Assembly (NCBI RefSeq): GCF_054482595.1 | Contig: NZ_CM137008.1 | DNA: 64,000 bases | Direction: 5' to 3' (one strand) | Part shown: positions 1 through 64,000 of the stretch, in pieces | Position numbering within the stretch: position 1 is the stretch's first letter | How the letters are laid out: each line of letters starts with the position of its first letter | Position numbers and translations under genes: made by a program | Notes under the pieces: model-generated | Told to the model about the DNA's origin: nothing | The model's input: the letters and a program-made list of their open reading frames with translations, nothing else | Database searches by the model: none

Positions 1-27
1 AAAACCTCATCTTTTAATATCAGTTAA

Positions 28-297
28 TTATTCAGCTTCACCGAAGCGGTCGCGAAATAAGTCGGTGAGAGTCTGTATGGCCTCGTTTTCATCATCACCG
101 TCGCAGCGTATTTCCACCGTTTTTCCGCCTTTTATTCCGGCGCGCATAATATTCATCATGCTGGTGGCATTAATATCATTACCCTCATAGTGCAGCGTCA
201 CTTTACAGCTATATTTTTTGGCGGCTTTCGCCAGACAGGCCGCCGGACGTGCATGCAGGCCAGTACTGTTTCTGACCTCCACGGTTTTATTCAACAT
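28..297 (-). CDS. HPr-like PTS phosphocarrier protein (89 aa)
   Basis: ORF with the HPr phospho-His signature GLHARPA near residue 15; ATG at 297 preceded by GGGAGG; overlaps the stop of the upstream kinase gene by 11 nt, so co-transcribed. Confidence 0.8.
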   Translation of the reverse strand: MLNKTVEVRNSTGLHARPAACLAKAAKKYSCKVTLHYEGNDINATSMMNIMRAGIKGGKTVEIRCDGDDENEAIQTLTDLFRDRFGEAE

Positions 298-1795
298 AGT
301 GTTCCTCCCGATGATGTAATGGCATCACGCCTTCTTGTTGTAATTTCAACTGATACCAGCTTTTCCATTTGTGCTGATAACGCTGTAATTGATGGTATCT
401 CGCCCGATTCGGTAACAAACGTTGGGCTATAGCGACTGGCGGCGGTGGAATATCCGGTGCGGCGGTTAATAATGCTCCGACAGAAACCGCCTCGTTAAAT
501 GCAATTGCTTCAACCGGACGCTGTAAAATATCCGCCTTTAATTGCAGCCAAAGAGGATTATGGGTTGCCGGACCGATCACTTTTAACGCGCTGGTGCCAG
601 GCACGTTAAAACAGGCGAAGCAGTTGGCAAATTCCATGGTTAATCCCAGTGATACGCTGGCAATTAACATGTCGATACTTAACGTATCGCCAAGCCCATA
701 AAATAATCCACGGGTATGGCGATTTTTATAGGGCGAACCCGAACCGCGAAGATGTGGAATAAAGACGGGAATGTCATCGAGCAACCAATTCCCCGCCAGA
801 TAATCAGCATGTCCGCGAGTAAGTGATGCGGCGATCTCCTCATCGGTTAGCCGGAACGTGTTGCGCAGCCACTCCAGCGCGAAACCGCCCACGGGCAGCG
901 ACGCAAACAGGGTGAACTGGTTGGCAAGTGAGTAACAGCCGTTTGCCAGCTTGTCACGTTTAGCCTGTTCATCCAGCGTCGGTTGTGTATCCAGTTGCAG
1001 AATGCCTTCCGTGGTCCCCGTCGAGTTAAGGATATCGCCTGGCATCATCTGCAACGCTCGCGCACCCACCATATGGTCATGTCCGGCCAGCGTCACGCTG
1101 ACCGGTTGCGAGAACCCAAGCGTCTTGCAAAGTGACTCGCTGACCCATCCGGCGTGCTCGCCTGGCTGCACCAATGGCGCAAATGCCGTACAGGGAACGT
1201 GTAACAACGCCGCCGCTTTCGCTGACCATTCGCCTTTGCGCACGTCCAGACACAGCGTGCGGCTGGCTAAGGTGATATCCGTGCGCTGTTCGCCAGTCAG
1301 CCGCCAGAGCAGCACTTCCGGCGCATGTAGCCAGCGCAAGCTGCGGCGATTACGCAGCGGGTAATGTTCCAGCAACCAGCGCATTTTGAAGGCAGAGTAA
1401 TTACTGTGTAGTGGTAGACCGCAGATGTCATAAAGTGCCGCACTGTCTGCCTCGCTAAGCGTTGCCAGATACTCTTCACCGCGACGGTCATACCATGCCA
1501 GCATTGGCGTCAGGATCTCGCCATGCTCGTCAAGGAACACGCCTGATTCGCCAAAACTGGCAATGCTGATCCGTCTGACTGGCAGCGGCGAAGCGGCGTT
1601 CAGTTGCGCTATCGCCTGGCGGACCTCCTGCCAGAGGGCGTCGATATCGAAATCGACATCGCCCTGTGGGGAGATCTGCTTTGCCGTCACGAATTTATGC
1701 GCGCCCAACGTCGTTGCGTCCAGGCAGGAAAAGCAGGTGACTTTGCAATTGGTGGTGCCAATATCGATAACGATAGCTGCGCTGTTATCAGGCAT
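287..1795 (-). CDS. FGGY-family carbohydrate kinase (xylulokinase/ribulokinase-like, 502 aa)
   Basis: N-terminal IDIGTTNCK motif typical of FGGY kinases; length typical of the family; start overlaps the stop of the upstream IIC gene. Confidence 0.8.
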   Translation of the reverse strand: MPDNSAAIVIDIGTTNCKVTCFSCLDATTLGAHKFVTAKQISPQGDVDFDIDALWQEVRQAIAQLNAASPLPVRRISIASFGESGVFLDEHGEILTPMLAWYDRRGEEYLATLSEADSAALYDICGLPLHSNYSAFKMRWLLEHYPLRNRRSLRWLHAPEVLLWRLTGEQRTDITLASRTLCLDVRKGEWSAKAAALLHVPCTAFAPLVQPGEHAGWVSESLCKTLGFSQPVSVTLAGHDHMVGARALQMMPGDILNSTGTTEGILQLDTQPTLDEQAKRDKLANGCYSLANQFTLFASLPVGGFALEWLRNTFRLTDEEIAASLTRGHADYLAGNWLLDDIPVFIPHLRGSGSPYKNRHTRGLFYGLGDTLSIDMLIASVSLGLTMEFANCFACFNVPGTSALKVIGPATHNPLWLQLKADILQRPVEAIAFNEAVSVGALLTAAPDIPPPPVAIAQRLLPNRARYHQLQRYQHKWKSWYQLKLQQEGVMPLHHREEHYVE

Positions 1796-3146
1796 AAACC
1801 GTGCTCCGCGTCATTCGGAAAATGCCATACAGTACCAGGGCGATAACCGGCACCAGACCAATGGCGATGATATTGCCGTTGAAGATTTCCAGCAGCCAGA
1901 AGCGGAACGGGTTACCGCCATCAAGGAAACTGGAAACCTGGCCGCTGGAGCCTTCGGCAAATTTGAAGTTAACGTCTTTCGCCATGCCGGTAATAAACGG
2001 TGCGATTTTAGTCGCAATCCACAGGTCGGCAATAATCACCGGGATCGCCGCCAGAACGGTGCGGAAAATATTGCCACGGCTGGCTAAAGCAATCATCGAC
2101 GCCATTACCGCCAGGTTGGCAAGGTCGCCAAGTGGCAGGACTTCATTACCTGGGAGGACAAACGCGATAAAGACCGAGATTGGCGTTAGCAGCAGGGCGG
2201 TGGAGATAATCGCCGGGTTACCTACGGCAACGGCGATATCCAGTCCGATATAGAGATCGTCACGGTCAGGGTATTTGGCATTGAGATACTTTTTAATAGC
2301 TTCAGACAGCGGTAATAAACCTTCCATCAGGATGCGTACCATGCGTGGCAGGATGAACATCACACCGCCAATGCTGATGCCAAGCAGCAATACTTTTTTG
2401 AAATCGTATCCGGCAATTACGCCGAGCAGAATGCCCAGAATGGTGCCAACCATCATCGGTTCACCGAAGATGCCAAACTTTTTCTGTACGGTTTCCGGGT
2501 CGATATGAATACGATTGAGGCCAGGGATATGGTCGATGATTTTGTCGACCAGCAGACCGACCGGGAAGAACACCACCGAAGAGAGCGTCGGCAATGAGAT
2601 CCCTTCCAGGCCAAAGTATTTTTGTACCAGTGGCGCAGACCAATCGGCGAGTTTAAGTACTACCACCGCAGCAATCGCCGCCGCCAGCAAACCAAAAAAC
2701 AGGCTGCCGGTGCTGTAATAAACCAGCGTACCAGCAAGGGCAAAATGCCAGTAGTTCCACATATCTACGTCAACGGTGCGGGTTTTATTTAACGCCAGCA
2801 TCGCCACGTTAATCAGAATGGTCAGGGGAATAACAAACGGGGCAATTGGCGAACCCCATGTAATAGCGGAAAGCGGCGGCCAGCCTAAATCTACCACCGG
2901 TAAATTAATTCCGGTGCGTTCAACCATCGCCTGGGCCGCTGGCCCGACATTGCTGGTCAGAATATCGAAAATGGCATAAATACCGACAAAACCAATGCCG
3001 ACTGTTAATGACGAACGTAAGGCTTTAGCGGGTTTTACTTTAAAACAGAGAGCAAGAATAAATAACACCAACGGCAACATTACCGTCGGGCCAAATCCCA
3101 ATATATATTGCACAATATTATAGAGGGTATGCGCGATATCGTTCAT
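1788..3146 (-). CDS. PTS EIIC component, galactitol (Gat) family
   Basis: Polytopic membrane protein with GatC-like sequence (LGFGPTVMLP, GEPMMVG, NLFRT); chosen start is ATG at 3146 (MNDIAH) with AAGAGG 7 nt upstream; the ORF track begins 30 nt further upstream. Confidence 0.8.
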   Translation of the reverse strand: MNDIAHTLYNIVQYILGFGPTVMLPLVLFILALCFKVKPAKALRSSLTVGIGFVGIYAIFDILTSNVGPAAQAMVERTGINLPVVDLGWPPLSAITWGSPIAPFVIPLTILINVAMLALNKTRTVDVDMWNYWHFALAGTLVYYSTGSLFFGLLAAAIAAVVVLKLADWSAPLVQKYFGLEGISLPTLSSVVFFPVGLLVDKIIDHIPGLNRIHIDPETVQKKFGIFGEPMMVGTILGILLGVIAGYDFKKVLLLGISIGGVMFILPRMVRILMEGLLPLSEAIKKYLNAKYPDRDDLYIGLDIAVAVGNPAIISTALLLTPISVFIAFVLPGNEVLPLGDLANLAVMASMIALASRGNIFRTVLAAIPVIIADLWIATKIAPFITGMAKDVNFKFAEGSSGQVSSFLDGGNPFRFWLLEIFNGNIIAIGLVPVIALVLYGIFRMTRSTVYA

Positions 3147-3222
3147 AATAAACCTCTTTTTCAGGCGAGAGCGCACCTCGCGTTAGCGCCTGATGGAGTG
3201 GGTTGAAATTAATTATTATTAA

Positions 3223-3504
3223 TTACTTTTTAAGGATCGAAACAATTTGCGCCAGTACTTTCTCTTCGCCAATACCGGTAATAATAGGCAAGCCGTTAAC
3301 CACCGGGACGTCGAGTTCATAAGGCACTTTAGTCGTTGAGACTACCAGTGCTACGCCGTCAGTATTTCCAGGTAAAGAGGCAACGTTGGTTTGGGAATAA
3401 TTGACGTTAAGACCTTGCTCTTTGCAATATTCCATGACTTTTTCTGTTACCGCCGTGGATGTGGCAATACCCGTGGCGCAGACAAATAAAATGGTTTGAC
3501 TCAT
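3223..3504 (-). CDS. PTS EIIB component, galactitol-type (93 aa)
   Basis: Small protein with N-terminal active-site Cys context ILFVCATGIATS typical of GatB-like IIB domains; 4-nt overlap with the IIA gene stop. Confidence 0.75.
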   Translation of the reverse strand: MSQTILFVCATGIATSTAVTEKVMEYCKEQGLNVNYSQTNVASLPGNTDGVALVVSTTKVPYELDVPVVNGLPIITGIGEEKVLAQIVSILKK

Positions 3505-3974
3505 ATTTCACCTCGTTCTTTCATTTTGTTTAAGATTACTGTGTGTATTTCTGTTGTTTCCATCGTAAGCAGGGCTTGCATAAAGGGCGTATCCTGAATC
3601 ATTTCCATAATCCAGCCCAGGGCATTTAATTGTTTGTTACTTTCGCTTAAGGCGAGCAAAAAAATCACCCTGACAGGTACGGGGTCAGGATCGCCGCCCA
3701 TATCGGCAAACTCTACCGGTTCCGGCAGGATGCCGACGGCAATTGCATTGTGCCTGACATGTTTATGGTCCGTGTGTGGAATAGCGACGCACGGTGGTTC
3801 GGTAGGCAGCCCCGTTGGGTACGTCGCCTCACGTTTCAGTACGTGATCGGCAAAGTCAGGGACCACCAGCTCGGCGGCAACCAACGGTTGCGCTAACTGA
3901 CGGATGATCTGTTCAACGCTTAACCCTGCCGGAAGTCGTTGAATATAATTTTCCTGAAACTGTATGCCTTGCAT
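3501..3974 (-). CDS. PTS EIIA component (type-2, mannitol/fructose-like, 157 aa)
   Basis: Size and His-containing core (AIPHTDH) consistent with the EIIA-2 family; first gene after the regulator. Confidence 0.7.
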   Translation of the reverse strand: MQGIQFQENYIQRLPAGLSVEQIIRQLAQPLVAAELVVPDFADHVLKREATYPTGLPTEPPCVAIPHTDHKHVRHNAIAVGILPEPVEFADMGGDPDPVPVRVIFLLALSESNKQLNALGWIMEMIQDTPFMQALLTMETTEIHTVILNKMKERGEI

Positions 3975-3998
3975 TTTATTCCTCTTAAAAAAGTGTAC

Positions 3999-4745
3999 TT
4001 AACTCACTTCCCGCCGTTGCAGCACGGTGCCAAGATAATATTTATTTCCTTTTAACCAGACGTTGCCAAACTCAACGGGTAATCCTCGGGAGAAAAAGAC
4101 TAACTGCTCCAGATGCAAAACGGGTGCATCTTCACTGATATCTAAAAAATGACCGCGTTCATTACCAATTAATCGCGCGGCATAGCGACTTTCCGAGTAA
4201 CGAATTTTTCTTTGCGACAAACTTTCTATTGTTGGAAATAAATTGTGTTGATTAAAATCGATTTCCGCGATGCCGGGGCATAGCTCAATATTGATACGGT
4301 TCTCTATCAGCATCGCTTTTTCATCACCAATCGAACGTAAACGTTCAAGGTAAAGAATATCCTGACCGGGCGTTATTCTTAATTTCTCTGCTACATAACG
4401 ATTAGCCGGTTCAATCCGTGACGTAATAACTTCAGTGGTAAAATGTATTTTCTGGCTTTCCAGCGATTCCGCGAATGACAATAATCCTTCACCTAACGGA
4501 TAGGCCACGTTCTCTTTTTTGACAAATGTTCCCTTGCCCTGGACCTGAATCAACACGCCTTCTTTTACCAGTTGGGCGACCGCTTTTTTAACGGTTCCCC
4601 GACTGACTTCCAGCATATCCATAATCTGGTATTCCGAAGGGATGCGATCGTCTTCCACCAGATCTCCGGTATAAATACTTTCTCTTATCCACTCCACCAC
4701 TTGTTGATAGAGCGGTATTTGTGACGACTTACTTAATGATTTCAT
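3999..4745 (-). CDS. GntR/HutC-family transcriptional regulator
   Basis: N-terminal winged-HTH (IPSEYQIMDMLEVSRGTVKKAVAQLVKEG) plus C-terminal effector-binding region; start chosen at ATG 4745 (MKSLSK) with AGGTG upstream rather than the GTG at 4754. Confidence 0.75.
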   Translation of the reverse strand: MKSLSKSSQIPLYQQVVEWIRESIYTGDLVEDDRIPSEYQIMDMLEVSRGTVKKAVAQLVKEGVLIQVQGKGTFVKKENVAYPLGEGLLSFAESLESQKIHFTTEVITSRIEPANRYVAEKLRITPGQDILYLERLRSIGDEKAMLIENRINIELCPGIAEIDFNQHNLFPTIESLSQRKIRYSESRYAARLIGNERGHFLDISEDAPVLHLEQLVFFSRGLPVEFGNVWLKGNKYYLGTVLQRREVS

Positions 4746-4768
4746 GGCGCGCACCTGAACATTTACAG

Positions 4769-4792
4769 TTGTCTATGGACAATCATGGACAA
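4769..4792. promoter_or_regulatory. Candidate operator: palindrome TTGTCTATGGACAA overlapping two ATGGACAA direct repeats
   Basis: Seen directly 25-45 bp upstream of the GntR-family regulator start; GT-N-AC palindromes are the usual HutC/GntR operator form; function inferred. Confidence 0.35.
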
Positions 4793-4943
4793 CTTCAAGC
4801 GTATAGTAGGTGAACAGGCGAAAAAGAGGATCGAAGCGTCTCACATTTTGAGGGACCAAATCGTGATCAAAAAAATGTGATGGAAGTCGAAGTTTGGCAG
4901 GAATTTACTGCGCCGTGAGGAAATAACGGCGCGTTGGGAGGTG

Positions 4944-7747
<2,804 letters not shown>

Positions 7748-7751
<4 letters not shown>

Positions 7752-8692
7752 GCGTGCGCTCCTTCATGACGACGAATGCGCGGGTCCAGCGCGGCGTTGA
7801 GCAAATCGACAATCAAATTACAGACCACAAAAACCACCACCATCATCAGCGTAAAGCACTGGATCACCGGATAGTCACGGTTAAAAATCGCCGACACCGC
7901 ATAGCGCCCGACGCCCGGCCAGGCAAAGATGTTTTCGATAATCATCGTCCCGCCAATCAGTTCGCCGATGTGCATCCCCACGGCGGTGATCATCGGCAGC
8001 GAGGCATTGCGCAGGATGTGGCGACGTTCGGTCTGTTTGTCATTCAGGCCGCGTAGCCGCGCCCAGGTGACGTGACGCTGACCGGCTACGTCCAGCATAC
8101 TGGCGCGCAGCAGCCGCGCGTTAATCGCCAGCGACATAAAGGCAATGGAAACCGCAGGCAAAATGATGTGCTGCCAGCCGCCGTAACCCATCGCGGGTAG
8201 CCATTGCAGATACACCGAAAACGCCATCACCAGTAAAAACGCCAGCCAGAAGTTAGGCATCGACACGCCAAGAAACGCGATGAAACGTACGGCGAAATCC
8301 GGCAGACGGTCACGATGGCGCGCCGCCCAGATACCGAGCGGTACGGAAGTGAGCAGAATTAATACCAGCGCCGCACCCGCCAGTTCCAGCGTAGCAGGCA
8401 GGAAGTTCAGCATATCGTCCAGCACCGGGCGCTGCGTGGCAAATGAGATGCCGAAATCAAGATGCAGCGCCTTCCACAACCAGGTGCCGTACTGCACATA
8501 CAGCGGCTGATCCAGTCCGAGCATGGTGCGGGTAGAGGCCAGCATCTCTGGCGTCGGCGGCAGGTTAGACAGACGCAAATAATCGAGCGCCGGGTCGCCG
8601 GTACCGAGGCGCAGCATCAGAAAAATGATCACCGAGGCGGCGAGCACCATGGGGATCAGCAGCAGAAAGCGGCGTAATACGTAACGCAACAT
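7748..8692 (-). CDS. nikB: Nickel ABC transporter permease NikB
   Basis: Polytopic permease; overlapping start/stop with nikC and nikA. Confidence 0.95.
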
Positions 8693-10266
8693 TAAGGTTT
8701 CACCGGTTTAATCTGTTCGAACGGAATTTCGGTGGCGATCGGCGCGTAGGGGATGTTACCCAGCTCCGGTTTTGATACCACCATCATTGAGATGTAACTG
8801 ATAGGCAGATAAACCGCCTCGTCATGCAGACGGGTCAGAATGTCGCGATACAGCGCCTGACGTTGCGTTTCGTCATGGGTCGCCAGCACTTCGCCGATCT
8901 CTTTATCAATCAGCGGTTTGTCGGCTAATCCTTGCTGTGCCTGGAAGTCAGCGTGTGACGGTACGCGCATTGAACTGAGGAAGGCGTGTGGATCGTATGG
9001 CGCGCCCCAGGTGCGGTGGAAAATCATGCCAAAACGACCGTCGCGCTGACGAGCATAGATACTGCTCTCTTCTTCGCCAATCAGCGAGACATCTGCGCCA
9101 ATCTGGCGCATATCAGCCTGAATGATTTCCGCCATCGATTTGCTTAACGCATCGGTGCCGATGAACGACAGTTCAATGCGCAGCGGCTGACCATTTTTCT
9201 CGCGGATGTCTTTGCCCGCAGGCAGCGTCCAACCGGCTTTTTCCAGCAACGCTTTCGCTTTCTGCGGATCGTACTGGCGCGGTTTCAGGCCGAGGTTGGC
9301 GTAGGGCACAGAAGGGGCAAACAGGGTGTCGGCGACCTGCTGGGTGCCATACAACGCGTTATCAATCAGCGATTTTTTGTTTACCGCGTAATTAAGAGCT
9401 TCACGTACTGCCAGCTCATTGGTGGGGGCTTTGGCGGTATTGAGCGCCAGCATCACGGTTTCGATCGGCTGTGACAGTTGGGTGTGGTAAGCCGGGTTCT
9501 GGCTAAAGCGGGCGAAGGTATCGAGCGGTAATAACCCTTCGTTTCCGTACAGCAGGTCGATATCGCCAGTTTCAAACGCCACCGCGCGGGTAGTCGGGTC
9601 CGGGATCACGTTAAAAGTGATCTTCTTAATCGCCGGCTTTTCGCCCCAGTAGTTTTCGTTACGGACGAAGACATCGTACTGATTCAGTTTCGATTCCTGC
9701 AAAACCCACGGCCCGGTGCCAATCGGCGCTTTAATCCCGTTCATGGTTTCATGGTTTTTAAACTGCGAGGGGGCGATAAAGCGGAAAGGGCGCGGCAGGG
9801 CCAGTTCTTGCAGGAAAGGATAGTAGGCGCTTTTCAGGGTGATTTGCAGCTCTGTTTTACTGAGTGCTTTGACATCAACAATCTGGTTTGCCAGCTCCAG
9901 CCAGGCGTGACGTTGACGGTTATCGAGCACTGCGCGGAAGTTTTCTGCCGCTGCCTCTGCATCAAACGGTTCGCCGTTGGAGAATTTCACGTCATCACGC
10001 AGGGTGAAGGTCCAGGTTTTACCATCTTCTGAATGAGTCCAGCTTTTTGCCAGCCACGGGATCACCGAACCGTCTGCCTGATATTTCACCAATGGTTCAT
10101 AAACCATGCTCTGGGCGAACATCTGGTTAGGCGTGTAAAGGTGCGGGTTTAGTGGCCCGACATTCACCGGCCAGGCGGTGGTGATTTCATCTGGTGCAGC
10201 GGCATGGACGATAAAAGACGCACAAGCCAGCAGCGCAAATAGAGTGCGGCGGAGTGTGGAGAGCAT
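8692..10266 (-). CDS. nikA: Periplasmic nickel-binding protein NikA
   Basis: 524-aa family-5 solute-binding protein with signal peptide; first gene of the nik operon. Confidence 0.95.
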
Positions 10267-10303
10267 GGTAACCCCAATGGATTAAAATAGATGGCGGAAA
10301 TAA

Positions 10304-10331
10304 GTATGACGATTTTAAGTATTCGTCATAC
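10304..10331. promoter_or_regulatory. NikR operator (GTATGA-N16-TCATAC) in the nikA promoter
   Basis: Exact dyad GTATGA (10304-10309) and TCATAC (10326-10331) with 16-bp spacer, 38 bp upstream of the nikA ATG; matches the established NikR operator. Confidence 0.85.
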
Positions 10332-10376
10332 TGATTACCTGTTCTGGATCAATAGATGGGCAGTCGGGTGGGCGGA

Positions 10377-10964
10377 TCAGTTAACTGAATCGATCCATTG
10401 CACACTGTCGGCGGTGAGCGTAAAGGGGGTGGGGGTGCAGATCGCAAGGCTTAAATTTTCTAGCTGACAATGGCTGACTGACAGCGAGGAGTGATAGGTG
10501 CTATCTACGCTGACGATTTGCCAGGCGCTGCCGCCACGCTGTTTAACGATGGCTTCTTTGCGCGTCCAGATGCGCCAGAACATTTCCAGTTGCTGATCAG
10601 GATGCACGGCGTCCATCTCAGCGTGTTCCCCGAGGCTGAATACGGCGTTCGCCAGCCAGCGCCAGTTGGCGCGCGGGCGAATCACTTCGATATCGCAGCC
10701 GACTTCGCCTTCATCACTCAACAGCAGAGCGATATCGTCACCGCTATGGCTTAAGTTGAACCATAGCGGCGTTTCCGGCGCGAATGCAGGTTTGCCTTGT
10801 TCGCCATAGATGATCTCCGGTAGCGGGGAAAGCGTGTGCGAAAGCAATGCACGCCCCGCCAGCCAGCGTTCGCGTCGTGGACCTTGCGGTGCTTGCTCGC
10901 GTAAACCCGGTGGCAGTGGAGCTGCGCTTAAGGTCGAAACTTTCCCCAGAACTATCCGATACAT
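10377..10964 (-). CDS. acpT: 4'-phosphopantetheinyl transferase AcpT
   Basis: 195-aa PPTase; start taken as ATG 10964 (MYRIVLGK), 1 nt after the stop of the upstream ketosynthase gene, so it is the last gene of the APE operon; the ORF track begins 120 nt further upstream. Confidence 0.9.
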   Translation of the reverse strand: MYRIVLGKVSTLSAAPLPPGLREQAPQGPRRERWLAGRALLSHTLSPLPEIIYGEQGKPAFAPETPLWFNLSHSGDDIALLLSDEGEVGCDIEVIRPRANWRWLANAVFSLGEHAEMDAVHPDQQLEMFWRIWTRKEAIVKQRGGSAWQIVSVDSTYHSSLSVSHCQLENLSLAICTPTPFTLTADSVQWIDSVN

Positions 10965-10965
10965 A

Positions 10966-12195
10966 TCAGGGCCAACGTTTAATGATGATGGATGTATTAA
11001 TGCCGCCAAAGGCAAAGTTGTTACTCTGCAAAAACTCACAATCAACCTTGCGGGCTTCATGCATGATGTAATCCAGCGCGCCACAATTCGGGTCTGGTTT
11101 ATTCAGGTTTAGCGTAGGCGCAAACCAACCTTCGCGCATCATTTGCAGACTCATCCAGGCTTCGAGCGCGCCACAGGCACCAAGCGTATGACCAAAATAA
11201 CTTTTCAGCGAGGAGAGCGGCACATTATCACCGTAAATGGTTGCTGTCGCCAGACTTTCTGCCATATCACCGCGATCGGTCGCCGTACCATGCGCTGAAA
11301 TATAGCCGATATCTTGTGCGCTTAACCCGGCGATTTTCAGCGATTGCTCCATACAATACTGCATGGTTTCGCGCTGCGGCTGGGTAATATGTGCCGCGTC
11401 GCAGTTAGTCGCAAAGCCGACGATTTCACCGTAAATGGTCGCGCCGCGCGCTTTGGCGTGCTCCAGTTCTTCGAGAATGAGCGTACCTGCGCCTTCACCA
11501 ATCACCAGCCCGTCGCGGTTTTCATCGAACGGTGAAGGTGTGGTTTTCGGCGCATCATTGTGCTGGCTGGTGGCGAAAAGCGTATCAAATACCGCTGCTT
11601 CTGAAGGACATAACTCTTCGGCACCACCAGCAACCATCACCGTTTGATAACCGTGGCGAATGGCTTCCCACGCATAACCGATTGCCTGGCTGCCGGAAGT
11701 ACAGGCGCTGGAGGTTGGGATCACCCGCCCGCGCAGGCCGAAAAAGAGGCCAGTATTAACGGCGGTGGTGTGCGGCATCATCTGCACATAGGTGGTGCCA
11801 GTGATGTTATTGGTGTGCTTTTCCGTCAGCATGGTGGCGAACTCGCTTACCGGGCCGGTACTGCCGGTCGATGAACCGTACGCAATGCCCGTTTCGCCGC
11901 TGGTTAATATCGGATCGCCAATCAACCCTGCCTGCTCTAACGCCAGCTCGCTGGCACGGGTCGACATTTGCGACACGCGGCCCATCGCACGGATACGCTT
12001 GCGGGTGTAGTGCTCCGGTAGCGTGAAATCATCAACAGGCGCGCCAAGCAGGGTGTGCAGCCCGTCGTAGACCTGCCACTCCGGCATTTTGCGCACCGCA
12101 TTTTCATACGCCAGTAAGCGTGCAGAAACGTCCTGCCAGTTTTCACCAAAGGCAGTCACGCCACCCATTCCTGTAATCACTACGCGACGTGTCAT
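10966..12195 (-). CDS. apeR: Beta-ketoacyl-ACP synthase (APE cluster KS)
   Basis: 409-aa KAS I/II-like protein with active-site Cys context (PTSSACTSGS) and the His pair; the ape letter is assigned by position in the 18-gene order as I recall it. Confidence 0.85.
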   Translation of the reverse strand: MTRRVVITGMGGVTAFGENWQDVSARLLAYENAVRKMPEWQVYDGLHTLLGAPVDDFTLPEHYTRKRIRAMGRVSQMSTRASELALEQAGLIGDPILTSGETGIAYGSSTGSTGPVSEFATMLTEKHTNNITGTTYVQMMPHTTAVNTGLFFGLRGRVIPTSSACTSGSQAIGYAWEAIRHGYQTVMVAGGAEELCPSEAAVFDTLFATSQHNDAPKTTPSPFDENRDGLVIGEGAGTLILEELEHAKARGATIYGEIVGFATNCDAAHITQPQRETMQYCMEQSLKIAGLSAQDIGYISAHGTATDRGDMAESLATATIYGDNVPLSSLKSYFGHTLGACGALEAWMSLQMMREGWFAPTLNLNKPDPNCGALDYIMHEARKVDCEFLQSNNFAFGGINTSIIIKRWP

Positions 12196-12923
12196 AACAT
12201 CCCTCCGTTGATGGAAATAACCTGGCGGGTGACGTAACCCGCAATATCAGACATTAAATAACTGGCAAGCCCGGCAACTTCTTCCGCCTGGCCCATACGT
12301 TTCATGGGGATCATCGACATTGCCTCTTTCAGAGCGCTCTCTTCCATTTCGATCATCCCGGTATCAATAAGCCCTGGCGCGATGCAATTGACGGTGATTT
12401 TGCGCTTTGCGAGTTCGATAGCCAGCGCTTTTGTTGCGCCGATAATTCCGGCTTTGGCAGCGCTGTAATTCACCTGGCCGCGATTGCCCATTACGCCGGA
12501 AACCGAGGACAGCGTGATGATGCGCCCACCCTGGCGCGCGCCGATCATTGGCATAATGCACGGCTGAATGACGTTGTAGAAACTGTCGAGATTGGTGTGG
12601 ATCACCGCATCCCAGTCGTCATCGCTTAAAGCCGGAAAAGCGGCATCGCGGGCGATCCCGGCGTTACTGACCACGCCGTACCAGGCACCGTGTTGCGCGA
12701 TCTCATGCTCCAGCACTTCCCGACACTGTTCGCGGTTTGCGACGTCGAAACTGAGCAAACGCCCGTTACCCCCGTTGGCGACAATGGCATTCAGCGTTTC
12801 CTGAGCGCCTGTGGCGTCACGGTGATAGTGAACGCCAATGTTAAAGCCGTCTGCCGCCAGTTGGCAGGCGATGGCGCGACCAATGCCTTTGCTGGCACCA
12901 GTAACCAGAACTGAACGACTCAT
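12192..12923 (-). CDS. apeQ: 3-oxoacyl-ACP reductase (SDR family, FabG-like)
   Basis: Rossmann motif TGASKGIGRA and SDR catalytic YSAAK; 4-nt overlap with the neighbouring gene. Confidence 0.85.
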   Translation of the reverse strand: MSRSVLVTGASKGIGRAIACQLAADGFNIGVHYHRDATGAQETLNAIVANGGNGRLLSFDVANREQCREVLEHEIAQHGAWYGVVSNAGIARDAAFPALSDDDWDAVIHTNLDSFYNVIQPCIMPMIGARQGGRIITLSSVSGVMGNRGQVNYSAAKAGIIGATKALAIELAKRKITVNCIAPGLIDTGMIEMEESALKEAMSMIPMKRMGQAEEVAGLASYLMSDIAGYVTRQVISINGGML

Positions 12924-13387
12924 CAGGACGCTCCTTGTTGAAACAGGGTGGTAAGTTCTTCCGCGGTCGGCTGGAAGGTGTTAATGCGGCCCGTCGCCTC
13001 GCCGTCGTTGATGCTGCACTCAAAACTGCCGAAGCGATCGTCCTGCATCAGCAGTTTGACGGTAATGGTCAGCGTCTGGCCTGCGGGCAGAATGCCAGCG
13101 GCGCAAAGCAATTCACGCGCGCCCAGTATCATCCCTAACTCAATACTGTTTTTGCCCTGCTGGTGGCGATGCCAGCCAGACCAGACGCCGACGGTTTGCG
13201 CCATCAGTTCAAGGGCAAACCAGCCAGGGAGATTGCCGTCCGGGTCGAGAAACGGTGCCAGTACGCCACTGGGCGAAACCGTCACGCGGCACACCGCGCT
13301 GTCATCGCTGACGCTCACCACGTCTTCCAGCAGTAACATGGGCGCGTCGTGGGGCAGATAAGCGCCGGGGGATAAATAGTGGCTCAC
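12923..13387 (-). CDS. apeP: Hotdog-fold 3-hydroxyacyl-ACP dehydratase
   Basis: 154-aa hotdog-fold protein; partners with the second dehydratase (apeI) in APE clusters. Confidence 0.75.
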   Translation of the reverse strand: MSHYLSPGAYLPHDAPMLLLEDVVSVSDDSAVCRVTVSPSGVLAPFLDPDGNLPGWFALELMAQTVGVWSGWHRHQQGKNSIELGMILGARELLCAAGILPAGQTLTITVKLLMQDDRFGSFECSINDGEATGRINTFQPTAEELTTLFQQGAS

Positions 13388-14562
13388 GAAACCCTCCCGA
13401 GCAGAATGCTGGCGTTATTGCCGCCAAAGGCGAAGGAATTGGACAGGATCACCGGACGTGCCAGCGGCTGCGGTTTTTCGATAATGCCGCAGGGTGGCAG
13501 CGTGGGATCGCGTGGCGACAGGCTGAAATCTTGGGCGGGCAGCGGTAAATCACGCTGTAAGATCAACATACTGATTGCTGCTTCGGTAATGCCCGCCGCG
13601 CCCAGCGTGTGGCCGGTCAAATGTTTGGTGGAGCTGCACGGTACGCGTTCGCCAAACAGGGCGTTAACCACCATCGATTCAATCTGGTCGTTGAGTTGCG
13701 TGGCGGTGCCGTGCAGGTTGATATAGCCGACGTCATCTGGCGTAAGCTGCGCATCGGTCAGTGCCTGATTAATGGCGCGGATCGCCCCTTCGCCCTGCGG
13801 ATGCGGGGCCGAAATATGGTAAGCGTCACTCGATTCACCAACGCCCAGCAATGCGATGGGCTGCGGTTCGCGGGTTAATAACATCAGCCCCGCGCCTTCG
13901 CCAATGGTGATACCTGCGCGGTCACGACCGAACGGCTGACATAAAGTTGGCGAGAGCGATTCGAGGCTGTGAAAACCGTTAATCGGCATCCGGCTCAGGG
14001 TGTCTGCGCCACCCACAATGGCGGCATCGACCAGCCCCGTCTCGATAAGCCTGCGCCCGCTGATCATCGCTCTGGCGCTGGAGGAGCAGGCGGTTGAAAG
14101 GGTATAGGCCGGGCCGTCGAGCGCCAGCCAGTGGCTGAGAAAACGCGACGGATCGCCAAGTTCCTGTTGTGCGTAGTGCCATGTGGTGCTCGGCAGCCCG
14201 TGGGTGCGCAGGTTAACGTGCGTGTCGCCTTCATGCAGGCCGGAGGTGCTGGTGCCAAGTACAATCGCGATGCGCTCGCGACCATATTTCGCTATAGCGT
14301 CATCAACCTGCGGCTGGAGCTGCGCCAGCGCCGCCAGCAGGATCTGATTGTTGCGCGAGCGATGCGCAGCGAATTTTTCCGGGATAAGCGGAAGCTCGCC
14401 ATCCACGCCAGCCAGGACCGCCTGCGGATGCCCCTGCAACCAGCCTGCGCGTGGGCGCATTCCGGGGGCGACACCGCGAGCCAGGTTGGCTGCGATTTCG
14501 TCAAGATTATTTCCCAGGGCGTTGATCATGCCGACGGCGGAAATATAAATCATATCAGTCAC
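13384..14562 (-). CDS. apeO: Beta-ketoacyl-ACP synthase (APE cluster KS)
   Basis: 392-aa KS-family protein with conserved Cys (LSTACSSSARA) and C-terminal SNSFAFGGNNA. Confidence 0.85.
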   Translation of the reverse strand: MTDMIYISAVGMINALGNNLDEIAANLARGVAPGMRPRAGWLQGHPQAVLAGVDGELPLIPEKFAAHRSRNNQILLAALAQLQPQVDDAIAKYGRERIAIVLGTSTSGLHEGDTHVNLRTHGLPSTTWHYAQQELGDPSRFLSHWLALDGPAYTLSTACSSSARAMISGRRLIETGLVDAAIVGGADTLSRMPINGFHSLESLSPTLCQPFGRDRAGITIGEGAGLMLLTREPQPIALLGVGESSDAYHISAPHPQGEGAIRAINQALTDAQLTPDDVGYINLHGTATQLNDQIESMVVNALFGERVPCSSTKHLTGHTLGAAGITEAAISMLILQRDLPLPAQDFSLSPRDPTLPPCGIIEKPQPLARPVILSNSFAFGGNNASILLGRVS

Positions 14563-15139
14563 CTAAGTATTGAATGGTGATGTGGTATTTAAAGACATGC
14601 TGTTCAATGCTGATTGGCACGCGTTTGCCCTTGCGATTCAGATAGGTGATTTCCGTGACCAGCTTGCCGCTGGCGTTACGCAGCTCGCGTTTGTCACCGT
14701 TGTCGCGAAGTGTCCAGCCAGTGGGAAGTTGCGGTTGCCAGGCGCTAATCGGCCAGTGGCTGAGCATTACGTCAGCCAGCACCTGACTTGCGGGCGGCAA
14801 CTGTGGGACGACGATGGATTGCTCGGCGCGTAGCCCTTGCGCATCGTAGGTCAACAGAAACAGGCGAATGCCGACCGACGACAGCCCGGCAAGGGTGATT
14901 TTCTGGTCGTCGGCGTTAAGCATCACTAACAGCGACTGGGTTTTGCCGTTGAAGCTGCCGGTCAACAGTTGCTGGGAATTGACGGCGGGTGAAATCCCTG
15001 GTGCCGGCAGCGTGATGCGCGTGCCAGGTTGCAGCCACGCCTGCGGGCGGCCTTCCTGTTCCGGTTGCGAGTGGCTACAGCCGGTGAGGATAAGCGTAGC
15101 GGTCAGGGCGAGCGCTCGCCAGAATGTGGGTTTGATCAT
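14555..15139 (-). CDS. apeN: Lipoprotein, APE-cluster associated
   Basis: Signal peptide with lipobox LTGC; conserved position between the KS and MMPL genes. Confidence 0.7.
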   Translation of the reverse strand: MIKPTFWRALALTATLILTGCSHSQPEQEGRPQAWLQPGTRITLPAPGISPAVNSQQLLTGSFNGKTQSLLVMLNADDQKITLAGLSSVGIRLFLLTYDAQGLRAEQSIVVPQLPPASQVLADVMLSHWPISAWQPQLPTGWTLRDNGDKRELRNASGKLVTEITYLNRKGKRVPISIEQHVFKYHITIQYLGD

Positions 15140-17454
15140 TTTTTTGTTCTCTTTTTATCGGGCATCGCCAGCGGCGAAAGCAGGAAGGCGGTGAAAATAC
15201 CGCTCACCAGCACAATGCCAAAACTGCTGATGGCCTGGGTGGCGCTGAATACCAGCATTCCCAGCGTCAGCAAGGTGGTGAGCATTGCCAGCGTGATCGC
15301 CAGTAGCGAAGTTAATGGTGTACCGCGCGGATTACTGAAAAACAGCGTGTAGTTGATGCCGATGCCAAGCACCAGCACCAGCGCCAGCAGCGAAAAGAGA
15401 TTCACCGCCTGCCCGCTCATCGCCAGCACCGCCAGACCACAACCCAGCGAAAGCACCGAAGGTACAAGGCTGATAAGCCCTTTGCGCCAGCCGAGACGGG
15501 CCACTGCGCCGCAGGCAATCACCGCCAGCGCCACCAGCAACAAGCCGGTTAAGACATAACGGTAAAGCGCGAACAACTCATCAAAGGTGCTTTTGCGATC
15601 AACCCAGGCAATGCCGCAAGGGTAATATGTGGCGATTTCCTGCATCAACGCGCTACTTTTAACCCCTTCAACCGGCACCAGTACGCCGCTTTCGCCGTTT
15701 TCCAGCGTCAGCCACAGCAGACGCCAGCCTTCACTGGCGGGGCTTGCCAGCCATTCATCAACGTTCACTGGCATGGCGTTGAGATCCGGGTTCACTGCCG
15801 TCAGCCCGGCATTTTGCAGCGCTTTTGTTACTGTCGGGGCCGCCGTTTTCAGCAGTTGTAAATCTTCCTCCTGCCGCGCAAGGGAGTTCAGCGGAATGGT
15901 GCGGTAGTTGCTGATAAGCCCCTCTTTTTTCGCATACTCAAGTGAGGCGGTATATTTCTCCAGTCGCCGCAATGTTTGCTGTGGCGAATCGCCGTAAACC
16001 ACAAACCATTTTTGATCGACGCTTTGTCCGGTCAGGGCGGTAATGGCTTTCTCCTGGGTCAGAATATGCTGCGGCAGCGCCTGTAACTGCGAGATATCGT
16101 CATCGACGCGCAGCATTGACATCCCCGCCAGCGAAAACAGCGCCAGCGCGACGGGCAGACCCAGCGACAGTTTTTTATTGCGCCGCCACGCTGCCAGCCA
16201 GCGCAGCATCAGCGCCATCGCCGGAACCGGACGCACCGGCAGGCCACGGCACAGCCACGGATGCCAGAACAGGACGGTCAGACAGGAGGCGCTCAACCCG
16301 ACGGCGGCAAAAATCGCCATCTGGCGAATGCCGGGGAAGGGGGCGAGCATCATAATCAGATATGCCGCCACGGTGGTGAGCAGCGCCAGCAGCAGGGCAT
16401 TGCGTACTTTCGCCAGGCTTTGCCACGGCGAAACGTCGTTGCCGTGCACCATCCGCTCGGTGAGATAATAGAGCGTGTAGTCAGCGGAAATGCCGATAAC
16501 GCTCATGCTCATCACCAGCGTCATCAGGTGTAATTCACCGAAAATCAATAAAGTGGCGACCGTTCCCGCCAGCGCGCCGATGCCGATGGAAATCACGCAA
16601 AGCAGCAACGGGCGCAAAGAGCGGAACACCGCCACAATCAGCAATATCACCCCCAGCAGCGTTGCCACGCCCAGGGTTGAGATATCCTGCTTCGCCTGTT
16701 GGCTGGCGTAATCGCTGTAAAACACCGTGCCGCGCGAAAGCAGCTGCGCCTGCGGGTAACGCGTTTTCAGATCCTTTTCCAGCGTATTCAGGGTCGTGAT
16801 GAGCTGGTGGGTTTGCTGCATATCAAACGACGATCCCGCCAGTTCACCGTGCAGCAGATACCAGTAGTTGCCCTGGGGATCCTGCGTCACCAGCCAGCCG
16901 TCCATCAGCCGCAAACGCTGGCCGTTTTTCGCCATCGCCAGCTGCGAGCCGCGCATTAACATCAGCGGATCGTTTTGCAGCTCCTTGCCGCTTACCCCGG
17001 AGAACGCAGAATAAAGCTGGGAGAGGATCCACTGCGCCTGCGCTTCGCCGCCGTTTTGCAGGCGCGCGCGGGTGTCGGGGTCAATCAGGCCGTTGCGGTG
17101 CTGCCAGAAAAACGCTCCCCACGCTTGCTGGCTGGCGGCATCCATTGGCCCTTTAACGTCGCCGAGCGCAGCGGATTTTTGCAGCAGCGTCAGCCACTCC
17201 TGAGCGACCCTGGGATTAGCCTCTTTACCGGGGCTGACCAGCCACACCAGTTGGCGGTCCAGACGCTGCATAAAGCCGTCATTCAGCGCTGGGGGAATAT
17301 CGCCCATAGCCTGTTTGGGTAACATAGCCAGCACGCTACTGTTCAGCCGTGATTGCGGCAGCAGGATCAGCAACGCCGCCGCCATGACCAGGCAGACTAG
17401 CCCCCATAACAGCGCGGGGCGTTTACTGGGCGGCAAAACGTTGGCGTTCGTCAT
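15136..17454 (-). CDS. apeM: MMPL/RND-family membrane exporter
   Basis: 772-aa protein with two hydrophobic bundles separated by periplasmic domains, typical of MMPL transporters. Confidence 0.8.
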   Translation of the reverse strand: MTNANVLPPSKRPALLWGLVCLVMAAALLILLPQSRLNSSVLAMLPKQAMGDIPPALNDGFMQRLDRQLVWLVSPGKEANPRVAQEWLTLLQKSAALGDVKGPMDAASQQAWGAFFWQHRNGLIDPDTRARLQNGGEAQAQWILSQLYSAFSGVSGKELQNDPLMLMRGSQLAMAKNGQRLRLMDGWLVTQDPQGNYWYLLHGELAGSSFDMQQTHQLITTLNTLEKDLKTRYPQAQLLSRGTVFYSDYASQQAKQDISTLGVATLLGVILLIVAVFRSLRPLLLCVISIGIGALAGTVATLLIFGELHLMTLVMSMSVIGISADYTLYYLTERMVHGNDVSPWQSLAKVRNALLLALLTTVAAYLIMMLAPFPGIRQMAIFAAVGLSASCLTVLFWHPWLCRGLPVRPVPAMALMLRWLAAWRRNKKLSLGLPVALALFSLAGMSMLRVDDDISQLQALPQHILTQEKAITALTGQSVDQKWFVVYGDSPQQTLRRLEKYTASLEYAKKEGLISNYRTIPLNSLARQEEDLQLLKTAAPTVTKALQNAGLTAVNPDLNAMPVNVDEWLASPASEGWRLLWLTLENGESGVLVPVEGVKSSALMQEIATYYPCGIAWVDRKSTFDELFALYRYVLTGLLLVALAVIACGAVARLGWRKGLISLVPSVLSLGCGLAVLAMSGQAVNLFSLLALVLVLGIGINYTLFFSNPRGTPLTSLLAITLAMLTTLLTLGMLVFSATQAISSFGIVLVSGIFTAFLLSPLAMPDKKRTKK

Positions 17455-18028
17455 CGGTCAGTTGCGCTGGCGTCAGTTGATGTTGGGTAAGAGCAATATC
17501 GGTGCGATCGCCCTGTTTATCATTAAGTTGAATGCTCTCCAGATAGGTTTTCCCGGCGAGATCGATGGTGTTGAAAATTTTATCCAGCGGCGTGGTGGTC
17601 GGCGTCAGGCGCAGCGTCCAGCGGCCTTCGCCTTTGTCAGCAAATTCGACGCGGAAGTTTTGTTCCAGCACTTTGCGATCGGCCTGGAACAGCGCGCGCA
17701 GCAGGTGGTTAAACTGGAACATCTGCGGGTTGTTTTCTGCCGTGATGATTTGCGGCGGCTGACCGTTGATCACCTGCACCATGCGTTTATCATCCAGCAA
17801 TAGCTGCATGGGGAACGGTGAGGTTTGATCCCACAATAACCCCTGGTCGCGGGCGATCAACATCTGACCCTGAGATCGCAGCGGCTGCGGCAGATCTTTA
17901 ATCGTCCGGGTTTGATCAAAATGGGCGCGGATCACCGGTTGTTCGGTAAAGCGTTGCTGAAGATCGTCCAGGGTCAGGGCGCTCACAAACGGGCTAATCA
18001 GCAGCGCCAGCAGCGGTAAAAATTTCAT
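17423..18028 (-). CDS. apeL: LolA-like outer-membrane lipoprotein carrier
   Basis: 201-aa secreted protein with signal peptide (MKFLPLLALLISPFVSA) and LolA-fold-like length/composition. Confidence 0.7.
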   Translation of the reverse strand: MKFLPLLALLISPFVSALTLDDLQQRFTEQPVIRAHFDQTRTIKDLPQPLRSQGQMLIARDQGLLWDQTSPFPMQLLLDDKRMVQVINGQPPQIITAENNPQMFQFNHLLRALFQADRKVLEQNFRVEFADKGEGRWTLRLTPTTTPLDKIFNTIDLAGKTYLESIQLNDKQGDRTDIALTQHQLTPAQLTDDERQRFAAQ

Positions 18029-18447
18029 GGTTTGACTCCCATGCGTTCAAACAGAATATCGGGGCTGACAAAGCACAGTTCGCGACTTTGCTCGTCGACC
18101 GCGACCTGAATGGTGTATCCGGTGGTGGCGCGTTTGCCCGTTTCGGCATCGAAAATCTGATAGCCAATCCGCAGACGGTTTTCGAACTCTTCGATATGCG
18201 CACGCACGCGGATGCGTTGCTCAAAGGTGAGGGCGTGGCGATATTTCACCCGCGCATCGACCACTGGCCACAAATAACCGGACTCTTTCATCTGCCGATA
18301 GCCGTAATTGAACTGGTTGAGCAGCGCCTCGCGGGCCACTTCAAAGTAGCGAAAATAGTTACCGTGCCAGGCCACGCCCATCATATCGACGTCGTGAAAG
18401 GGAATGGTCAGCTCGACTTCAGCGGTAAATCGGGGATCGTTAAGCAC
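18025..18447 (-). CDS. apeK: Hotdog-fold acyl thioesterase (4HBT-like)
   Basis: 140-aa protein resembling the YbgC/4-hydroxybenzoyl-CoA thioesterase family. Confidence 0.75.
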   Translation of the reverse strand: MLNDPRFTAEVELTIPFHDVDMMGVAWHGNYFRYFEVAREALLNQFNYGYRQMKESGYLWPVVDARVKYRHALTFEQRIRVRAHIEEFENRLRIGYQIFDAETGKRATTGYTIQVAVDEQSRELCFVSPDILFERMGVKP

Positions 18448-18450
18448 CCT

Positions 18451-20127
18451 TTACTCCTTGTCCTGAATTTCCGGCAGTTGCCAGAAATCGAAAAAATTAA
18501 ACCAGTCGAGGGGCGACTGGAGCGCGTAATGTTCCAGACGCGCGGCGTAGTGGTCGATAGCGTTTTGCAGCGCCTGCTGGCGTTCGCCACGCGGCAGTTG
18601 CAGCGGGTCGGCAAAGCTTTCGCAGTGAATATGCAGCTTGCCGTGCTGGCGTAGGGCGAAAATCAGATTCACTGGGCAGCGCAAAATAGAGGCGAGAATA
18701 AACGGCCCCTGTGGGAAGGGCGCAGGCTGGCCCATAAACGGACTCCAGCAGACGCGCCAGTCGCCGCCGCGTTGCGGGGTGACGGCGATGCGGTCACCGA
18801 CAATCGCCACCCATTCGCCGTTATCCAGCTTCTCTTTCAGCAGGATGGCGGTTTCTGGGCCGATATCTGTTACCGGCATCAGGTTAATGCCTGCCTGAGG
18901 AGCCATCTCCTGCATTATCTGTTTAAAGCGTTGGGCGTTTTCGCTAAACACCAGCGCGTTAATGGTTTTGTAGCCCTGAATTTTTGCCAGCGCCCGGCAC
19001 ACTTCCACATCGCCAAGATGCGAGGCCAGCAGCAATTTGCCGCGCGGATCGCGGACGTCAAGCGCCGCTTCTGCGCCTGGCGCAAACAGCACATCACGCC
19101 CCAGTTGTAGCTCGCCGCGCCAGCTGGCGATTTTGTCGAGCATGGCATTACCGAAACGTAGAAAGTGCTGATAGCTGTTGAGTTTTGCCGCCTGTGGTTG
19201 ATGCTGTCGTACACGGGCGAGCCAGTCTTGCGACGCTTTGCGCGCACGAGAAGCAGTGAGCCAGTAGACGCCCACCACCGGGTAAAGCAGCGCGCTAAAC
19301 GCCGTTCTTCCCAGCAGACGCCAGACCAGCAGCATCAGGCGCATTCCCCATAATCCTTTCACTTCACTCTGCCGCGCCCAGTGGCTGGAAGAGCGGCGCA
19401 TCAGCAGTGAAGGAATACGCGGTAACATGCCGAAAAATAGACGCGTGTGCATGAGCGAGATGCGGACGTTATCTTTCAGGGCATCAAAATGCGAAAGCCC
19501 GTCCAGTGGATAGGTGACGCGGGTCGGCACGAAATAGCTGGTGTTTCCCTGCCAGTAGAGGCGCACCATCACTTCAGTGTCGAAATCCATCCGCTTGCCG
19601 ATGGTGGCGTGTTTTGCCAGTTGCAGCGTTGGCGCAACCGGATAAACGCGAAAGCCGCACATGCTGTCTTTCAGTTGCAGGGAGAGCGTTTCGATCCATA
19701 CCCAGACGTGGGTGACCCAGCGCCCGTAAAGCCGTGAGCGGGGGATGGAGTCATCGTAAATTGGCTGGCCGGAGATCAGCGCCGCAGGGTGTTGTTCAGC
19801 GACTGCCAGCAGTTTGGGGATATCTTCAATCGCATGTTGACCGTCAGCATCCACCTGCACTGCATGGCTGAACCCTGCGTCTGCCGCTGCCTGTAAGCCA
19901 CGCATCACTGCCGCGCCTTTACCTGCGTTTTCTGCTAAGCGAATTAAGGTCACGCCAGGCTGTTCGCTAACCAGATTATCCAGTTGCTGTTGCGTGGCGG
20001 CATCGCTGCCGTCGTCCACCACAATACAGGGGAGATTAAATGGCTTAAGACGCGCCAGCACGCCCGGCATCATCGCGCCGTGGTTATAGCAGGGGATCAA
20101 CACGCAGGGAGAAAAGTTTACCGACAT
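18451..20127 (-). CDS. apeJ: Fusion of family-2 glycosyltransferase and LpxL/HtrB-like lipid acyltransferase
   Basis: N-terminus has the GT2 signature (IPCYN...VVDDGSD); C-terminal half resembles lauroyl/myristoyl lipid A acyltransferases. Confidence 0.75.
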   Translation of the reverse strand: MSVNFSPCVLIPCYNHGAMMPGVLARLKPFNLPCIVVDDGSDAATQQQLDNLVSEQPGVTLIRLAENAGKGAAVMRGLQAAADAGFSHAVQVDADGQHAIEDIPKLLAVAEQHPAALISGQPIYDDSIPRSRLYGRWVTHVWVWIETLSLQLKDSMCGFRVYPVAPTLQLAKHATIGKRMDFDTEVMVRLYWQGNTSYFVPTRVTYPLDGLSHFDALKDNVRISLMHTRLFFGMLPRIPSLLMRRSSSHWARQSEVKGLWGMRLMLLVWRLLGRTAFSALLYPVVGVYWLTASRARKASQDWLARVRQHQPQAAKLNSYQHFLRFGNAMLDKIASWRGELQLGRDVLFAPGAEAALDVRDPRGKLLLASHLGDVEVCRALAKIQGYKTINALVFSENAQRFKQIMQEMAPQAGINLMPVTDIGPETAILLKEKLDNGEWVAIVGDRIAVTPQRGGDWRVCWSPFMGQPAPFPQGPFILASILRCPVNLIFALRQHGKLHIHCESFADPLQLPRGERQQALQNAIDHYAARLEHYALQSPLDWFNFFDFWQLPEIQDKE

Positions 20128-20471
20128 AGGCGGATCTTCCCGCTACTGGCGGTGTGGCGGGCGTCACCGTCGTGACGCTGATAGCTAAAGCTCAGAATCT
20201 GGCGTTCTTCCTGCCAGTTAAGCGCGAGCGTGACGCGGTTTTCCGGCAGCAACGGAGACTGGAATTTTATGTTCTGAATGGAGTGAAAACGCCAGCCAGG
20301 CGCGAGCAGATTGAGCGCGTAGCTCATCGCCCAGTCGATTTGCGCAACTCCTGGGAGTAATGGTTGCACGGCAAAATGACCGCGAAACCAGAACAGATCC
20401 GCCCTGAGATGCAGAACAATTTCAAGGTGATTCGTTTGTGCCTGATGGCGCTCGATTTCATGGGGCTTCAT
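20118..20471 (-). CDS. apeI: Hotdog-fold dehydratase (FabA/FabZ-like)
   Basis: FabZ-like core (FRGHFAVQPLLPGV); start placed at ATG 20471 (MKPHEIERH) with AGGAG 7 nt upstream; the ORF track begins at a GTG 30 nt further upstream. Confidence 0.75.
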   Translation of the reverse strand: MKPHEIERHQAQTNHLEIVLHLRADLFWFRGHFAVQPLLPGVAQIDWAMSYALNLLAPGWRFHSIQNIKFQSPLLPENRVTLALNWQEERQILSFSYQRHDGDARHTASSGKIRLCR

Positions 20472-21819
20472 GAAATAACTCCTGTAATTGCGCATAGACA
20501 CGCTTGTTCATACTGTTTACTGGCATTTCATCAATAACGCGCCAGTAACGCGGAATAGCAACTGGCTCCAGCGTCGGGCGCAGTAAACGCCGCCAGGTCA
20601 TTTCCTGGCTATGCCCGCCGCCGTTCTGCCATTGCAGATGAGCTTCGTCATCCAGCACCAGCAAAACGCCTATGCTCTGACGCCCGCCGCGCGTAACGGG
20701 AACTGCCGCCGCCTCGCGAATGCCGTCCAGCGCCAGTAGACGTTGTTCTACTTCCTGGAGTGAAATACGTTTTTCTTCAATCTTAACGATGCGCCCACGA
20801 CGCCCCATCAGATGGAACTGACCATCTTCGCTAAGCTGTAAGATATCGTCGAGTAACAGGCCGTTATCTTCCGCTATCAGCGGTGAAAAGAGGCGAAAGG
20901 CATCGCCTTCGGCTTGGAACTGCATACCTGGGAGGGGTAGCCAGCGGCGTTGCTCTTGTTCGCGGTAACGCCAGGCGATGACGCCGGTTTCCGTGCTGCC
21001 GTAGATTTCATCAGGCCAGACGCGCAGCCAGCTTGCGGTGTGTTGTACATCCTGCCACGGCAGCTCACCGCCAGCAGAGAGAAGCACCTGAACGGGTGGC
21101 GGAGAAAGCTGGGTATCCAGGCGCTTCAAAAATGCCGGGCTGCTGATGAAGATATAGCGATGCTGATGACTCAACGCGGCAAACTGTTCGACATACCAGA
21201 GCATGGCGGCGTGCAGCGGTAATCCCAACGCCATGGGCAGGAAAACACGAAAAGTCAGGCCGTACAAATGCTGCGGCAATACGGAACCGACGACACGACA
21301 ACCCGCCAGACGTGCGCCTAATCGTTCAGCCAGCAGTTCTGCTTCACGATCCAGCAAATGAACAGGTTTAATCACCCGTTTCGGCTGTCCCGTGGAACCG
21401 GAGGTAAACAGCTCGATAAAAGCCTCTGGCGCTATAGCGGCAAAGGTGAAGGATTGTGTCGCGACTTGTGGGGAACTTGCTACCAACAGCCATGAACCTT
21501 GCCAGTTAAGTTCGCTGTCGCTAAGCACACCATCGAACAGTTCACGTTGCTCGTTAAGCTGGATGACACGGTTATGCCCCGGAAGCACCGGTGTTTTTCC
21601 GGCGTGTAGCGTGGCGAGCAGGGCAACGATAAACAGATAGCTGTTCTCAAAGCACAGCGCCCAGCGTTCACCCGGCTGTTGCTGCAAGCGGCAGATAAGT
21701 TGCGCGACATCGTGACGCAAATCGCCCAGCGTCCAGGTGCTTTCGTCCAGCCACGCAATGGGCGTGTCATCAGGGCGTGGCGCAGTCAGCCAGCGTGCAA
21801 GCGGTAAGGTCTGCTTCAT
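20458..21819 (-). CDS. apeH: AMP-dependent acyl/aryl-ACP ligase (adenylating starter-unit enzyme)
   Basis: ANL-superfamily motifs (TSGSTGQPK, YGSTETG); start placed at ATG 21819 forming an ATGA overlap with the upstream gene. Confidence 0.8.
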   Translation of the reverse strand: MKQTLPLARWLTAPRPDDTPIAWLDESTWTLGDLRHDVAQLICRLQQQPGERWALCFENSYLFIVALLATLHAGKTPVLPGHNRVIQLNEQRELFDGVLSDSELNWQGSWLLVASSPQVATQSFTFAAIAPEAFIELFTSGSTGQPKRVIKPVHLLDREAELLAERLGARLAGCRVVGSVLPQHLYGLTFRVFLPMALGLPLHAAMLWYVEQFAALSHQHRYIFISSPAFLKRLDTQLSPPPVQVLLSAGGELPWQDVQHTASWLRVWPDEIYGSTETGVIAWRYREQEQRRWLPLPGMQFQAEGDAFRLFSPLIAEDNGLLLDDILQLSEDGQFHLMGRRGRIVKIEEKRISLQEVEQRLLALDGIREAAAVPVTRGGRQSIGVLLVLDDEAHLQWQNGGGHSQEMTWRRLLRPTLEPVAIPRYWRVIDEMPVNSMNKRVYAQLQELFHEAP

Positions 21820-22397
21820 GCGCGATCTCTTTTCATCACCTGACGGCGCACCAGCCATTCACCAGCCATTAATGTTCCCATCAACAAATAAGCAATCATG
21901 CCGTTCCAGGCGGTCCATAACGACATATCGGCATAAAGCGCGGTAAAGAGGGCAATTCCACCGTTAATGATGAAAAAGCCGCACCAGATTTGCGTGACGT
22001 GGCGGGTATAGCGCACGCCCTTTTCCGGGAGGTCTGGCTCCTGCAACCGCGCCAGCCGCTCAACTATCGGCATTGCCGACCACAGCGAACCGCCAAAAAC
22101 CGCCAGCATGACCGCGTTAACCACTACCGGGTAAAACAGCAGTAGCTGGTGCGTTTTCAACATAAAGCTGGCGACACATAATGCGATGCCCACGACAGCG
22201 ACGAGTTGCGTGACGGCTTGTAAAGGCCCCGCCTGGCGACGGGTCTGGCGCAGACGCAACAAAAGCAGCAACGCCATTAGCGGTAACAGCCAGTGCAGGC
22301 CGTTATGCGCTAAGCCAAACCAAATCACAAACGGCCAGGCGAGCAGCAATAATCCAGTCAGCAGCTTAATCATCGGTAGCGAGCGAATGCCCGACAT
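21816..22397 (-). CDS. apeG: Integral membrane protein, APE-cluster associated
   Basis: 193-aa hydrophobic protein with several predicted TM helices; conserved position. Confidence 0.6.
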   Translation of the reverse strand: MSGIRSLPMIKLLTGLLLLAWPFVIWFGLAHNGLHWLLPLMALLLLLRLRQTRRQAGPLQAVTQLVAVVGIALCVASFMLKTHQLLLFYPVVVNAVMLAVFGGSLWSAMPIVERLARLQEPDLPEKGVRYTRHVTQIWCGFFIINGGIALFTALYADMSLWTAWNGMIAYLLMGTLMAGEWLVRRQVMKRDRA

Positions 22398-22401
22398 CAG
22401 A

Positions 22402-22653
22402 TCAGGCTTCTTGTAGCAGGCGTTCTACAGCCTCGACGACATCCTGGACTGTACGCACGGCTTTAAACTCTTCCGGCTTGATTTTCTTACCGGTTTTCTT
22501 TTGCAGGTGCACAATCATGTCAACGGCGTCGATGCTGTCCAGTTCCAGATCTTCGTACAGGCGCGCTTCAGGTTTGATGTCCTGCGGATCGATTTCAAAC
22601 AGCTTAACCAGCAGGGCTGAGACTTCCTGATAGACGGTTTGTTGTTCTGTCAT
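22402..22653 (-). CDS. apeF: Acyl carrier protein
   Basis: 83-aa acidic protein with phosphopantetheine attachment motif LELDSIDAVDM. Confidence 0.85.
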   Translation of the reverse strand: MTEQQTVYQEVSALLVKLFEIDPQDIKPEARLYEDLELDSIDAVDMIVHLQKKTGKKIKPEEFKAVRTVQDVVEAVERLLQEA

Positions 22654-22664
22654 GATGGCTTTCC

Positions 22665-22922
22665 TCAGGCACGTTGCGCAGCAATGAAAGAGGCCAGAGT
22701 GGCGACGGAGAAAAAGTGCTGACGCATCTCTTCGCTTTCCGCAGAGAGCACGATGCCGTACTCATTTTTTACTGCCAGTCCCAGTTCCAGGGCATCGATA
22801 GAGTCCAGCCCTAAACCGTCGCCAAACAGCGGCGCGTCGGTATCGATATCATCAGGCGTCAACTCGTCCAGATTGAGGGTGCTGATGATGAGGTTTTTAA
22901 TTTCCAGATAAAGCGCTTGCAT
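22665..22922 (-). CDS. apeE: Acyl carrier protein
   Basis: 85-aa protein with attachment motif LGLDSIDALEL; tandem with a second ACP. Confidence 0.85.
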   Translation of the reverse strand: MQALYLEIKNLIISTLNLDELTPDDIDTDAPLFGDGLGLDSIDALELGLAVKNEYGIVLSAESEEMRQHFFSVATLASFIAAQRA

Positions 22923-23736
22923 TATTTATTCCTGAGAGAGGTAAACAACCTTGTTGTAATTGAAGCAAAAGATGCCGGTTTAACTGCCTTGCTGCCAGCG
23001 CCGGTTCTTGTGAAGTTGCATCGTAAAATTTATTGATTTCAACCCGACCATGGACTGCAACCGTAAAAAACGGCCGGTCAGGTGGAACGTCATACCATTT
23101 ACTTTGTTTATCCAGCAGATGCTCGCTACAGCCGATCGTCACGATGCGTAAATCGCTGGCACAGCGCACGGCAATATTCGCCGCCCCGCGCTGCAGCGTC
23201 ATTTTTTCACCGGGCTTCGTTCGCGTGCCTTCGGGGAAAATCAGGATAGTGTCACCCTGTGCCAGTCGCTGTTGGCAGCGGGGTAACAGGGTTTCAGCTT
23301 CGCTGTTGATTAAATAATCTGCCGCCCGCACGACGCCGCCAAGAAAAGGATTTTTTAACAGCGCGCTTTTCACCAGGCAGTCAGTTTCTGGCATGACTGA
23401 CGCCAGCAGCACGTAATCGATCAGCGTGGGATGATTGGCTACGACGAGGCAACCGCGTTCCTGACGTAAAATTTCAGCGCCATCAATACGATAATCCAGC
23501 ACGCCAAGCCCTTTCGCGACAGTTAAAAACAGGCGAAAACTGGCGGCAATGCTGCGACGCGCCAAACGACGGCGGCGGGAAGTATCCCACACCAAAACTA
23601 ACAATATGTTAAACCACACGACAGAAAGCAGCAGGCCGCCGAGACCAAACAGGGCAAAACATAACCCGGTCATGACCAGTCGCCAGGTCCACTCCAGACG
23701 TGACAGCAGCTTACTCATCCACGGCTCCAGCGCCAC
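22897..23736 (-). CDS. apeD: Lysophospholipid (PlsC-like) acyltransferase
   Basis: N-terminal TM segment followed by an acyltransferase core with the HPTLIDY and FPEGTR motif pair. Confidence 0.75.
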   Translation of the reverse strand: MALEPWMSKLLSRLEWTWRLVMTGLCFALFGLGGLLLSVVWFNILLVLVWDTSRRRRLARRSIAASFRLFLTVAKGLGVLDYRIDGAEILRQERGCLVVANHPTLIDYVLLASVMPETDCLVKSALLKNPFLGGVVRAADYLINSEAETLLPRCQQRLAQGDTILIFPEGTRTKPGEKMTLQRGAANIAVRCASDLRIVTIGCSEHLLDKQSKWYDVPPDRPFFTVAVHGRVEINKFYDATSQEPALAARQLNRHLLLQLQQGCLPLSGINNASALSGN

Positions 23737-24437
23737 TGTACGCGCTCGCCAGGCAGTGAAAATGTGTCCGCATTTTGTAAATAGTGCTGTAAAAACAACA
23801 TGCTTTGCGGCAGTGTTGTTTCATTACCCGCAATGGCTGACTGCGTTTCACATTGCCACTCATCGCCAGCTTCAATCACCAGCGCGACGGCGTACGGCCA
23901 GGTCGGCATTTCTGCGGGCAGTTGTGGATGATAGAACTCAGGCAGAAAGCCATCAAAATCGACCATCAGCACGCGCTGGTATCCCGCTTGTAACAGGCTA
24001 AGCACTTCACACAAACCTTGCTGGAAAGTGTCGCGACCAGCAGAAAGCGATGACGAAACGATCGGCTGTTTGGCCGCAATGGTCAGGTTACCCACGGAAG
24101 AGTTGTGTACTGAAAGTGCAAAGTCGGTCGGAGAAAGCGCCTGTTCGGTTGCCAGTGCATGAACAATGCGGTAATTGCGCTCCAGTTCGCCATGACGACT
24201 GGTATACAAAACGGCGTCTGGCTGATGGCGGCGTAGCATTGCCAGACCGCATTCAACAGCCAGTTTGCTGCCTGAACTGAGGCGGCGGGCGGTCATCATT
24301 GGCAGTTCACTTAATTTTGCCAACGGCGCGGCAGGGTCAATCGCCCACGGCTGGCGCGACCATGCTTGCCATTGCTGCGCTTCGCTAAGTCCAGGCGCCA
24401 GTGCCTGCCAGTCGGTAATATTTAATGTAAATTTCAT
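23715..24437 (-). CDS. apeC: Ketosynthase-like chain-length-factor protein (no intact KS catalytic triad seen)
   Basis: 240-aa KS-related protein lacking an obvious active-site Cys context; start placed at ATG 24437 (MKFTLNI). Confidence 0.65.
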   Translation of the reverse strand: MKFTLNITDWQALAPGLSEAQQWQAWSRQPWAIDPAAPLAKLSELPMMTARRLSSGSKLAVECGLAMLRRHQPDAVLYTSRHGELERNYRIVHALATEQALSPTDFALSVHNSSVGNLTIAAKQPIVSSSLSAGRDTFQQGLCEVLSLLQAGYQRVLMVDFDGFLPEFYHPQLPAEMPTWPYAVALVIEAGDEWQCETQSAIAGNETTLPQSMLFLQHYLQNADTFSLPGERVQWRWSRG

Positions 24438-24477
24438 CAACGCGCGCCCGCGGTAAACCAAAATTATTAAGTGACGA

Positions 24478-25545
24478 TTATTTCTTTTGGCATATCAAAA
24501 GTGTATGCCCAACGCCTAAATTATCGTGGCGCTCTGCTACCTGGAATCCTGCTTTATTCAGATAGTCGTAAAATTTCTCTGCACTATAGAAACGGCTGTT
24601 ACCGTTTGCCATGCAGGTAAAATAAAGTGAGGACGCGTTCAGGCTAAATGATGCTGCTTCAAACCGCTGCGCATCCCAGAACAACTCCATGATGCAAACT
24701 TTTGCGCCAGGCTTCATTACGCTGGCAATTTTGCTGAGTATGCTAATTATTTGTTCGGGTGAAAAACAGTCTAAAAATTGGCTCATCCACCAGATATCAG
24801 CCTCGCCCGGTAATGGGGCATCGCTTAGCATATCCACCGCATGGAAATCTATGCGATCAGAAAAACCTGCATTCGCGATATTTTCTTTCGCTAGTACGAT
24901 TTGTTGTGGCAGATCTAATAACGTCACGGCGATGTTTTCATTGTATTTGCAGCAACGCAAAGCCCACTTACCCGTATTGCCGCCTACATCGTACAATGTT
25001 GTGGGGTTGTTGGCGAATACATAAGGCAGTGCGGCGTTAAATGCGCCATCTGAATAGTAATGATCAAACGCAAACCAGCTTTCACGAGCGGCGTCTGGTA
25101 ATTGCGAAAGTGCCGGATATATCGTCGACCAGTCGCCAAATACTTTTAACCCGGAAGGTTTTCCTTCATTGAGTGAATCGGCGAGGAAGAAGAGCCCCTG
25201 GTAACAGACATCCTGGGTGAAATCCATATTCACGCGAGTCATAGTGTCATGCAGGAGGTAATGACCGATTTTCGCCAGGTAATAAATTCCCTCTTTACAG
25301 GTAATAATTCGCCCGCTTAAGCCCATATCTAACAGAACGCTGGCAGCATATTCGTTGATATGGCTATGTTCGGTGATATCAGCCAGCGTTGCGCCATGTT
25401 TGCCTTGCCGATCCAGATATGAAAGTACACCCGCATTACGTAGGCAGAGTGCTGTTTGAAAAAGCATAGGGGCAAAGGCAATGCGTTGAGCTTCGGTAAT
25501 CGCATCCAGTGCGCTAAGAGAATCCTGTTCGTACATGTTGGGCAC
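24478..25545 (-). CDS. apeB: SAM-dependent methyltransferase (O-methyltransferase-like)
   Basis: Class I methyltransferase fold (VGGNTGKWA...LLDLP); an alternative ATG start lies at 25536. Confidence 0.75.
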   Translation of the reverse strand: MPNMYEQDSLSALDAITEAQRIAFAPMLFQTALCLRNAGVLSYLDRQGKHGATLADITEHSHINEYAASVLLDMGLSGRIITCKEGIYYLAKIGHYLLHDTMTRVNMDFTQDVCYQGLFFLADSLNEGKPSGLKVFGDWSTIYPALSQLPDAARESWFAFDHYYSDGAFNAALPYVFANNPTTLYDVGGNTGKWALRCCKYNENIAVTLLDLPQQIVLAKENIANAGFSDRIDFHAVDMLSDAPLPGEADIWWMSQFLDCFSPEQIISILSKIASVMKPGAKVCIMELFWDAQRFEAASFSLNASSLYFTCMANGNSRFYSAEKFYDYLNKAGFQVAERHDNLGVGHTLLICQKK

Positions 25546-25604
25546 AACCTGTTAAGAGGGAATTAAATTATTATCGGACCGCAACGGCCCGACTTTAGGA
25601 AGAA

Positions 25605-25994
25605 TTATAAATCTGCGCCCGCTGACAAATTCAGTTGAATATCTTTGTCGAGATTGCGGACCCAGCGATTGTAGTTTTTATGAATTTGTCCGCCTGACGC
25701 TTGTAGGTTCTGGCTATTTTCATAATTGATATCGTAGCTGGATGCCGTGTAGTTAATGCGTATTTCCGCTGAATGATCGCGTGACTGTTGACGTGCTTTA
25801 ATTATGCCTTGTCCGGCTTCGGACATAATCCATTTGCGTTCAACGCCAGCTTTCAGAATCGCTTTTTTCACTTGTTCCTGGGTATGACCAGCGCTGACGG
25901 TTGAGTGAACCTGATCAATTGGCGCAGTACGCGCGCAACCTGCTAAAGCACCCACAACAGCAATAGCCGCAAACCATTTCATGTAATGTCTCAT
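25605..25994 (-). CDS. apeA: Lipoprotein, first gene of the APE operon
   Basis: Signal peptide with lipobox LAGC; an alternative start (MKWFAAI) lies at 25982; followed upstream by a 380-bp AT-rich promoter region. Confidence 0.6.
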   Translation of the reverse strand: MRHYMKWFAAIAVVGALAGCARTAPIDQVHSTVSAGHTQEQVKKAILKAGVERKWIMSEAGQGIIKARQQSRDHSAEIRINYTASSYDINYENSQNLQASGGQIHKNYNRWVRNLDKDIQLNLSAGADL

Positions 25995-26323
25995 TAGAAC
26001 CCCATTAAAGTATTGTTTTTACGAGTAAAGCAAGATTTAACTGTAATTGCTGGCATCACTATTCTTTATTTAGAGAAAAAATTACTTGTGAGATAAGTCA
26101 GTAAGTGCACATCAGAGTAAAAATCTCTGAAATGACTAAATTACTGCCAGCAGGGACCAACTATAAGTGAGTGAGAAAAATGAGGCAATAAAAATAACAC
26201 AATGTTATCAGTGCATTCTTTGAGAAGGATTTAATCGCTATTCGGCGTTTATATATATTTGACTTAAGGAATGGTTTTTTTAAATTAATTTTCTGAATAA
26301 TGTTTCATCATTTCCTCAAATCA

Positions 26324-26354
26324 AATGGCCACTGTTAGATAAACGGTGGCCATT
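26324..26354 (-). terminator. Candidate terminator hairpin downstream of yhhT
   Basis: Inverted repeat AATGGCCAC-N12-GTGGCCATT 20 nt past the yhhT stop; T-rich tract is weak. Confidence 0.4.
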
Positions 26355-26373
26355 GCCTGCTCAGGAGGTGCTA

Positions 26374-27423
26374 TTAACCCGGTAACCGACTTTTCGGTCT
26401 GCCCGGCCCCAGTAAAATCGCCAGTTTGCTACCGCCTTTGGTGGTTTCCATCCAGATTTTACACACGCTGGTTAATGGCACCGAAAGTAGCATCCCTACC
26501 GGGCCGAGCAGCCATCCCCAAATTAACAATGAAAGAAATACCACCATGGTGGACATCCCCAGGCGATGGCCCATCATCCGTGGTTCTAAAATATTGCCGA
26601 TAACCATATGGACAACTAAAAACAATGCGCCGACCAGAATACATTCGTAAACACCATTAAACAGCAGCACCTGAATCATTGGCGGTACGGCGGAAATTAC
26701 CGCGCCGATATTGGGCACGTAGTTGAGCAAAAACGCCAGTACTGCCCACATCAGCGCAAACTGCACCCCCATCAGCTCCAGCCCCAGCCAGACGATGACA
26801 CCTGTCCATAAACTGAGTAGCGTCTTTAACGCCAGATAATGCGAAACGCCTTTAAGTGCGCGGTGTAATCCTGCGATGTGAATCTGTGGGTTATTCAGCG
26901 CAAAACGCATTTTGTAAGGGACGTGGCGCACTTCAAATAGCATGAAAACAACGGTCATCACCAGCAAAAGCACGCTCGCCATTGCCCCGGAAAGCCCGGT
27001 CATTAGCGCTGTGGTGAAGGTAACCACTTTTTCCGAGTCCATCCGCTGCAGCATTCGCTCCGGCGACATATGCAAATTAAGAAAAGGCAACATCTCCTGC
27101 AATTTAAAAAGTTTGCGCGTCAGCTCCTTATTAAACTTCGGCAGCATAGAGATAAATTCGTTAAACGATGCCGCCAGTACGCCGACCAGCGCGGTTAGAG
27201 TGATCAGCATCACCACCACCACAATCGTAATGGCAACGGGGCGTTTTACTCCCCGTCGAATAAACCAGGTAACGAGCGGGTTGAGGACGATGGCAAAAAA
27301 CAGCGCCAGTAACAGCTGCACAATGATATCTGCCGCTGCGTGAATGCCCGCGAGGATCACTACCAGCGAGGCCAGCTTGAGCAGAATGTGCATGCCCGTT
27401 TTATCGGGTTGAGGGGTTTCCAT
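26374..27423 (-). CDS. yhhT: AI-2E family inner-membrane transporter YhhT
   Basis: 349-aa polytopic protein starting METPQPDK; the ORF track begins 81 nt further upstream. Confidence 0.9.
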   Translation of the reverse strand: METPQPDKTGMHILLKLASLVVILAGIHAAADIIVQLLLALFFAIVLNPLVTWFIRRGVKRPVAITIVVVVMLITLTALVGVLAASFNEFISMLPKFNKELTRKLFKLQEMLPFLNLHMSPERMLQRMDSEKVVTFTTALMTGLSGAMASVLLLVMTVVFMLFEVRHVPYKMRFALNNPQIHIAGLHRALKGVSHYLALKTLLSLWTGVIVWLGLELMGVQFALMWAVLAFLLNYVPNIGAVISAVPPMIQVLLFNGVYECILVGALFLVVHMVIGNILEPRMMGHRLGMSTMVVFLSLLIWGWLLGPVGMLLSVPLTSVCKIWMETTKGGSKLAILLGPGRPKSRLPG

Positions 27424-27554
27424 TGGGGCTTCCTTGTGACTTTTTGTATTAAGTGTAGCGGGAGTCACGCCAGCAATATTCTGATTCTTACTGCTGATTT
27501 TCACGTCAGCACGTGGTAAAAATGAAACACTGTTGTAAAAATGTGGTGATCCTC

Positions 27555-28772
27555 ATGCCCGAACCCGTAGCCGAACCCGCGCTAAACGGATTGCGCCTGA
27601 ATTTGCGCATTGTCTCCATTGTCATGTTTAACTTCGCCAGCTACCTCACCATCGGGTTGCCGCTCGCTGTATTACCGGGCTATGTCCATGATGTGATGGG
27701 CTTTAGCGCTTTCTGGGCAGGATTGGTTATCAGCCTGCAATACTTCGCCACCTTGCTGAGCCGCCCTCATGCCGGACGTTACGCCGATTTGCTGGGACCC
27801 AAAAAGATTGTCGTCTTCGGTTTATGCGGCTGCTTTTTGAGCGGTCTGGGATATCTGACGGCAGGATTAACCGCCAGTCTGCCCGTCATCAGCCTGTTAT
27901 TACTTTGCTTGGGACGCGTCATCCTTGGGATTGGGCAAAGTTTTGCCGGAACGGGATCGACCCTGTGGGGCGTTGGCGTGGTTGGCTCGCTGCATATCGG
28001 ACGGGTGATTTCGTGGAACGGTATTGTCACTTATGGGGCGATGGCGATGGGTGCGCCGTTAGGTGTCGTGTTTTATCACTGGGGCGGCTTGCAGGCGTTA
28101 GCGTTAATCATTATGGCCGTGGCGCTGGTGGCCATTTTGTTGGCGATCCCGCGTCCGACGGTAAAAGCCAGTAAAGGCAAACCGCTGCCGTTTCGCGCGG
28201 TGCTTGGGCGCGTCTGGCTGTACGGTATGGCGCTGGCGTTGGCTTCCGCCGGATTTGGCGTCATCGCCACCTTTATCACGCTGTTTTATGACGCTAAAGG
28301 TTGGGACGGTGCGGCTTTCGCGCTGACGCTGTTTAGCTGTGCGTTTGTCGGTACGCGTTTGTTATTCCCTAACGGCATTAACCGTATCGGCGGCTTAAAC
28401 GTAGCGATGATTTGCTTTAGCGTTGAGATAATCGGCCTGCTACTGGTTGGCGTGGCGACTATGCCGTGGATGGCGAAAATCGGCGTCTTACTGGCGGGGG
28501 CCGGGTTTTCGCTGGTGTTCCCGGCATTGGGTGTAGTGGCGGTAAAAGCGGTTCCGCAGCAAAATCAGGGGGCGGCGCTGGCAACTTACACCGTATTTAT
28601 GGATTTATCGCTTGGCGTGACCGGACCACTGGCTGGGCTGGTGATGAGCTGGGCGGGCGTACCGGTGATTTATCTGGCGGCGGCGGGACTGGTCGCAATC
28701 GCGTTATTACTGACGTGGCGATTAAAAAAACGGCCTCCGGAACACGTCCCTGAGGCCGCCTCATCATCTTAA
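27555..28772 (+). CDS. yhhS: MFS transporter YhhS
   Basis: 405-aa 12-TM MFS protein starting MPEPVAEP; divergent from yhhT. Confidence 0.9.
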   Translation: MPEPVAEPALNGLRLNLRIVSIVMFNFASYLTIGLPLAVLPGYVHDVMGFSAFWAGLVISLQYFATLLSRPHAGRYADLLGPKKIVVFGLCGCFLSGLGYLTAGLTASLPVISLLLLCLGRVILGIGQSFAGTGSTLWGVGVVGSLHIGRVISWNGIVTYGAMAMGAPLGVVFYHWGGLQALALIIMAVALVAILLAIPRPTVKASKGKPLPFRAVLGRVWLYGMALALASAGFGVIATFITLFYDAKGWDGAAFALTLFSCAFVGTRLLFPNGINRIGGLNVAMICFSVEIIGLLLVGVATMPWMAKIGVLLAGAGFSLVFPALGVVAVKAVPQQNQGAALATYTVFMDLSLGVTGPLAGLVMSWAGVPVIYLAAAGLVAIALLLTWRLKKRPPEHVPEAASSS

Positions 28773-28775
28773 AAC

Positions 28776-29333
28776 TTACTGAATAACCAGCGTATTAATG
28801 ATGTTTTCTGCGGTTGTCTGCGCTTTTTGCTGATCGTCAGCTGGCAGCGTAATTTGCATGGTTAGCAGTTGATTACCCACGTTACCCAGAATAACGGAAG
28901 AGTACGCCGTCTGGCCTTTCGCGGAGATAATACTGTCTAACTGCTGCATTTTGTGACCTTTCAGCTCAATGGCTTTATTGGTTACCACTTGCAGCTGCGG
29001 ATCGCGGCTACGTTGCTGATCTTCCAGACGCTTCGCCAGCACCGCCAGATCTTCTTTCGGATCATCGCCCATGATGACGATGACTGCTTTCTGACCGGTG
29101 GCGTCGGACCAGACATGCATGTTATTGGCCTGCGTTCCCAGCTTACCGCTCTGGTCGGTCATATCCGCTGGCAGCGAGAAACTTAACTTGCCATCAAGCA
29201 GGTTGACGGGATTCCCGGTAGCGTTACTTTCCGCGACCGAACCCTGCGCCGTAGCGTTAGTGTCTTTATCATCACAGGCCGCAAGCCCCATAACCAGCAG
29301 GCCAATTCCGACATATTTAACCAGATTGCGCAT
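28776..29333 (-). CDS. dcrB: Periplasmic lipoprotein DcrB
   Basis: 185-aa protein starting [20 protein letters not shown] (lipobox); the ORF track begins 54 nt further upstream. Confidence 0.9.
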
Positions 29334-29405
29334 TGACTTCTTCCTTTCGATAAACGGCCATAACGGCTCATTCATCCATCTTATCACAACTCTGATAACG
29401 AACCT

Positions 29406-30071
29406 TTAACTCGCCTGCAAAGCGTTGATTTCGGATTTATCTGCCAGTCTTTTCAACAGCATATTGAGTAATACGCCATACATTGGCAGGAAGAAAACGA
29501 TACTGATTAACACTTTGAAACAGTAATCGACCAGCGCGATTTCCATCCAGTGTTCAGCCATAAAGGCATCCGGGCTACGCCAGAAGGCAATGAAGAAAAA
29601 GGCCAGCGTGTCGCTGACGTTACCGAACAGTGTGGACGCTGTCGGTGCCAGCCACCAGCGGCGACTCTGACGCAGGCGGTTAAAAACGTGCACGTCGAGG
29701 ATCTGTCCCAGCGCGTAGGCCATGAAACTGGCGGTGGCGATACGGGCGACAAACAGGTTGAAGTGGGCGAGTGCGCCGAATCCCTGCCAGGAACCCATAT
29801 AGAATAGCGACGAGATGACGTAGGAGATCAGCAACGCCGGGATCATCACCGCAAAGATGATACGACGGGCCAGCGGTGCGCCAAAAATACGTACGGTCAG
29901 GTCGGTAGCGAGAAAGATAAACGGAAAGCTAAACGCGCCCCAGGTGGTATGGAAACCAAAAATGGAGACGGGAAGCTGAACCAGATAGTTACTGGAGGTG
30001 ATCACCAGCAGATGAAATAAAGATAACCAGAACAATGCTTTATAGCGTTGAGTTTGCGAGAAAACGTTCAT
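29406..30071 (-). CDS. yhhQ: Queuosine-precursor (preQ0/preQ1) transporter YhhQ (COG1738)
   Basis: 221-aa polytopic membrane protein; synteny with tusA and dcrB. Confidence 0.9.
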   Translation of the reverse strand: MNVFSQTQRYKALFWLSLFHLLVITSSNYLVQLPVSIFGFHTTWGAFSFPFIFLATDLTVRIFGAPLARRIIFAVMIPALLISYVISSLFYMGSWQGFGALAHFNLFVARIATASFMAYALGQILDVHVFNRLRQSRRWWLAPTASTLFGNVSDTLAFFFIAFWRSPDAFMAEHWMEIALVDYCFKVLISIVFFLPMYGVLLNMLLKRLADKSEINALQAS

Positions 30072-30075
30072 ATTG

Positions 30076-30113
30076 TACCTTTTTGATTAACCATTGGGGT
30101 GAGGGAACCCAAT
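30076..30113 (-). promoter_or_regulatory. Candidate preQ1-I riboswitch aptamer in the yhhQ 5' leader
   Basis: The minus-strand leader reads UUGGG-UUCCCUCAC-CCCAA-UGGUUAAUCAAAAAGG then 6 nt then AUG: a 5-bp stem, a loop beginning UUC, and an A-rich tail ending in the Shine-Dalgarno, as in class-I preQ1 aptamers. Confidence 0.55.
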
Positions 30114-30291
30114 ACGTACGACACGTCTGTTACCTTAACATAATAACGTGCTTACCCTTTTTTCGAGCCGCCGCATGATACTGCTTTACGTTGACAATGC
30201 AATGGTTAATTTTCACGCAATCGTTAACCTGGTTTGCTTACGGACTCACAGGGCGTAAACTAGCGCCGTTTTTTTATGTGATGAGAAGAAA

Positions 30292-30537
30292 ATGACCGAT
30301 CTCTTTTCCAGCCCTGACCACACACTCGACGCACTTGGCCTGCGCTGCCCGGAACCCGTAATGATGGTGCGCAAAACAGTGCGCAATATGCAGCCAGGTG
30401 AAACGTTGCTGATTATTGCTGACGATCCGGCGACGACCCGCGATATTCCTGGGTTTTGTACCTTTATGGAACACGAACTGGTTGCTAAAGAGACGGATGG
30501 ATTGCCTTATCGTTATTTGATTCGTAAAGGCGGTTGA
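30292..30537 (+). CDS. tusA: Sulfur-carrier protein TusA
   Basis: 81-aa protein with the CPxP active-site motif ([11 protein letters not shown]). Confidence 0.95.
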
Positions 30538-30638
30538 TGGGGGCAGATTGGCTTCGATGCCGCCTTTTCCCCTCACCCTAACCCTCTCCCCAGAGGAGCG
30601 AGGGGACCGATCGCGCTCAATGTTGCGATCGGTTTGCC

Positions 30639-32837
30639 TTATCTCCTGCGCAACAATCTTAACGCATTCGCTGTCACCAGCACCGTCGCACCCGTATCTG
30701 CCAGCACCGCCAGCCATAGTCCGGTCATTCCTAACAGCGTGGTGACGAGGAAGATCCCTTTCAGCCCCAGCGCAATAGTGATGTTCTGGCGGATATTGGC
30801 GTGAGTGGCGCGTGCCAGTTCAATCATTTGCACCAGACCGCGCAGGTGGTTATGGGTTAATGCTGCGTCGGCGGTTTCCAGCGCCACGTCTGTGCCGCTG
30901 CCCATTGCAATCCCGATGGCGGCAGCTTTCATCGCTGGCGCGTCGTTAATACCGTCACCGACCATCGCCAGCGGCGCATGTTGATTCAGCTCGGTCACCG
31001 CTTTGACTTTATCTTCCGGCAACAGGCCCGCTTTAAACTCCAGCCCCAGCTCCCCGGCAATTGCCGCCGCTGCGCGTGGATTATCGCCGGTGAGGATCAC
31101 CCCTTTGACGCCCAGCGCGTTCAGTTCACTGATGGCTGTTGCAGCATCGGCGCGCAGGGTATCCTGTAACGCAATGACACCAAGCACGTCATCGTTACGT
31201 ACTACCAGCACTACCGTTTGCCCGGCGCTTTCCAGTTCGTTAATTAAACCAGCAAATGCATCAGCGGGATGTTTCCCGGCAGCGCATATCAACACGCGCT
31301 CACCGTTAACCTGCGCTTCAATGCCAGACCCGACCAGTGCCCGCTGTGATTCGGCGGCGGGAATGGCGAGTGCAGCAACCTGTGCTTCGCGCACGATGGC
31401 CTGCGCCAGTGGATGCGTCGCGCCTTGCTCGACCGCCGCCGCCAGTGTCAGCAGTTCAGATTCACTAATACCCGTTGCCGGATGAATCGCGGTAACGCGC
31501 GGTTTACCGACGGTCAGCGTACCGGTTTTATCAAACGCCACCTGGGTAACACGACCTAGCTGCTCCAGCGCCGCACCGCCTTTAATTAACGCCCCACGAC
31601 GTGCCGCTGCTGCCAGCCCGGAGGTAATCGCCGCGGGCGTGGAGATAACTAAAGCACACGGGCAGCCAATCAGCAGCAGCGTCAGCCCTTTATAAATCCA
31701 CTCCTGCCAACTTGCGGCAAACAGCAGCGGCGGCACCAGCGTTACCAGCAGGGCGACGGCCATAATCGCTGGCGTATAAATACGGCTGAAACGGTCGATA
31801 AACCGCTCAATGGGAGCGCGACGCTCTTCGGCTTCTTCGATCAGTTTCAGAATCCGGTCAATGGCGCTGGCACCCGGTTCTGACAGCACTTCCAGCGTTA
31901 CCAGACGGTCTACGCTGGTGGCTCCTGCAGGAACTTTATCGCCCGTCGCGCGCTCCACCGGAATGGATTCTCCGGTCAGGGCGCTTTCATCAAAACTGGC
32001 AAACGGTGAGAGCAGTTTACCGTCGGCAGGCAAACGTCCACCTGCGGCGACTTCAATCACATCGCCAGGGCGCAGGCTGTGAATCGCCACCTCTTCCCGC
32101 TCACCGTTACGCAGGCGCGTGGCGGTTTCTGGTTTCAGCGCCATCAACGCGCTAACGCCCTGACGCGCGCGGCTGGCGGCCCAGCCTTCCAGTCGTTCAC
32201 CAATCAAAAACAGCAGCAACACCATCGCAGCTTCAGCCGTTGCGCCAATAAACAGCGCACCAATAGCAGCTACGCTCATTAAGGTTTCAATGGCGAAGTA
32301 GCTGCCGGATTTGATCAGCCGTAATGCCTGACGAGCAATCGGGTACAGCCCAACCAGCGTGGTCGCGATAAACGCCAGTTGCCCGAACGGATGATTGAAC
32401 TGCTCCAGACCCCAGCTGATTGCCATCATCACGATTAGCGTAATCAGCGGCAGATTCTCTTTCAGGCGCGATTCTTGTGGCTCGTCGGCGGCCTGCTCAT
32501 CGCGCAGGGAATAGCCCGCTTTTTGCACCGCAGATTCAACCTGGGCACGGATGTCATTGTCGGCATCAACCACCAGTTTTTCGGTGGCGAACAGTACCTG
32601 CACCTGATTCACGCCTGCAAGCTGGCGCACGGCATTTTCTACCTTGCGCGCACAGGCGGCGCAGTCCATGCCGCTGACTTTCCAGCTATAGCGGGTGCCG
32701 GAGACGTTTTCAGAGAGCGTTGGCGTGCTGGAACATGCGCCGTCGCAGCAACAGTCGTTGGCGTTCTGTACCGTGGTTAGCGGTTTGAACGCAGCAAATT
32801 GAGGGGCTTTCTTGCCGTGATTGTCAGGAGTCGACAT
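30639..32837 (-). CDS. zntA: Zn/Cd/Pb-translocating P1B-type ATPase ZntA
   Basis: 732-aa protein with N-terminal metal-binding GMDCAAC, membrane CPC motif and phosphorylation site DKTGTLT. Confidence 0.95.
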   Translation of the reverse strand: MSTPDNHGKKAPQFAAFKPLTTVQNANDCCCDGACSSTPTLSENVSGTRYSWKVSGMDCAACARKVENAVRQLAGVNQVQVLFATEKLVVDADNDIRAQVESAVQKAGYSLRDEQAADEPQESRLKENLPLITLIVMMAISWGLEQFNHPFGQLAFIATTLVGLYPIARQALRLIKSGSYFAIETLMSVAAIGALFIGATAEAAMVLLLFLIGERLEGWAASRARQGVSALMALKPETATRLRNGEREEVAIHSLRPGDVIEVAAGGRLPADGKLLSPFASFDESALTGESIPVERATGDKVPAGATSVDRLVTLEVLSEPGASAIDRILKLIEEAEERRAPIERFIDRFSRIYTPAIMAVALLVTLVPPLLFAASWQEWIYKGLTLLLIGCPCALVISTPAAITSGLAAAARRGALIKGGAALEQLGRVTQVAFDKTGTLTVGKPRVTAIHPATGISESELLTLAAAVEQGATHPLAQAIVREAQVAALAIPAAESQRALVGSGIEAQVNGERVLICAAGKHPADAFAGLINELESAGQTVVLVVRNDDVLGVIALQDTLRADAATAISELNALGVKGVILTGDNPRAAAAIAGELGLEFKAGLLPEDKVKAVTELNQHAPLAMVGDGINDAPAMKAAAIGIAMGSGTDVALETADAALTHNHLRGLVQMIELARATHANIRQNITIALGLKGIFLVTTLLGMTGLWLAVLADTGATVLVTANALRLLRRR

Positions 32838-32872
32838 GGCATCCTCCGGTTAAGTTTTTTCTCATTAACCGA

Positions 32873-32904
32873 AGGATACACTCTGGAGTCGACTCCAGAG
32901 TCAA
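32873..32904 (-). promoter_or_regulatory. zntA promoter with ZntR operator (20-bp spacer)
   Basis: On the minus strand: -35 TTGACT, dyad ACTCTGGAGTCGACTCCAGAGT, -10 TATCCT, with the long 20-bp spacer typical of MerR-family promoters. Confidence 0.85.
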
Positions 32905-32910
32905 GTTTTA

Positions 32911-33537
32911 TCAGAGATACAGCGAGCGGACGATGAGGAAGTGACCGGCAAAGTAGCAGGCCGCAGCAATCGCGTTATCCGCACGGAAGCGTCGGCGATA
33001 GTGGCTACCCAGCCAGACAAAGTTACTGATAAACAGCAACGAAGCGCCGACAAACGCGGAGAGCGCCGGAGCGGTCGGACGGAAGAACCACAGTTCACCT
33101 GCCAGCCACACCATCACCAGCGTCATGCCGATAAACGTGCAGATGGGCCAACGATACTCTTCCAGCCGCGTCCAGATAATCGCCAGTAACAGCGCGCCCA
33201 GAACCAGCAGTACCAACGGCAGAGGCCAGAAGAAAGAGAGCGTCATCTGACTGGCGAAATAGATGGTGTACAGCAGGTGCGAGAGGAAAAACGCGCCGAT
33301 GGCGTACATCAGACGTTGACGTGGCAACAGGGTTAGCGCATCGCCCAGCAGTGAGGCGCACAGCCCCGCCAGCACCAGATAGCTAATGGCGTCGAACATC
33401 GGCGCTTGCCAGGCCAGTAACAACAGGAGAAGAAGGGTTAACGGTTTAAACACCCAGCGTTGCCAGGTTGGCCCACGATACGATGCATCCACAGATAGCC
33501 ATGCGGAAAGACAGACAGCGATAAACGACCAAAGCAT
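32911..33537 (-). CDS. yhhN: Inner-membrane protein YhhN
   Basis: 208-aa polytopic membrane protein; synteny. Confidence 0.9.
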
Positions 33538-33677
33538 CTTAGTTCCTTGAATTCGTTATTTTTTCGTAAGCGGAATGCCTACGGTCTTGCTTCCAGTTTA
33601 GTGGCGAGGGTGGACGGATGACAACACCATAACTGGCAGGGTATGCTTAATTCCGCATTTTCCGATGAGGGATAAAG

Positions 33678-34037
33678 ATGAGCAAACCACCTCTTTTCTT
33701 TATTGTTATCATTGGCTTAATCATCGTCGCCGCATCGTTTCGTTTTATGCAACAGCGACGGGAAAAAGCTGATAATGATATGGCACCGCTCCAGCAAAAG
33801 CTGGTGGTGGTGAGCAACAAGCGGGAAAAACCGATTAACGATCGCCGTTCGCGCCAGCAGGAAGTGACTCCGGCAGGCACCAGTATGCGCTATGAGGCAA
33901 GCTTCAAACCGCAAAGCGGAGGAATGGAGCAGACGTTTCGCCTCGACGCCCAGCAGTACCACGCCCTGACAGTGGGCGATAAAGGTACGCTGAGCTATAA
34001 AGGAACGCGCTTTGTTAGCTTTGTAGGCAAACAATAA
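33678..34037 (+). CDS. yhhM: Uncharacterised protein YhhM (DUF2500)
   Basis: 119-aa protein with N-terminal TM helix; synteny. Confidence 0.85.
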   Translation: MSKPPLFFIVIIGLIIVAASFRFMQQRREKADNDMAPLQQKLVVVSNKREKPINDRRSRQQEVTPAGTSMRYEASFKPQSGGMEQTFRLDAQQYHALTVGDKGTLSYKGTRFVSFVGKQ

Positions 34038-34039
34038 GG

Positions 34040-34309
34040 TTATTTTTTAACTTTAAATTTCTTCTGCCAGACCAGCAGTTCAAACACGCCGAAAAGGAAA
34101 ATCCGCACCTTTTCGGCGGTGGTCATCTGCGGGCCATCTTTCGGCAAGGTCGATTTCAACAGCGCCAGCTGCATACCATGCATCAGCACGGTAAAAATCA
34201 GCGCCACGTTAACGAAAATATTCAGCGGGCGCGGGAAGGGATGCACCAGGTTGAGGATTAAAAATCCCCAAACGCAGAGCATTAACAAACGACCAATATT
34301 AATCAGCAT
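34040..34309 (-). CDS. yhhL: Small membrane protein YhhL (DUF1145)
   Basis: 89-aa protein starting MLINIGRLL; start overlaps the rsmD stop by 11 nt; the ORF track begins 123 nt further upstream. Confidence 0.85.
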   Translation of the reverse strand: MLINIGRLLMLCVWGFLILNLVHPFPRPLNIFVNVALIFTVLMHGMQLALLKSTLPKDGPQMTTAEKVRIFLFGVFELLVWQKKFKVKK

Positions 34310-34895
34310 CACTTTCTCCTTGTGCTTCGCGTTGATACAGCCGATAAGCCACCTGACCCGCCACTTTTTCCCGATGTAACGACCAGTTTGCCGGAACAGT
34401 GGGCAGACCGTTTTCGACTTCGCTTTCGACATAAATCAGGGCTTCGTCAGCCAGCCAGCCGTTATCTTCCAGTAAATTTATCGTCTCTTCTAACAAGCCA
34501 CGGCGGAACGGTGGATCGACAAACACGATATTATGCGGTGTGCCTTTTTGCGCCAGGAATGACATTGCGTTGCTGTTCACCACGCGTGCATTGCCTGCTT
34601 TTAGTGTCGCCAGGTTCTTAATTAACTGCTGAGAAACTGCACGATCCATCTCAATCAACGTGGCCCCCGCAGCGTAGCGCGATAACGCTTCCAGCCCCAG
34701 CGCGCCGCTGCCGGCGAAGCAATCCAGACATTGGGCGTCAACAATGACCGGAGCCAGCCAGTTAAACAACGTTTCGCGTACGCGGTCGGTGGTGGGGCGC
34801 AGACCTGGACTATCAGGAACCGGGAGTTTACGGCCTCGCCACTGCCCGCCAATAATGCGGATTTGGCCGCTGCCGGAATGATTCGGTTTTTTCAT
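34299..34895 (-). CDS. rsmD: 16S rRNA (guanine966-N2)-methyltransferase RsmD
   Basis: 198-aa protein with SAM-binding motif DCFAGSGALGLEALSR and catalytic DPPF. Confidence 0.95.
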   Translation of the reverse strand: MKKPNHSGSGQIRIIGGQWRGRKLPVPDSPGLRPTTDRVRETLFNWLAPVIVDAQCLDCFAGSGALGLEALSRYAAGATLIEMDRAVSQQLIKNLATLKAGNARVVNSNAMSFLAQKGTPHNIVFVDPPFRRGLLEETINLLEDNGWLADEALIYVESEVENGLPTVPANWSLHREKVAGQVAYRLYQREAQGESDAD

Positions 34896-35044
34896 GATAA
34901 ATTGCTCAATCCGCCAGATAACACATACTTGCAGGCGGTGATGTGAATTAAGTTAAGTGATAGACTATTTCATCATTTTTTTAGCTGCTATGTACATAGC
35001 GTTAACGCTGTGCCATGAAGCAACAGCGAGGAGTGTAGTCGCAA

Positions 35045-36541
35045 ATGGCGAAAGAAAAAAAACGTGGCTTTTTTTCCTGGCTGGGCTTTGGTCAAAAAGA
35101 GCAGACCCCGGAAAAAGAGACAGAAGTTCAGAATGAACAACCGGTTGTAGAAGAAATCGTTCAGGCGCAAGAGCCTGTGAAGGCTTCGGAACAAGCCGTT
35201 GAAGAGCAGCCGCAGGCGCATACTGAAGCCGAGGCGGAAACTTTTGCTGCCGACGTTGTGGAAGTCACTGAACAGGTAGCTGAAAGTGAAAAAGCGCAGC
35301 CTGAAGCGGAAGTCGTTGCACAGCCGGAACCGGTCGTAGAAGAAACGCCGGAGCCAGTGGCTATCGAACGTGAAGAACTGCCGTTGCCGGAAGGCGTCAA
35401 CGCCGAAGAGGTTTCGCCAGAAGAGTGGCAGGCTGAAGCGGAAACCGTAGAGATTGTCGAAGCGGCGGAAGAAGAAGCGGCTAAAGAAGAAATTACCGAC
35501 GAAGAGCTGGAAGCACAGGCGCTGGCTGCCGAAGCGGCAGAAGAGGCGGTGATGGTGGTTCCTCCGGCAGAAGAAGAGCAGCCGGTGGAAGAAATCGCTC
35601 AGGAGCAGGAAAAACCGACCAAAGAAGGTTTTTTCGCGCGCCTGAAACGCAGCCTGTTAAAAACCAAAGAAAATCTCGGTTCCGGATTTATCAGCCTGTT
35701 CCGCGGTAAAAAAATCGACGATGATCTGTTTGAGGAGCTGGAAGAGCAGCTTTTGATCGCCGATGTGGGTGTGGAAACCACACGTAAAATTATCACCAAT
35801 CTGACGGAAGGCGCATCCCGCAAGCAGCTTCGTGATGCCGAGGCGCTCTATGGCCTGCTGAAAGAAGAGATGGGCGAGATTCTGGCGAAAGTCGATGAGC
35901 CGCTGAATGTTGAAGGCAAAGCGCCGTTTGTGATCCTGATGGTGGGCGTCAACGGTGTGGGTAAAACCACGACGATTGGTAAGCTGGCACGTCAGTTTGA
36001 GCAGCAGGGTAAATCGGTGATGCTGGCGGCGGGCGATACTTTCCGTGCAGCAGCGGTTGAACAGCTTCAGGTCTGGGGTCAGCGCAACAATATTCCGGTG
36101 ATTGCCCAGCATACCGGTGCGGATTCCGCCTCTGTTATCTTCGACGCCATTCAGGCAGCTAAAGCGCGTAATATCGACGTCTTGATTGCCGATACCGCCG
36201 GACGTCTGCAGAACAAATCGCATCTGATGGAAGAGTTGAAGAAAATCGTCCGCGTGATGAAGAAACTCGACGTTGAAGCGCCGCATGAAGTTATGCTGAC
36301 TATTGATGCCAGCACCGGGCAGAACGCGGTAAGCCAGGCCAAACTGTTCCACGAAGCTGTTGGCTTAACCGGCATCACGCTAACGAAACTGGACGGCACG
36401 GCGAAAGGCGGGGTAATTTTCTCGGTGGCTGACCAGTTTGGTATCCCTATCCGCTACATTGGTGTCGGCGAACGTATTGAGGATTTGCGTCCGTTTAAGG
36501 CGGACGACTTTATAGAGGCACTTTTTGCCCGAGAGGATTAA
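35045..36541 (+). CDS. ftsY: Signal recognition particle receptor FtsY
   Basis: Acidic N-terminal A domain followed by the NG GTPase domain (GVNGVGKTTTIGKLA, DTAGR). Confidence 0.95.
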   Translation: MAKEKKRGFFSWLGFGQKEQTPEKETEVQNEQPVVEEIVQAQEPVKASEQAVEEQPQAHTEAEAETFAADVVEVTEQVAESEKAQPEAEVVAQPEPVVEETPEPVAIEREELPLPEGVNAEEVSPEEWQAEAETVEIVEAAEEEAAKEEITDEELEAQALAAEAAEEAVMVVPPAEEEQPVEEIAQEQEKPTKEGFFARLKRSLLKTKENLGSGFISLFRGKKIDDDLFEELEEQLLIADVGVETTRKIITNLTEGASRKQLRDAEALYGLLKEEMGEILAKVDEPLNVEGKAPFVILMVGVNGVGKTTTIGKLARQFEQQGKSVMLAAGDTFRAAAVEQLQVWGQRNNIPVIAQHTGADSASVIFDAIQAAKARNIDVLIADTAGRLQNKSHLMEELKKIVRVMKKLDVEAPHEVMLTIDASTGQNAVSQAKLFHEAVGLTGITLTKLDGTAKGGVIFSVADQFGIPIRYIGVGERIEDLRPFKADDFIEALFARED

Positions 36542-36543
36542 CA

Positions 36544-37212
36544 ATGATTCGCTTTGAACATGTCAGCAAGGCTTATCTCGGTGGGAGACAGGCGCTGCAG
36601 GGCGTTACGTTCCATATGCAGCCGGGTGAGATGGCGTTTCTGACCGGTCATTCCGGCGCAGGGAAAAGTACCCTCCTGAAGCTGATCTGTGGGATTGAGC
36701 GGCCCAGCGCCGGGAAAATCTGGTTTAGCGGCCATGACATCACGCGTCTGAAAAACCGTGAAGTTCCGTTTCTGCGCCGCCAGATTGGCATGATTTTCCA
36801 GGATCACCATCTACTGATGGACCGTACTGTCTACGATAACGTGGCGATCCCCCTGATTATCGCTGGTGCCAGCGGTGACGATATTCGTCGCCGGGTGTCG
36901 GCGGCACTGGATAAAGTCGGGCTACTGGACAAAGCGAAGAACTTCCCTATTCAGCTTTCTGGCGGTGAACAACAGCGTGTTGGCATTGCCCGCGCGGTGG
37001 TGAATAAGCCCGCGGTACTGCTGGCGGACGAACCGACTGGTAACCTGGACGACGCGTTGTCGGAAGGGATTCTACGTCTGTTTGAAGAGTTTAACCGCGT
37101 TGGGGTAACCGTATTGATGGCAACGCACGACATCAACCTGATTTCGCGGCGTTCCTATCGCATGCTCACCCTGAGCGATGGTCACTTGCATGGAGGCGTG
37201 GGCCATGAATAA
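36544..37212 (+). CDS. ftsE: Cell-division ABC ATPase FtsE
   Basis: Walker [12 protein letters not shown], signature LSGGEQQR. Confidence 0.95.
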
Positions 37213-38263
37213 GCGCGATGCAATCAATCATATTCGGCAGTTTGGCGGGCGTCTGGATCGCTTCCGTAAATCGGTCGGCGGCTCAGGCGACGGCGGTCGT
37301 AACGCGCCGAAACGCGCGAAATCCTCGCCAAAACCGGTAAATCGCAAAACCAACGTTTTCAACGAACAGGTGCGCTATGCCTTCCACGGCGCATTGCAGG
37401 ATCTGAAAAGCAAACCGTTCGCCACGTTTTTAACGGTGATGGTTATCGCCATCTCTCTGACGCTGCCCAGCGTCTGTTATATGGTGTACAAAAACGTTAA
37501 CCAGGCGGCGACGCAATATTATCCGTCACCGCAAATCACTGTTTATCTGCAAAAAACGCTGGACGATGACGCTGCTGCGGGCGTGGTGGCACAGTTGCAG
37601 GCCGAGCAGGGCGTGGAGAAAGTGAATTATCTTTCTCGTGAAGACGCACTGGGCGAGTTCCGTAACTGGTCTGGTTTTGGTGGTGCGCTGGATATGCTGG
37701 AAGAAAACCCGCTTCCGGCAGTGGCGGTGGTGATCCCGAAACTCGATTTCCAGGGTACGGAATCACTCAATACGCTGCGTGATCGTATCACGCAGATTAA
37801 CGGCATTGACGAAGTGCGGATGGATGACAGCTGGTTTGCCCGTCTGGCGGCGTTGACCGGGCTGGTCGGGCGCGTTTCGGCGATGATCGGCGTGTTGATG
37901 GTGGCGGCAGTGTTCCTCGTCATCGGTAACAGTGTACGCCTGAGTATCTTTGCTCGCCGTGACTCCATCAACGTGCAGAAACTGATTGGTGCGACGGATG
38001 GTTTCATCCTGCGCCCGTTCCTGTACGGTGGCGCACTGCTGGGATTTTCTGGCGCATTGTTGTCATTAATTTTGTCAGAAATTCTGGTGCTGCGATTGTC
38101 ATCGGCGGTTGCGGAAGTGGCACAGGTTTTCGGAACGAAGTTTGATATCAATGGCTTATCGTTCGATGAATGCCTGCTATTGCTGCTGGTATGCTCGATG
38201 ATTGGCTGGGTGGCAGCGTGGCTTGCCACGGTACAACATTTACGCCACTTTACGCCTGAATAA
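37205..38263 (+). CDS. ftsX: Cell-division ABC permease-like protein FtsX
   Basis: 352-aa protein starting MNKRDAINH; 8-nt overlap with ftsE; the ORF track begins 27 nt further upstream. Confidence 0.95.
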
Positions 38264-38387
38264 TAAAAGCGTGTTATACTCTTTCCCTGCAATGGGTTCC
38301 GTAGCAGGGAAAGAGACCCCGTTGTCTCTTCCCGGTATTTCATCTCTATGTCACATTTTGTGCGTAATTTATTCACAAGCTTGCATT

Positions 38388-38414
38388 GAACTTGTGGATA
38401 AAATCACGGTCTGA
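38388..38414 (+). promoter_or_regulatory. Sigma-E-dependent promoter (rpoH P3)
   Basis: GAACTT (38388-38393), 16-bp spacer, TCTGA (38410-38414) matches the sigma-E consensus; about 95 bp upstream of rpoH. Confidence 0.8.
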
Positions 38415-38507
38415 TAAAACAGTGAATGATAACCTCGTTGCTCTTAAGCTCTGGCACAGTTGTTGCTACCACTGAAGCGCCAGAAGATATCGATTGAGAG
38501 GATTTGA

Positions 38508-39362
38508 ATGACTGACAAAATGCAAAGTTTAGCTTTAGCCCCAGTTGGCAACCTGGATTCCTACATCCGGGCAGCTAACGCGTGGCCGATGTTGTCGGCT
38601 GACGAGGAGCGGGCGCTGGCTGAAAAGCTGCATTACCATGGCGATCTGGAAGCAGCTAAAACGCTGATCCTGTCTCACCTGCGGTTTGTTGTTCATATTG
38701 CTCGTAATTATGCGGGCTATGGCCTGCCACAGGCGGATTTGATTCAGGAAGGTAACATCGGCCTGATGAAAGCAGTGCGCCGTTTTAACCCGGAAGTGGG
38801 TGTGCGCCTGGTCTCCTTCGCCGTTCACTGGATCAAAGCAGAGATCCACGAATACGTCCTGCGTAACTGGCGTATCGTCAAAGTTGCGACCACCAAAGCG
38901 CAGCGCAAACTGTTCTTCAACCTGCGTAAAACCAAGCAGCGTTTGGGCTGGTTTAACCAGGATGAAGTCGAAATGGTGGCCCGTGAACTGGGCGTAACCA
39001 GCAAAGACGTACGTGAGATGGAATCACGTATGGCGGCACAGGACATGACCTTTGACCTGTCTTCCGACGACGATTCCGACAGCCAACCGATGGCACCGGT
39101 GCTCTATCTGCAGGATAAATCATCTAACTTTGCCGACGGCATTGAAGATGATAACTGGGAAGAGCAGGCAGCAAACCGTCTGACCGACGCGATGCAGGGT
39201 CTGGACGAACGCAGCCAGGACATCATCCGTGCGCGCTGGCTGGACGAAGACAACAAGTCCACGTTGCAGGAACTGGCTGACCGTTACGGTGTTTCCGCTG
39301 AGCGTGTACGCCAGCTGGAAAAGAACGCGATGAAAAAACTGCGCGCTGCTATAGAAGCGTAA
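38508..39362 (+). CDS. rpoH: RNA polymerase sigma-32 (heat-shock sigma factor)
   Basis: 284-aa sigma-70-family protein containing the RpoH box ([10 protein letters not shown]). Confidence 0.97.
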
Positions 39363-39382
39363 TTTCCGCTATTAAGCAGAGA

Positions 39383-39416
39383 ACCCTGGATGCGAGTCCG
39401 GGGTTTTTGTTTTTTG
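39383..39416 (+). terminator. Rho-independent terminator of rpoH
   Basis: GC-rich hairpin CCCTGGA-tgcgag-TCCGGGG followed by TTTTTGTTTTTT. Confidence 0.8.
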
Positions 39417-39632
39417 GGCCTCTACAATAATCAATTTCCCCTCCGGCAAAACGCCAATCCCCACGCAGATTGTTAATAAACTGTCAAAATAGCTATTCCA
39501 ATATCATAAAAATCGGGTATGTTTTAGCAGAGTATGCTGCTAAAGCACGGGTAGTCATGCATAAAACGAAATAAAGTGCTGAACAACAACATCACAACAC
39601 ACGTAATAACCAGAAGAATGGGGATTCTCAGG

Positions 39633-40736
39633 ATGAACATAAAGGGTAAAGCGTTACTGGCAGGATGTATCGCGCTGGCATTCAGCAATATGGCTCTGGC
39701 AGAAGATATTAAAGTCGCGGTCGTGGGCGCAATGTCCGGTCCGGTTGCGCAGTACGGTGACCAGGAGTTTACCGGCGCAGAGCAGGCGGTTGCGGATATC
39801 AACGCTAAAGGCGGCATTAAAGGCAACAAACTGCAAATCGTAAAATATGACGATGCCTGTGACCCGAAACAGGCGGTTGCGGTGGCGAACAAAGTCGTTA
39901 ACGACGGCATTAAATACGTGATTGGTCACCTCTGTTCTTCATCAACGCAGCCTGCGTCTGACATCTACGAAGACGAAGGCATTTTAATGATCACCCCAGC
40001 GGCAACCGCGCCGGAGCTGACCGCCCGTGGCTATCAGCTGATCCTGCGCACCACCGGCCTGGACTCCGACCAGGGGCCGACGGCGGCGAAATATATTCTT
40101 GCGAAAGTGAAACCGCAGCGTATTGCTATCGTTCACGACAAACAGCAATACGGCGAAGGTCTGGCGCGAGCGGTGCAGGACGGCCTGAAGAAAGGCAATG
40201 CTAACGTGGTGTTCTTTGATGGTATCACCGCCGGGGAAAAAGATTTCTCAACGCTGGTAGCGCGTCTGAAGAAAGAGAATATCGACTTCGTTTACTACGG
40301 CGGTTATCACCCGGAAATGGGGCAAATCCTGCGTCAGGCACGCGCGGCAGGGCTGAAAACTCAGTTTATGGGGCCGGAAGGTGTGGCTAACGTTTCGCTG
40401 TCTAACATTGCGGGCGAATCAGCGGAAGGGCTGCTGGTGACCAAGCCGAAGAACTACGATCAGGTTCCGGCGAACAAACCCATTGTTGATGCGATCAAAG
40501 CGAAAAAACAGGACCCAAGCGGCGCATTCGTTTGGACCACCTACGCCGCGCTACAATCTTTGCAGGCGGGCCTGAATCAGTCTGACGATCCGGCTGAGAT
40601 CGCCAAATACCTGAAAGCGAACTCGGTTGATACCGTGATGGGTCCGCTGACGTGGGATGAGAAAGGTGATCTGAAAGGCTTTGAGTTCGGTGTGTTTGAC
40701 TGGCACGCCAACGGCACAGCGACCGATGCGAAGTAA
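39633..40736 (+). CDS. livJ: Leu/Ile/Val-binding periplasmic protein LivJ
   Basis: 367-aa protein starting [23 protein letters not shown] (signal peptide); the ORF track begins 57 nt further upstream. Confidence 0.95.
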
Positions 40737-40794
40737 TTGTTAATCGGCAACTTTGGGTTGCCGCCAAATTGCTAATATAGAGTACGTTGCTTCA

Positions 40795-40895
<101 letters not shown>

Positions 40896-40935
40896 ATTTC
40901 TCGTTGGTCATCACTTTTGAAATCAAACTTGACGA

Positions 40936-41319
40936 TTAACGCTTCTCCCAGCCGCCCTGCTGTGCCGTAAATCCCAGTGCCTGCATAAACGCCGTCATCA
41001 CACCGCGATCTTCCACGCCTACATCCGCCATCCACCAGCATGAAACGCCAGGATTGTTACGCAAAACCTCTTCCAGCAGATATTGCCCCACACCGCGACG
41101 TCGAGTGACTTCCCGCACGCGCAGGGAATCCAGTGCCCCCTCGGTGCCGCTTAAGGTTACCCGCACGGCCGCAAGCAGGCGCTCGTTAAAACGCGCGGCG
41201 TAGATGCGGTGGTTATCGTCAACCTGTAAAGAGGAAGGGGAATACTCCGGCCAGATCTTTTGCAGGTCAATCCGGTCCTGGTCGCTAAATTTTTCTAATC
41301 GAATGATGGTCAGCTTCAT
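40936..41319 (-). CDS. panM: PanD maturation factor PanM/PanZ (GNAT-like)
   Basis: 127-aa GNAT-fold protein between livJ and livK. Confidence 0.9.
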   Translation of the reverse strand: MKLTIIRLEKFSDQDRIDLQKIWPEYSPSSLQVDDNHRIYAARFNERLLAAVRVTLSGTEGALDSLRVREVTRRRGVGQYLLEEVLRNNPGVSCWWMADVGVEDRGVMTAFMQALGFTAQQGGWEKR

Positions 41320-41742
41320 GGGTAACCCGTGTAAATCACAAAAGTGGAACCAGTGTAGCGAAATAATTTAATCGGAGGCTTTCTCTTTTTTATTTCTTTT
41401 GGCAGGTGATTAATTTTTTAACAGCAATAATTACAAAGTTAAAACATTAGAGAATGAAAAATGTCCAGCATAATCCCCTGAATGATAGTGAATTATTCCG
41501 CCCTTTGTGCCGTTATTTTATGCTGACAAAGGCACTTTTTTCTGTTTATCTATCAATAAATTCAGAATATTATCTGTTCTTAATCGACTGAAAAATAGGG
41601 ATTTTAATCGCTATCATCACAAAATACTGCGCTAAACCCTTAATCAGACAGGCAAAAACAGTGCAGTATAAAAAAAGAACAGTCTGATTTGTTAACACAT
41701 AAAAACAAAGCAACACAACATCACGAATGGGGATTTTTGACT

Positions 41743-42852
41743 ATGAAACGGAATGCGAAAACTATCATCGCAGGGATGATTGCACTGGCAATTTCACACA
41801 CCGCTTTAGCCGACGATATTAAAGTTGCCGTTGTCGGCGCGATGTCCGGCCCGATTGCCCAGTGGGGCGATATGGAATTTAACGGCGCGCGTCAGGCGAT
41901 TAAAGACATTAATGCCAAAGGGGGAATTAAGGGCGACAAGCTGGTTGGCGTGGAATATGACGACGCCTGCGACCCGAAACAAGCCGTTGCGGTCGCCAAC
42001 AAAATCGTTAATGACGGCATTAAATACGTTATTGGTCATCTGTGTTCTTCTTCTACCCAGCCTGCGTCAGATATCTATGAAGACGAAGGTATTCTGATGA
42101 TCTCGCCGGGGGCGACCAACCCGGAGCTGACCCAACGCGGTTATCAACACATCATGCGTACTGCCGGGCTGGACTCTTCCCAGGGGCCAACGGCGGCAAA
42201 ATACATTCTTGAGACGGTGAAGCCCCAGCGCATCGCCATCATTCACGACAAACAACAGTATGGCGAAGGGCTGGCGCGTTCGGTGCAGGACGGGCTGAAA
42301 GCGGCTAACGCTAACGTCGTCTTCTTCGACGGCATTACCGCTGGCGAGAAAGATTTCTCCGCGCTGATCGCCCGCCTGAAAAAAGAAAACATCGACTTTG
42401 TTTACTACGGCGGTTACTACCCGGAAATGGGGCAGATGCTGCGCCAGGCCCGTTCCGTTGGCCTGAAAACTCAGTTTATGGGGCCGGAAGGCGTGGGTAA
42501 CGCGTCGCTGTCGAATATTGCTGGCGATGCTGCCGAAGGCATGTTGGTCACTATGCCAAAACGCTATGACCAGGATCCGGCAAACCAGGGCATCGTTGAT
42601 GCGCTGAAAGCAGACAAGAAAGATCCGTCCGGGCCATATGTCTGGATCACCTACGCGGCGGTGCAATCTCTGGCAACTGCCCTTGAGCGTACCGGCAGCG
42701 ATGAGCCGCTGGCGCTGGTGAAAGATTTAAAAGCTAACGGTGCAAAGACCGTAATTGGGCCGCTGAACTGGGATGAAAAAGGCGATCTTAAGGGATTTGA
42801 TTTTGGTGTCTTCCAGTGGCACGCCGACGGTTCATCCACGGCAGCCAAGTGA
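41743..42852 (+). CDS. livK: Leucine-specific binding protein LivK
   Basis: 369-aa paralogue of LivJ starting [11 protein letters not shown]; the ORF track begins 54 nt further upstream. Confidence 0.95.
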
Positions 42853-42899
42853 TCATCCCACCGCCCGTGAAATGCGGGCGGGTTTAGAAAGGTTACCTT

Positions 42900-43826
42900 A
42901 TGTCTGAGCAGTTTTTGTATTTCTTGCAGCAGATGTTTAACGGCGTCACGCTGGGCAGTACCTACGCGCTGATAGCCATCGGCTACACCATGGTTTACGG
43001 CATTATCGGCATGATCAACTTCGCCCACGGCGAGGTTTACATGATTGGCAGCTACGTCTCTTTTATGATCATCGCCGCGCTGATGATGATGGGCATTGAT
43101 ACCGGCTGGCTGCTGGTGGCGGCGGGATTCGTCGGCGCAATCGTCATTGCCAGCGCCTACGGCTGGAGTATCGAACGGGTGGCCTATCGCCCGGTGCGTA
43201 ACTCCAAGCGCCTGATTGCACTCATCTCGGCAATCGGTATGTCCATCTTCCTGCAAAACTACGTCAGCCTGACCGAAGGTTCGCGCGACGTGGCGCTGCC
43301 GAGCCTGTTTAACGGTCAGTGGGTGGTGGGCCATAGCGAAAACTTCTCTGCCTCTATTACTACCATGCAGGCGGTGATCTGGATTGTTACTTTCCTCGCC
43401 ATGCTGGCGCTGACGATTTTCATTCGCTATTCCCGCATGGGGCGCGCGTGTCGTGCCTGTGCGGAAGATCTGAAAATGGCGAGCCTGCTTGGCATTAACA
43501 CTGACCGGGTGATTGCGCTGACCTTTGTGATTGGCGCGGCGATGGCAGCGGTGGCGGGCGTACTGCTCGGTCAGTTCTACGGCGTCATTAACCCCTATAT
43601 CGGCTTTATGGCCGGGATGAAAGCCTTTACCGCTGCGGTGCTCGGTGGGATTGGCAGCATTCCGGGAGCGATGATTGGCGGGCTGATTCTGGGGATTGCG
43701 GAGGCGCTCTCTTCTGCCTATCTGAGTACGGAATATAAAGATGTGGTCTCATTCGCCCTGCTGATTCTGGTGCTGCTGGTGATGCCGACCGGTATTCTGG
43801 GTCGCCCGGAGGTAGAGAAAGTATGA
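42900..43826 (+). CDS. livH: Branched-chain amino acid ABC permease LivH
   Basis: 308-aa polytopic permease. Confidence 0.95.
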
Positions 43827-45100
43827 AACCGATGCATATTGCAATGGCGTTGCTCTCTGCCGCGATGTTTTTTGTCCTGGCGGGCGTCTTTATGGGCGTA
43901 CAACTGGAGCTGGATGGCACCAAACTGGTGGTCGACACGGCTTCAGACATCCGTTGGCAGTGGGTGTTTATCGGCACGGCGGTGGTCTTTTTCTTCCAGC
44001 TTTTGCGACCGGCTTTCCAGAAAGGGTTGAAAAGCGTTTCCGGACCGAAGTTTATTCTGCCCGCCATTGATGGCTCCACGGTGAAGCAAAAGCTGTTTCT
44101 CGTGGCGCTGCTGGTGCTTGCGGTGGCGTGGCCGTTTATGGTCTCACGCGGGACGGTGGATATCGCCACCCTGACCATGATCTACATTATCCTCGGACTC
44201 GGGCTGAACGTGGTTGTTGGTCTTTCTGGTCTGCTGGTGCTGGGGTACGGCGGCTTTTACGCCATCGGCGCTTACACTTTTGCGCTGCTCAATCACTATT
44301 ACGGTTTGGGCTTCTGGACCTGTCTGCCGATTGCCGGGTTAATGGCGGCGGCGGCGGGCTTCCTGCTCGGCTTTCCGGTGCTGCGTCTGCGCGGTGACTA
44401 TCTGGCGATCGTTACCCTCGGTTTCGGCGAAATTGTGCGCATATTGCTGCTCAATAACACCGAAATTACCGGCGGCCCGAACGGTATCAGTCAGATCCCG
44501 AAACCGACTTTCTTCGGCCTTGAGTTCAGCCGTACCGCCCGCGAAGGCGGCTGGGACACGTTCAGTAATTTCTTTGGCCTGAAATACGATCCCTCCGATC
44601 GCGTCATCTTCCTCTACCTGGTGGCGTTGCTGCTGGTGGTGTTAAGCCTGTTTGTCATTAACCGCCTGCTGCGGATGCCGCTGGGGCGTGCGTGGGAAGC
44701 GTTGCGTGAAGACGAGATCGCCTGCCGTTCGCTGGGCTTAAGCCCGCGTCGTATCAAGCTGACTGCCTTTACCATCAGCGCCGCGTTTGCCGGTTTTGCC
44801 GGAACGCTGTTTGCTGCGCGCCAGGGCTTTGTCAGCCCGGAATCCTTCACCTTTGCCGAATCAGCCTTTGTACTGGCGATAGTGGTGCTCGGCGGTATGG
44901 GCTCGCAATTTGCGGTGATTCTGGCGGCTGTTCTGCTGGTGGTGTCGCGCGAGTTGATGCGTGATTTCAACGAATACAGCATGTTAATGCTCGGTGGTTT
45001 GATGGTGCTGATGATGATCTGGCGTCCGCAGGGCTTGCTGCCCATGACGCGCCCGCAACTGAAGCTGAAAAACGGCGCAGCGAAAGGAGAGCAGGCATGA
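43823..45100 (+). CDS. livM: Branched-chain amino acid ABC permease LivM
   Basis: 425-aa polytopic permease; ATGA overlap with livH. Confidence 0.95.
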
Positions 45101-45864
45101 GTCAGCCATTATTATCTGTTAACGGCCTGATGATGCGCTTCGGCGGCCTGCTGGCGGTGAACAACGTCAATCTCGAACTGTACCCGCAGGAGATCGTCTC
45201 GTTAATCGGCCCTAACGGTGCCGGAAAAACGACGGTCTTCAACTGCCTGACCGGTTTCTACAAACCCACCGGCGGCACTATTTTACTGCGCGATCAGCAT
45301 CTGGAGGGTTTGCCGGGGCAGCAAATCGCCCGCATGGGCGTGGTGCGTACCTTCCAGCATGTGCGTCTGTTCCGTGAAATGACGGTAATTGAAAACCTGC
45401 TGGTGGCGCAGCATCAGCAACTGAAAACCGGGCTGTTCTCAGGCCTGTTGAAAACGCCGTCTTTCCGTCGCGCCCAAAGTGAAGCGCTCGACCGCGCCGC
45501 CACCTGGCTTGAGCGCATTGGTTTGCTGGAACACGCCAACCGCCAGGCGAGCAACCTGGCCTACGGTGACCAGCGCCGTCTGGAGATCGCCCGCTGCATG
45601 GTGACGCAGCCGGAGATTTTAATGCTCGACGAACCTGCGGCAGGTCTTAACCCGAAAGAAACGAAAGAGCTGGATGAGCTGATTGCCGAACTGCGCAATC
45701 ATCACAACACCACTATCTTGTTGATTGAACACGATATGAAGCTGGTGATGGGAATTTCGGACCGAATTTACGTGGTCAATCAGGGGACGCCGCTGGCAAA
45801 CGGTACGCCGGAGCAAATCCGTAATAACCCGGACGTGATCCGTGCCTATTTAGGTGAGGCATAA
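45097..45864 (+). CDS. livG: Branched-chain amino acid ABC ATPase LivG
   Basis: Walker [10 protein letters not shown]; overlap with livM. Confidence 0.95.
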
Positions 45865-45865
45865 G

Positions 45866-46579
45866 ATGGAAAAAGTCATGTTGTCCTTTGACAAAGTCAG
45901 CGCCCACTACGGCAAAATCCAGGCGCTGCATGAGGTGAGCCTGCATATCAATCAGGGCGAGATTGTCACCCTTATTGGCGCGAACGGGGCGGGGAAAACC
46001 ACCTTGCTCGGCACGTTATGCGGCGACCCGCGCGCCACCAGTGGGCGAATTGTGTTTGATGATAAAGACATTACCGGCTGGCAGACGGCGAAAATCATGC
46101 GCGAAGCGGTGGCGATTGTCCCGGAAGGGCGTCGCGTCTTCTCGCGGATGACGGTAGAAGAGAACCTGGCGATGGGTGGTTTCTTTGCCGAACGTGACCA
46201 GTTTCAGGAGCGCATAAAGTGGGTGTATGAACTATTTCCACGTCTGCATGAGCGTCGTGTTCAGCGGGCGGGAACGATGTCCGGTGGTGAACAGCAGATG
46301 CTGGCGATTGGTCGTGCGCTGATGAGCAACCCGCGTTTGTTGTTGCTTGATGAGCCATCGCTCGGTCTTGCGCCGATTATCATCCAGCAAATTTTCGACA
46401 CCATCGAGCAGCTGCGCGAGCAGGGGATGACTATCTTCCTCGTCGAGCAGAACGCCAACCAGGCGCTAAAGCTGGCGGATCGCGGCTACGTGCTGGAAAA
46501 CGGCCATGTGGTGCTCTCCGATACTGGTGATGCACTACTGGCGAACGAAGCGGTGAGAAGTGCGTATTTAGGCGGGTAA
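45866..46579 (+). CDS. livF: Branched-chain amino acid ABC ATPase LivF
   Basis: Walker A GANGAGKTTLL; start taken as ATG 45866 (MEKVML) immediately after the livG stop; the ORF track begins 12 nt further upstream. Confidence 0.95.
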   Translation: MEKVMLSFDKVSAHYGKIQALHEVSLHINQGEIVTLIGANGAGKTTLLGTLCGDPRATSGRIVFDDKDITGWQTAKIMREAVAIVPEGRRVFSRMTVEENLAMGGFFAERDQFQERIKWVYELFPRLHERRVQRAGTMSGGEQQMLAIGRALMSNPRLLLLDEPSLGLAPIIIQQIFDTIEQLREQGMTIFLVEQNANQALKLADRGYVLENGHVVLSDTGDALLANEAVRSAYLGG

Positions 46580-46697
46580 ATTATCGAATACCCGGCAGCC
46601 ACGTTCTGTCGGGCTCTTCGTCCGTATACAGACTTGTTTCAACTGACCGGGAGGATTAAAACCAGACCACTTATTTGCCACGGAAAGGTTCCCTCCC

Positions 46698-47444
46698 ATG
46701 CATTATGCCGTTGTCGCCATGCTTGAAATGCTTTGCTGTATCCACGCTTACCGTACCGGACAAGAGCGATATTGGTTTTTTATCATCTTCTGTTTTCCGG
46801 TGATTGGTTGCGTGGCGTATTTTGTCATGGTGATGCTGCCAGAAACGGGCGCTGACCGTCACGGGCGTACCTTTCTGATGCGCCTGCAGGACAAAATCAA
46901 TCCGGAACGTCACCTGCGCAAATTAACCGAAGAACTGGCGATTGCCGAGACGAATCAAAACCATTATGCGTTGGCTAATGAACTGGCGCGTCTGGGGCGT
47001 TATCACGAAGCTGTTCCCCATTATCAGCAGGCGTTAAGCGGGATATTCGCCCATGAAGCGGCAATGATGCTAAGCCTGGCGCAGGCACAGTTTGCTATTC
47101 AGGAGTTCGCCGCCTGTCAGCAGACGCTGGAAGATGTGATGCGTTATAACCCTGATTTTCAGTCGGCAGACGGGCATTTGTTATTTGCCAGAACGTTAGC
47201 CGCACAAGAAAAATACGCTGATGCGGAAAGTGAGTTTGAAGTGTTGGTTTCTTATTACCCCGGCCCGCAGGCGCGTATTTACTATGCGGAAATGCTGGAG
47301 AAAATGAGTCGGTTACGTGAAGCCAACGAGCAGTATGTTGCTGTAGTTGATACGGCTAAACGCTCAAGACCTCATTATAGAAAACACCACCGGGAATGGA
47401 TTAAGACCGCCAATGAGCGGCTGAAGCAGAGTGTGGTGCAATGA
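46698..47444 (+). CDS. Hypothetical membrane-anchored protein: PLDc_N-like hairpin anchor plus helical (TPR-like) domain
   Basis: 248-aa ORF with normal codon usage; N-terminus YWFFIIFCFPVIGCVAYFV resembles the PLDc_N membrane-anchor motif; the rest is alpha-helical repeat-like; as far as I recall K-12 annotates no gene between livF and ugpB. Confidence 0.55.
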   Translation: MHYAVVAMLEMLCCIHAYRTGQERYWFFIIFCFPVIGCVAYFVMVMLPETGADRHGRTFLMRLQDKINPERHLRKLTEELAIAETNQNHYALANELARLGRYHEAVPHYQQALSGIFAHEAAMMLSLAQAQFAIQEFAACQQTLEDVMRYNPDFQSADGHLLFARTLAAQEKYADAESEFEVLVSYYPGPQARIYYAEMLEKMSRLREANEQYVAVVDTAKRSRPHYRKHHREWIKTANERLKQSVVQ

Positions 47445-47515
47445 AAATCTTCTTTGCCGTTAGACCAGTGTCGCGGCAATCTTTTGTTAAAATTGAAAAA
47501 TGTAGCTCTCATCGG

Positions 47516-47606
47516 GCAGCAAAACTGGACGCAGAATTTGCTGCCATTTTTGCTCTTCATGGTAAGGAGTTCTGGCGATTAGCTGGCCGTTAATCGCCTC
47601 TTTTCA
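47516..47606 (+). terminator. Two tandem candidate terminator hairpins
   Basis: GCAGCAAA-N13-TTTGCTGC followed by a T-rich run, then GGCGATTA-N9-TAATCGCC followed by TCTTTTC; downstream of the 248-aa ORF and the liv operon. Confidence 0.4.
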
Positions 47607-47665
47607 GTGCATTCTCGGGATATCCGTGCCCCATCTCCCATTTTCCCTCACCCGTACCGTCACCG

Positions 47666-47745
47666 CCTTGTCATCTTTCTGACACCTTACTATCTTACAA
47701 ATGTAACAAAAAAGTTATTTTTCTGTAATTCGAGCATGTCATGTT
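47666..47745 (+). promoter_or_regulatory. ugpB promoter region with PhoB boxes
   Basis: TTGTCATCTTTCTGACAC and TTCTGTAATTCGAGCATGTCAT match the CTGTCAT-N4-CTGTCAY Pho-box pattern 60-140 bp upstream of ugpB. Confidence 0.7.
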
Positions 47746-47803
47746 ACCCCGCGAGCATAAAACGCGTGAATTCGCGCATTCGGTACAACAAGAGAGATAA
47801 ACG

Positions 47804-49120
47804 ATGAAACCGTTACATTATACAGCTTCAGCACTGGCGCTCGGACTGGCGTTAATGGGGAATGCACAGGCAGTGACGACCATTCCGTTCTGGCATTCTA
47901 TGGAAGGGGAACTGGGTAAAGAGGTGGATTCTCTGGCCCAACGTTTTAACGCCGAAAACCCGGATTACAAAATTGTACCGACCTATAAAGGCAACTACGA
48001 ACAGAATTTAAGCGCGGGGATTGCCGCATTTCGTACCGGCAACGCTCCGGCTATTTTGCAGGTTTATGAAGTTGGCACCGCCACCATGATGGCGTCGAAA
48101 GCCATTAAACCGGTGTATGACGTGTTTAAAGAGGCGGGGATTCAATTCGATGAGTCGCAGTTTGTGCCGACGGTTTCCGGTTACTACTCCGACAGCAAAA
48201 CGGGCCACTTACTCTCCCAGCCGTTCAACAGCTCGACCCCCGTTCTCTATTACAACAAAGACGCCTTCAAGAAAGCAGGATTAGACCCGGAACAGCCGCC
48301 GAAAACCTGGCAGGATCTGGCGGACTATTCTGCAAAACTGAAAGCCTCCGGAATGAAGTGCGGCTACGCCAGCGGCTGGCAGGGCTGGATCCAACTGGAA
48401 AACTTTAGCGCCTGGAACGGTCTGCCGTTTGCCAGCAAAAACAACGGCTTTGACGGCACGGATGCGGTGCTGGAGTTCAACAAGCCGGAGCAGGTGAAAC
48501 ACATCGCCATGCTCGAAGAGATGAACAAGAAGGGCGATTTCAGCTACGTCGGGCGTAAGGATGAATCCACCGAGAAGTTCTATAACGGTGATTGCGCGAT
48601 GACCACCGCCTCTTCCGGTTCTCTCGCTAATATTCGCGAGTACGCCAAATTCAACTATGGCGTAGGCATGATGCCTTACGACGCCGATGCGAAAGATGCA
48701 CCGCAAAACGCCATTATCGGCGGGGCCAGCCTGTGGGTGATGCAGGGCAAAGATAAAGAAACTTATACCGGCGTGGCGAAGTTCCTCGACTTCCTCGCTA
48801 AGCCAGAAAATGCTGCCGAGTGGCATCAGAAAACTGGTTATCTGCCAATCACCAAAGCGGCGTATGACTTGACTCGTGAGCAGGGCTTTTATGAGAAAAA
48901 CCCAGGGGCGGATACCGCGACGCGTCAGATGCTGAATAAGCCGCCGTTGCCGTTCACCAAAGGGCTGCGTCTGGGCAACATGCCGCAGATCCGCGTGATT
49001 GTGGATGAAGAGCTCGAGAGCGTGTGGACCGGCAAGAAGACGCCACAGCAGGCGCTGGATACCGCCGTTGAGCGTGGGAATCAGTTGCTGCGCCGTTTTG
49101 AGAAATCTACGAAGTCTTAA
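47804..49120 (+). CDS. ugpB: sn-glycerol-3-phosphate-binding periplasmic protein UgpB
   Basis: 438-aa solute-binding protein with signal peptide. Confidence 0.95.
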
Positions 49121-49130
49121 TCAGTGTAAT

Positions 49131-49198
49131 GTCGGATGCGTTTCGCTTATCTGACCTGGCATCGCGTGTAGGCCGGATAAGCGAAGCGCATCCGGCAC
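49131..49198. repeat. REP elements between ugpB and ugpA
   Basis: GTCGGATGCG...CTGACC and GTGTAGGCCGGATAAGCGAAGCGCATCCGGCAC, REP-consensus-like. Confidence 0.8.
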
Positions 49199-49217
49199 AG
49201 TTCAGGAATTAACCGTA

Positions 49218-50105
49218 ATGTCATCATCCCGTCCGGTGTTCCGCTCGCGCTGGCTGCCTTATCTGCTGGTCGCGCCGCAGCTCATCATCACCGTTATCTT
49301 TTTTATCTGGCCTGCGGGCGAAGCGTTGCGGTACTCGCTGCAAAGCGTCGATCCGTTTGGTTTCTCCAGCCAGTTTGTCGGCCTGGATAACTTCGTCGCG
49401 CTGTTTCATGACAGCTACTATATCGACTCCTTCTGGACGACGATAAAATTCAGCACCTTTGTCACCGTCAGCGGTTTGCTGGTATCGCTGTTCTTTGCGG
49501 CGCTGGTGGAGTACATCGTGCGCGGCAGTCGTTTCTATCAAACCTTGATGCTGCTGCCGTATGCCGTGGCTCCCGCCGTTGCCGCCGTATTGTGGATATT
49601 TTTGTTTAACCCCGGTCGCGGGCTGATCACTCATTTTCTCGCCGAGTTCGGCTACGACTGGAACCACGCGCAAAACAGCGGTCAGGCGATGTTTCTGGTG
49701 GTGTTTGCCTCGGTGTGGAAGCAAATCAGCTACAACTTTCTGTTCTTCTATGCCGCGCTGCAATCCATTCCCCGTTCGTTGATTGAAGCCGCAGCCATTG
49801 ATGGCGCAGGCCCGATTCGCCGCTTCTTTAAGATTGCGCTACCGCTTATCGCTCCGGTGAGTTTCTTCCTGCTGGTAGTGAACCTGGTGTATGCCTTCTT
49901 CGACACCTTCCCGGTGATCGACGCCGCCACGTCCGGTGGGCCGGTGCAGGCCACCACGACGCTGATTTATAAGATCTACCGTGAAGGCTTTACCGGACTG
50001 GATCTGGCTTCGTCTGCCGCACAGTCGGTGGTGTTGATGTTCCTCGTCATCGTGCTGACGGTGGTGCAGTTCCGCTATGTTGAAAGCAAGGTGCGTTACC
50101 AATGA
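49218..50105 (+). CDS. ugpA: G3P ABC permease UgpA
   Basis: 295-aa MalF-type permease. Confidence 0.95.
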
Positions 50106-50947
50106 TTGAGAACCGTCCGTGGCTGACGATATTCAGCCATACCATACTGATCCTCGGGATCGCGGTGATCCTATTCCCGCTGTACGTGGCGTTTGTCGCG
50201 GCGACGCTGGATAAACAGGCCGTCTACGCCGCGCCGATGACGCTCATCCCCGGCACGCATCTGCTGGAAAACATCCACAACATCTGGGTAAACGGGGTAG
50301 GCACAAATAGTGCGCCGTTCTGGCGGATGTTGCTTAACAGCTTCGTGATGGCGTTCAGCATTACGCTCGGCAAAATTACCGTCTCGATGCTCTCGGCATT
50401 TGCCATTGTCTGGTTTCGTTTTCCGCTACGTAACCTCTTCTTCTGGATGATTTTTATCACCCTGATGCTGCCGGTTGAAGTGCGTATCTTCCCGACGGTG
50501 GAAGTCATCGCCAACCTGAAAATGCTCGACAGCTACGCCGGTTTAACGCTGCCGCTGATGGCCTCGGCGACCGCTACCTTCCTGTTCCGCCAGTTCTTTA
50601 TGACGCTGCCGGATGAGCTGGTGGAGGCCGCGCGGATCGACGGCGCGTCACCAATGCGTTTCTTTTGCGACATCGTTTTTCCGTTGTCCAAAACTAATCT
50701 GGCGGCGCTGTTTGTGATCACCTTTATTTACGGCTGGAACCAGTATTTGTGGCCGTTGTTGATTATTACCGACGTGGATCTCGGCACCACCGTGGCAGGG
50801 ATCAAAGGGATGATCGCCACTGGCGAAGGCACCACAGAATGGAACTCAGTGATGGCGGCGATGTTGTTAACGCTTATCCCTCCGGTGGTGATTGTTTTAG
50901 TGATGCAGCGTGCCTTCGTGCGCGGCCTGGTCGATAGTGAGAAATAA
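50102..50947 (+). CDS. ugpE: G3P ABC permease UgpE
   Basis: 281-aa MalG-type permease; ATGA overlap with ugpA. Confidence 0.95.
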
Positions 50948-50948
50948 G

Positions 50949-52019
50949 ATGGCAGGACTGAAATTACAGGCAGTAACCAAAAGCTGGGATGGCAAAACCC
51001 AGGTCATTAAACCGCTGACTCTTGATGTGGCGGATGGCGAATTTATCGTGATGGTCGGGCCGTCAGGCTGCGGGAAATCGACGCTGCTGCGCATGGTTGC
51101 CGGGCTGGAGCGGGTGACGGAAGGCGATATCTGGATCAACGACCAGCGGGTGACCGAAATGGAGCCGAAAGATCGCGGGATTGCGATGGTGTTCCAGAAC
51201 TACGCGCTTTATCCGCATATGAGTGTTGAAGAAAACATGGCGTGGGGGCTGAAAATTCGCGGCATGGGCAAGCAGCAAATTGCCGAGCGCGTTAAAGAGG
51301 CGGCGCGCATTCTGGAACTGGACGGTCTGCTTAAGCGCCGCCCGCGCGAGCTTTCCGGCGGTCAGCGTCAGCGTGTGGCGATGGGCCGCGCGATTGTGCG
51401 CGATCCGGCGGTGTTCCTGTTTGATGAGCCACTCTCTAACCTCGATGCCAAGCTGCGCGTACAGATGCGTCTTGAACTGCAACAGCTGCACCGTCGCCTG
51501 AAAACGACATCACTCTACGTTACTCACGATCAGGTTGAGGCGATGACCCTCGCCCAGCGAGTAATGGTGATGAACGGCGGCGTTGCCGAACAGATTGGCA
51601 CGCCAGTTGAAGTCTACGAAAAGCCCGCCAGCCTGTTTGTGGCGAGTTTTATTGGCAGTCCGGCGATGAATCTGCTGACAGGCCGCGTGAATAATGAAGG
51701 CACGCATTTTGAACTGGACGGCGGTATCGTGCTACCGCTAAACGGTGGCTACCGTCAGTATGCCGGGCGTAAAATGACTCTCGGCATTCGCCCGGAACAT
51801 ATTGCGCTAAGCTCGCAGGCAGAAGGCGGCGTACCGCTGGTGATGGACACGCTGGAGATCCTCGGCGCAGATAACCTGGCGCACGGACGCTGGGGCGAAC
51901 AGAAGCTGGTGGTGCGACTGGCGCATCAGGAGCGCCCGACGGCAGGCAGCACGCTGTGGCTGCATCTGGCGGAAAATCAGCTGCATCTTTTTGATGGTGA
52001 AACAGGACAACGAGTATGA
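50949..52019 (+). CDS. ugpC: G3P ABC ATPase UgpC
   Basis: 356-aa MalK-like ATPase starting MAGLKLQAV; Walker [10 protein letters not shown]; the ORF track begins 39 nt further upstream. Confidence 0.95.
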
Positions 52020-52759
52020 GTAACTGGCCTTATCCCCGCATCGTCGCACATCGTGGCGGCGGTAAGCTGGCCCCGGAAAACACCCTGGCGGCAATCGACG
52101 TCGGGGCAAAATACGGTCATAAGATGATCGAATTTGACGCGAAGTTGTCGAAAGATGGCGAAATCTTCCTGCTCCATGACGACAATCTCGAACGTACCAG
52201 CAACGGCTGGGGCGTCGCGGGTGAACTGAACTGGCAGGATTTACTACGTGTGGATGCAGGCAGTTGGTACGGCAAAGCGTTTAAAGGTGAGCCGCTGCCG
52301 TTGCTTTCGCAGGTGGCGGAACGCTGTCGCGAACATGGGATGATGGCGAATATCGAAATCAAACCCACCACTGGCACCGGGCCATTAACGGGCAAAATGG
52401 TGGCGCTGGCGGCACGCGAACTGTGGGCCGGTATGACGCCGCCGCTACTGTCATCGTTTGAGATTGATGCTTTAGAAGCCGCACAACAGGCAGTACCAGA
52501 ACTGCCGCGCGGTTTGTTGCTGGATGAGTGGCGCGACGACTGGCGAGAACTGACCGCGCGGCTGGGCTGCGTCTCTATTCATCTCAATCATAAGTTGCTT
52601 GATAAAGCGCGAGTAATGCAGTTGAAAGACGCCGGATTACGGATTCTGGTTTATACCGTCAATAAACCCCAGCGCGCGGCAGAGTTGCTGCGCTGGGGCG
52701 TGGATTGCATCTGTACCGATGCGATTGATGTGATTGGTCCGAACTTTACGGCCCAATAG
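52016..52759 (+). CDS. ugpQ: Glycerophosphodiester phosphodiesterase UgpQ
   Basis: 247-aa GDPD-family protein (HRGGG motif); overlap with ugpC. Confidence 0.95.
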
Positions 52760-53186
52760 TTTTCAGCGGTATATCAGGCTGCGGCGTGCCGGGCTGATTC
52801 AGCATGTCGCCGTTTCTCCTCTCCGGCAACATATGCTGCTGATTCAACGAACTATCCGGATTACGGTTGCTGTTTAACATCCCGCCATTGGTGTTGGGCA
52901 GCATTTGCTGCCGGGCGGGATTTCGCTCCCCCGGCTGTGACTGCAACACCCGCTGAGAATTATTGTTTATCTGGTTTTCTAAATGCTGTTGTTGCAACTG
53001 AGTTTGCGTTTTCAGTTGCTGATTCAGCATCCCTTTTTGCTGGATTTGCTGAGTCTGCATCTGGGTTTGCATCCGCTGCTGACTGGGGATCTGATACCCC
53101 GGCTGGTTAGGGTTGTTCAGAGTATTAATGGGCTGTGCAAAGCCGACAAACGGCAGGAGTGCCGTAAGAATCAGAAGTCGTTTCAT
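52746..53186 (-). CDS. yhhA: Secreted Q-rich protein YhhA
   Basis: 146-aa protein with signal peptide and glutamine-rich low-complexity body; convergent with ugpQ. Confidence 0.85.
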
Positions 53187-53305
53187 CGCGTATCCTCCTC
53201 TGAAGATATTCTTTAAGTTTACTCCTTTCCTGCAATCATCAGGATTAATTCAGAGTTATATACCAGGCTTAGCTGGGGTTGCCCCTTAATCTCTGGAGAA
53301 TAACG

Positions 53306-55039
53306 ATGATAAAACCGACGTTTTTACGCCGGGTGGCCATTGCTGCTCTGTTCACAGGAAGTTGTTTTAGCGCCGCCGCTGCGCCTCCTGTTTCTTACGG
53401 CGTGGAGGAAGATGTCTTCCATCCGGTACGCGCGAAACAGGGGATGGTGGCATCTGTAGATGCTACTGCCACTCAGGTGGGGGTGGATATCCTCAAGGAG
53501 GGCGGGAATGCCGTTGATGCCGCCGTGGCTGTGGGCTACGCGCTGGCGGTAACGCATCCGCAGGCAGGGAATCTGGGCGGTGGTGGTTTTATGCTGATCC
53601 GCTCGAAAAATGGCAATACCACCGCTATCGATTTCCGCGAAATGGCACCCGCCAAAGCGACCCGCGATATGTTCCTTGATGATCAGGGTAACCCGGACAG
53701 CAAAAAATCACTCACTTCGCATCTGGCTTCCGGCACGCCCGGTACGGTCGCTGGTTTCTCGCTGGCGTTGGATAAATACGGCACAATGCCGTTGAACAAA
53801 GTGGTGCAGCCAGCGTTTAAACTGGCACGCGATGGTTTTATCGTTAACGACGCGCTGGCAGACGATCTCAAAACCTACGGTAGCGAAGTGCTGCCGAATC
53901 ACGAAAACAGCAAGGCTATCTTCTGGAAAGAGGGCGAGCCGCTGAAAAAGGGCGACAAGCTGGTGCAGGCGAACCTGGCAAAGAGCCTGGAGATGATTGC
54001 CGAAAACGGCCCGGACGAATTCTACAAAGGCACGATAGCGGAACAGATTGCCCAGGAGATGCAGAAAAACGGTGGCCTGATCACTAAAGAAGATTTAGCG
54101 GCGTATAAAGCGGTCGAACGCACACCGATAAGCGGCGATTATCGCGGGTATCAGGTTTACTCCATGCCACCGCCATCCTCCGGCGGGATCCATATCGTAC
54201 AAATCCTCAATATTCTGGAAAACTTCGATATGAAGAAATACGGTTTTGGCAGCGCCGACGCGATGCAGATCATGGCAGAAGCGGAGAAATATGCCTACGC
54301 TGACCGCTCGGAATATCTTGGCGACCCGGATTTTGTCAAAGTCCCGTGGCAGGCGCTGACCAATAAAGCCTATGCCAAATCTATTGCCGAGCAAATCGAT
54401 ATCAATAAAGCGAAACCGTCCAGCGAGATTCGCCCCGGCAAGCTTGCGCCTTATGAGAGTAATCAAACTACCCATTACTCAGTGGTGGATAAAGACGGTA
54501 ACGCCGTGGCGGTGACCTATACGCTGAACACCACCTTCGGTACGGGTATTGTCGCGGGCGAGAGCGGTATTTTGCTCAATAACCAAATGGATGATTTCTC
54601 TGCCAAACCGGGCGTACCGAACGTTTACGGGCTGGTGGGCGGTGATGCCAACGCCGTCGGGCCGAACAAACGCCCGCTGTCATCGATGTCACCAACCATT
54701 GTGGTGAAAGACGGTAAAACCTGGCTGGTCACCGGTAGCCCTGGCGGGAGCCGGATCATCACTACAGTGCTTCAAATGGTGGTGAATAGCATCGATTATG
54801 GCATGAACGTCGCCGAAGCGACCAATGCGCCGCGTTTCCACCATCAGTGGTTGCCGGACGAGCTGCGTGTCGAAAAAGGGTTTAGCCCGGATACGCTCAA
54901 GCTGCTGGAAGCAAAAGGTCAGAAAGTGGCGCTGAAAGAGGCGATGGGCAGTACACAAAGCATTATGGTTGGGCCGGACGGTGAGTTGTACGGCGCATCC
55001 GACCCGCGCTCGGTGGATGATTTAACGGCGGGGTACTAA
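53306..55039 (+). CDS. ggt: Gamma-glutamyltranspeptidase
   Basis: 577-aa protein starting MIKPTFLRR with signal peptide and the conserved Thr autoprocessing site (QTTHYSVVD); GGAGAA Shine-Dalgarno; the ORF track begins at a TTG 27 nt further upstream. Confidence 0.95.
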   Translation: MIKPTFLRRVAIAALFTGSCFSAAAAPPVSYGVEEDVFHPVRAKQGMVASVDATATQVGVDILKEGGNAVDAAVAVGYALAVTHPQAGNLGGGGFMLIRSKNGNTTAIDFREMAPAKATRDMFLDDQGNPDSKKSLTSHLASGTPGTVAGFSLALDKYGTMPLNKVVQPAFKLARDGFIVNDALADDLKTYGSEVLPNHENSKAIFWKEGEPLKKGDKLVQANLAKSLEMIAENGPDEFYKGTIAEQIAQEMQKNGGLITKEDLAAYKAVERTPISGDYRGYQVYSMPPPSSGGIHIVQILNILENFDMKKYGFGSADAMQIMAEAEKYAYADRSEYLGDPDFVKVPWQALTNKAYAKSIAEQIDINKAKPSSEIRPGKLAPYESNQTTHYSVVDKDGNAVAVTYTLNTTFGTGIVAGESGILLNNQMDDFSAKPGVPNVYGLVGGDANAVGPNKRPLSSMSPTIVVKDGKTWLVTGSPGGSRIITTVLQMVVNSIDYGMNVAEATNAPRFHHQWLPDELRVEKGFSPDTLKLLEAKGQKVALKEAMGSTQSIMVGPDGELYGASDPRSVDDLTAGY

Positions 55040-55046
55040 GGTTAGC

Positions 55047-55078
55047 GGCCCTCTTCGTGGGAAGAGGGCTGTTTTCTT
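55047..55078 (+). terminator. Rho-independent terminator of ggt
   Basis: Hairpin GGCCCTCTTC-gtgg-GAAGAGGGCT followed by GTTTTCTT. Confidence 0.8.
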
Positions 55079-55407
55079 GAACAAGATAAATTAGTGTCTG
55101 GATTGCTTTTACTATTGCTCCGTAATATATAATCATAATTATCCTGAATGCTTTTAAGGGGCTTAGGTTATGCTTTCTTTTCAAGAGTATGCAGAATAGT
55201 TTTTCATTTACCGTGAAAATAGGACGTGCGATAATTACTTCCTGATATTCAGGAAAGGAATTAACTATGCTATTAAATAAACTGTAGTTATAGTTCATTT
55301 TAGAGTGTAATTTATTGATTTAAATATCACGCTTTGTGTTGTTTATGTGCATAATGGCATTCATCATGACTTTGATCGATTTTGTAAAGTGTTTTTAAGG
55401 GGGCATA

Positions 55408-55824
55408 ATGAAAGCAAAATACGTGATTCTCTCTGTACTTAATAAACAAGAACTCTTCTATTTAAAATCAAGATACAAAGAAATGAAGAAACTTGCTAAT
55501 AAGCATGAAGTCTCTCTCGTAGAACAAAATTTCATTGATGCTATTATTTCAATGGTGGGTTATTGCTCTTTGGGGTTTGGGTTGGTAAGTATAGTTAATG
55601 GGATATTGCTTGTATTCTCATTTTTTCAGGATAACATGTTGAAAAGTTTTTTTCTGTCTTCAATCGTTAGTATTGCCATGTTCGCTATTCTTAGCATACA
55701 CAGAAAACTGGATACTAAATTCTCTTACCAATTATGCCTCAAAATGTTTTATCTTAAAATTAAGTTATTCTGTTATTGTATTCCTGCACCAGTTGTAGTT
55801 CCTGATATATTCATTAATAATTGA
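55408..55824 (+). CDS. Hypothetical small membrane protein (138 aa, two to three TM helices)
   Basis: AT-rich ORF with strong Shine-Dalgarno (AAGGGGG) before the ATG; hydrophobic segments MVGYCSLGFGLVSIVNGILLVFSFF and IVSIAMFAILSI; no family recognised. Confidence 0.55.
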   Translation: MKAKYVILSVLNKQELFYLKSRYKEMKKLANKHEVSLVEQNFIDAIISMVGYCSLGFGLVSIVNGILLVFSFFQDNMLKSFFLSSIVSIAMFAILSIHRKLDTKFSYQLCLKMFYLKIKLFCYCIPAPVVVPDIFINN

Positions 55825-55836
55825 TGTGGCATATGA

Positions 55837-56685
55837 TTATTGAGGCCATGTTTTATCCTCAAATTTGTATTTTTCATCATAAAATGTAACCTTGAATTTT
55901 TTTACAGTAGAACTAATTTGTATGATTTTTAAAGGGGTAGGTTTTAATGAGAATTTATTTTTAAAATCAACTGATGTGTAATGAAATAATCGTCCTGTAC
56001 CAGGTCTATTTCCTAATGAAGGACGAATCAATCTATTATACTTAGGTACGATTTTCATGCCTGAATATCCACCATATGCAGTAATCGAAAAGTCCACGAT
56101 GCTGTATGCATAATCAGCAGAATTAATATCACCTCCCATTTTTTTTGCTATTACTCTGTAGAGTTCACGTATTAGACCTGAATCATACTCGTTAAAAAAT
56201 AAAGGTGATAAGCTTTCATAAAAATTATTCGCCCCATGAGCAACTAATGTGACGCCTATACCTTTTATTCGGTTTGAATGCACTACCTTACCAAATTTCA
56301 ACGCGCCAACCCCGCCTACGACCTGTCCTACAGATGCAACAATATCGAAACTTAAGTTCACATATTTTATCAAACCATGTTCTTCGAAAATATCAGTAGT
56401 GATATATTTATCATAATTTCCTTGTCTGAAAAGTTGATATTCTTTTCTTGCTGTTTCTGACTCCATTTTTAATTCATTGATAAGTCGTGTTTTTTCATTG
56501 ATGTCATATGAAGAATTGAATCTGTGAGTAATATCATTAATAGTATTTTCTATTTCTTGCAGATACTCGAATCTAACTAATGGGGACTCAATAAAAAATG
56601 TTGAAGCAAGTGTTGCGGTTTTGCGTAAAGAAAGGGCATATTTGTTAAGATCATATCGTAAATGACTTATAGCTGCTGTACCCAT
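55837..56685 (-). CDS. Hypothetical protein (282 aa) with a glycine-zipper segment
   Basis: AT-rich ORF convergent with the 138-aa gene, 12 nt between stops; central motif VASVGQVVGGVGALKFG; no recognisable catalytic motif; weak Shine-Dalgarno. Confidence 0.5.
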   Translation of the reverse strand: MGTAAISHLRYDLNKYALSLRKTATLASTFFIESPLVRFEYLQEIENTINDITHRFNSSYDINEKTRLINELKMESETARKEYQLFRQGNYDKYITTDIFEEHGLIKYVNLSFDIVASVGQVVGGVGALKFGKVVHSNRIKGIGVTLVAHGANNFYESLSPLFFNEYDSGLIRELYRVIAKKMGGDINSADYAYSIVDFSITAYGGYSGMKIVPKYNRLIRPSLGNRPGTGRLFHYTSVDFKNKFSLKPTPLKIIQISSTVKKFKVTFYDEKYKFEDKTWPQ

Positions 56686-56895
56686 TAAGTAGACTCTCTA
56701 TCCATAAACAAACAGTAATAACTATTGCTTGCGAAAATATGTTCTCTTTAATAAGAAATATTAACGAGTAATGATTCAAAAGTCTCTTGATGTTACAAAT
56801 TATTTCAAAATGATGGTGGTAATATAAGGAAAAACTCAAATTAGATGAACAAAACTAATTATTCACATTGGTAACAGGCAATTTGAGAATATTCT

Positions 56896-57384
56896 TTACT
56901 TCACCCGCGCCATATAATACGCATCGACATATTCACCATTACGCAATGCGTACTTCTTACCAGTCCCTTCAATTTCAAAGCCGTATTTTTTATAGACCTT
57001 AATTGCTGGCGCGTTATCGACGAACACCGTTAGCTCGATACGATCTACCCGCAACCAGTTGTCGCACATTTCAATCATCTCTCGCATAAGGGCGCTGGCG
57101 ACGCCGCGATTCTTCCAACGGGCGTCGACACAGATACCAAAATCGGCAACATGACTGCGGCGTGGGCGCTGTTGCACGTCAATGGTGAGGTGACCCACGA
57201 CGGTTCCATCAATACAGGCAACTAACTGTTTGATGCCGGGACGATCGGCGAGTCGCTCCTGCCACATATGATCGGAAGGATGAGGCACCTGTAGTGTGTT
57301 GCAATACACCTCCGGCTGGGCGTGAATCTGCCTGATGGCCTCGTAATCGCGCGTTTCAGCATGGCGTATCACTATCTCACTCAT
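56896..57384 (-). CDS. yhhY: GNAT-family N-acetyltransferase YhhY
   Basis: 162-aa protein starting MSEIVIRHAE with AAGAGGA upstream; the ORF track begins 93 nt further upstream. Confidence 0.9.
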   Translation of the reverse strand: MSEIVIRHAETRDYEAIRQIHAQPEVYCNTLQVPHPSDHMWQERLADRPGIKQLVACIDGTVVGHLTIDVQQRPRRSHVADFGICVDARWKNRGVASALMREMIEMCDNWLRVDRIELTVFVDNAPAIKVYKKYGFEIEGTGKKYALRNGEYVDAYYMARVK

Positions 57385-57482
57385 TCCTTTGTCCTCTTTG
57401 GGGTAAATGTCCCTTTCAACATCATTGACTTTCGAATGCGAGTCAAATGCATTTTTTTTGCAAAAAGTGTTGGACAAGTGCG

Positions 57483-57504
57483 AATGAGAATGATTATTAT
57501 TGTC
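57483..57504 (+). promoter_or_regulatory. Fur box overlapping the ryhB promoter
   Basis: AATGAGAATGATTATTATTGTC matches the Fur consensus GATAATGATAATCATTATC and sits immediately upstream of the ryhB start. Confidence 0.8.
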
Positions 57505-57506
57505 TC

Positions 57507-57598
57507 GCGATCAGGAAGACCCTCGCGGAGAACCTGAAAGCACGACATTGCTCACATTGCTTCCAGTATTACTTAGCCAGCCGGGTGCTGGCTTTTTT
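57507..57598 (+). ncRNA. ryhB: Iron-starvation small RNA RyhB
   Basis: Sequence GCGATCAGGAAGACCCTCGCGGAGAACCTGAAAGCACGACATTGCTCACATTGCTTCCAGTATTACTTAGCCAGCCGGGTGCTGGCTTTTTTTTT matches the RyhB sequence as I recall it, including its terminator. Confidence 0.95.
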
Positions 57599-57718
57599 TT
57601 TGATCTTTCGTTCTCAATTTATCCTCGGGAAGTGCTTGTGTTCGTTATGCGCACTCCAGTAGGAACCACGTCCGCTTTGCGCTAAGGTGTAAATAACCAC
57701 CTTAAAAAGGACGAAATC

Positions 57719-58756
57719 ATGGTCATCAACTGCGCCTTTATTGGCTTCGGCAAAAGCACCACCCGTTACCATCTGCCGTATGTACTTAACCGCAAGGATA
57801 GCTGGCATGTCGCGCATATTTTTCGTCGCCATGCGAAGCCGGAAGAACAGGCTCCCATTTACTCTCATATCCATTTCACCAGCGATCTCGACGAAGTGCT
57901 AAACGATCCCGATGTTAAGCTGGTTGTGGTCTGCACCCACGCGGACAGCCATTTCGAGTACGCGAAACGCGCGCTGGAAGCCGGGAAAAATGTGCTGGTC
58001 GAAAAACCGTTCACTCCGACACTTGCGCAGGCGAAAGAGCTGTTTGCACTGGCGAAAAGCAAAGGGCTGACCGTCACGCCATATCAGAATCGTCGCTTTG
58101 ATTCCTGCTTCCTGACAGCGAAAAAAGCGATTGAAAGCGGCAAGCTGGGAGAGATTGTCGAAGTGGAAAGCCATTTTGACTATTACCGCCCGGTGGCAGA
58201 AACCAAACCTGGGCTGCCGCAGGATGGCGCGTTCTATGGCCTTGGTGTGCATACGATGGACCAGATTATTTCTCTGTTCGGTCGCCCGGATCACGTCGCT
58301 TATGACATCCGCAGCCTGCGCAATAAAGCCAATCCTGACGATACTTTCGAAGCGCAACTGTTTTATGGCGATCTAAAAGCCATCGTCAAAACCAGCCATC
58401 TGGTGAAAATCGATTATCCGAAATTTATCGTTCACGGTAAGAAAGGTTCGTTTATTAAATACGGTATCGACCAGCAGGAAACCAGCCTGAAGGCTAATAT
58501 TATGCCGGGCGAACCGGGATTCGCAGCGGATGATTCGGTCGGTGTGCTGGAGTATGTCAATGACGAGGGCGTGACGGTCAGAGAAGAGATGAAGCCGGAG
58601 ATGGGCGATTACGGGCGCGTTTATGATGCGTTGTATCAAACCATCACCCACGGTGCGCCAAATTACGTCAAGGAATCTGAAGTTCTTACGAATCTGGAAA
58701 TCCTTGAACGCGGATTCGAGCAAGCCTCTCCCTCCACCGTGACTCTCGCGAAGTAA
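57719..58756 (+). CDS. yhhX: Gfo/Idh/MocA-family NAD(P)-dependent oxidoreductase YhhX
   Basis: 345-aa protein with N-terminal Rossmann fold (INCAFIGFGKS). Confidence 0.9.
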   Translation: MVINCAFIGFGKSTTRYHLPYVLNRKDSWHVAHIFRRHAKPEEQAPIYSHIHFTSDLDEVLNDPDVKLVVVCTHADSHFEYAKRALEAGKNVLVEKPFTPTLAQAKELFALAKSKGLTVTPYQNRRFDSCFLTAKKAIESGKLGEIVEVESHFDYYRPVAETKPGLPQDGAFYGLGVHTMDQIISLFGRPDHVAYDIRSLRNKANPDDTFEAQLFYGDLKAIVKTSHLVKIDYPKFIVHGKKGSFIKYGIDQQETSLKANIMPGEPGFAADDSVGVLEYVNDEGVTVREEMKPEMGDYGRVYDALYQTITHGAPNYVKESEVLTNLEILERGFEQASPSTVTLAK

Positions 58757-58878
58757 GTTTGATGGCCCCTCAAATAGTTCAATTTTTTTGAACAGAGGGG
58801 TCAATTTTCACCCTCTATCATCCCAGGCAGATCGGGTCCACACTAAGCCCATCGAAATCATTCAGGGGGCGAATACAA

Positions 58879-59574
58879 ATGATCTACTTACGCAAAGCAA
58901 ATGAACGTGGTCATGCAAATCATGGCTGGCTGGACTCCTGGCATACTTTCTCTTTTGCCAACTATTACGATCCGAACTTTATGGGCTTCTCCGCGCTGCG
59001 CGTGATTAACGACGACGTGATTGAAGCAGGGCAGGGCTTCGGCACTCACCCGCATAAAGATATGGAAATTTTGACCTACGTGCTGGAAGGTACTGTTGAG
59101 CACCAGGACAGCATGGGCAATAAAGAGCAGGTTCCGGCGGGCGAGTTCCAGATTATGAGTGCGGGTACGGGTATTCGTCACTCAGAGTACAACCCAAGCA
59201 GCACCGAGCGTCTGCATCTGTATCAGATCTGGATCATGCCTGAAGAAAACGGTATTACGCCGCGTTATGAACAGCGTCGCTTCGATGCCGTGCAGGGCAA
59301 ACAACTGGTGCTTTCGCCAGATGCGCGAGATGGTTCATTGAAAGTGCATCAGGATATGGAACTGTACCGCTGGGCGTTGCTGAAAGATGAGCAGTCGGTG
59401 CATCAGATTGCCGCTGAACGCCGCGTCTGGATCCAGGTGGTGAAAGGCAATGTCACCATTAACGGCGTGAAAGCCTCGACCAGCGATGGTCTGGCAATCT
59501 GGGATGAGCAGGCAATCTCCATCCATGCGGATAGCGACAGCGAAGTGTTACTGTTCGATCTGCCGCCGGTTTAA
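58879..59574 (+). CDS. yhhW: Pirin-like quercetin 2,3-dioxygenase YhhW
   Basis: 231-aa bicupin with metal-binding His residues (HPHKDMEI). Confidence 0.9.
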   Translation: MIYLRKANERGHANHGWLDSWHTFSFANYYDPNFMGFSALRVINDDVIEAGQGFGTHPHKDMEILTYVLEGTVEHQDSMGNKEQVPAGEFQIMSAGTGIRHSEYNPSSTERLHLYQIWIMPEENGITPRYEQRRFDAVQGKQLVLSPDARDGSLKVHQDMELYRWALLKDEQSVHQIAAERRVWIQVVKGNVTINGVKASTSDGLAIWDEQAISIHADSDSEVLLFDLPPV

Positions 59575-59797
59575 AACTCAACGGCATCTTTGAAGCCTGC
59601 CCTTTTGCAGGCTTCCTCGCTCGCTCCGGTCGCGTGCTGATGTACGCTTCCGGGGTTTTGCCGCGTCGTTAGCACAATGCGATGCAATTGATTTAGTGTA
59701 TATCTAATAATTGTAAACAAGCACTGTTTTCCCCGGGAAGGTTCTGATGCGTCCGTGTTAAACTAAGAGAATCTATCTCTTTTGTACCTTCAGGACG

Positions 59798-60793
59798 ATG
59801 AAAAAGAAAAGACCCGTACTTCAGGATGTGGCTGACCGTGTAGGCGTGACCAAAATGACGGTCAGCCGTTTTTTACGCAACCCGGAGCAGGTTTCCGTCG
59901 CTCTACGCGGCAAGATTGCCGCGGCTCTTGATGAACTGGGCTATATTCCCAATCGTGCGCCCGATATCCTCTCTAACGCCACCAGCCGGGCGATTGGCGT
60001 CCTGTTACCTTCTCTCACCAACCAGGTTTTCGCGGAAGTATTACGCGGAATCGAAAGCGTCACCGACGCGCACGGTTATCAGACCATGCTGGCCCACTAC
60101 GGTTATAAACCGGAAATGGAGCAAGAACGTCTCGAATCAATGCTCTCATGGAATATCGACGGACTTATCCTCACCGAACGTACCCACACGCCGCGCACCT
60201 TAAAGATGATTGAAGTGGCGGGGATTCCCGTGGTGGAACTGATGGACAGCAAGTCGCCATGCCTCGATATTGCCGTCGGTTTTGATAACTTTGAAGCGGC
60301 ACGCCAGATGACCGCCGCCATTATTGCTCGCGGGCATCGCCATATTGCCTATCTCGGCGCACGTCTCGACGAACGTACTATCATCAAACAGAAGGGATAC
60401 GAACAGGCGATGCGGGATGCAGGCCTGGTGCCGTATAGCGTGATGGTTGAGCAATCTTCTTCTTACTCTTCCGGTATTGAACTGATTCGCCAGGCGCGGC
60501 GGGAATATCCGCAGCTGGATGGCGTGTTCTGTACTAATGATGATCTGGCGGTCGGCGCGGCGTTTGAATGTCAGCGTCTGGGGTTAAAAGTTCCTGACGA
60601 TATGGCGATTGCCGGTTTCCACGGTCATGACATTGGTCAGGTGATGGAGCCACGACTTGCGAGCGTGCTGACGCCGCGTGAGCGGATGGGCAGTATTGGC
60701 GCTGAACGCCTTCTGGCGCGTATTCGTGGCGAATCTGTGACACCGAAAATGTTAGATTTAGGTTTCACCTTGTCACCGGGCGGATCTATTTAA
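59798..60793 (+). CDS. gntR: Gluconate operon repressor GntR (LacI family)
   Basis: 331-aa protein with LacI-type HTH (VTKMTVSRFL) and periplasmic-binding-protein-like domain. Confidence 0.95.
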   Translation: MKKKRPVLQDVADRVGVTKMTVSRFLRNPEQVSVALRGKIAAALDELGYIPNRAPDILSNATSRAIGVLLPSLTNQVFAEVLRGIESVTDAHGYQTMLAHYGYKPEMEQERLESMLSWNIDGLILTERTHTPRTLKMIEVAGIPVVELMDSKSPCLDIAVGFDNFEAARQMTAAIIARGHRHIAYLGARLDERTIIKQKGYEQAMRDAGLVPYSVMVEQSSSYSSGIELIRQARREYPQLDGVFCTNDDLAVGAAFECQRLGLKVPDDMAIAGFHGHDIGQVMEPRLASVLTPRERMGSIGAERLLARIRGESVTPKMLDLGFTLSPGGSI

Positions 60794-60931
60794 GCCCACA
60801 AATTTGAAGTAGCTCACACTTATACACTTAAGGCACGGATGGATATTGCTTCTGATATTGTCCGGCCGGAGAATGTTACCGATAACAGTTACCCGTAACA
60901 TTTTTAATTCTTGTATTGTGGGGGCACCACT

Positions 60932-61459
60932 TTGAGCACGACTAACCATGATCACCACATTTACGTCTTGATGGGCGTATCGGGCAGCGGCAAATCTGCG
61001 GTCGCAAGTGAAGTGGCGCATCAACTTCATGCCGCGTTTCTTGATGGCGATTTCCTCCATCCACGGCGCAATATCGAAAAAATGGCGTCTGGCGAACCGC
61101 TGAATGACGACGATCGCAAACCGTGGTTGCAGGCGCTGAACGACGCCGCGTTTGCTATGCAGCGCACTAATAAAGTGTCGCTGATCGTCTGTTCTGCATT
61201 GAAAAAACACTATCGCGACTTGCTGCGTGAAGGTAATCCGAATCTCTCTTTCATCTACCTGAAAGGCGATTTTGATGTGATTGAAAGCCGCCTGAAAGCG
61301 CGCAAAGGCCATTTCTTTAAAACCCAAATGTTGGTGACGCAGTTTGAAACGCTGCAGGAGCCGGGTGCGGACGAAACCGATGTACTGGTGGTGGATATCG
61401 ATCAACCGCTGGAAGGTGTTGTGGCAAGCACCATTGAGGTTATTAAAAAAGGCAAATAA
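60932..61459 (+). CDS. gntK: Thermoresistant gluconokinase GntK
   Basis: 175-aa protein starting with TTG (MSTTNHDHH); P-loop GVSGSGKS; GGGGG Shine-Dalgarno 8 nt upstream. Confidence 0.9.
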   Translation: MSTTNHDHHIYVLMGVSGSGKSAVASEVAHQLHAAFLDGDFLHPRRNIEKMASGEPLNDDDRKPWLQALNDAAFAMQRTNKVSLIVCSALKKHYRDLLREGNPNLSFIYLKGDFDVIESRLKARKGHFFKTQMLVTQFETLQEPGADETDVLVVDIDQPLEGVVASTIEVIKKGK

Positions 61460-61462
61460 GTA

Positions 61463-62803
61463 GTGACTACATTAACGCTTGTTTTAACAGCAGTAGGGTC
61501 TGTTTTACTGCTGCTGTTTTTAGTCATGAAGGCGCGTATGCACGCTTTCCTGGCTTTAATGGTGGTGTCCATGGGGGCTGGCCTTTTTTCCGGTATGCCG
61601 CTCGATAAAATCGCAGCGACGATGGAAAAAGGGATGGGAGGCACCCTCGGCTTCCTGGCGGTGGTTGTCGCCCTGGGAGCTATGTTTGGCAAGATCTTAC
61701 ATGAAACCGGCGCAGTCGATCAGATTGCCGTCAAAATGCTTAAATCCTTCGGTCACAGCCGCGCGCATTATGCCATCGGCCTTGCGGGGCTGGTCTGTGC
61801 GCTACCGCTGTTCTTTGAAGTGGCGATTGTTCTGCTGATTAGCGTTGCTTTCTCAATGGCGCGCCACACCGGTACGAACCTGGTGAAGCTGGTAATCCCA
61901 TTATTCGCAGGCGTGGCGGCCGCGGCTGCGTTCCTGGTGCCAGGGCCAGCGCCAATGCTGCTGGCATCGCAGATGAACGCCGATTTTGGCTGGATGATCC
62001 TGATTGGCCTGTGTGCGGCAATTCCGGGAATGATTATTGCCGGGCCGCTGTGGGGTAACTTCATCAGCCGTTACGTTGAGCTGCATATTCCTGACGACAT
62101 CAGCGAGCCGCATCTCGGCGAAGGCAAAATGCCGTCCTTCGGATTCAGCCTGTCGCTGATCCTGCTGCCGCTGGTGCTGGTGGGGCTGAAAACCATTGCC
62201 GCGCGTTTTGTGCCGGAAGGCTCTACCGCTTACGAATGGTTCGAGTTTATTGGTCATCCGTTTACCGCGATTCTGGTTGCTTGTCTGGTAGCGATTTATG
62301 GCCTGGCAATGCGTCAGGGCATGCCAAAAGACAAAGTGATGGAGATTTGCGGTCACGCGCTGCAACCGGCGGGGATCATTCTGCTGGTGATTGGTGCGGG
62401 CGGCGTGTTCAAACAGGTGCTGGTTGACTCTGGCGTAGGTCCGGCACTGGGCGAAGCGTTAACCGGCATGGGCCTGCCGATTGCTATCACCTGCTTCGTG
62501 CTGGCAGCTGCAGTGCGCATCATTCAGGGTTCTGCAACCGTTGCCTGTTTAACGGCGGTGGGACTGGTGATGCCGGTTATTGAACAACTGAACTACTCCG
62601 GTGCGCAAATGGCGGCGCTGTCGATTTGTATCGCCGGTGGTTCGATTGTTGTCAGCCACGTTAACGACGCTGGTTTCTGGTTGTTCGGTAAATTTACCGG
62701 CGCGACCGAAGCCGAAACGCTGAAAACCTGGACCATGATGGAAACCATCCTCGGCACTGTCGGTGCCATCGTTGGGATGATTGCGTTCCAGCTGTTGAGT
62801 TAA
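61463..62803 (+). CDS. gntU: Low-affinity gluconate permease GntU
   Basis: 446-aa GntP-family transporter; GTG start 3 nt after the gntK stop. Confidence 0.9.
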   Translation: MTTLTLVLTAVGSVLLLLFLVMKARMHAFLALMVVSMGAGLFSGMPLDKIAATMEKGMGGTLGFLAVVVALGAMFGKILHETGAVDQIAVKMLKSFGHSRAHYAIGLAGLVCALPLFFEVAIVLLISVAFSMARHTGTNLVKLVIPLFAGVAAAAAFLVPGPAPMLLASQMNADFGWMILIGLCAAIPGMIIAGPLWGNFISRYVELHIPDDISEPHLGEGKMPSFGFSLSLILLPLVLVGLKTIAARFVPEGSTAYEWFEFIGHPFTAILVACLVAIYGLAMRQGMPKDKVMEICGHALQPAGIILLVIGAGGVFKQVLVDSGVGPALGEALTGMGLPIAITCFVLAAAVRIIQGSATVACLTAVGLVMPVIEQLNYSGAQMAALSICIAGGSIVVSHVNDAGFWLFGKFTGATEAETLKTWTMMETILGTVGAIVGMIAFQLLS

Positions 62804-62814
62804 TTACTGCGACA

Positions 62815-62856
62815 AATTACTGCGAGCTTGCTCGCAGTAATTCATTTCTCTTTTCT
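62815..62856 (+). terminator. Rho-independent terminator of gntU
   Basis: Perfect 13-bp inverted repeat AATTACTGCGAGC-tt-GCTCGCAGTAATT followed by a T-rich tract. Confidence 0.8.
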
Positions 62857-62942
62857 CCTCTCTTCATCTTTTTGATCTCTCTCGCAAATTTACCTGCAAA
62901 TAATCCGTTCTAATCACTGCCCAAAGATCGCAGGAGATAAAG

Positions 62943-64000
62943 ATGGAAAAGCACGCAGCTGAATTGCTTTTACAGCGGATGTTAGGAAATACCACCGCTA
63001 CTTTCAGGGAAGGGCAATGGGAAGCCATAGACGCGGTGGTGAACCAACGGCGAAAACTGCTGGTTGTCCAACGCACTGGCTGGGGGAAAAGTGCTGTGTA
63101 CTTCATCGCCAGTAAAATCTTCCGCGATCGCGGCGCTGGCCCGACAATTATCATCTCTCCTTTGCTTGCCCTGATGCGTAACCAGGTTGCCGCCGCTGAA
63201 CGGTTAGGTATTACGGCTGAAACGTTGAATTCTACAAACAGAGAAGAATGGCAGCGCATTAGCGATAAGTTGCTGCAAGGTGAGGTCGATTGCTTGCTGG
63301 TTTCCCCGGAACGTTTGGCAAACCAGGACTTTATCGAAACGGTTTTATATCCTATAGCCGATCGTATTGGCTTGCTTGTGGTCGACGAGGCGCACTGCAT
63401 CTCTGATTGGGGCCACGATTTTCGCCCGGATTACCGACGTATATTAGATATTTTGCGCCAACTACCTGCGAATACCCCTGTTCTGGGTACAACCGCGACA
63501 GCGAATAACCGTGTCGTTGAGGATATCCGTCAGCAATTGGGTGACATTGTGATTCAGCGTGGAACGCTGGCTCGCGAAAGTTTGGCGCTTGATGCCTTAG
63601 TCTTAGGTGAACAGTCATCCCGTCTGGCATGGTTAGCAACGGTTATCCCTCAGTTTTCCAAATCGGGAATTGTTTATACCCTGACTACTCGCGATGCCGA
63701 ACTTGTCGCCGAGTGGTTAAGGAAAAATGGTATCAGTGCATTTGCTTACTACAGCGGCGTGACTTGCGAAGGCGCGGAAGATTCTAATACTGCCAGGGAA
63801 TATCTGGAGCAGGCGTTGCTGGCAAATAAAATTAAAGTGCTGGTTGCGACAACGGCGCTGGGAATGGGCTTTGACAAACCGGATTTGGGGTTTGTTATTC
63901 ATTACCAGATGCCAGGTTCGATAGTTGGTTACTACCAACAGGTGGGGCGTGCCGGTCGCGGTATCGATTCTGCTGTTGGCATACTGCTTTGCGGCAGTGA
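62943..64000 (+). CDS. RecQ-family DEAH-box DNA helicase paralogue (5' portion; continues beyond window)
   Basis: Open frame to the window edge; GGAG Shine-Dalgarno 6 nt before the ATG; helicase motifs I (TGWGKSAVY), II (VVDEAHCISDWGHDFRP), III (TATA) and VI (QQVGRAGR); sequence clearly differs from housekeeping RecQ. Confidence 0.75.
   Translation, partial: MEKHAAELLLQRMLGNTTATFREGQWEAIDAVVNQRRKLLVVQRTGWGKSAVYFIASKIFRDRGAGPTIIISPLLALMRNQVAAAERLGITAETLNSTNREEWQRISDKLLQGEVDCLLVSPERLANQDFIETVLYPIADRIGLLVVDEAHCISDWGHDFRPDYRRILDILRQLPANTPVLGTTATANNRVVEDIRQQLGDIVIQRGTLARESLALDALVLGEQSSRLAWLATVIPQFSKSGIVYTLTTRDAELVAEWLRKNGISAFAYYSGVTCEGAEDSNTAREYLEQALLANKIKVLVATTALGMGFDKPDLGFVIHYQMPGSIVGYYQQVGRAGRGIDSAVGILLCGS

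Follow-up and report, generated by a model that had tools for sequence, protein, structure and literature searches.

RyhB is a small RNA (sRNA) of Escherichia coli that also goes by the name SraI. Under iron limitation it represses many mRNAs of non-essential iron proteins by pairing at or near the RBS; the pairing is assisted by Hfq and both RNAs are degraded by RNase E (PMC4666370). The mRNAs shiA and cirA are activated by RyhB, and the overall outcome has been described as an "iron-sparing" response (PMC4666370). RyhB itself is repressed by Fe-Fur (PMC2189734). The K-12 RNA is induced when iron is limiting or fur is deleted, depends on Hfq for its stability, and acts through target decay coupled to RNase E (PMC4666370, PMC4509938, PMC2189734). 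The Fur site of the K-12 gene, predicted at 25.2 bits, is centred at −15 and overlapped by weaker sites, was bound by Fur in a gel shift, and belongs to a cluster ranked among the strongest of the genome (Chen et al., PMC2189734). The RNA has a length of 95 nt and ends in a 9-U tail (Morita et al., PMC4509938). Its Hfq-binding module is made up of the terminator hairpin, a long U-tail (at least 7 U's as the criterion), and an upstream U-rich stretch (PMC4509938). In the K-12 MG1655 record, ryhB (b4451) appears as an ncRNA feature of 95 nt between yhhX and yhhY (NC_000913.3 3580922-3581016).

Two further systems were used for comparison. The RyhB homologues of other Enterobacteriaceae, such as Klebsiella pneumoniae, are likewise Fur-repressed, Hfq-dependent, iron-sparing sRNAs with the same conserved core; the Klebsiella promoter is only 72.4% identical to the E. 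coli promoter, and the neighbour there is an ORF with a bactofilin domain, not yhhX (PMC3423075). SgrS, an sRNA that also binds Hfq, has a leaky intrinsic terminator and is followed by a co-oriented gene, setA (PMC4509938). Co-transcription has been demonstrated for sgrS and setA (PMC4509938), whereas for ryhB and yhhX it is only inferred.

The stretch of DNA analyzed here, 64 kb in its full length and called the window below, was the reverse complement of NZ_CP007592.1:4090599-4154598 and 100% identical to it end to end (megablast). This record belongs to E. coli O157:H16 strain Santai, which originated from duck rectum in China. When the window was scanned with Rfam 15, RyhB (RF00057) was the only family at its gathering score. 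The match was located at 57536-57600 (+), reached 83.1 bits (gathering score 55, E 3.6e-14), and covered positions 1-67 of 67 of the covariance model, i.e., the full model. In a permissive scan of the whole window (E ≤ 0.1), RyhB was the sole family with E < 1e-3, and neither another sRNA nor a RyhB paralogue was found above threshold. No tRNA genes were detected in the 64 kb with ARAGORN. From its score and E-value, the ryhB feature is real and far beyond chance.

The interval 57380-57720 was aligned with the corresponding interval of K-12 MG1655, and the position of the transcript was derived from this alignment (Table 1). Not a single difference was found over 57453-57624, a stretch that takes in both promoter hexamers, the Fur box, ryhB in its full length, and 23 nt past its end. 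The two loci thus share hexamers, Fur operator, 95-nt transcript, terminator, and the yhhY and yhhX flanks, and they differ solely in the spacers and further out. Four differences were counted in the aligned interval, all outside the identical stretch: in the yhhY-ryhB spacer, a G/A substitution (about 57434) and one additional T within a run near 57452, as well as one substitution and one extra base near 57625-57630 (ryhB-yhhX spacer). Judged by its sequence, the locus is almost certainly the canonical E. coli ryhB, which encodes a Fur-repressed, Hfq-dependent, trans-acting iron-sparing sRNA. No evidence of substance spoke against this reading.

In a consensus scan, the ryhB promoter scored 10/12, and no second promoter-like site was found within 57300-57800. 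The transcription start, G57507, was placed at the first nucleotide of the ncRNA as annotated in K-12. Fur boxes were searched for with the 19-bp consensus GATAATGATAATCATTATC over the whole window on both strands. A 16/19 match occurred once in the 64 kb, at 57486-57504, and this was the best site (16/19 on the − strand, 15/19 on the + strand); a second register at 57480-57498 matched at 14/19. Together, the two registers span the −10 hexamer, and their downstream edge lies 3 nt from +1. By alignment, promoter and operator have the same sequence as in K-12, and binding of Fur to the operator would be expected by transfer from the identical K-12 site. In promoter and neighbour, ryhB of the window is of the E. 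coli type and not of the Klebsiella type.

The transcript ends in a stem-loop, AGCCAGC-CGGGU-GCUGGCU (57575-57593), with a 7-bp stem, five GC pairs, and a 5-nt loop, and a run of nine T's (57593-57601) lies exactly at the transcript 3' end, in agreement with the published 95-nt, 9-U RyhB (PMC4509938). This was the one terminator-like site found in 57300-57800 by consensus scan. The sequence-only reading had described an intact, full RyhB sequence with its terminator and an upstream Fur box, lying between yhhY and yhhX. All of this was borne out, the position by concordant ORFs, RefSeq annotation, and Pfam matches. The Rfam scan that it had proposed as a check returned the full RF00057 model well above threshold, and a mismatch to RyhB on alignment, which it had named as grounds for refutation, was found at none of the 95 positions. 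The interval that it had given (57483-57598) held the right element and was slightly off at the boundaries: its start falls 3 nt into the Fur cluster, the −35 hexamer is not included, and the last 3 nt of the U-tail are missing. These differences are trivial.

The target-pairing core of RyhB, GACAUUGCU, was perfectly complementary to AGCAAUGUC, which spans the start codon of K-12 sodB from −4 to +5 (duplex prediction with the K-12 sodB leader). In the predicted fold, this segment sits both in and beside the loop of the central hairpin. For the full-length RyhB-sodB duplex, an energy of −34.8 kcal/mol was obtained, and 43 of 500 shuffled RyhB sequences paired as well, so that this value does not discriminate. 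The informative part of the pairing is the known 9-nt core alone, and it confirms a known site and is not independent proof. Folding energy likewise gave no signal (−24.1 kcal/mol for the 95-nt RyhB, z = −0.67 against dinucleotide shuffles). With fold and duplex energies both unexceptional, thermodynamics alone would not have flagged RyhB. Such a lack of thermodynamic distinctiveness is common among small RNAs.

Since the sequence is identical, the results published for K-12 were carried over to this locus; expression in response to iron, binding by Fur, dependence on Hfq, and the set of targets are accordingly expectations transferred from K-12 experiments. With iron plentiful, Fe(II)-Fur would occupy the operator that overlaps the −10 hexamer, and the sigma-70 promoter would be blocked. 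With iron scarce, Fur would leave the operator, and transcription would start at G57507 and stop at the hairpin and nine-U terminator, giving an RNA of about 95 nt. Hfq would be expected to contact the terminator hairpin, the U-tail, and the AU-rich stretch preceding them. The central region (about nt 38-46) would then pair at the translation-initiation regions of mRNAs whose iron-containing products are dispensable, among them sodB, sdhCDAB, and bfr; ribosome binding would thereby be blocked, and both RNAs would undergo RNase E-dependent decay. A few targets (shiA, cirA) would be activated instead.

Table 1. Positions of the ryhB elements and of the flanking genes in the window
Feature	Position	Strand	Details
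yhhY	56896-57384	−	162 aa, GNAT N-acetyltransferase; ORF list, RefSeq, Pfam Acetyltransf_1 (1.6e-18); divergent upstream neighbour
ryhB sigma-70 promoter	57471-57500	+	−35 TGGACA 57471-57476, 18-nt spacer, −10 TATTAT 57495-57500
Fur operator	57480-57504	.	overlapping 19-bp registers 6 bp apart
RyhB sRNA	57507-57601	+	95 nt per K-12 b4451; 95/95 identity; RF00057
Target-pairing core	57544-57552	+	RyhB nt 38-46, GACAUUGCU
Rho-independent terminator / Hfq-binding module	57575-57601	+	terminator scan, MFE fold, Rfam consensus structure
yhhX	57719-58756	+	345 aa, GFO/IDH/MocA-family oxidoreductase; ORF list, annotation, Pfam GFO_IDH_MocA(_C)
yhhW	58879-59574	+	downstream of yhhX

Whether the copy could be decayed and non-functional, or the Rfam match a product of chance, was weighed against the full-model E-value, the promoter, operator, RNA, and terminator with zero differences from the functional K-12 gene, and the recurrence of the sequence at 99% identity or more in 5358 E. 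coli genomes. Nothing was found in favour of such a reading; it has practically no probability left, and it was discarded on the grounds of the K-12 identity and the Rfam score. Hardly more credible is a small protein encoded in the region, either on the RyhB strand, which would make RyhB a dual-function RNA, or antisense to it. Three mechanically called ORFs speak for it: 57447-57662 (+, 71 aa), 57500-57685 (+, 61 aa), and 57381-57548 (−, 55 aa), the last of which lies opposite the 5' half of ryhB with its stop overlapping the yhhY start (ATGA). However, both plus-strand ORFs begin upstream of 57507 and are therefore not contained in RyhB, and their tails are altered relative to K-12 by the indel near 57630. 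In K-12, the antisense ORF has a length of just 34 aa and another end owing to the 1-nt difference in the T-run near 57452, for which reason it was judged a chance ORF. Given these indels, conservation of the ORF frames is lacking already between E. coli strains, whereas the sequence of the RNA does not vary. As every ORF that overlaps ryhB either begins before +1 or is disrupted or altered by indels in K-12, the small-ORF and dual-function reading was rejected.

A cis-acting role is also conceivable, in which ryhB would mainly be a Fur-regulated leader of a ryhB-yhhX operon formed by terminator read-through, and the sRNA its attenuated 5' product. The gene yhhX is indeed on the same strand, 117 nt past the RyhB U-tail, and a simple consensus scan revealed no other sigma-70-like promoter between the terminator and yhhX. 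On plasmids, about 20% read-through of the ryhB terminator has been reported, and co-transcription of yhhX was suggested there, not demonstrated (PMC4509938). In RNA-seq data, iron limitation raised yhhX RNA in the wild type, and no such rise was seen in a deletion strain that had lost the ryhB promoter as well (PMC8896160). Yet read-through of this kind would add to the trans role of RyhB, not replace it. About 80% of transcripts end at the hairpin and nine-U terminator, with a larger share under stress, and 3'-extended RyhB is bound poorly by Hfq (PMC4509938), whereas the trans-targets of RyhB have been validated extensively (PMC4666370). Moreover, in Klebsiella ryhB is not adjacent to yhhX (PMC3423075), so the linkage of the two genes is not conserved with the RNA. 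A mainly cis-acting ryhB is thus very unlikely, and the trans-acting sRNA remains the preferred reading. A more modest version, compatible with it, stands at slightly better than an even chance: the Fur-controlled ryhB promoter may also drive yhhX by partial terminator read-through. YhhX would then belong, so far unnoticed, to the iron-starvation regulon, and its output would depend on how stress modulates the efficiency of termination. This has already been put forward in the literature (PMC4509938, PMC8896160); if true, it fills in detail and opens no new topic.

In everything that can be tested on sequence, the locus agreed with RyhB, namely in covariance-model score, identity to the type member, Fur box, terminator and U-tail, seed complementarity, and synteny. 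The gene order yhhY/ryhB/yhhX/yhhW is that of K-12 and is followed by gntR, gntK, and gntU. The 95-nt RyhB was found in 5424 of the 5426 complete E. coli genomes (at least 99% identity in 5358), always on the chromosome and usually in a single copy. The analysis itself showed the identity of the sequence, the anatomy of promoter, operator, and terminator, the synteny, a nearly universal conservation within E. coli, and the complementarity to sodB. The gene is a known, ordinary sRNA gene of E. coli that has already been fully described, and it holds no novelty; the sequence-only reading had called it well known and unremarkable in itself, which fits its identity to the described K-12 gene. It serves as a sanity check and as a note on annotation: the strain has an intact iron-sparing regulator, no new biology is added, and the gene anchors the window to the E. 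coli chromosome, at the ggt-yhhY-ryhB-yhhX-gntRKU region of strain Santai.

The expectation that annotation based on ORFs would miss the gene was also correct. In the RefSeq record of strain Santai (NZ_CP007592.1), nothing is annotated between yhhX and yhhY, and the locus tags skip CH99_RS20205 between yhhX (RS20200) and yhhY (RS20210). Twelve further complete genomes of E. coli were sampled from across the ranking, and in all 12 the annotation under the RyhB match was "none", unlike the K-12 MG1655 record, which carries an ncRNA feature for ryhB. Routine RefSeq/PGAP annotation thus leaves a well-studied sRNA unmarked in the Santai record and in the sampled genomes.

The window spans a sugar island with PTS and FGGY-kinase genes, followed by nik, liv, ugp, and ggt, and reaches gntRKU. 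The island (1-4945) lies beside nikR and comprises a GntR regulator, PTS IIA-IIB-IIC components (galactitol-type), an FGGY-kinase, and an HPr-like protein. For the initial 4.9 kb of the window, no match was obtained in the compared stretch of strain DSM 103246, where hicA-hicB and yhhJ/rbbA lie beside nikR, and only about 1637 of 5426 genomes contain 80% or more of the initial 6 kb. In the livJ-panM spacer (40736-40933), a REP-like element was seen with a sub-threshold naRNA4 match at 40789-40826 (−) (40.4 bits, gathering score 59.5); strain DSM 103246 has an ataR-ataT toxin-antitoxin pair at this position, which the window does not have.

Closer to ryhB, the region 55408-56685 holds a DUF4225 gene and an adjacent hypothetical ORF of 138 aa on the opposite strand, while K-12 has yhhZ ("putative endonuclease") beside yhhY. 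The DUF4225 gene is marked as frameshifted in RefSeq and corresponds to a 282-aa ORF at 55837-56685 (−) with a match to Pfam PF13988 (3e-36); for the 138-aa ORF, no Pfam match was obtained. The locus looks variable and may be a cassette of the toxin/immunity type. At the other end of the window, a gene annotated as a RecQ-family ATP-dependent DNA helicase (62943-64000) directly follows gntU and runs past the window end. A gene cluster of about 15 kb was located between acpT and yhhT (approximately 10200-25600). It is annotated with beta-ketoacyl synthases, a chain-length factor, acyl carrier proteins, an MMPL transporter, a LolA-like protein, a glycosyltransferase, and a methyltransferase, and it resembles a lipid biosynthesis cluster of the aryl-polyene type.
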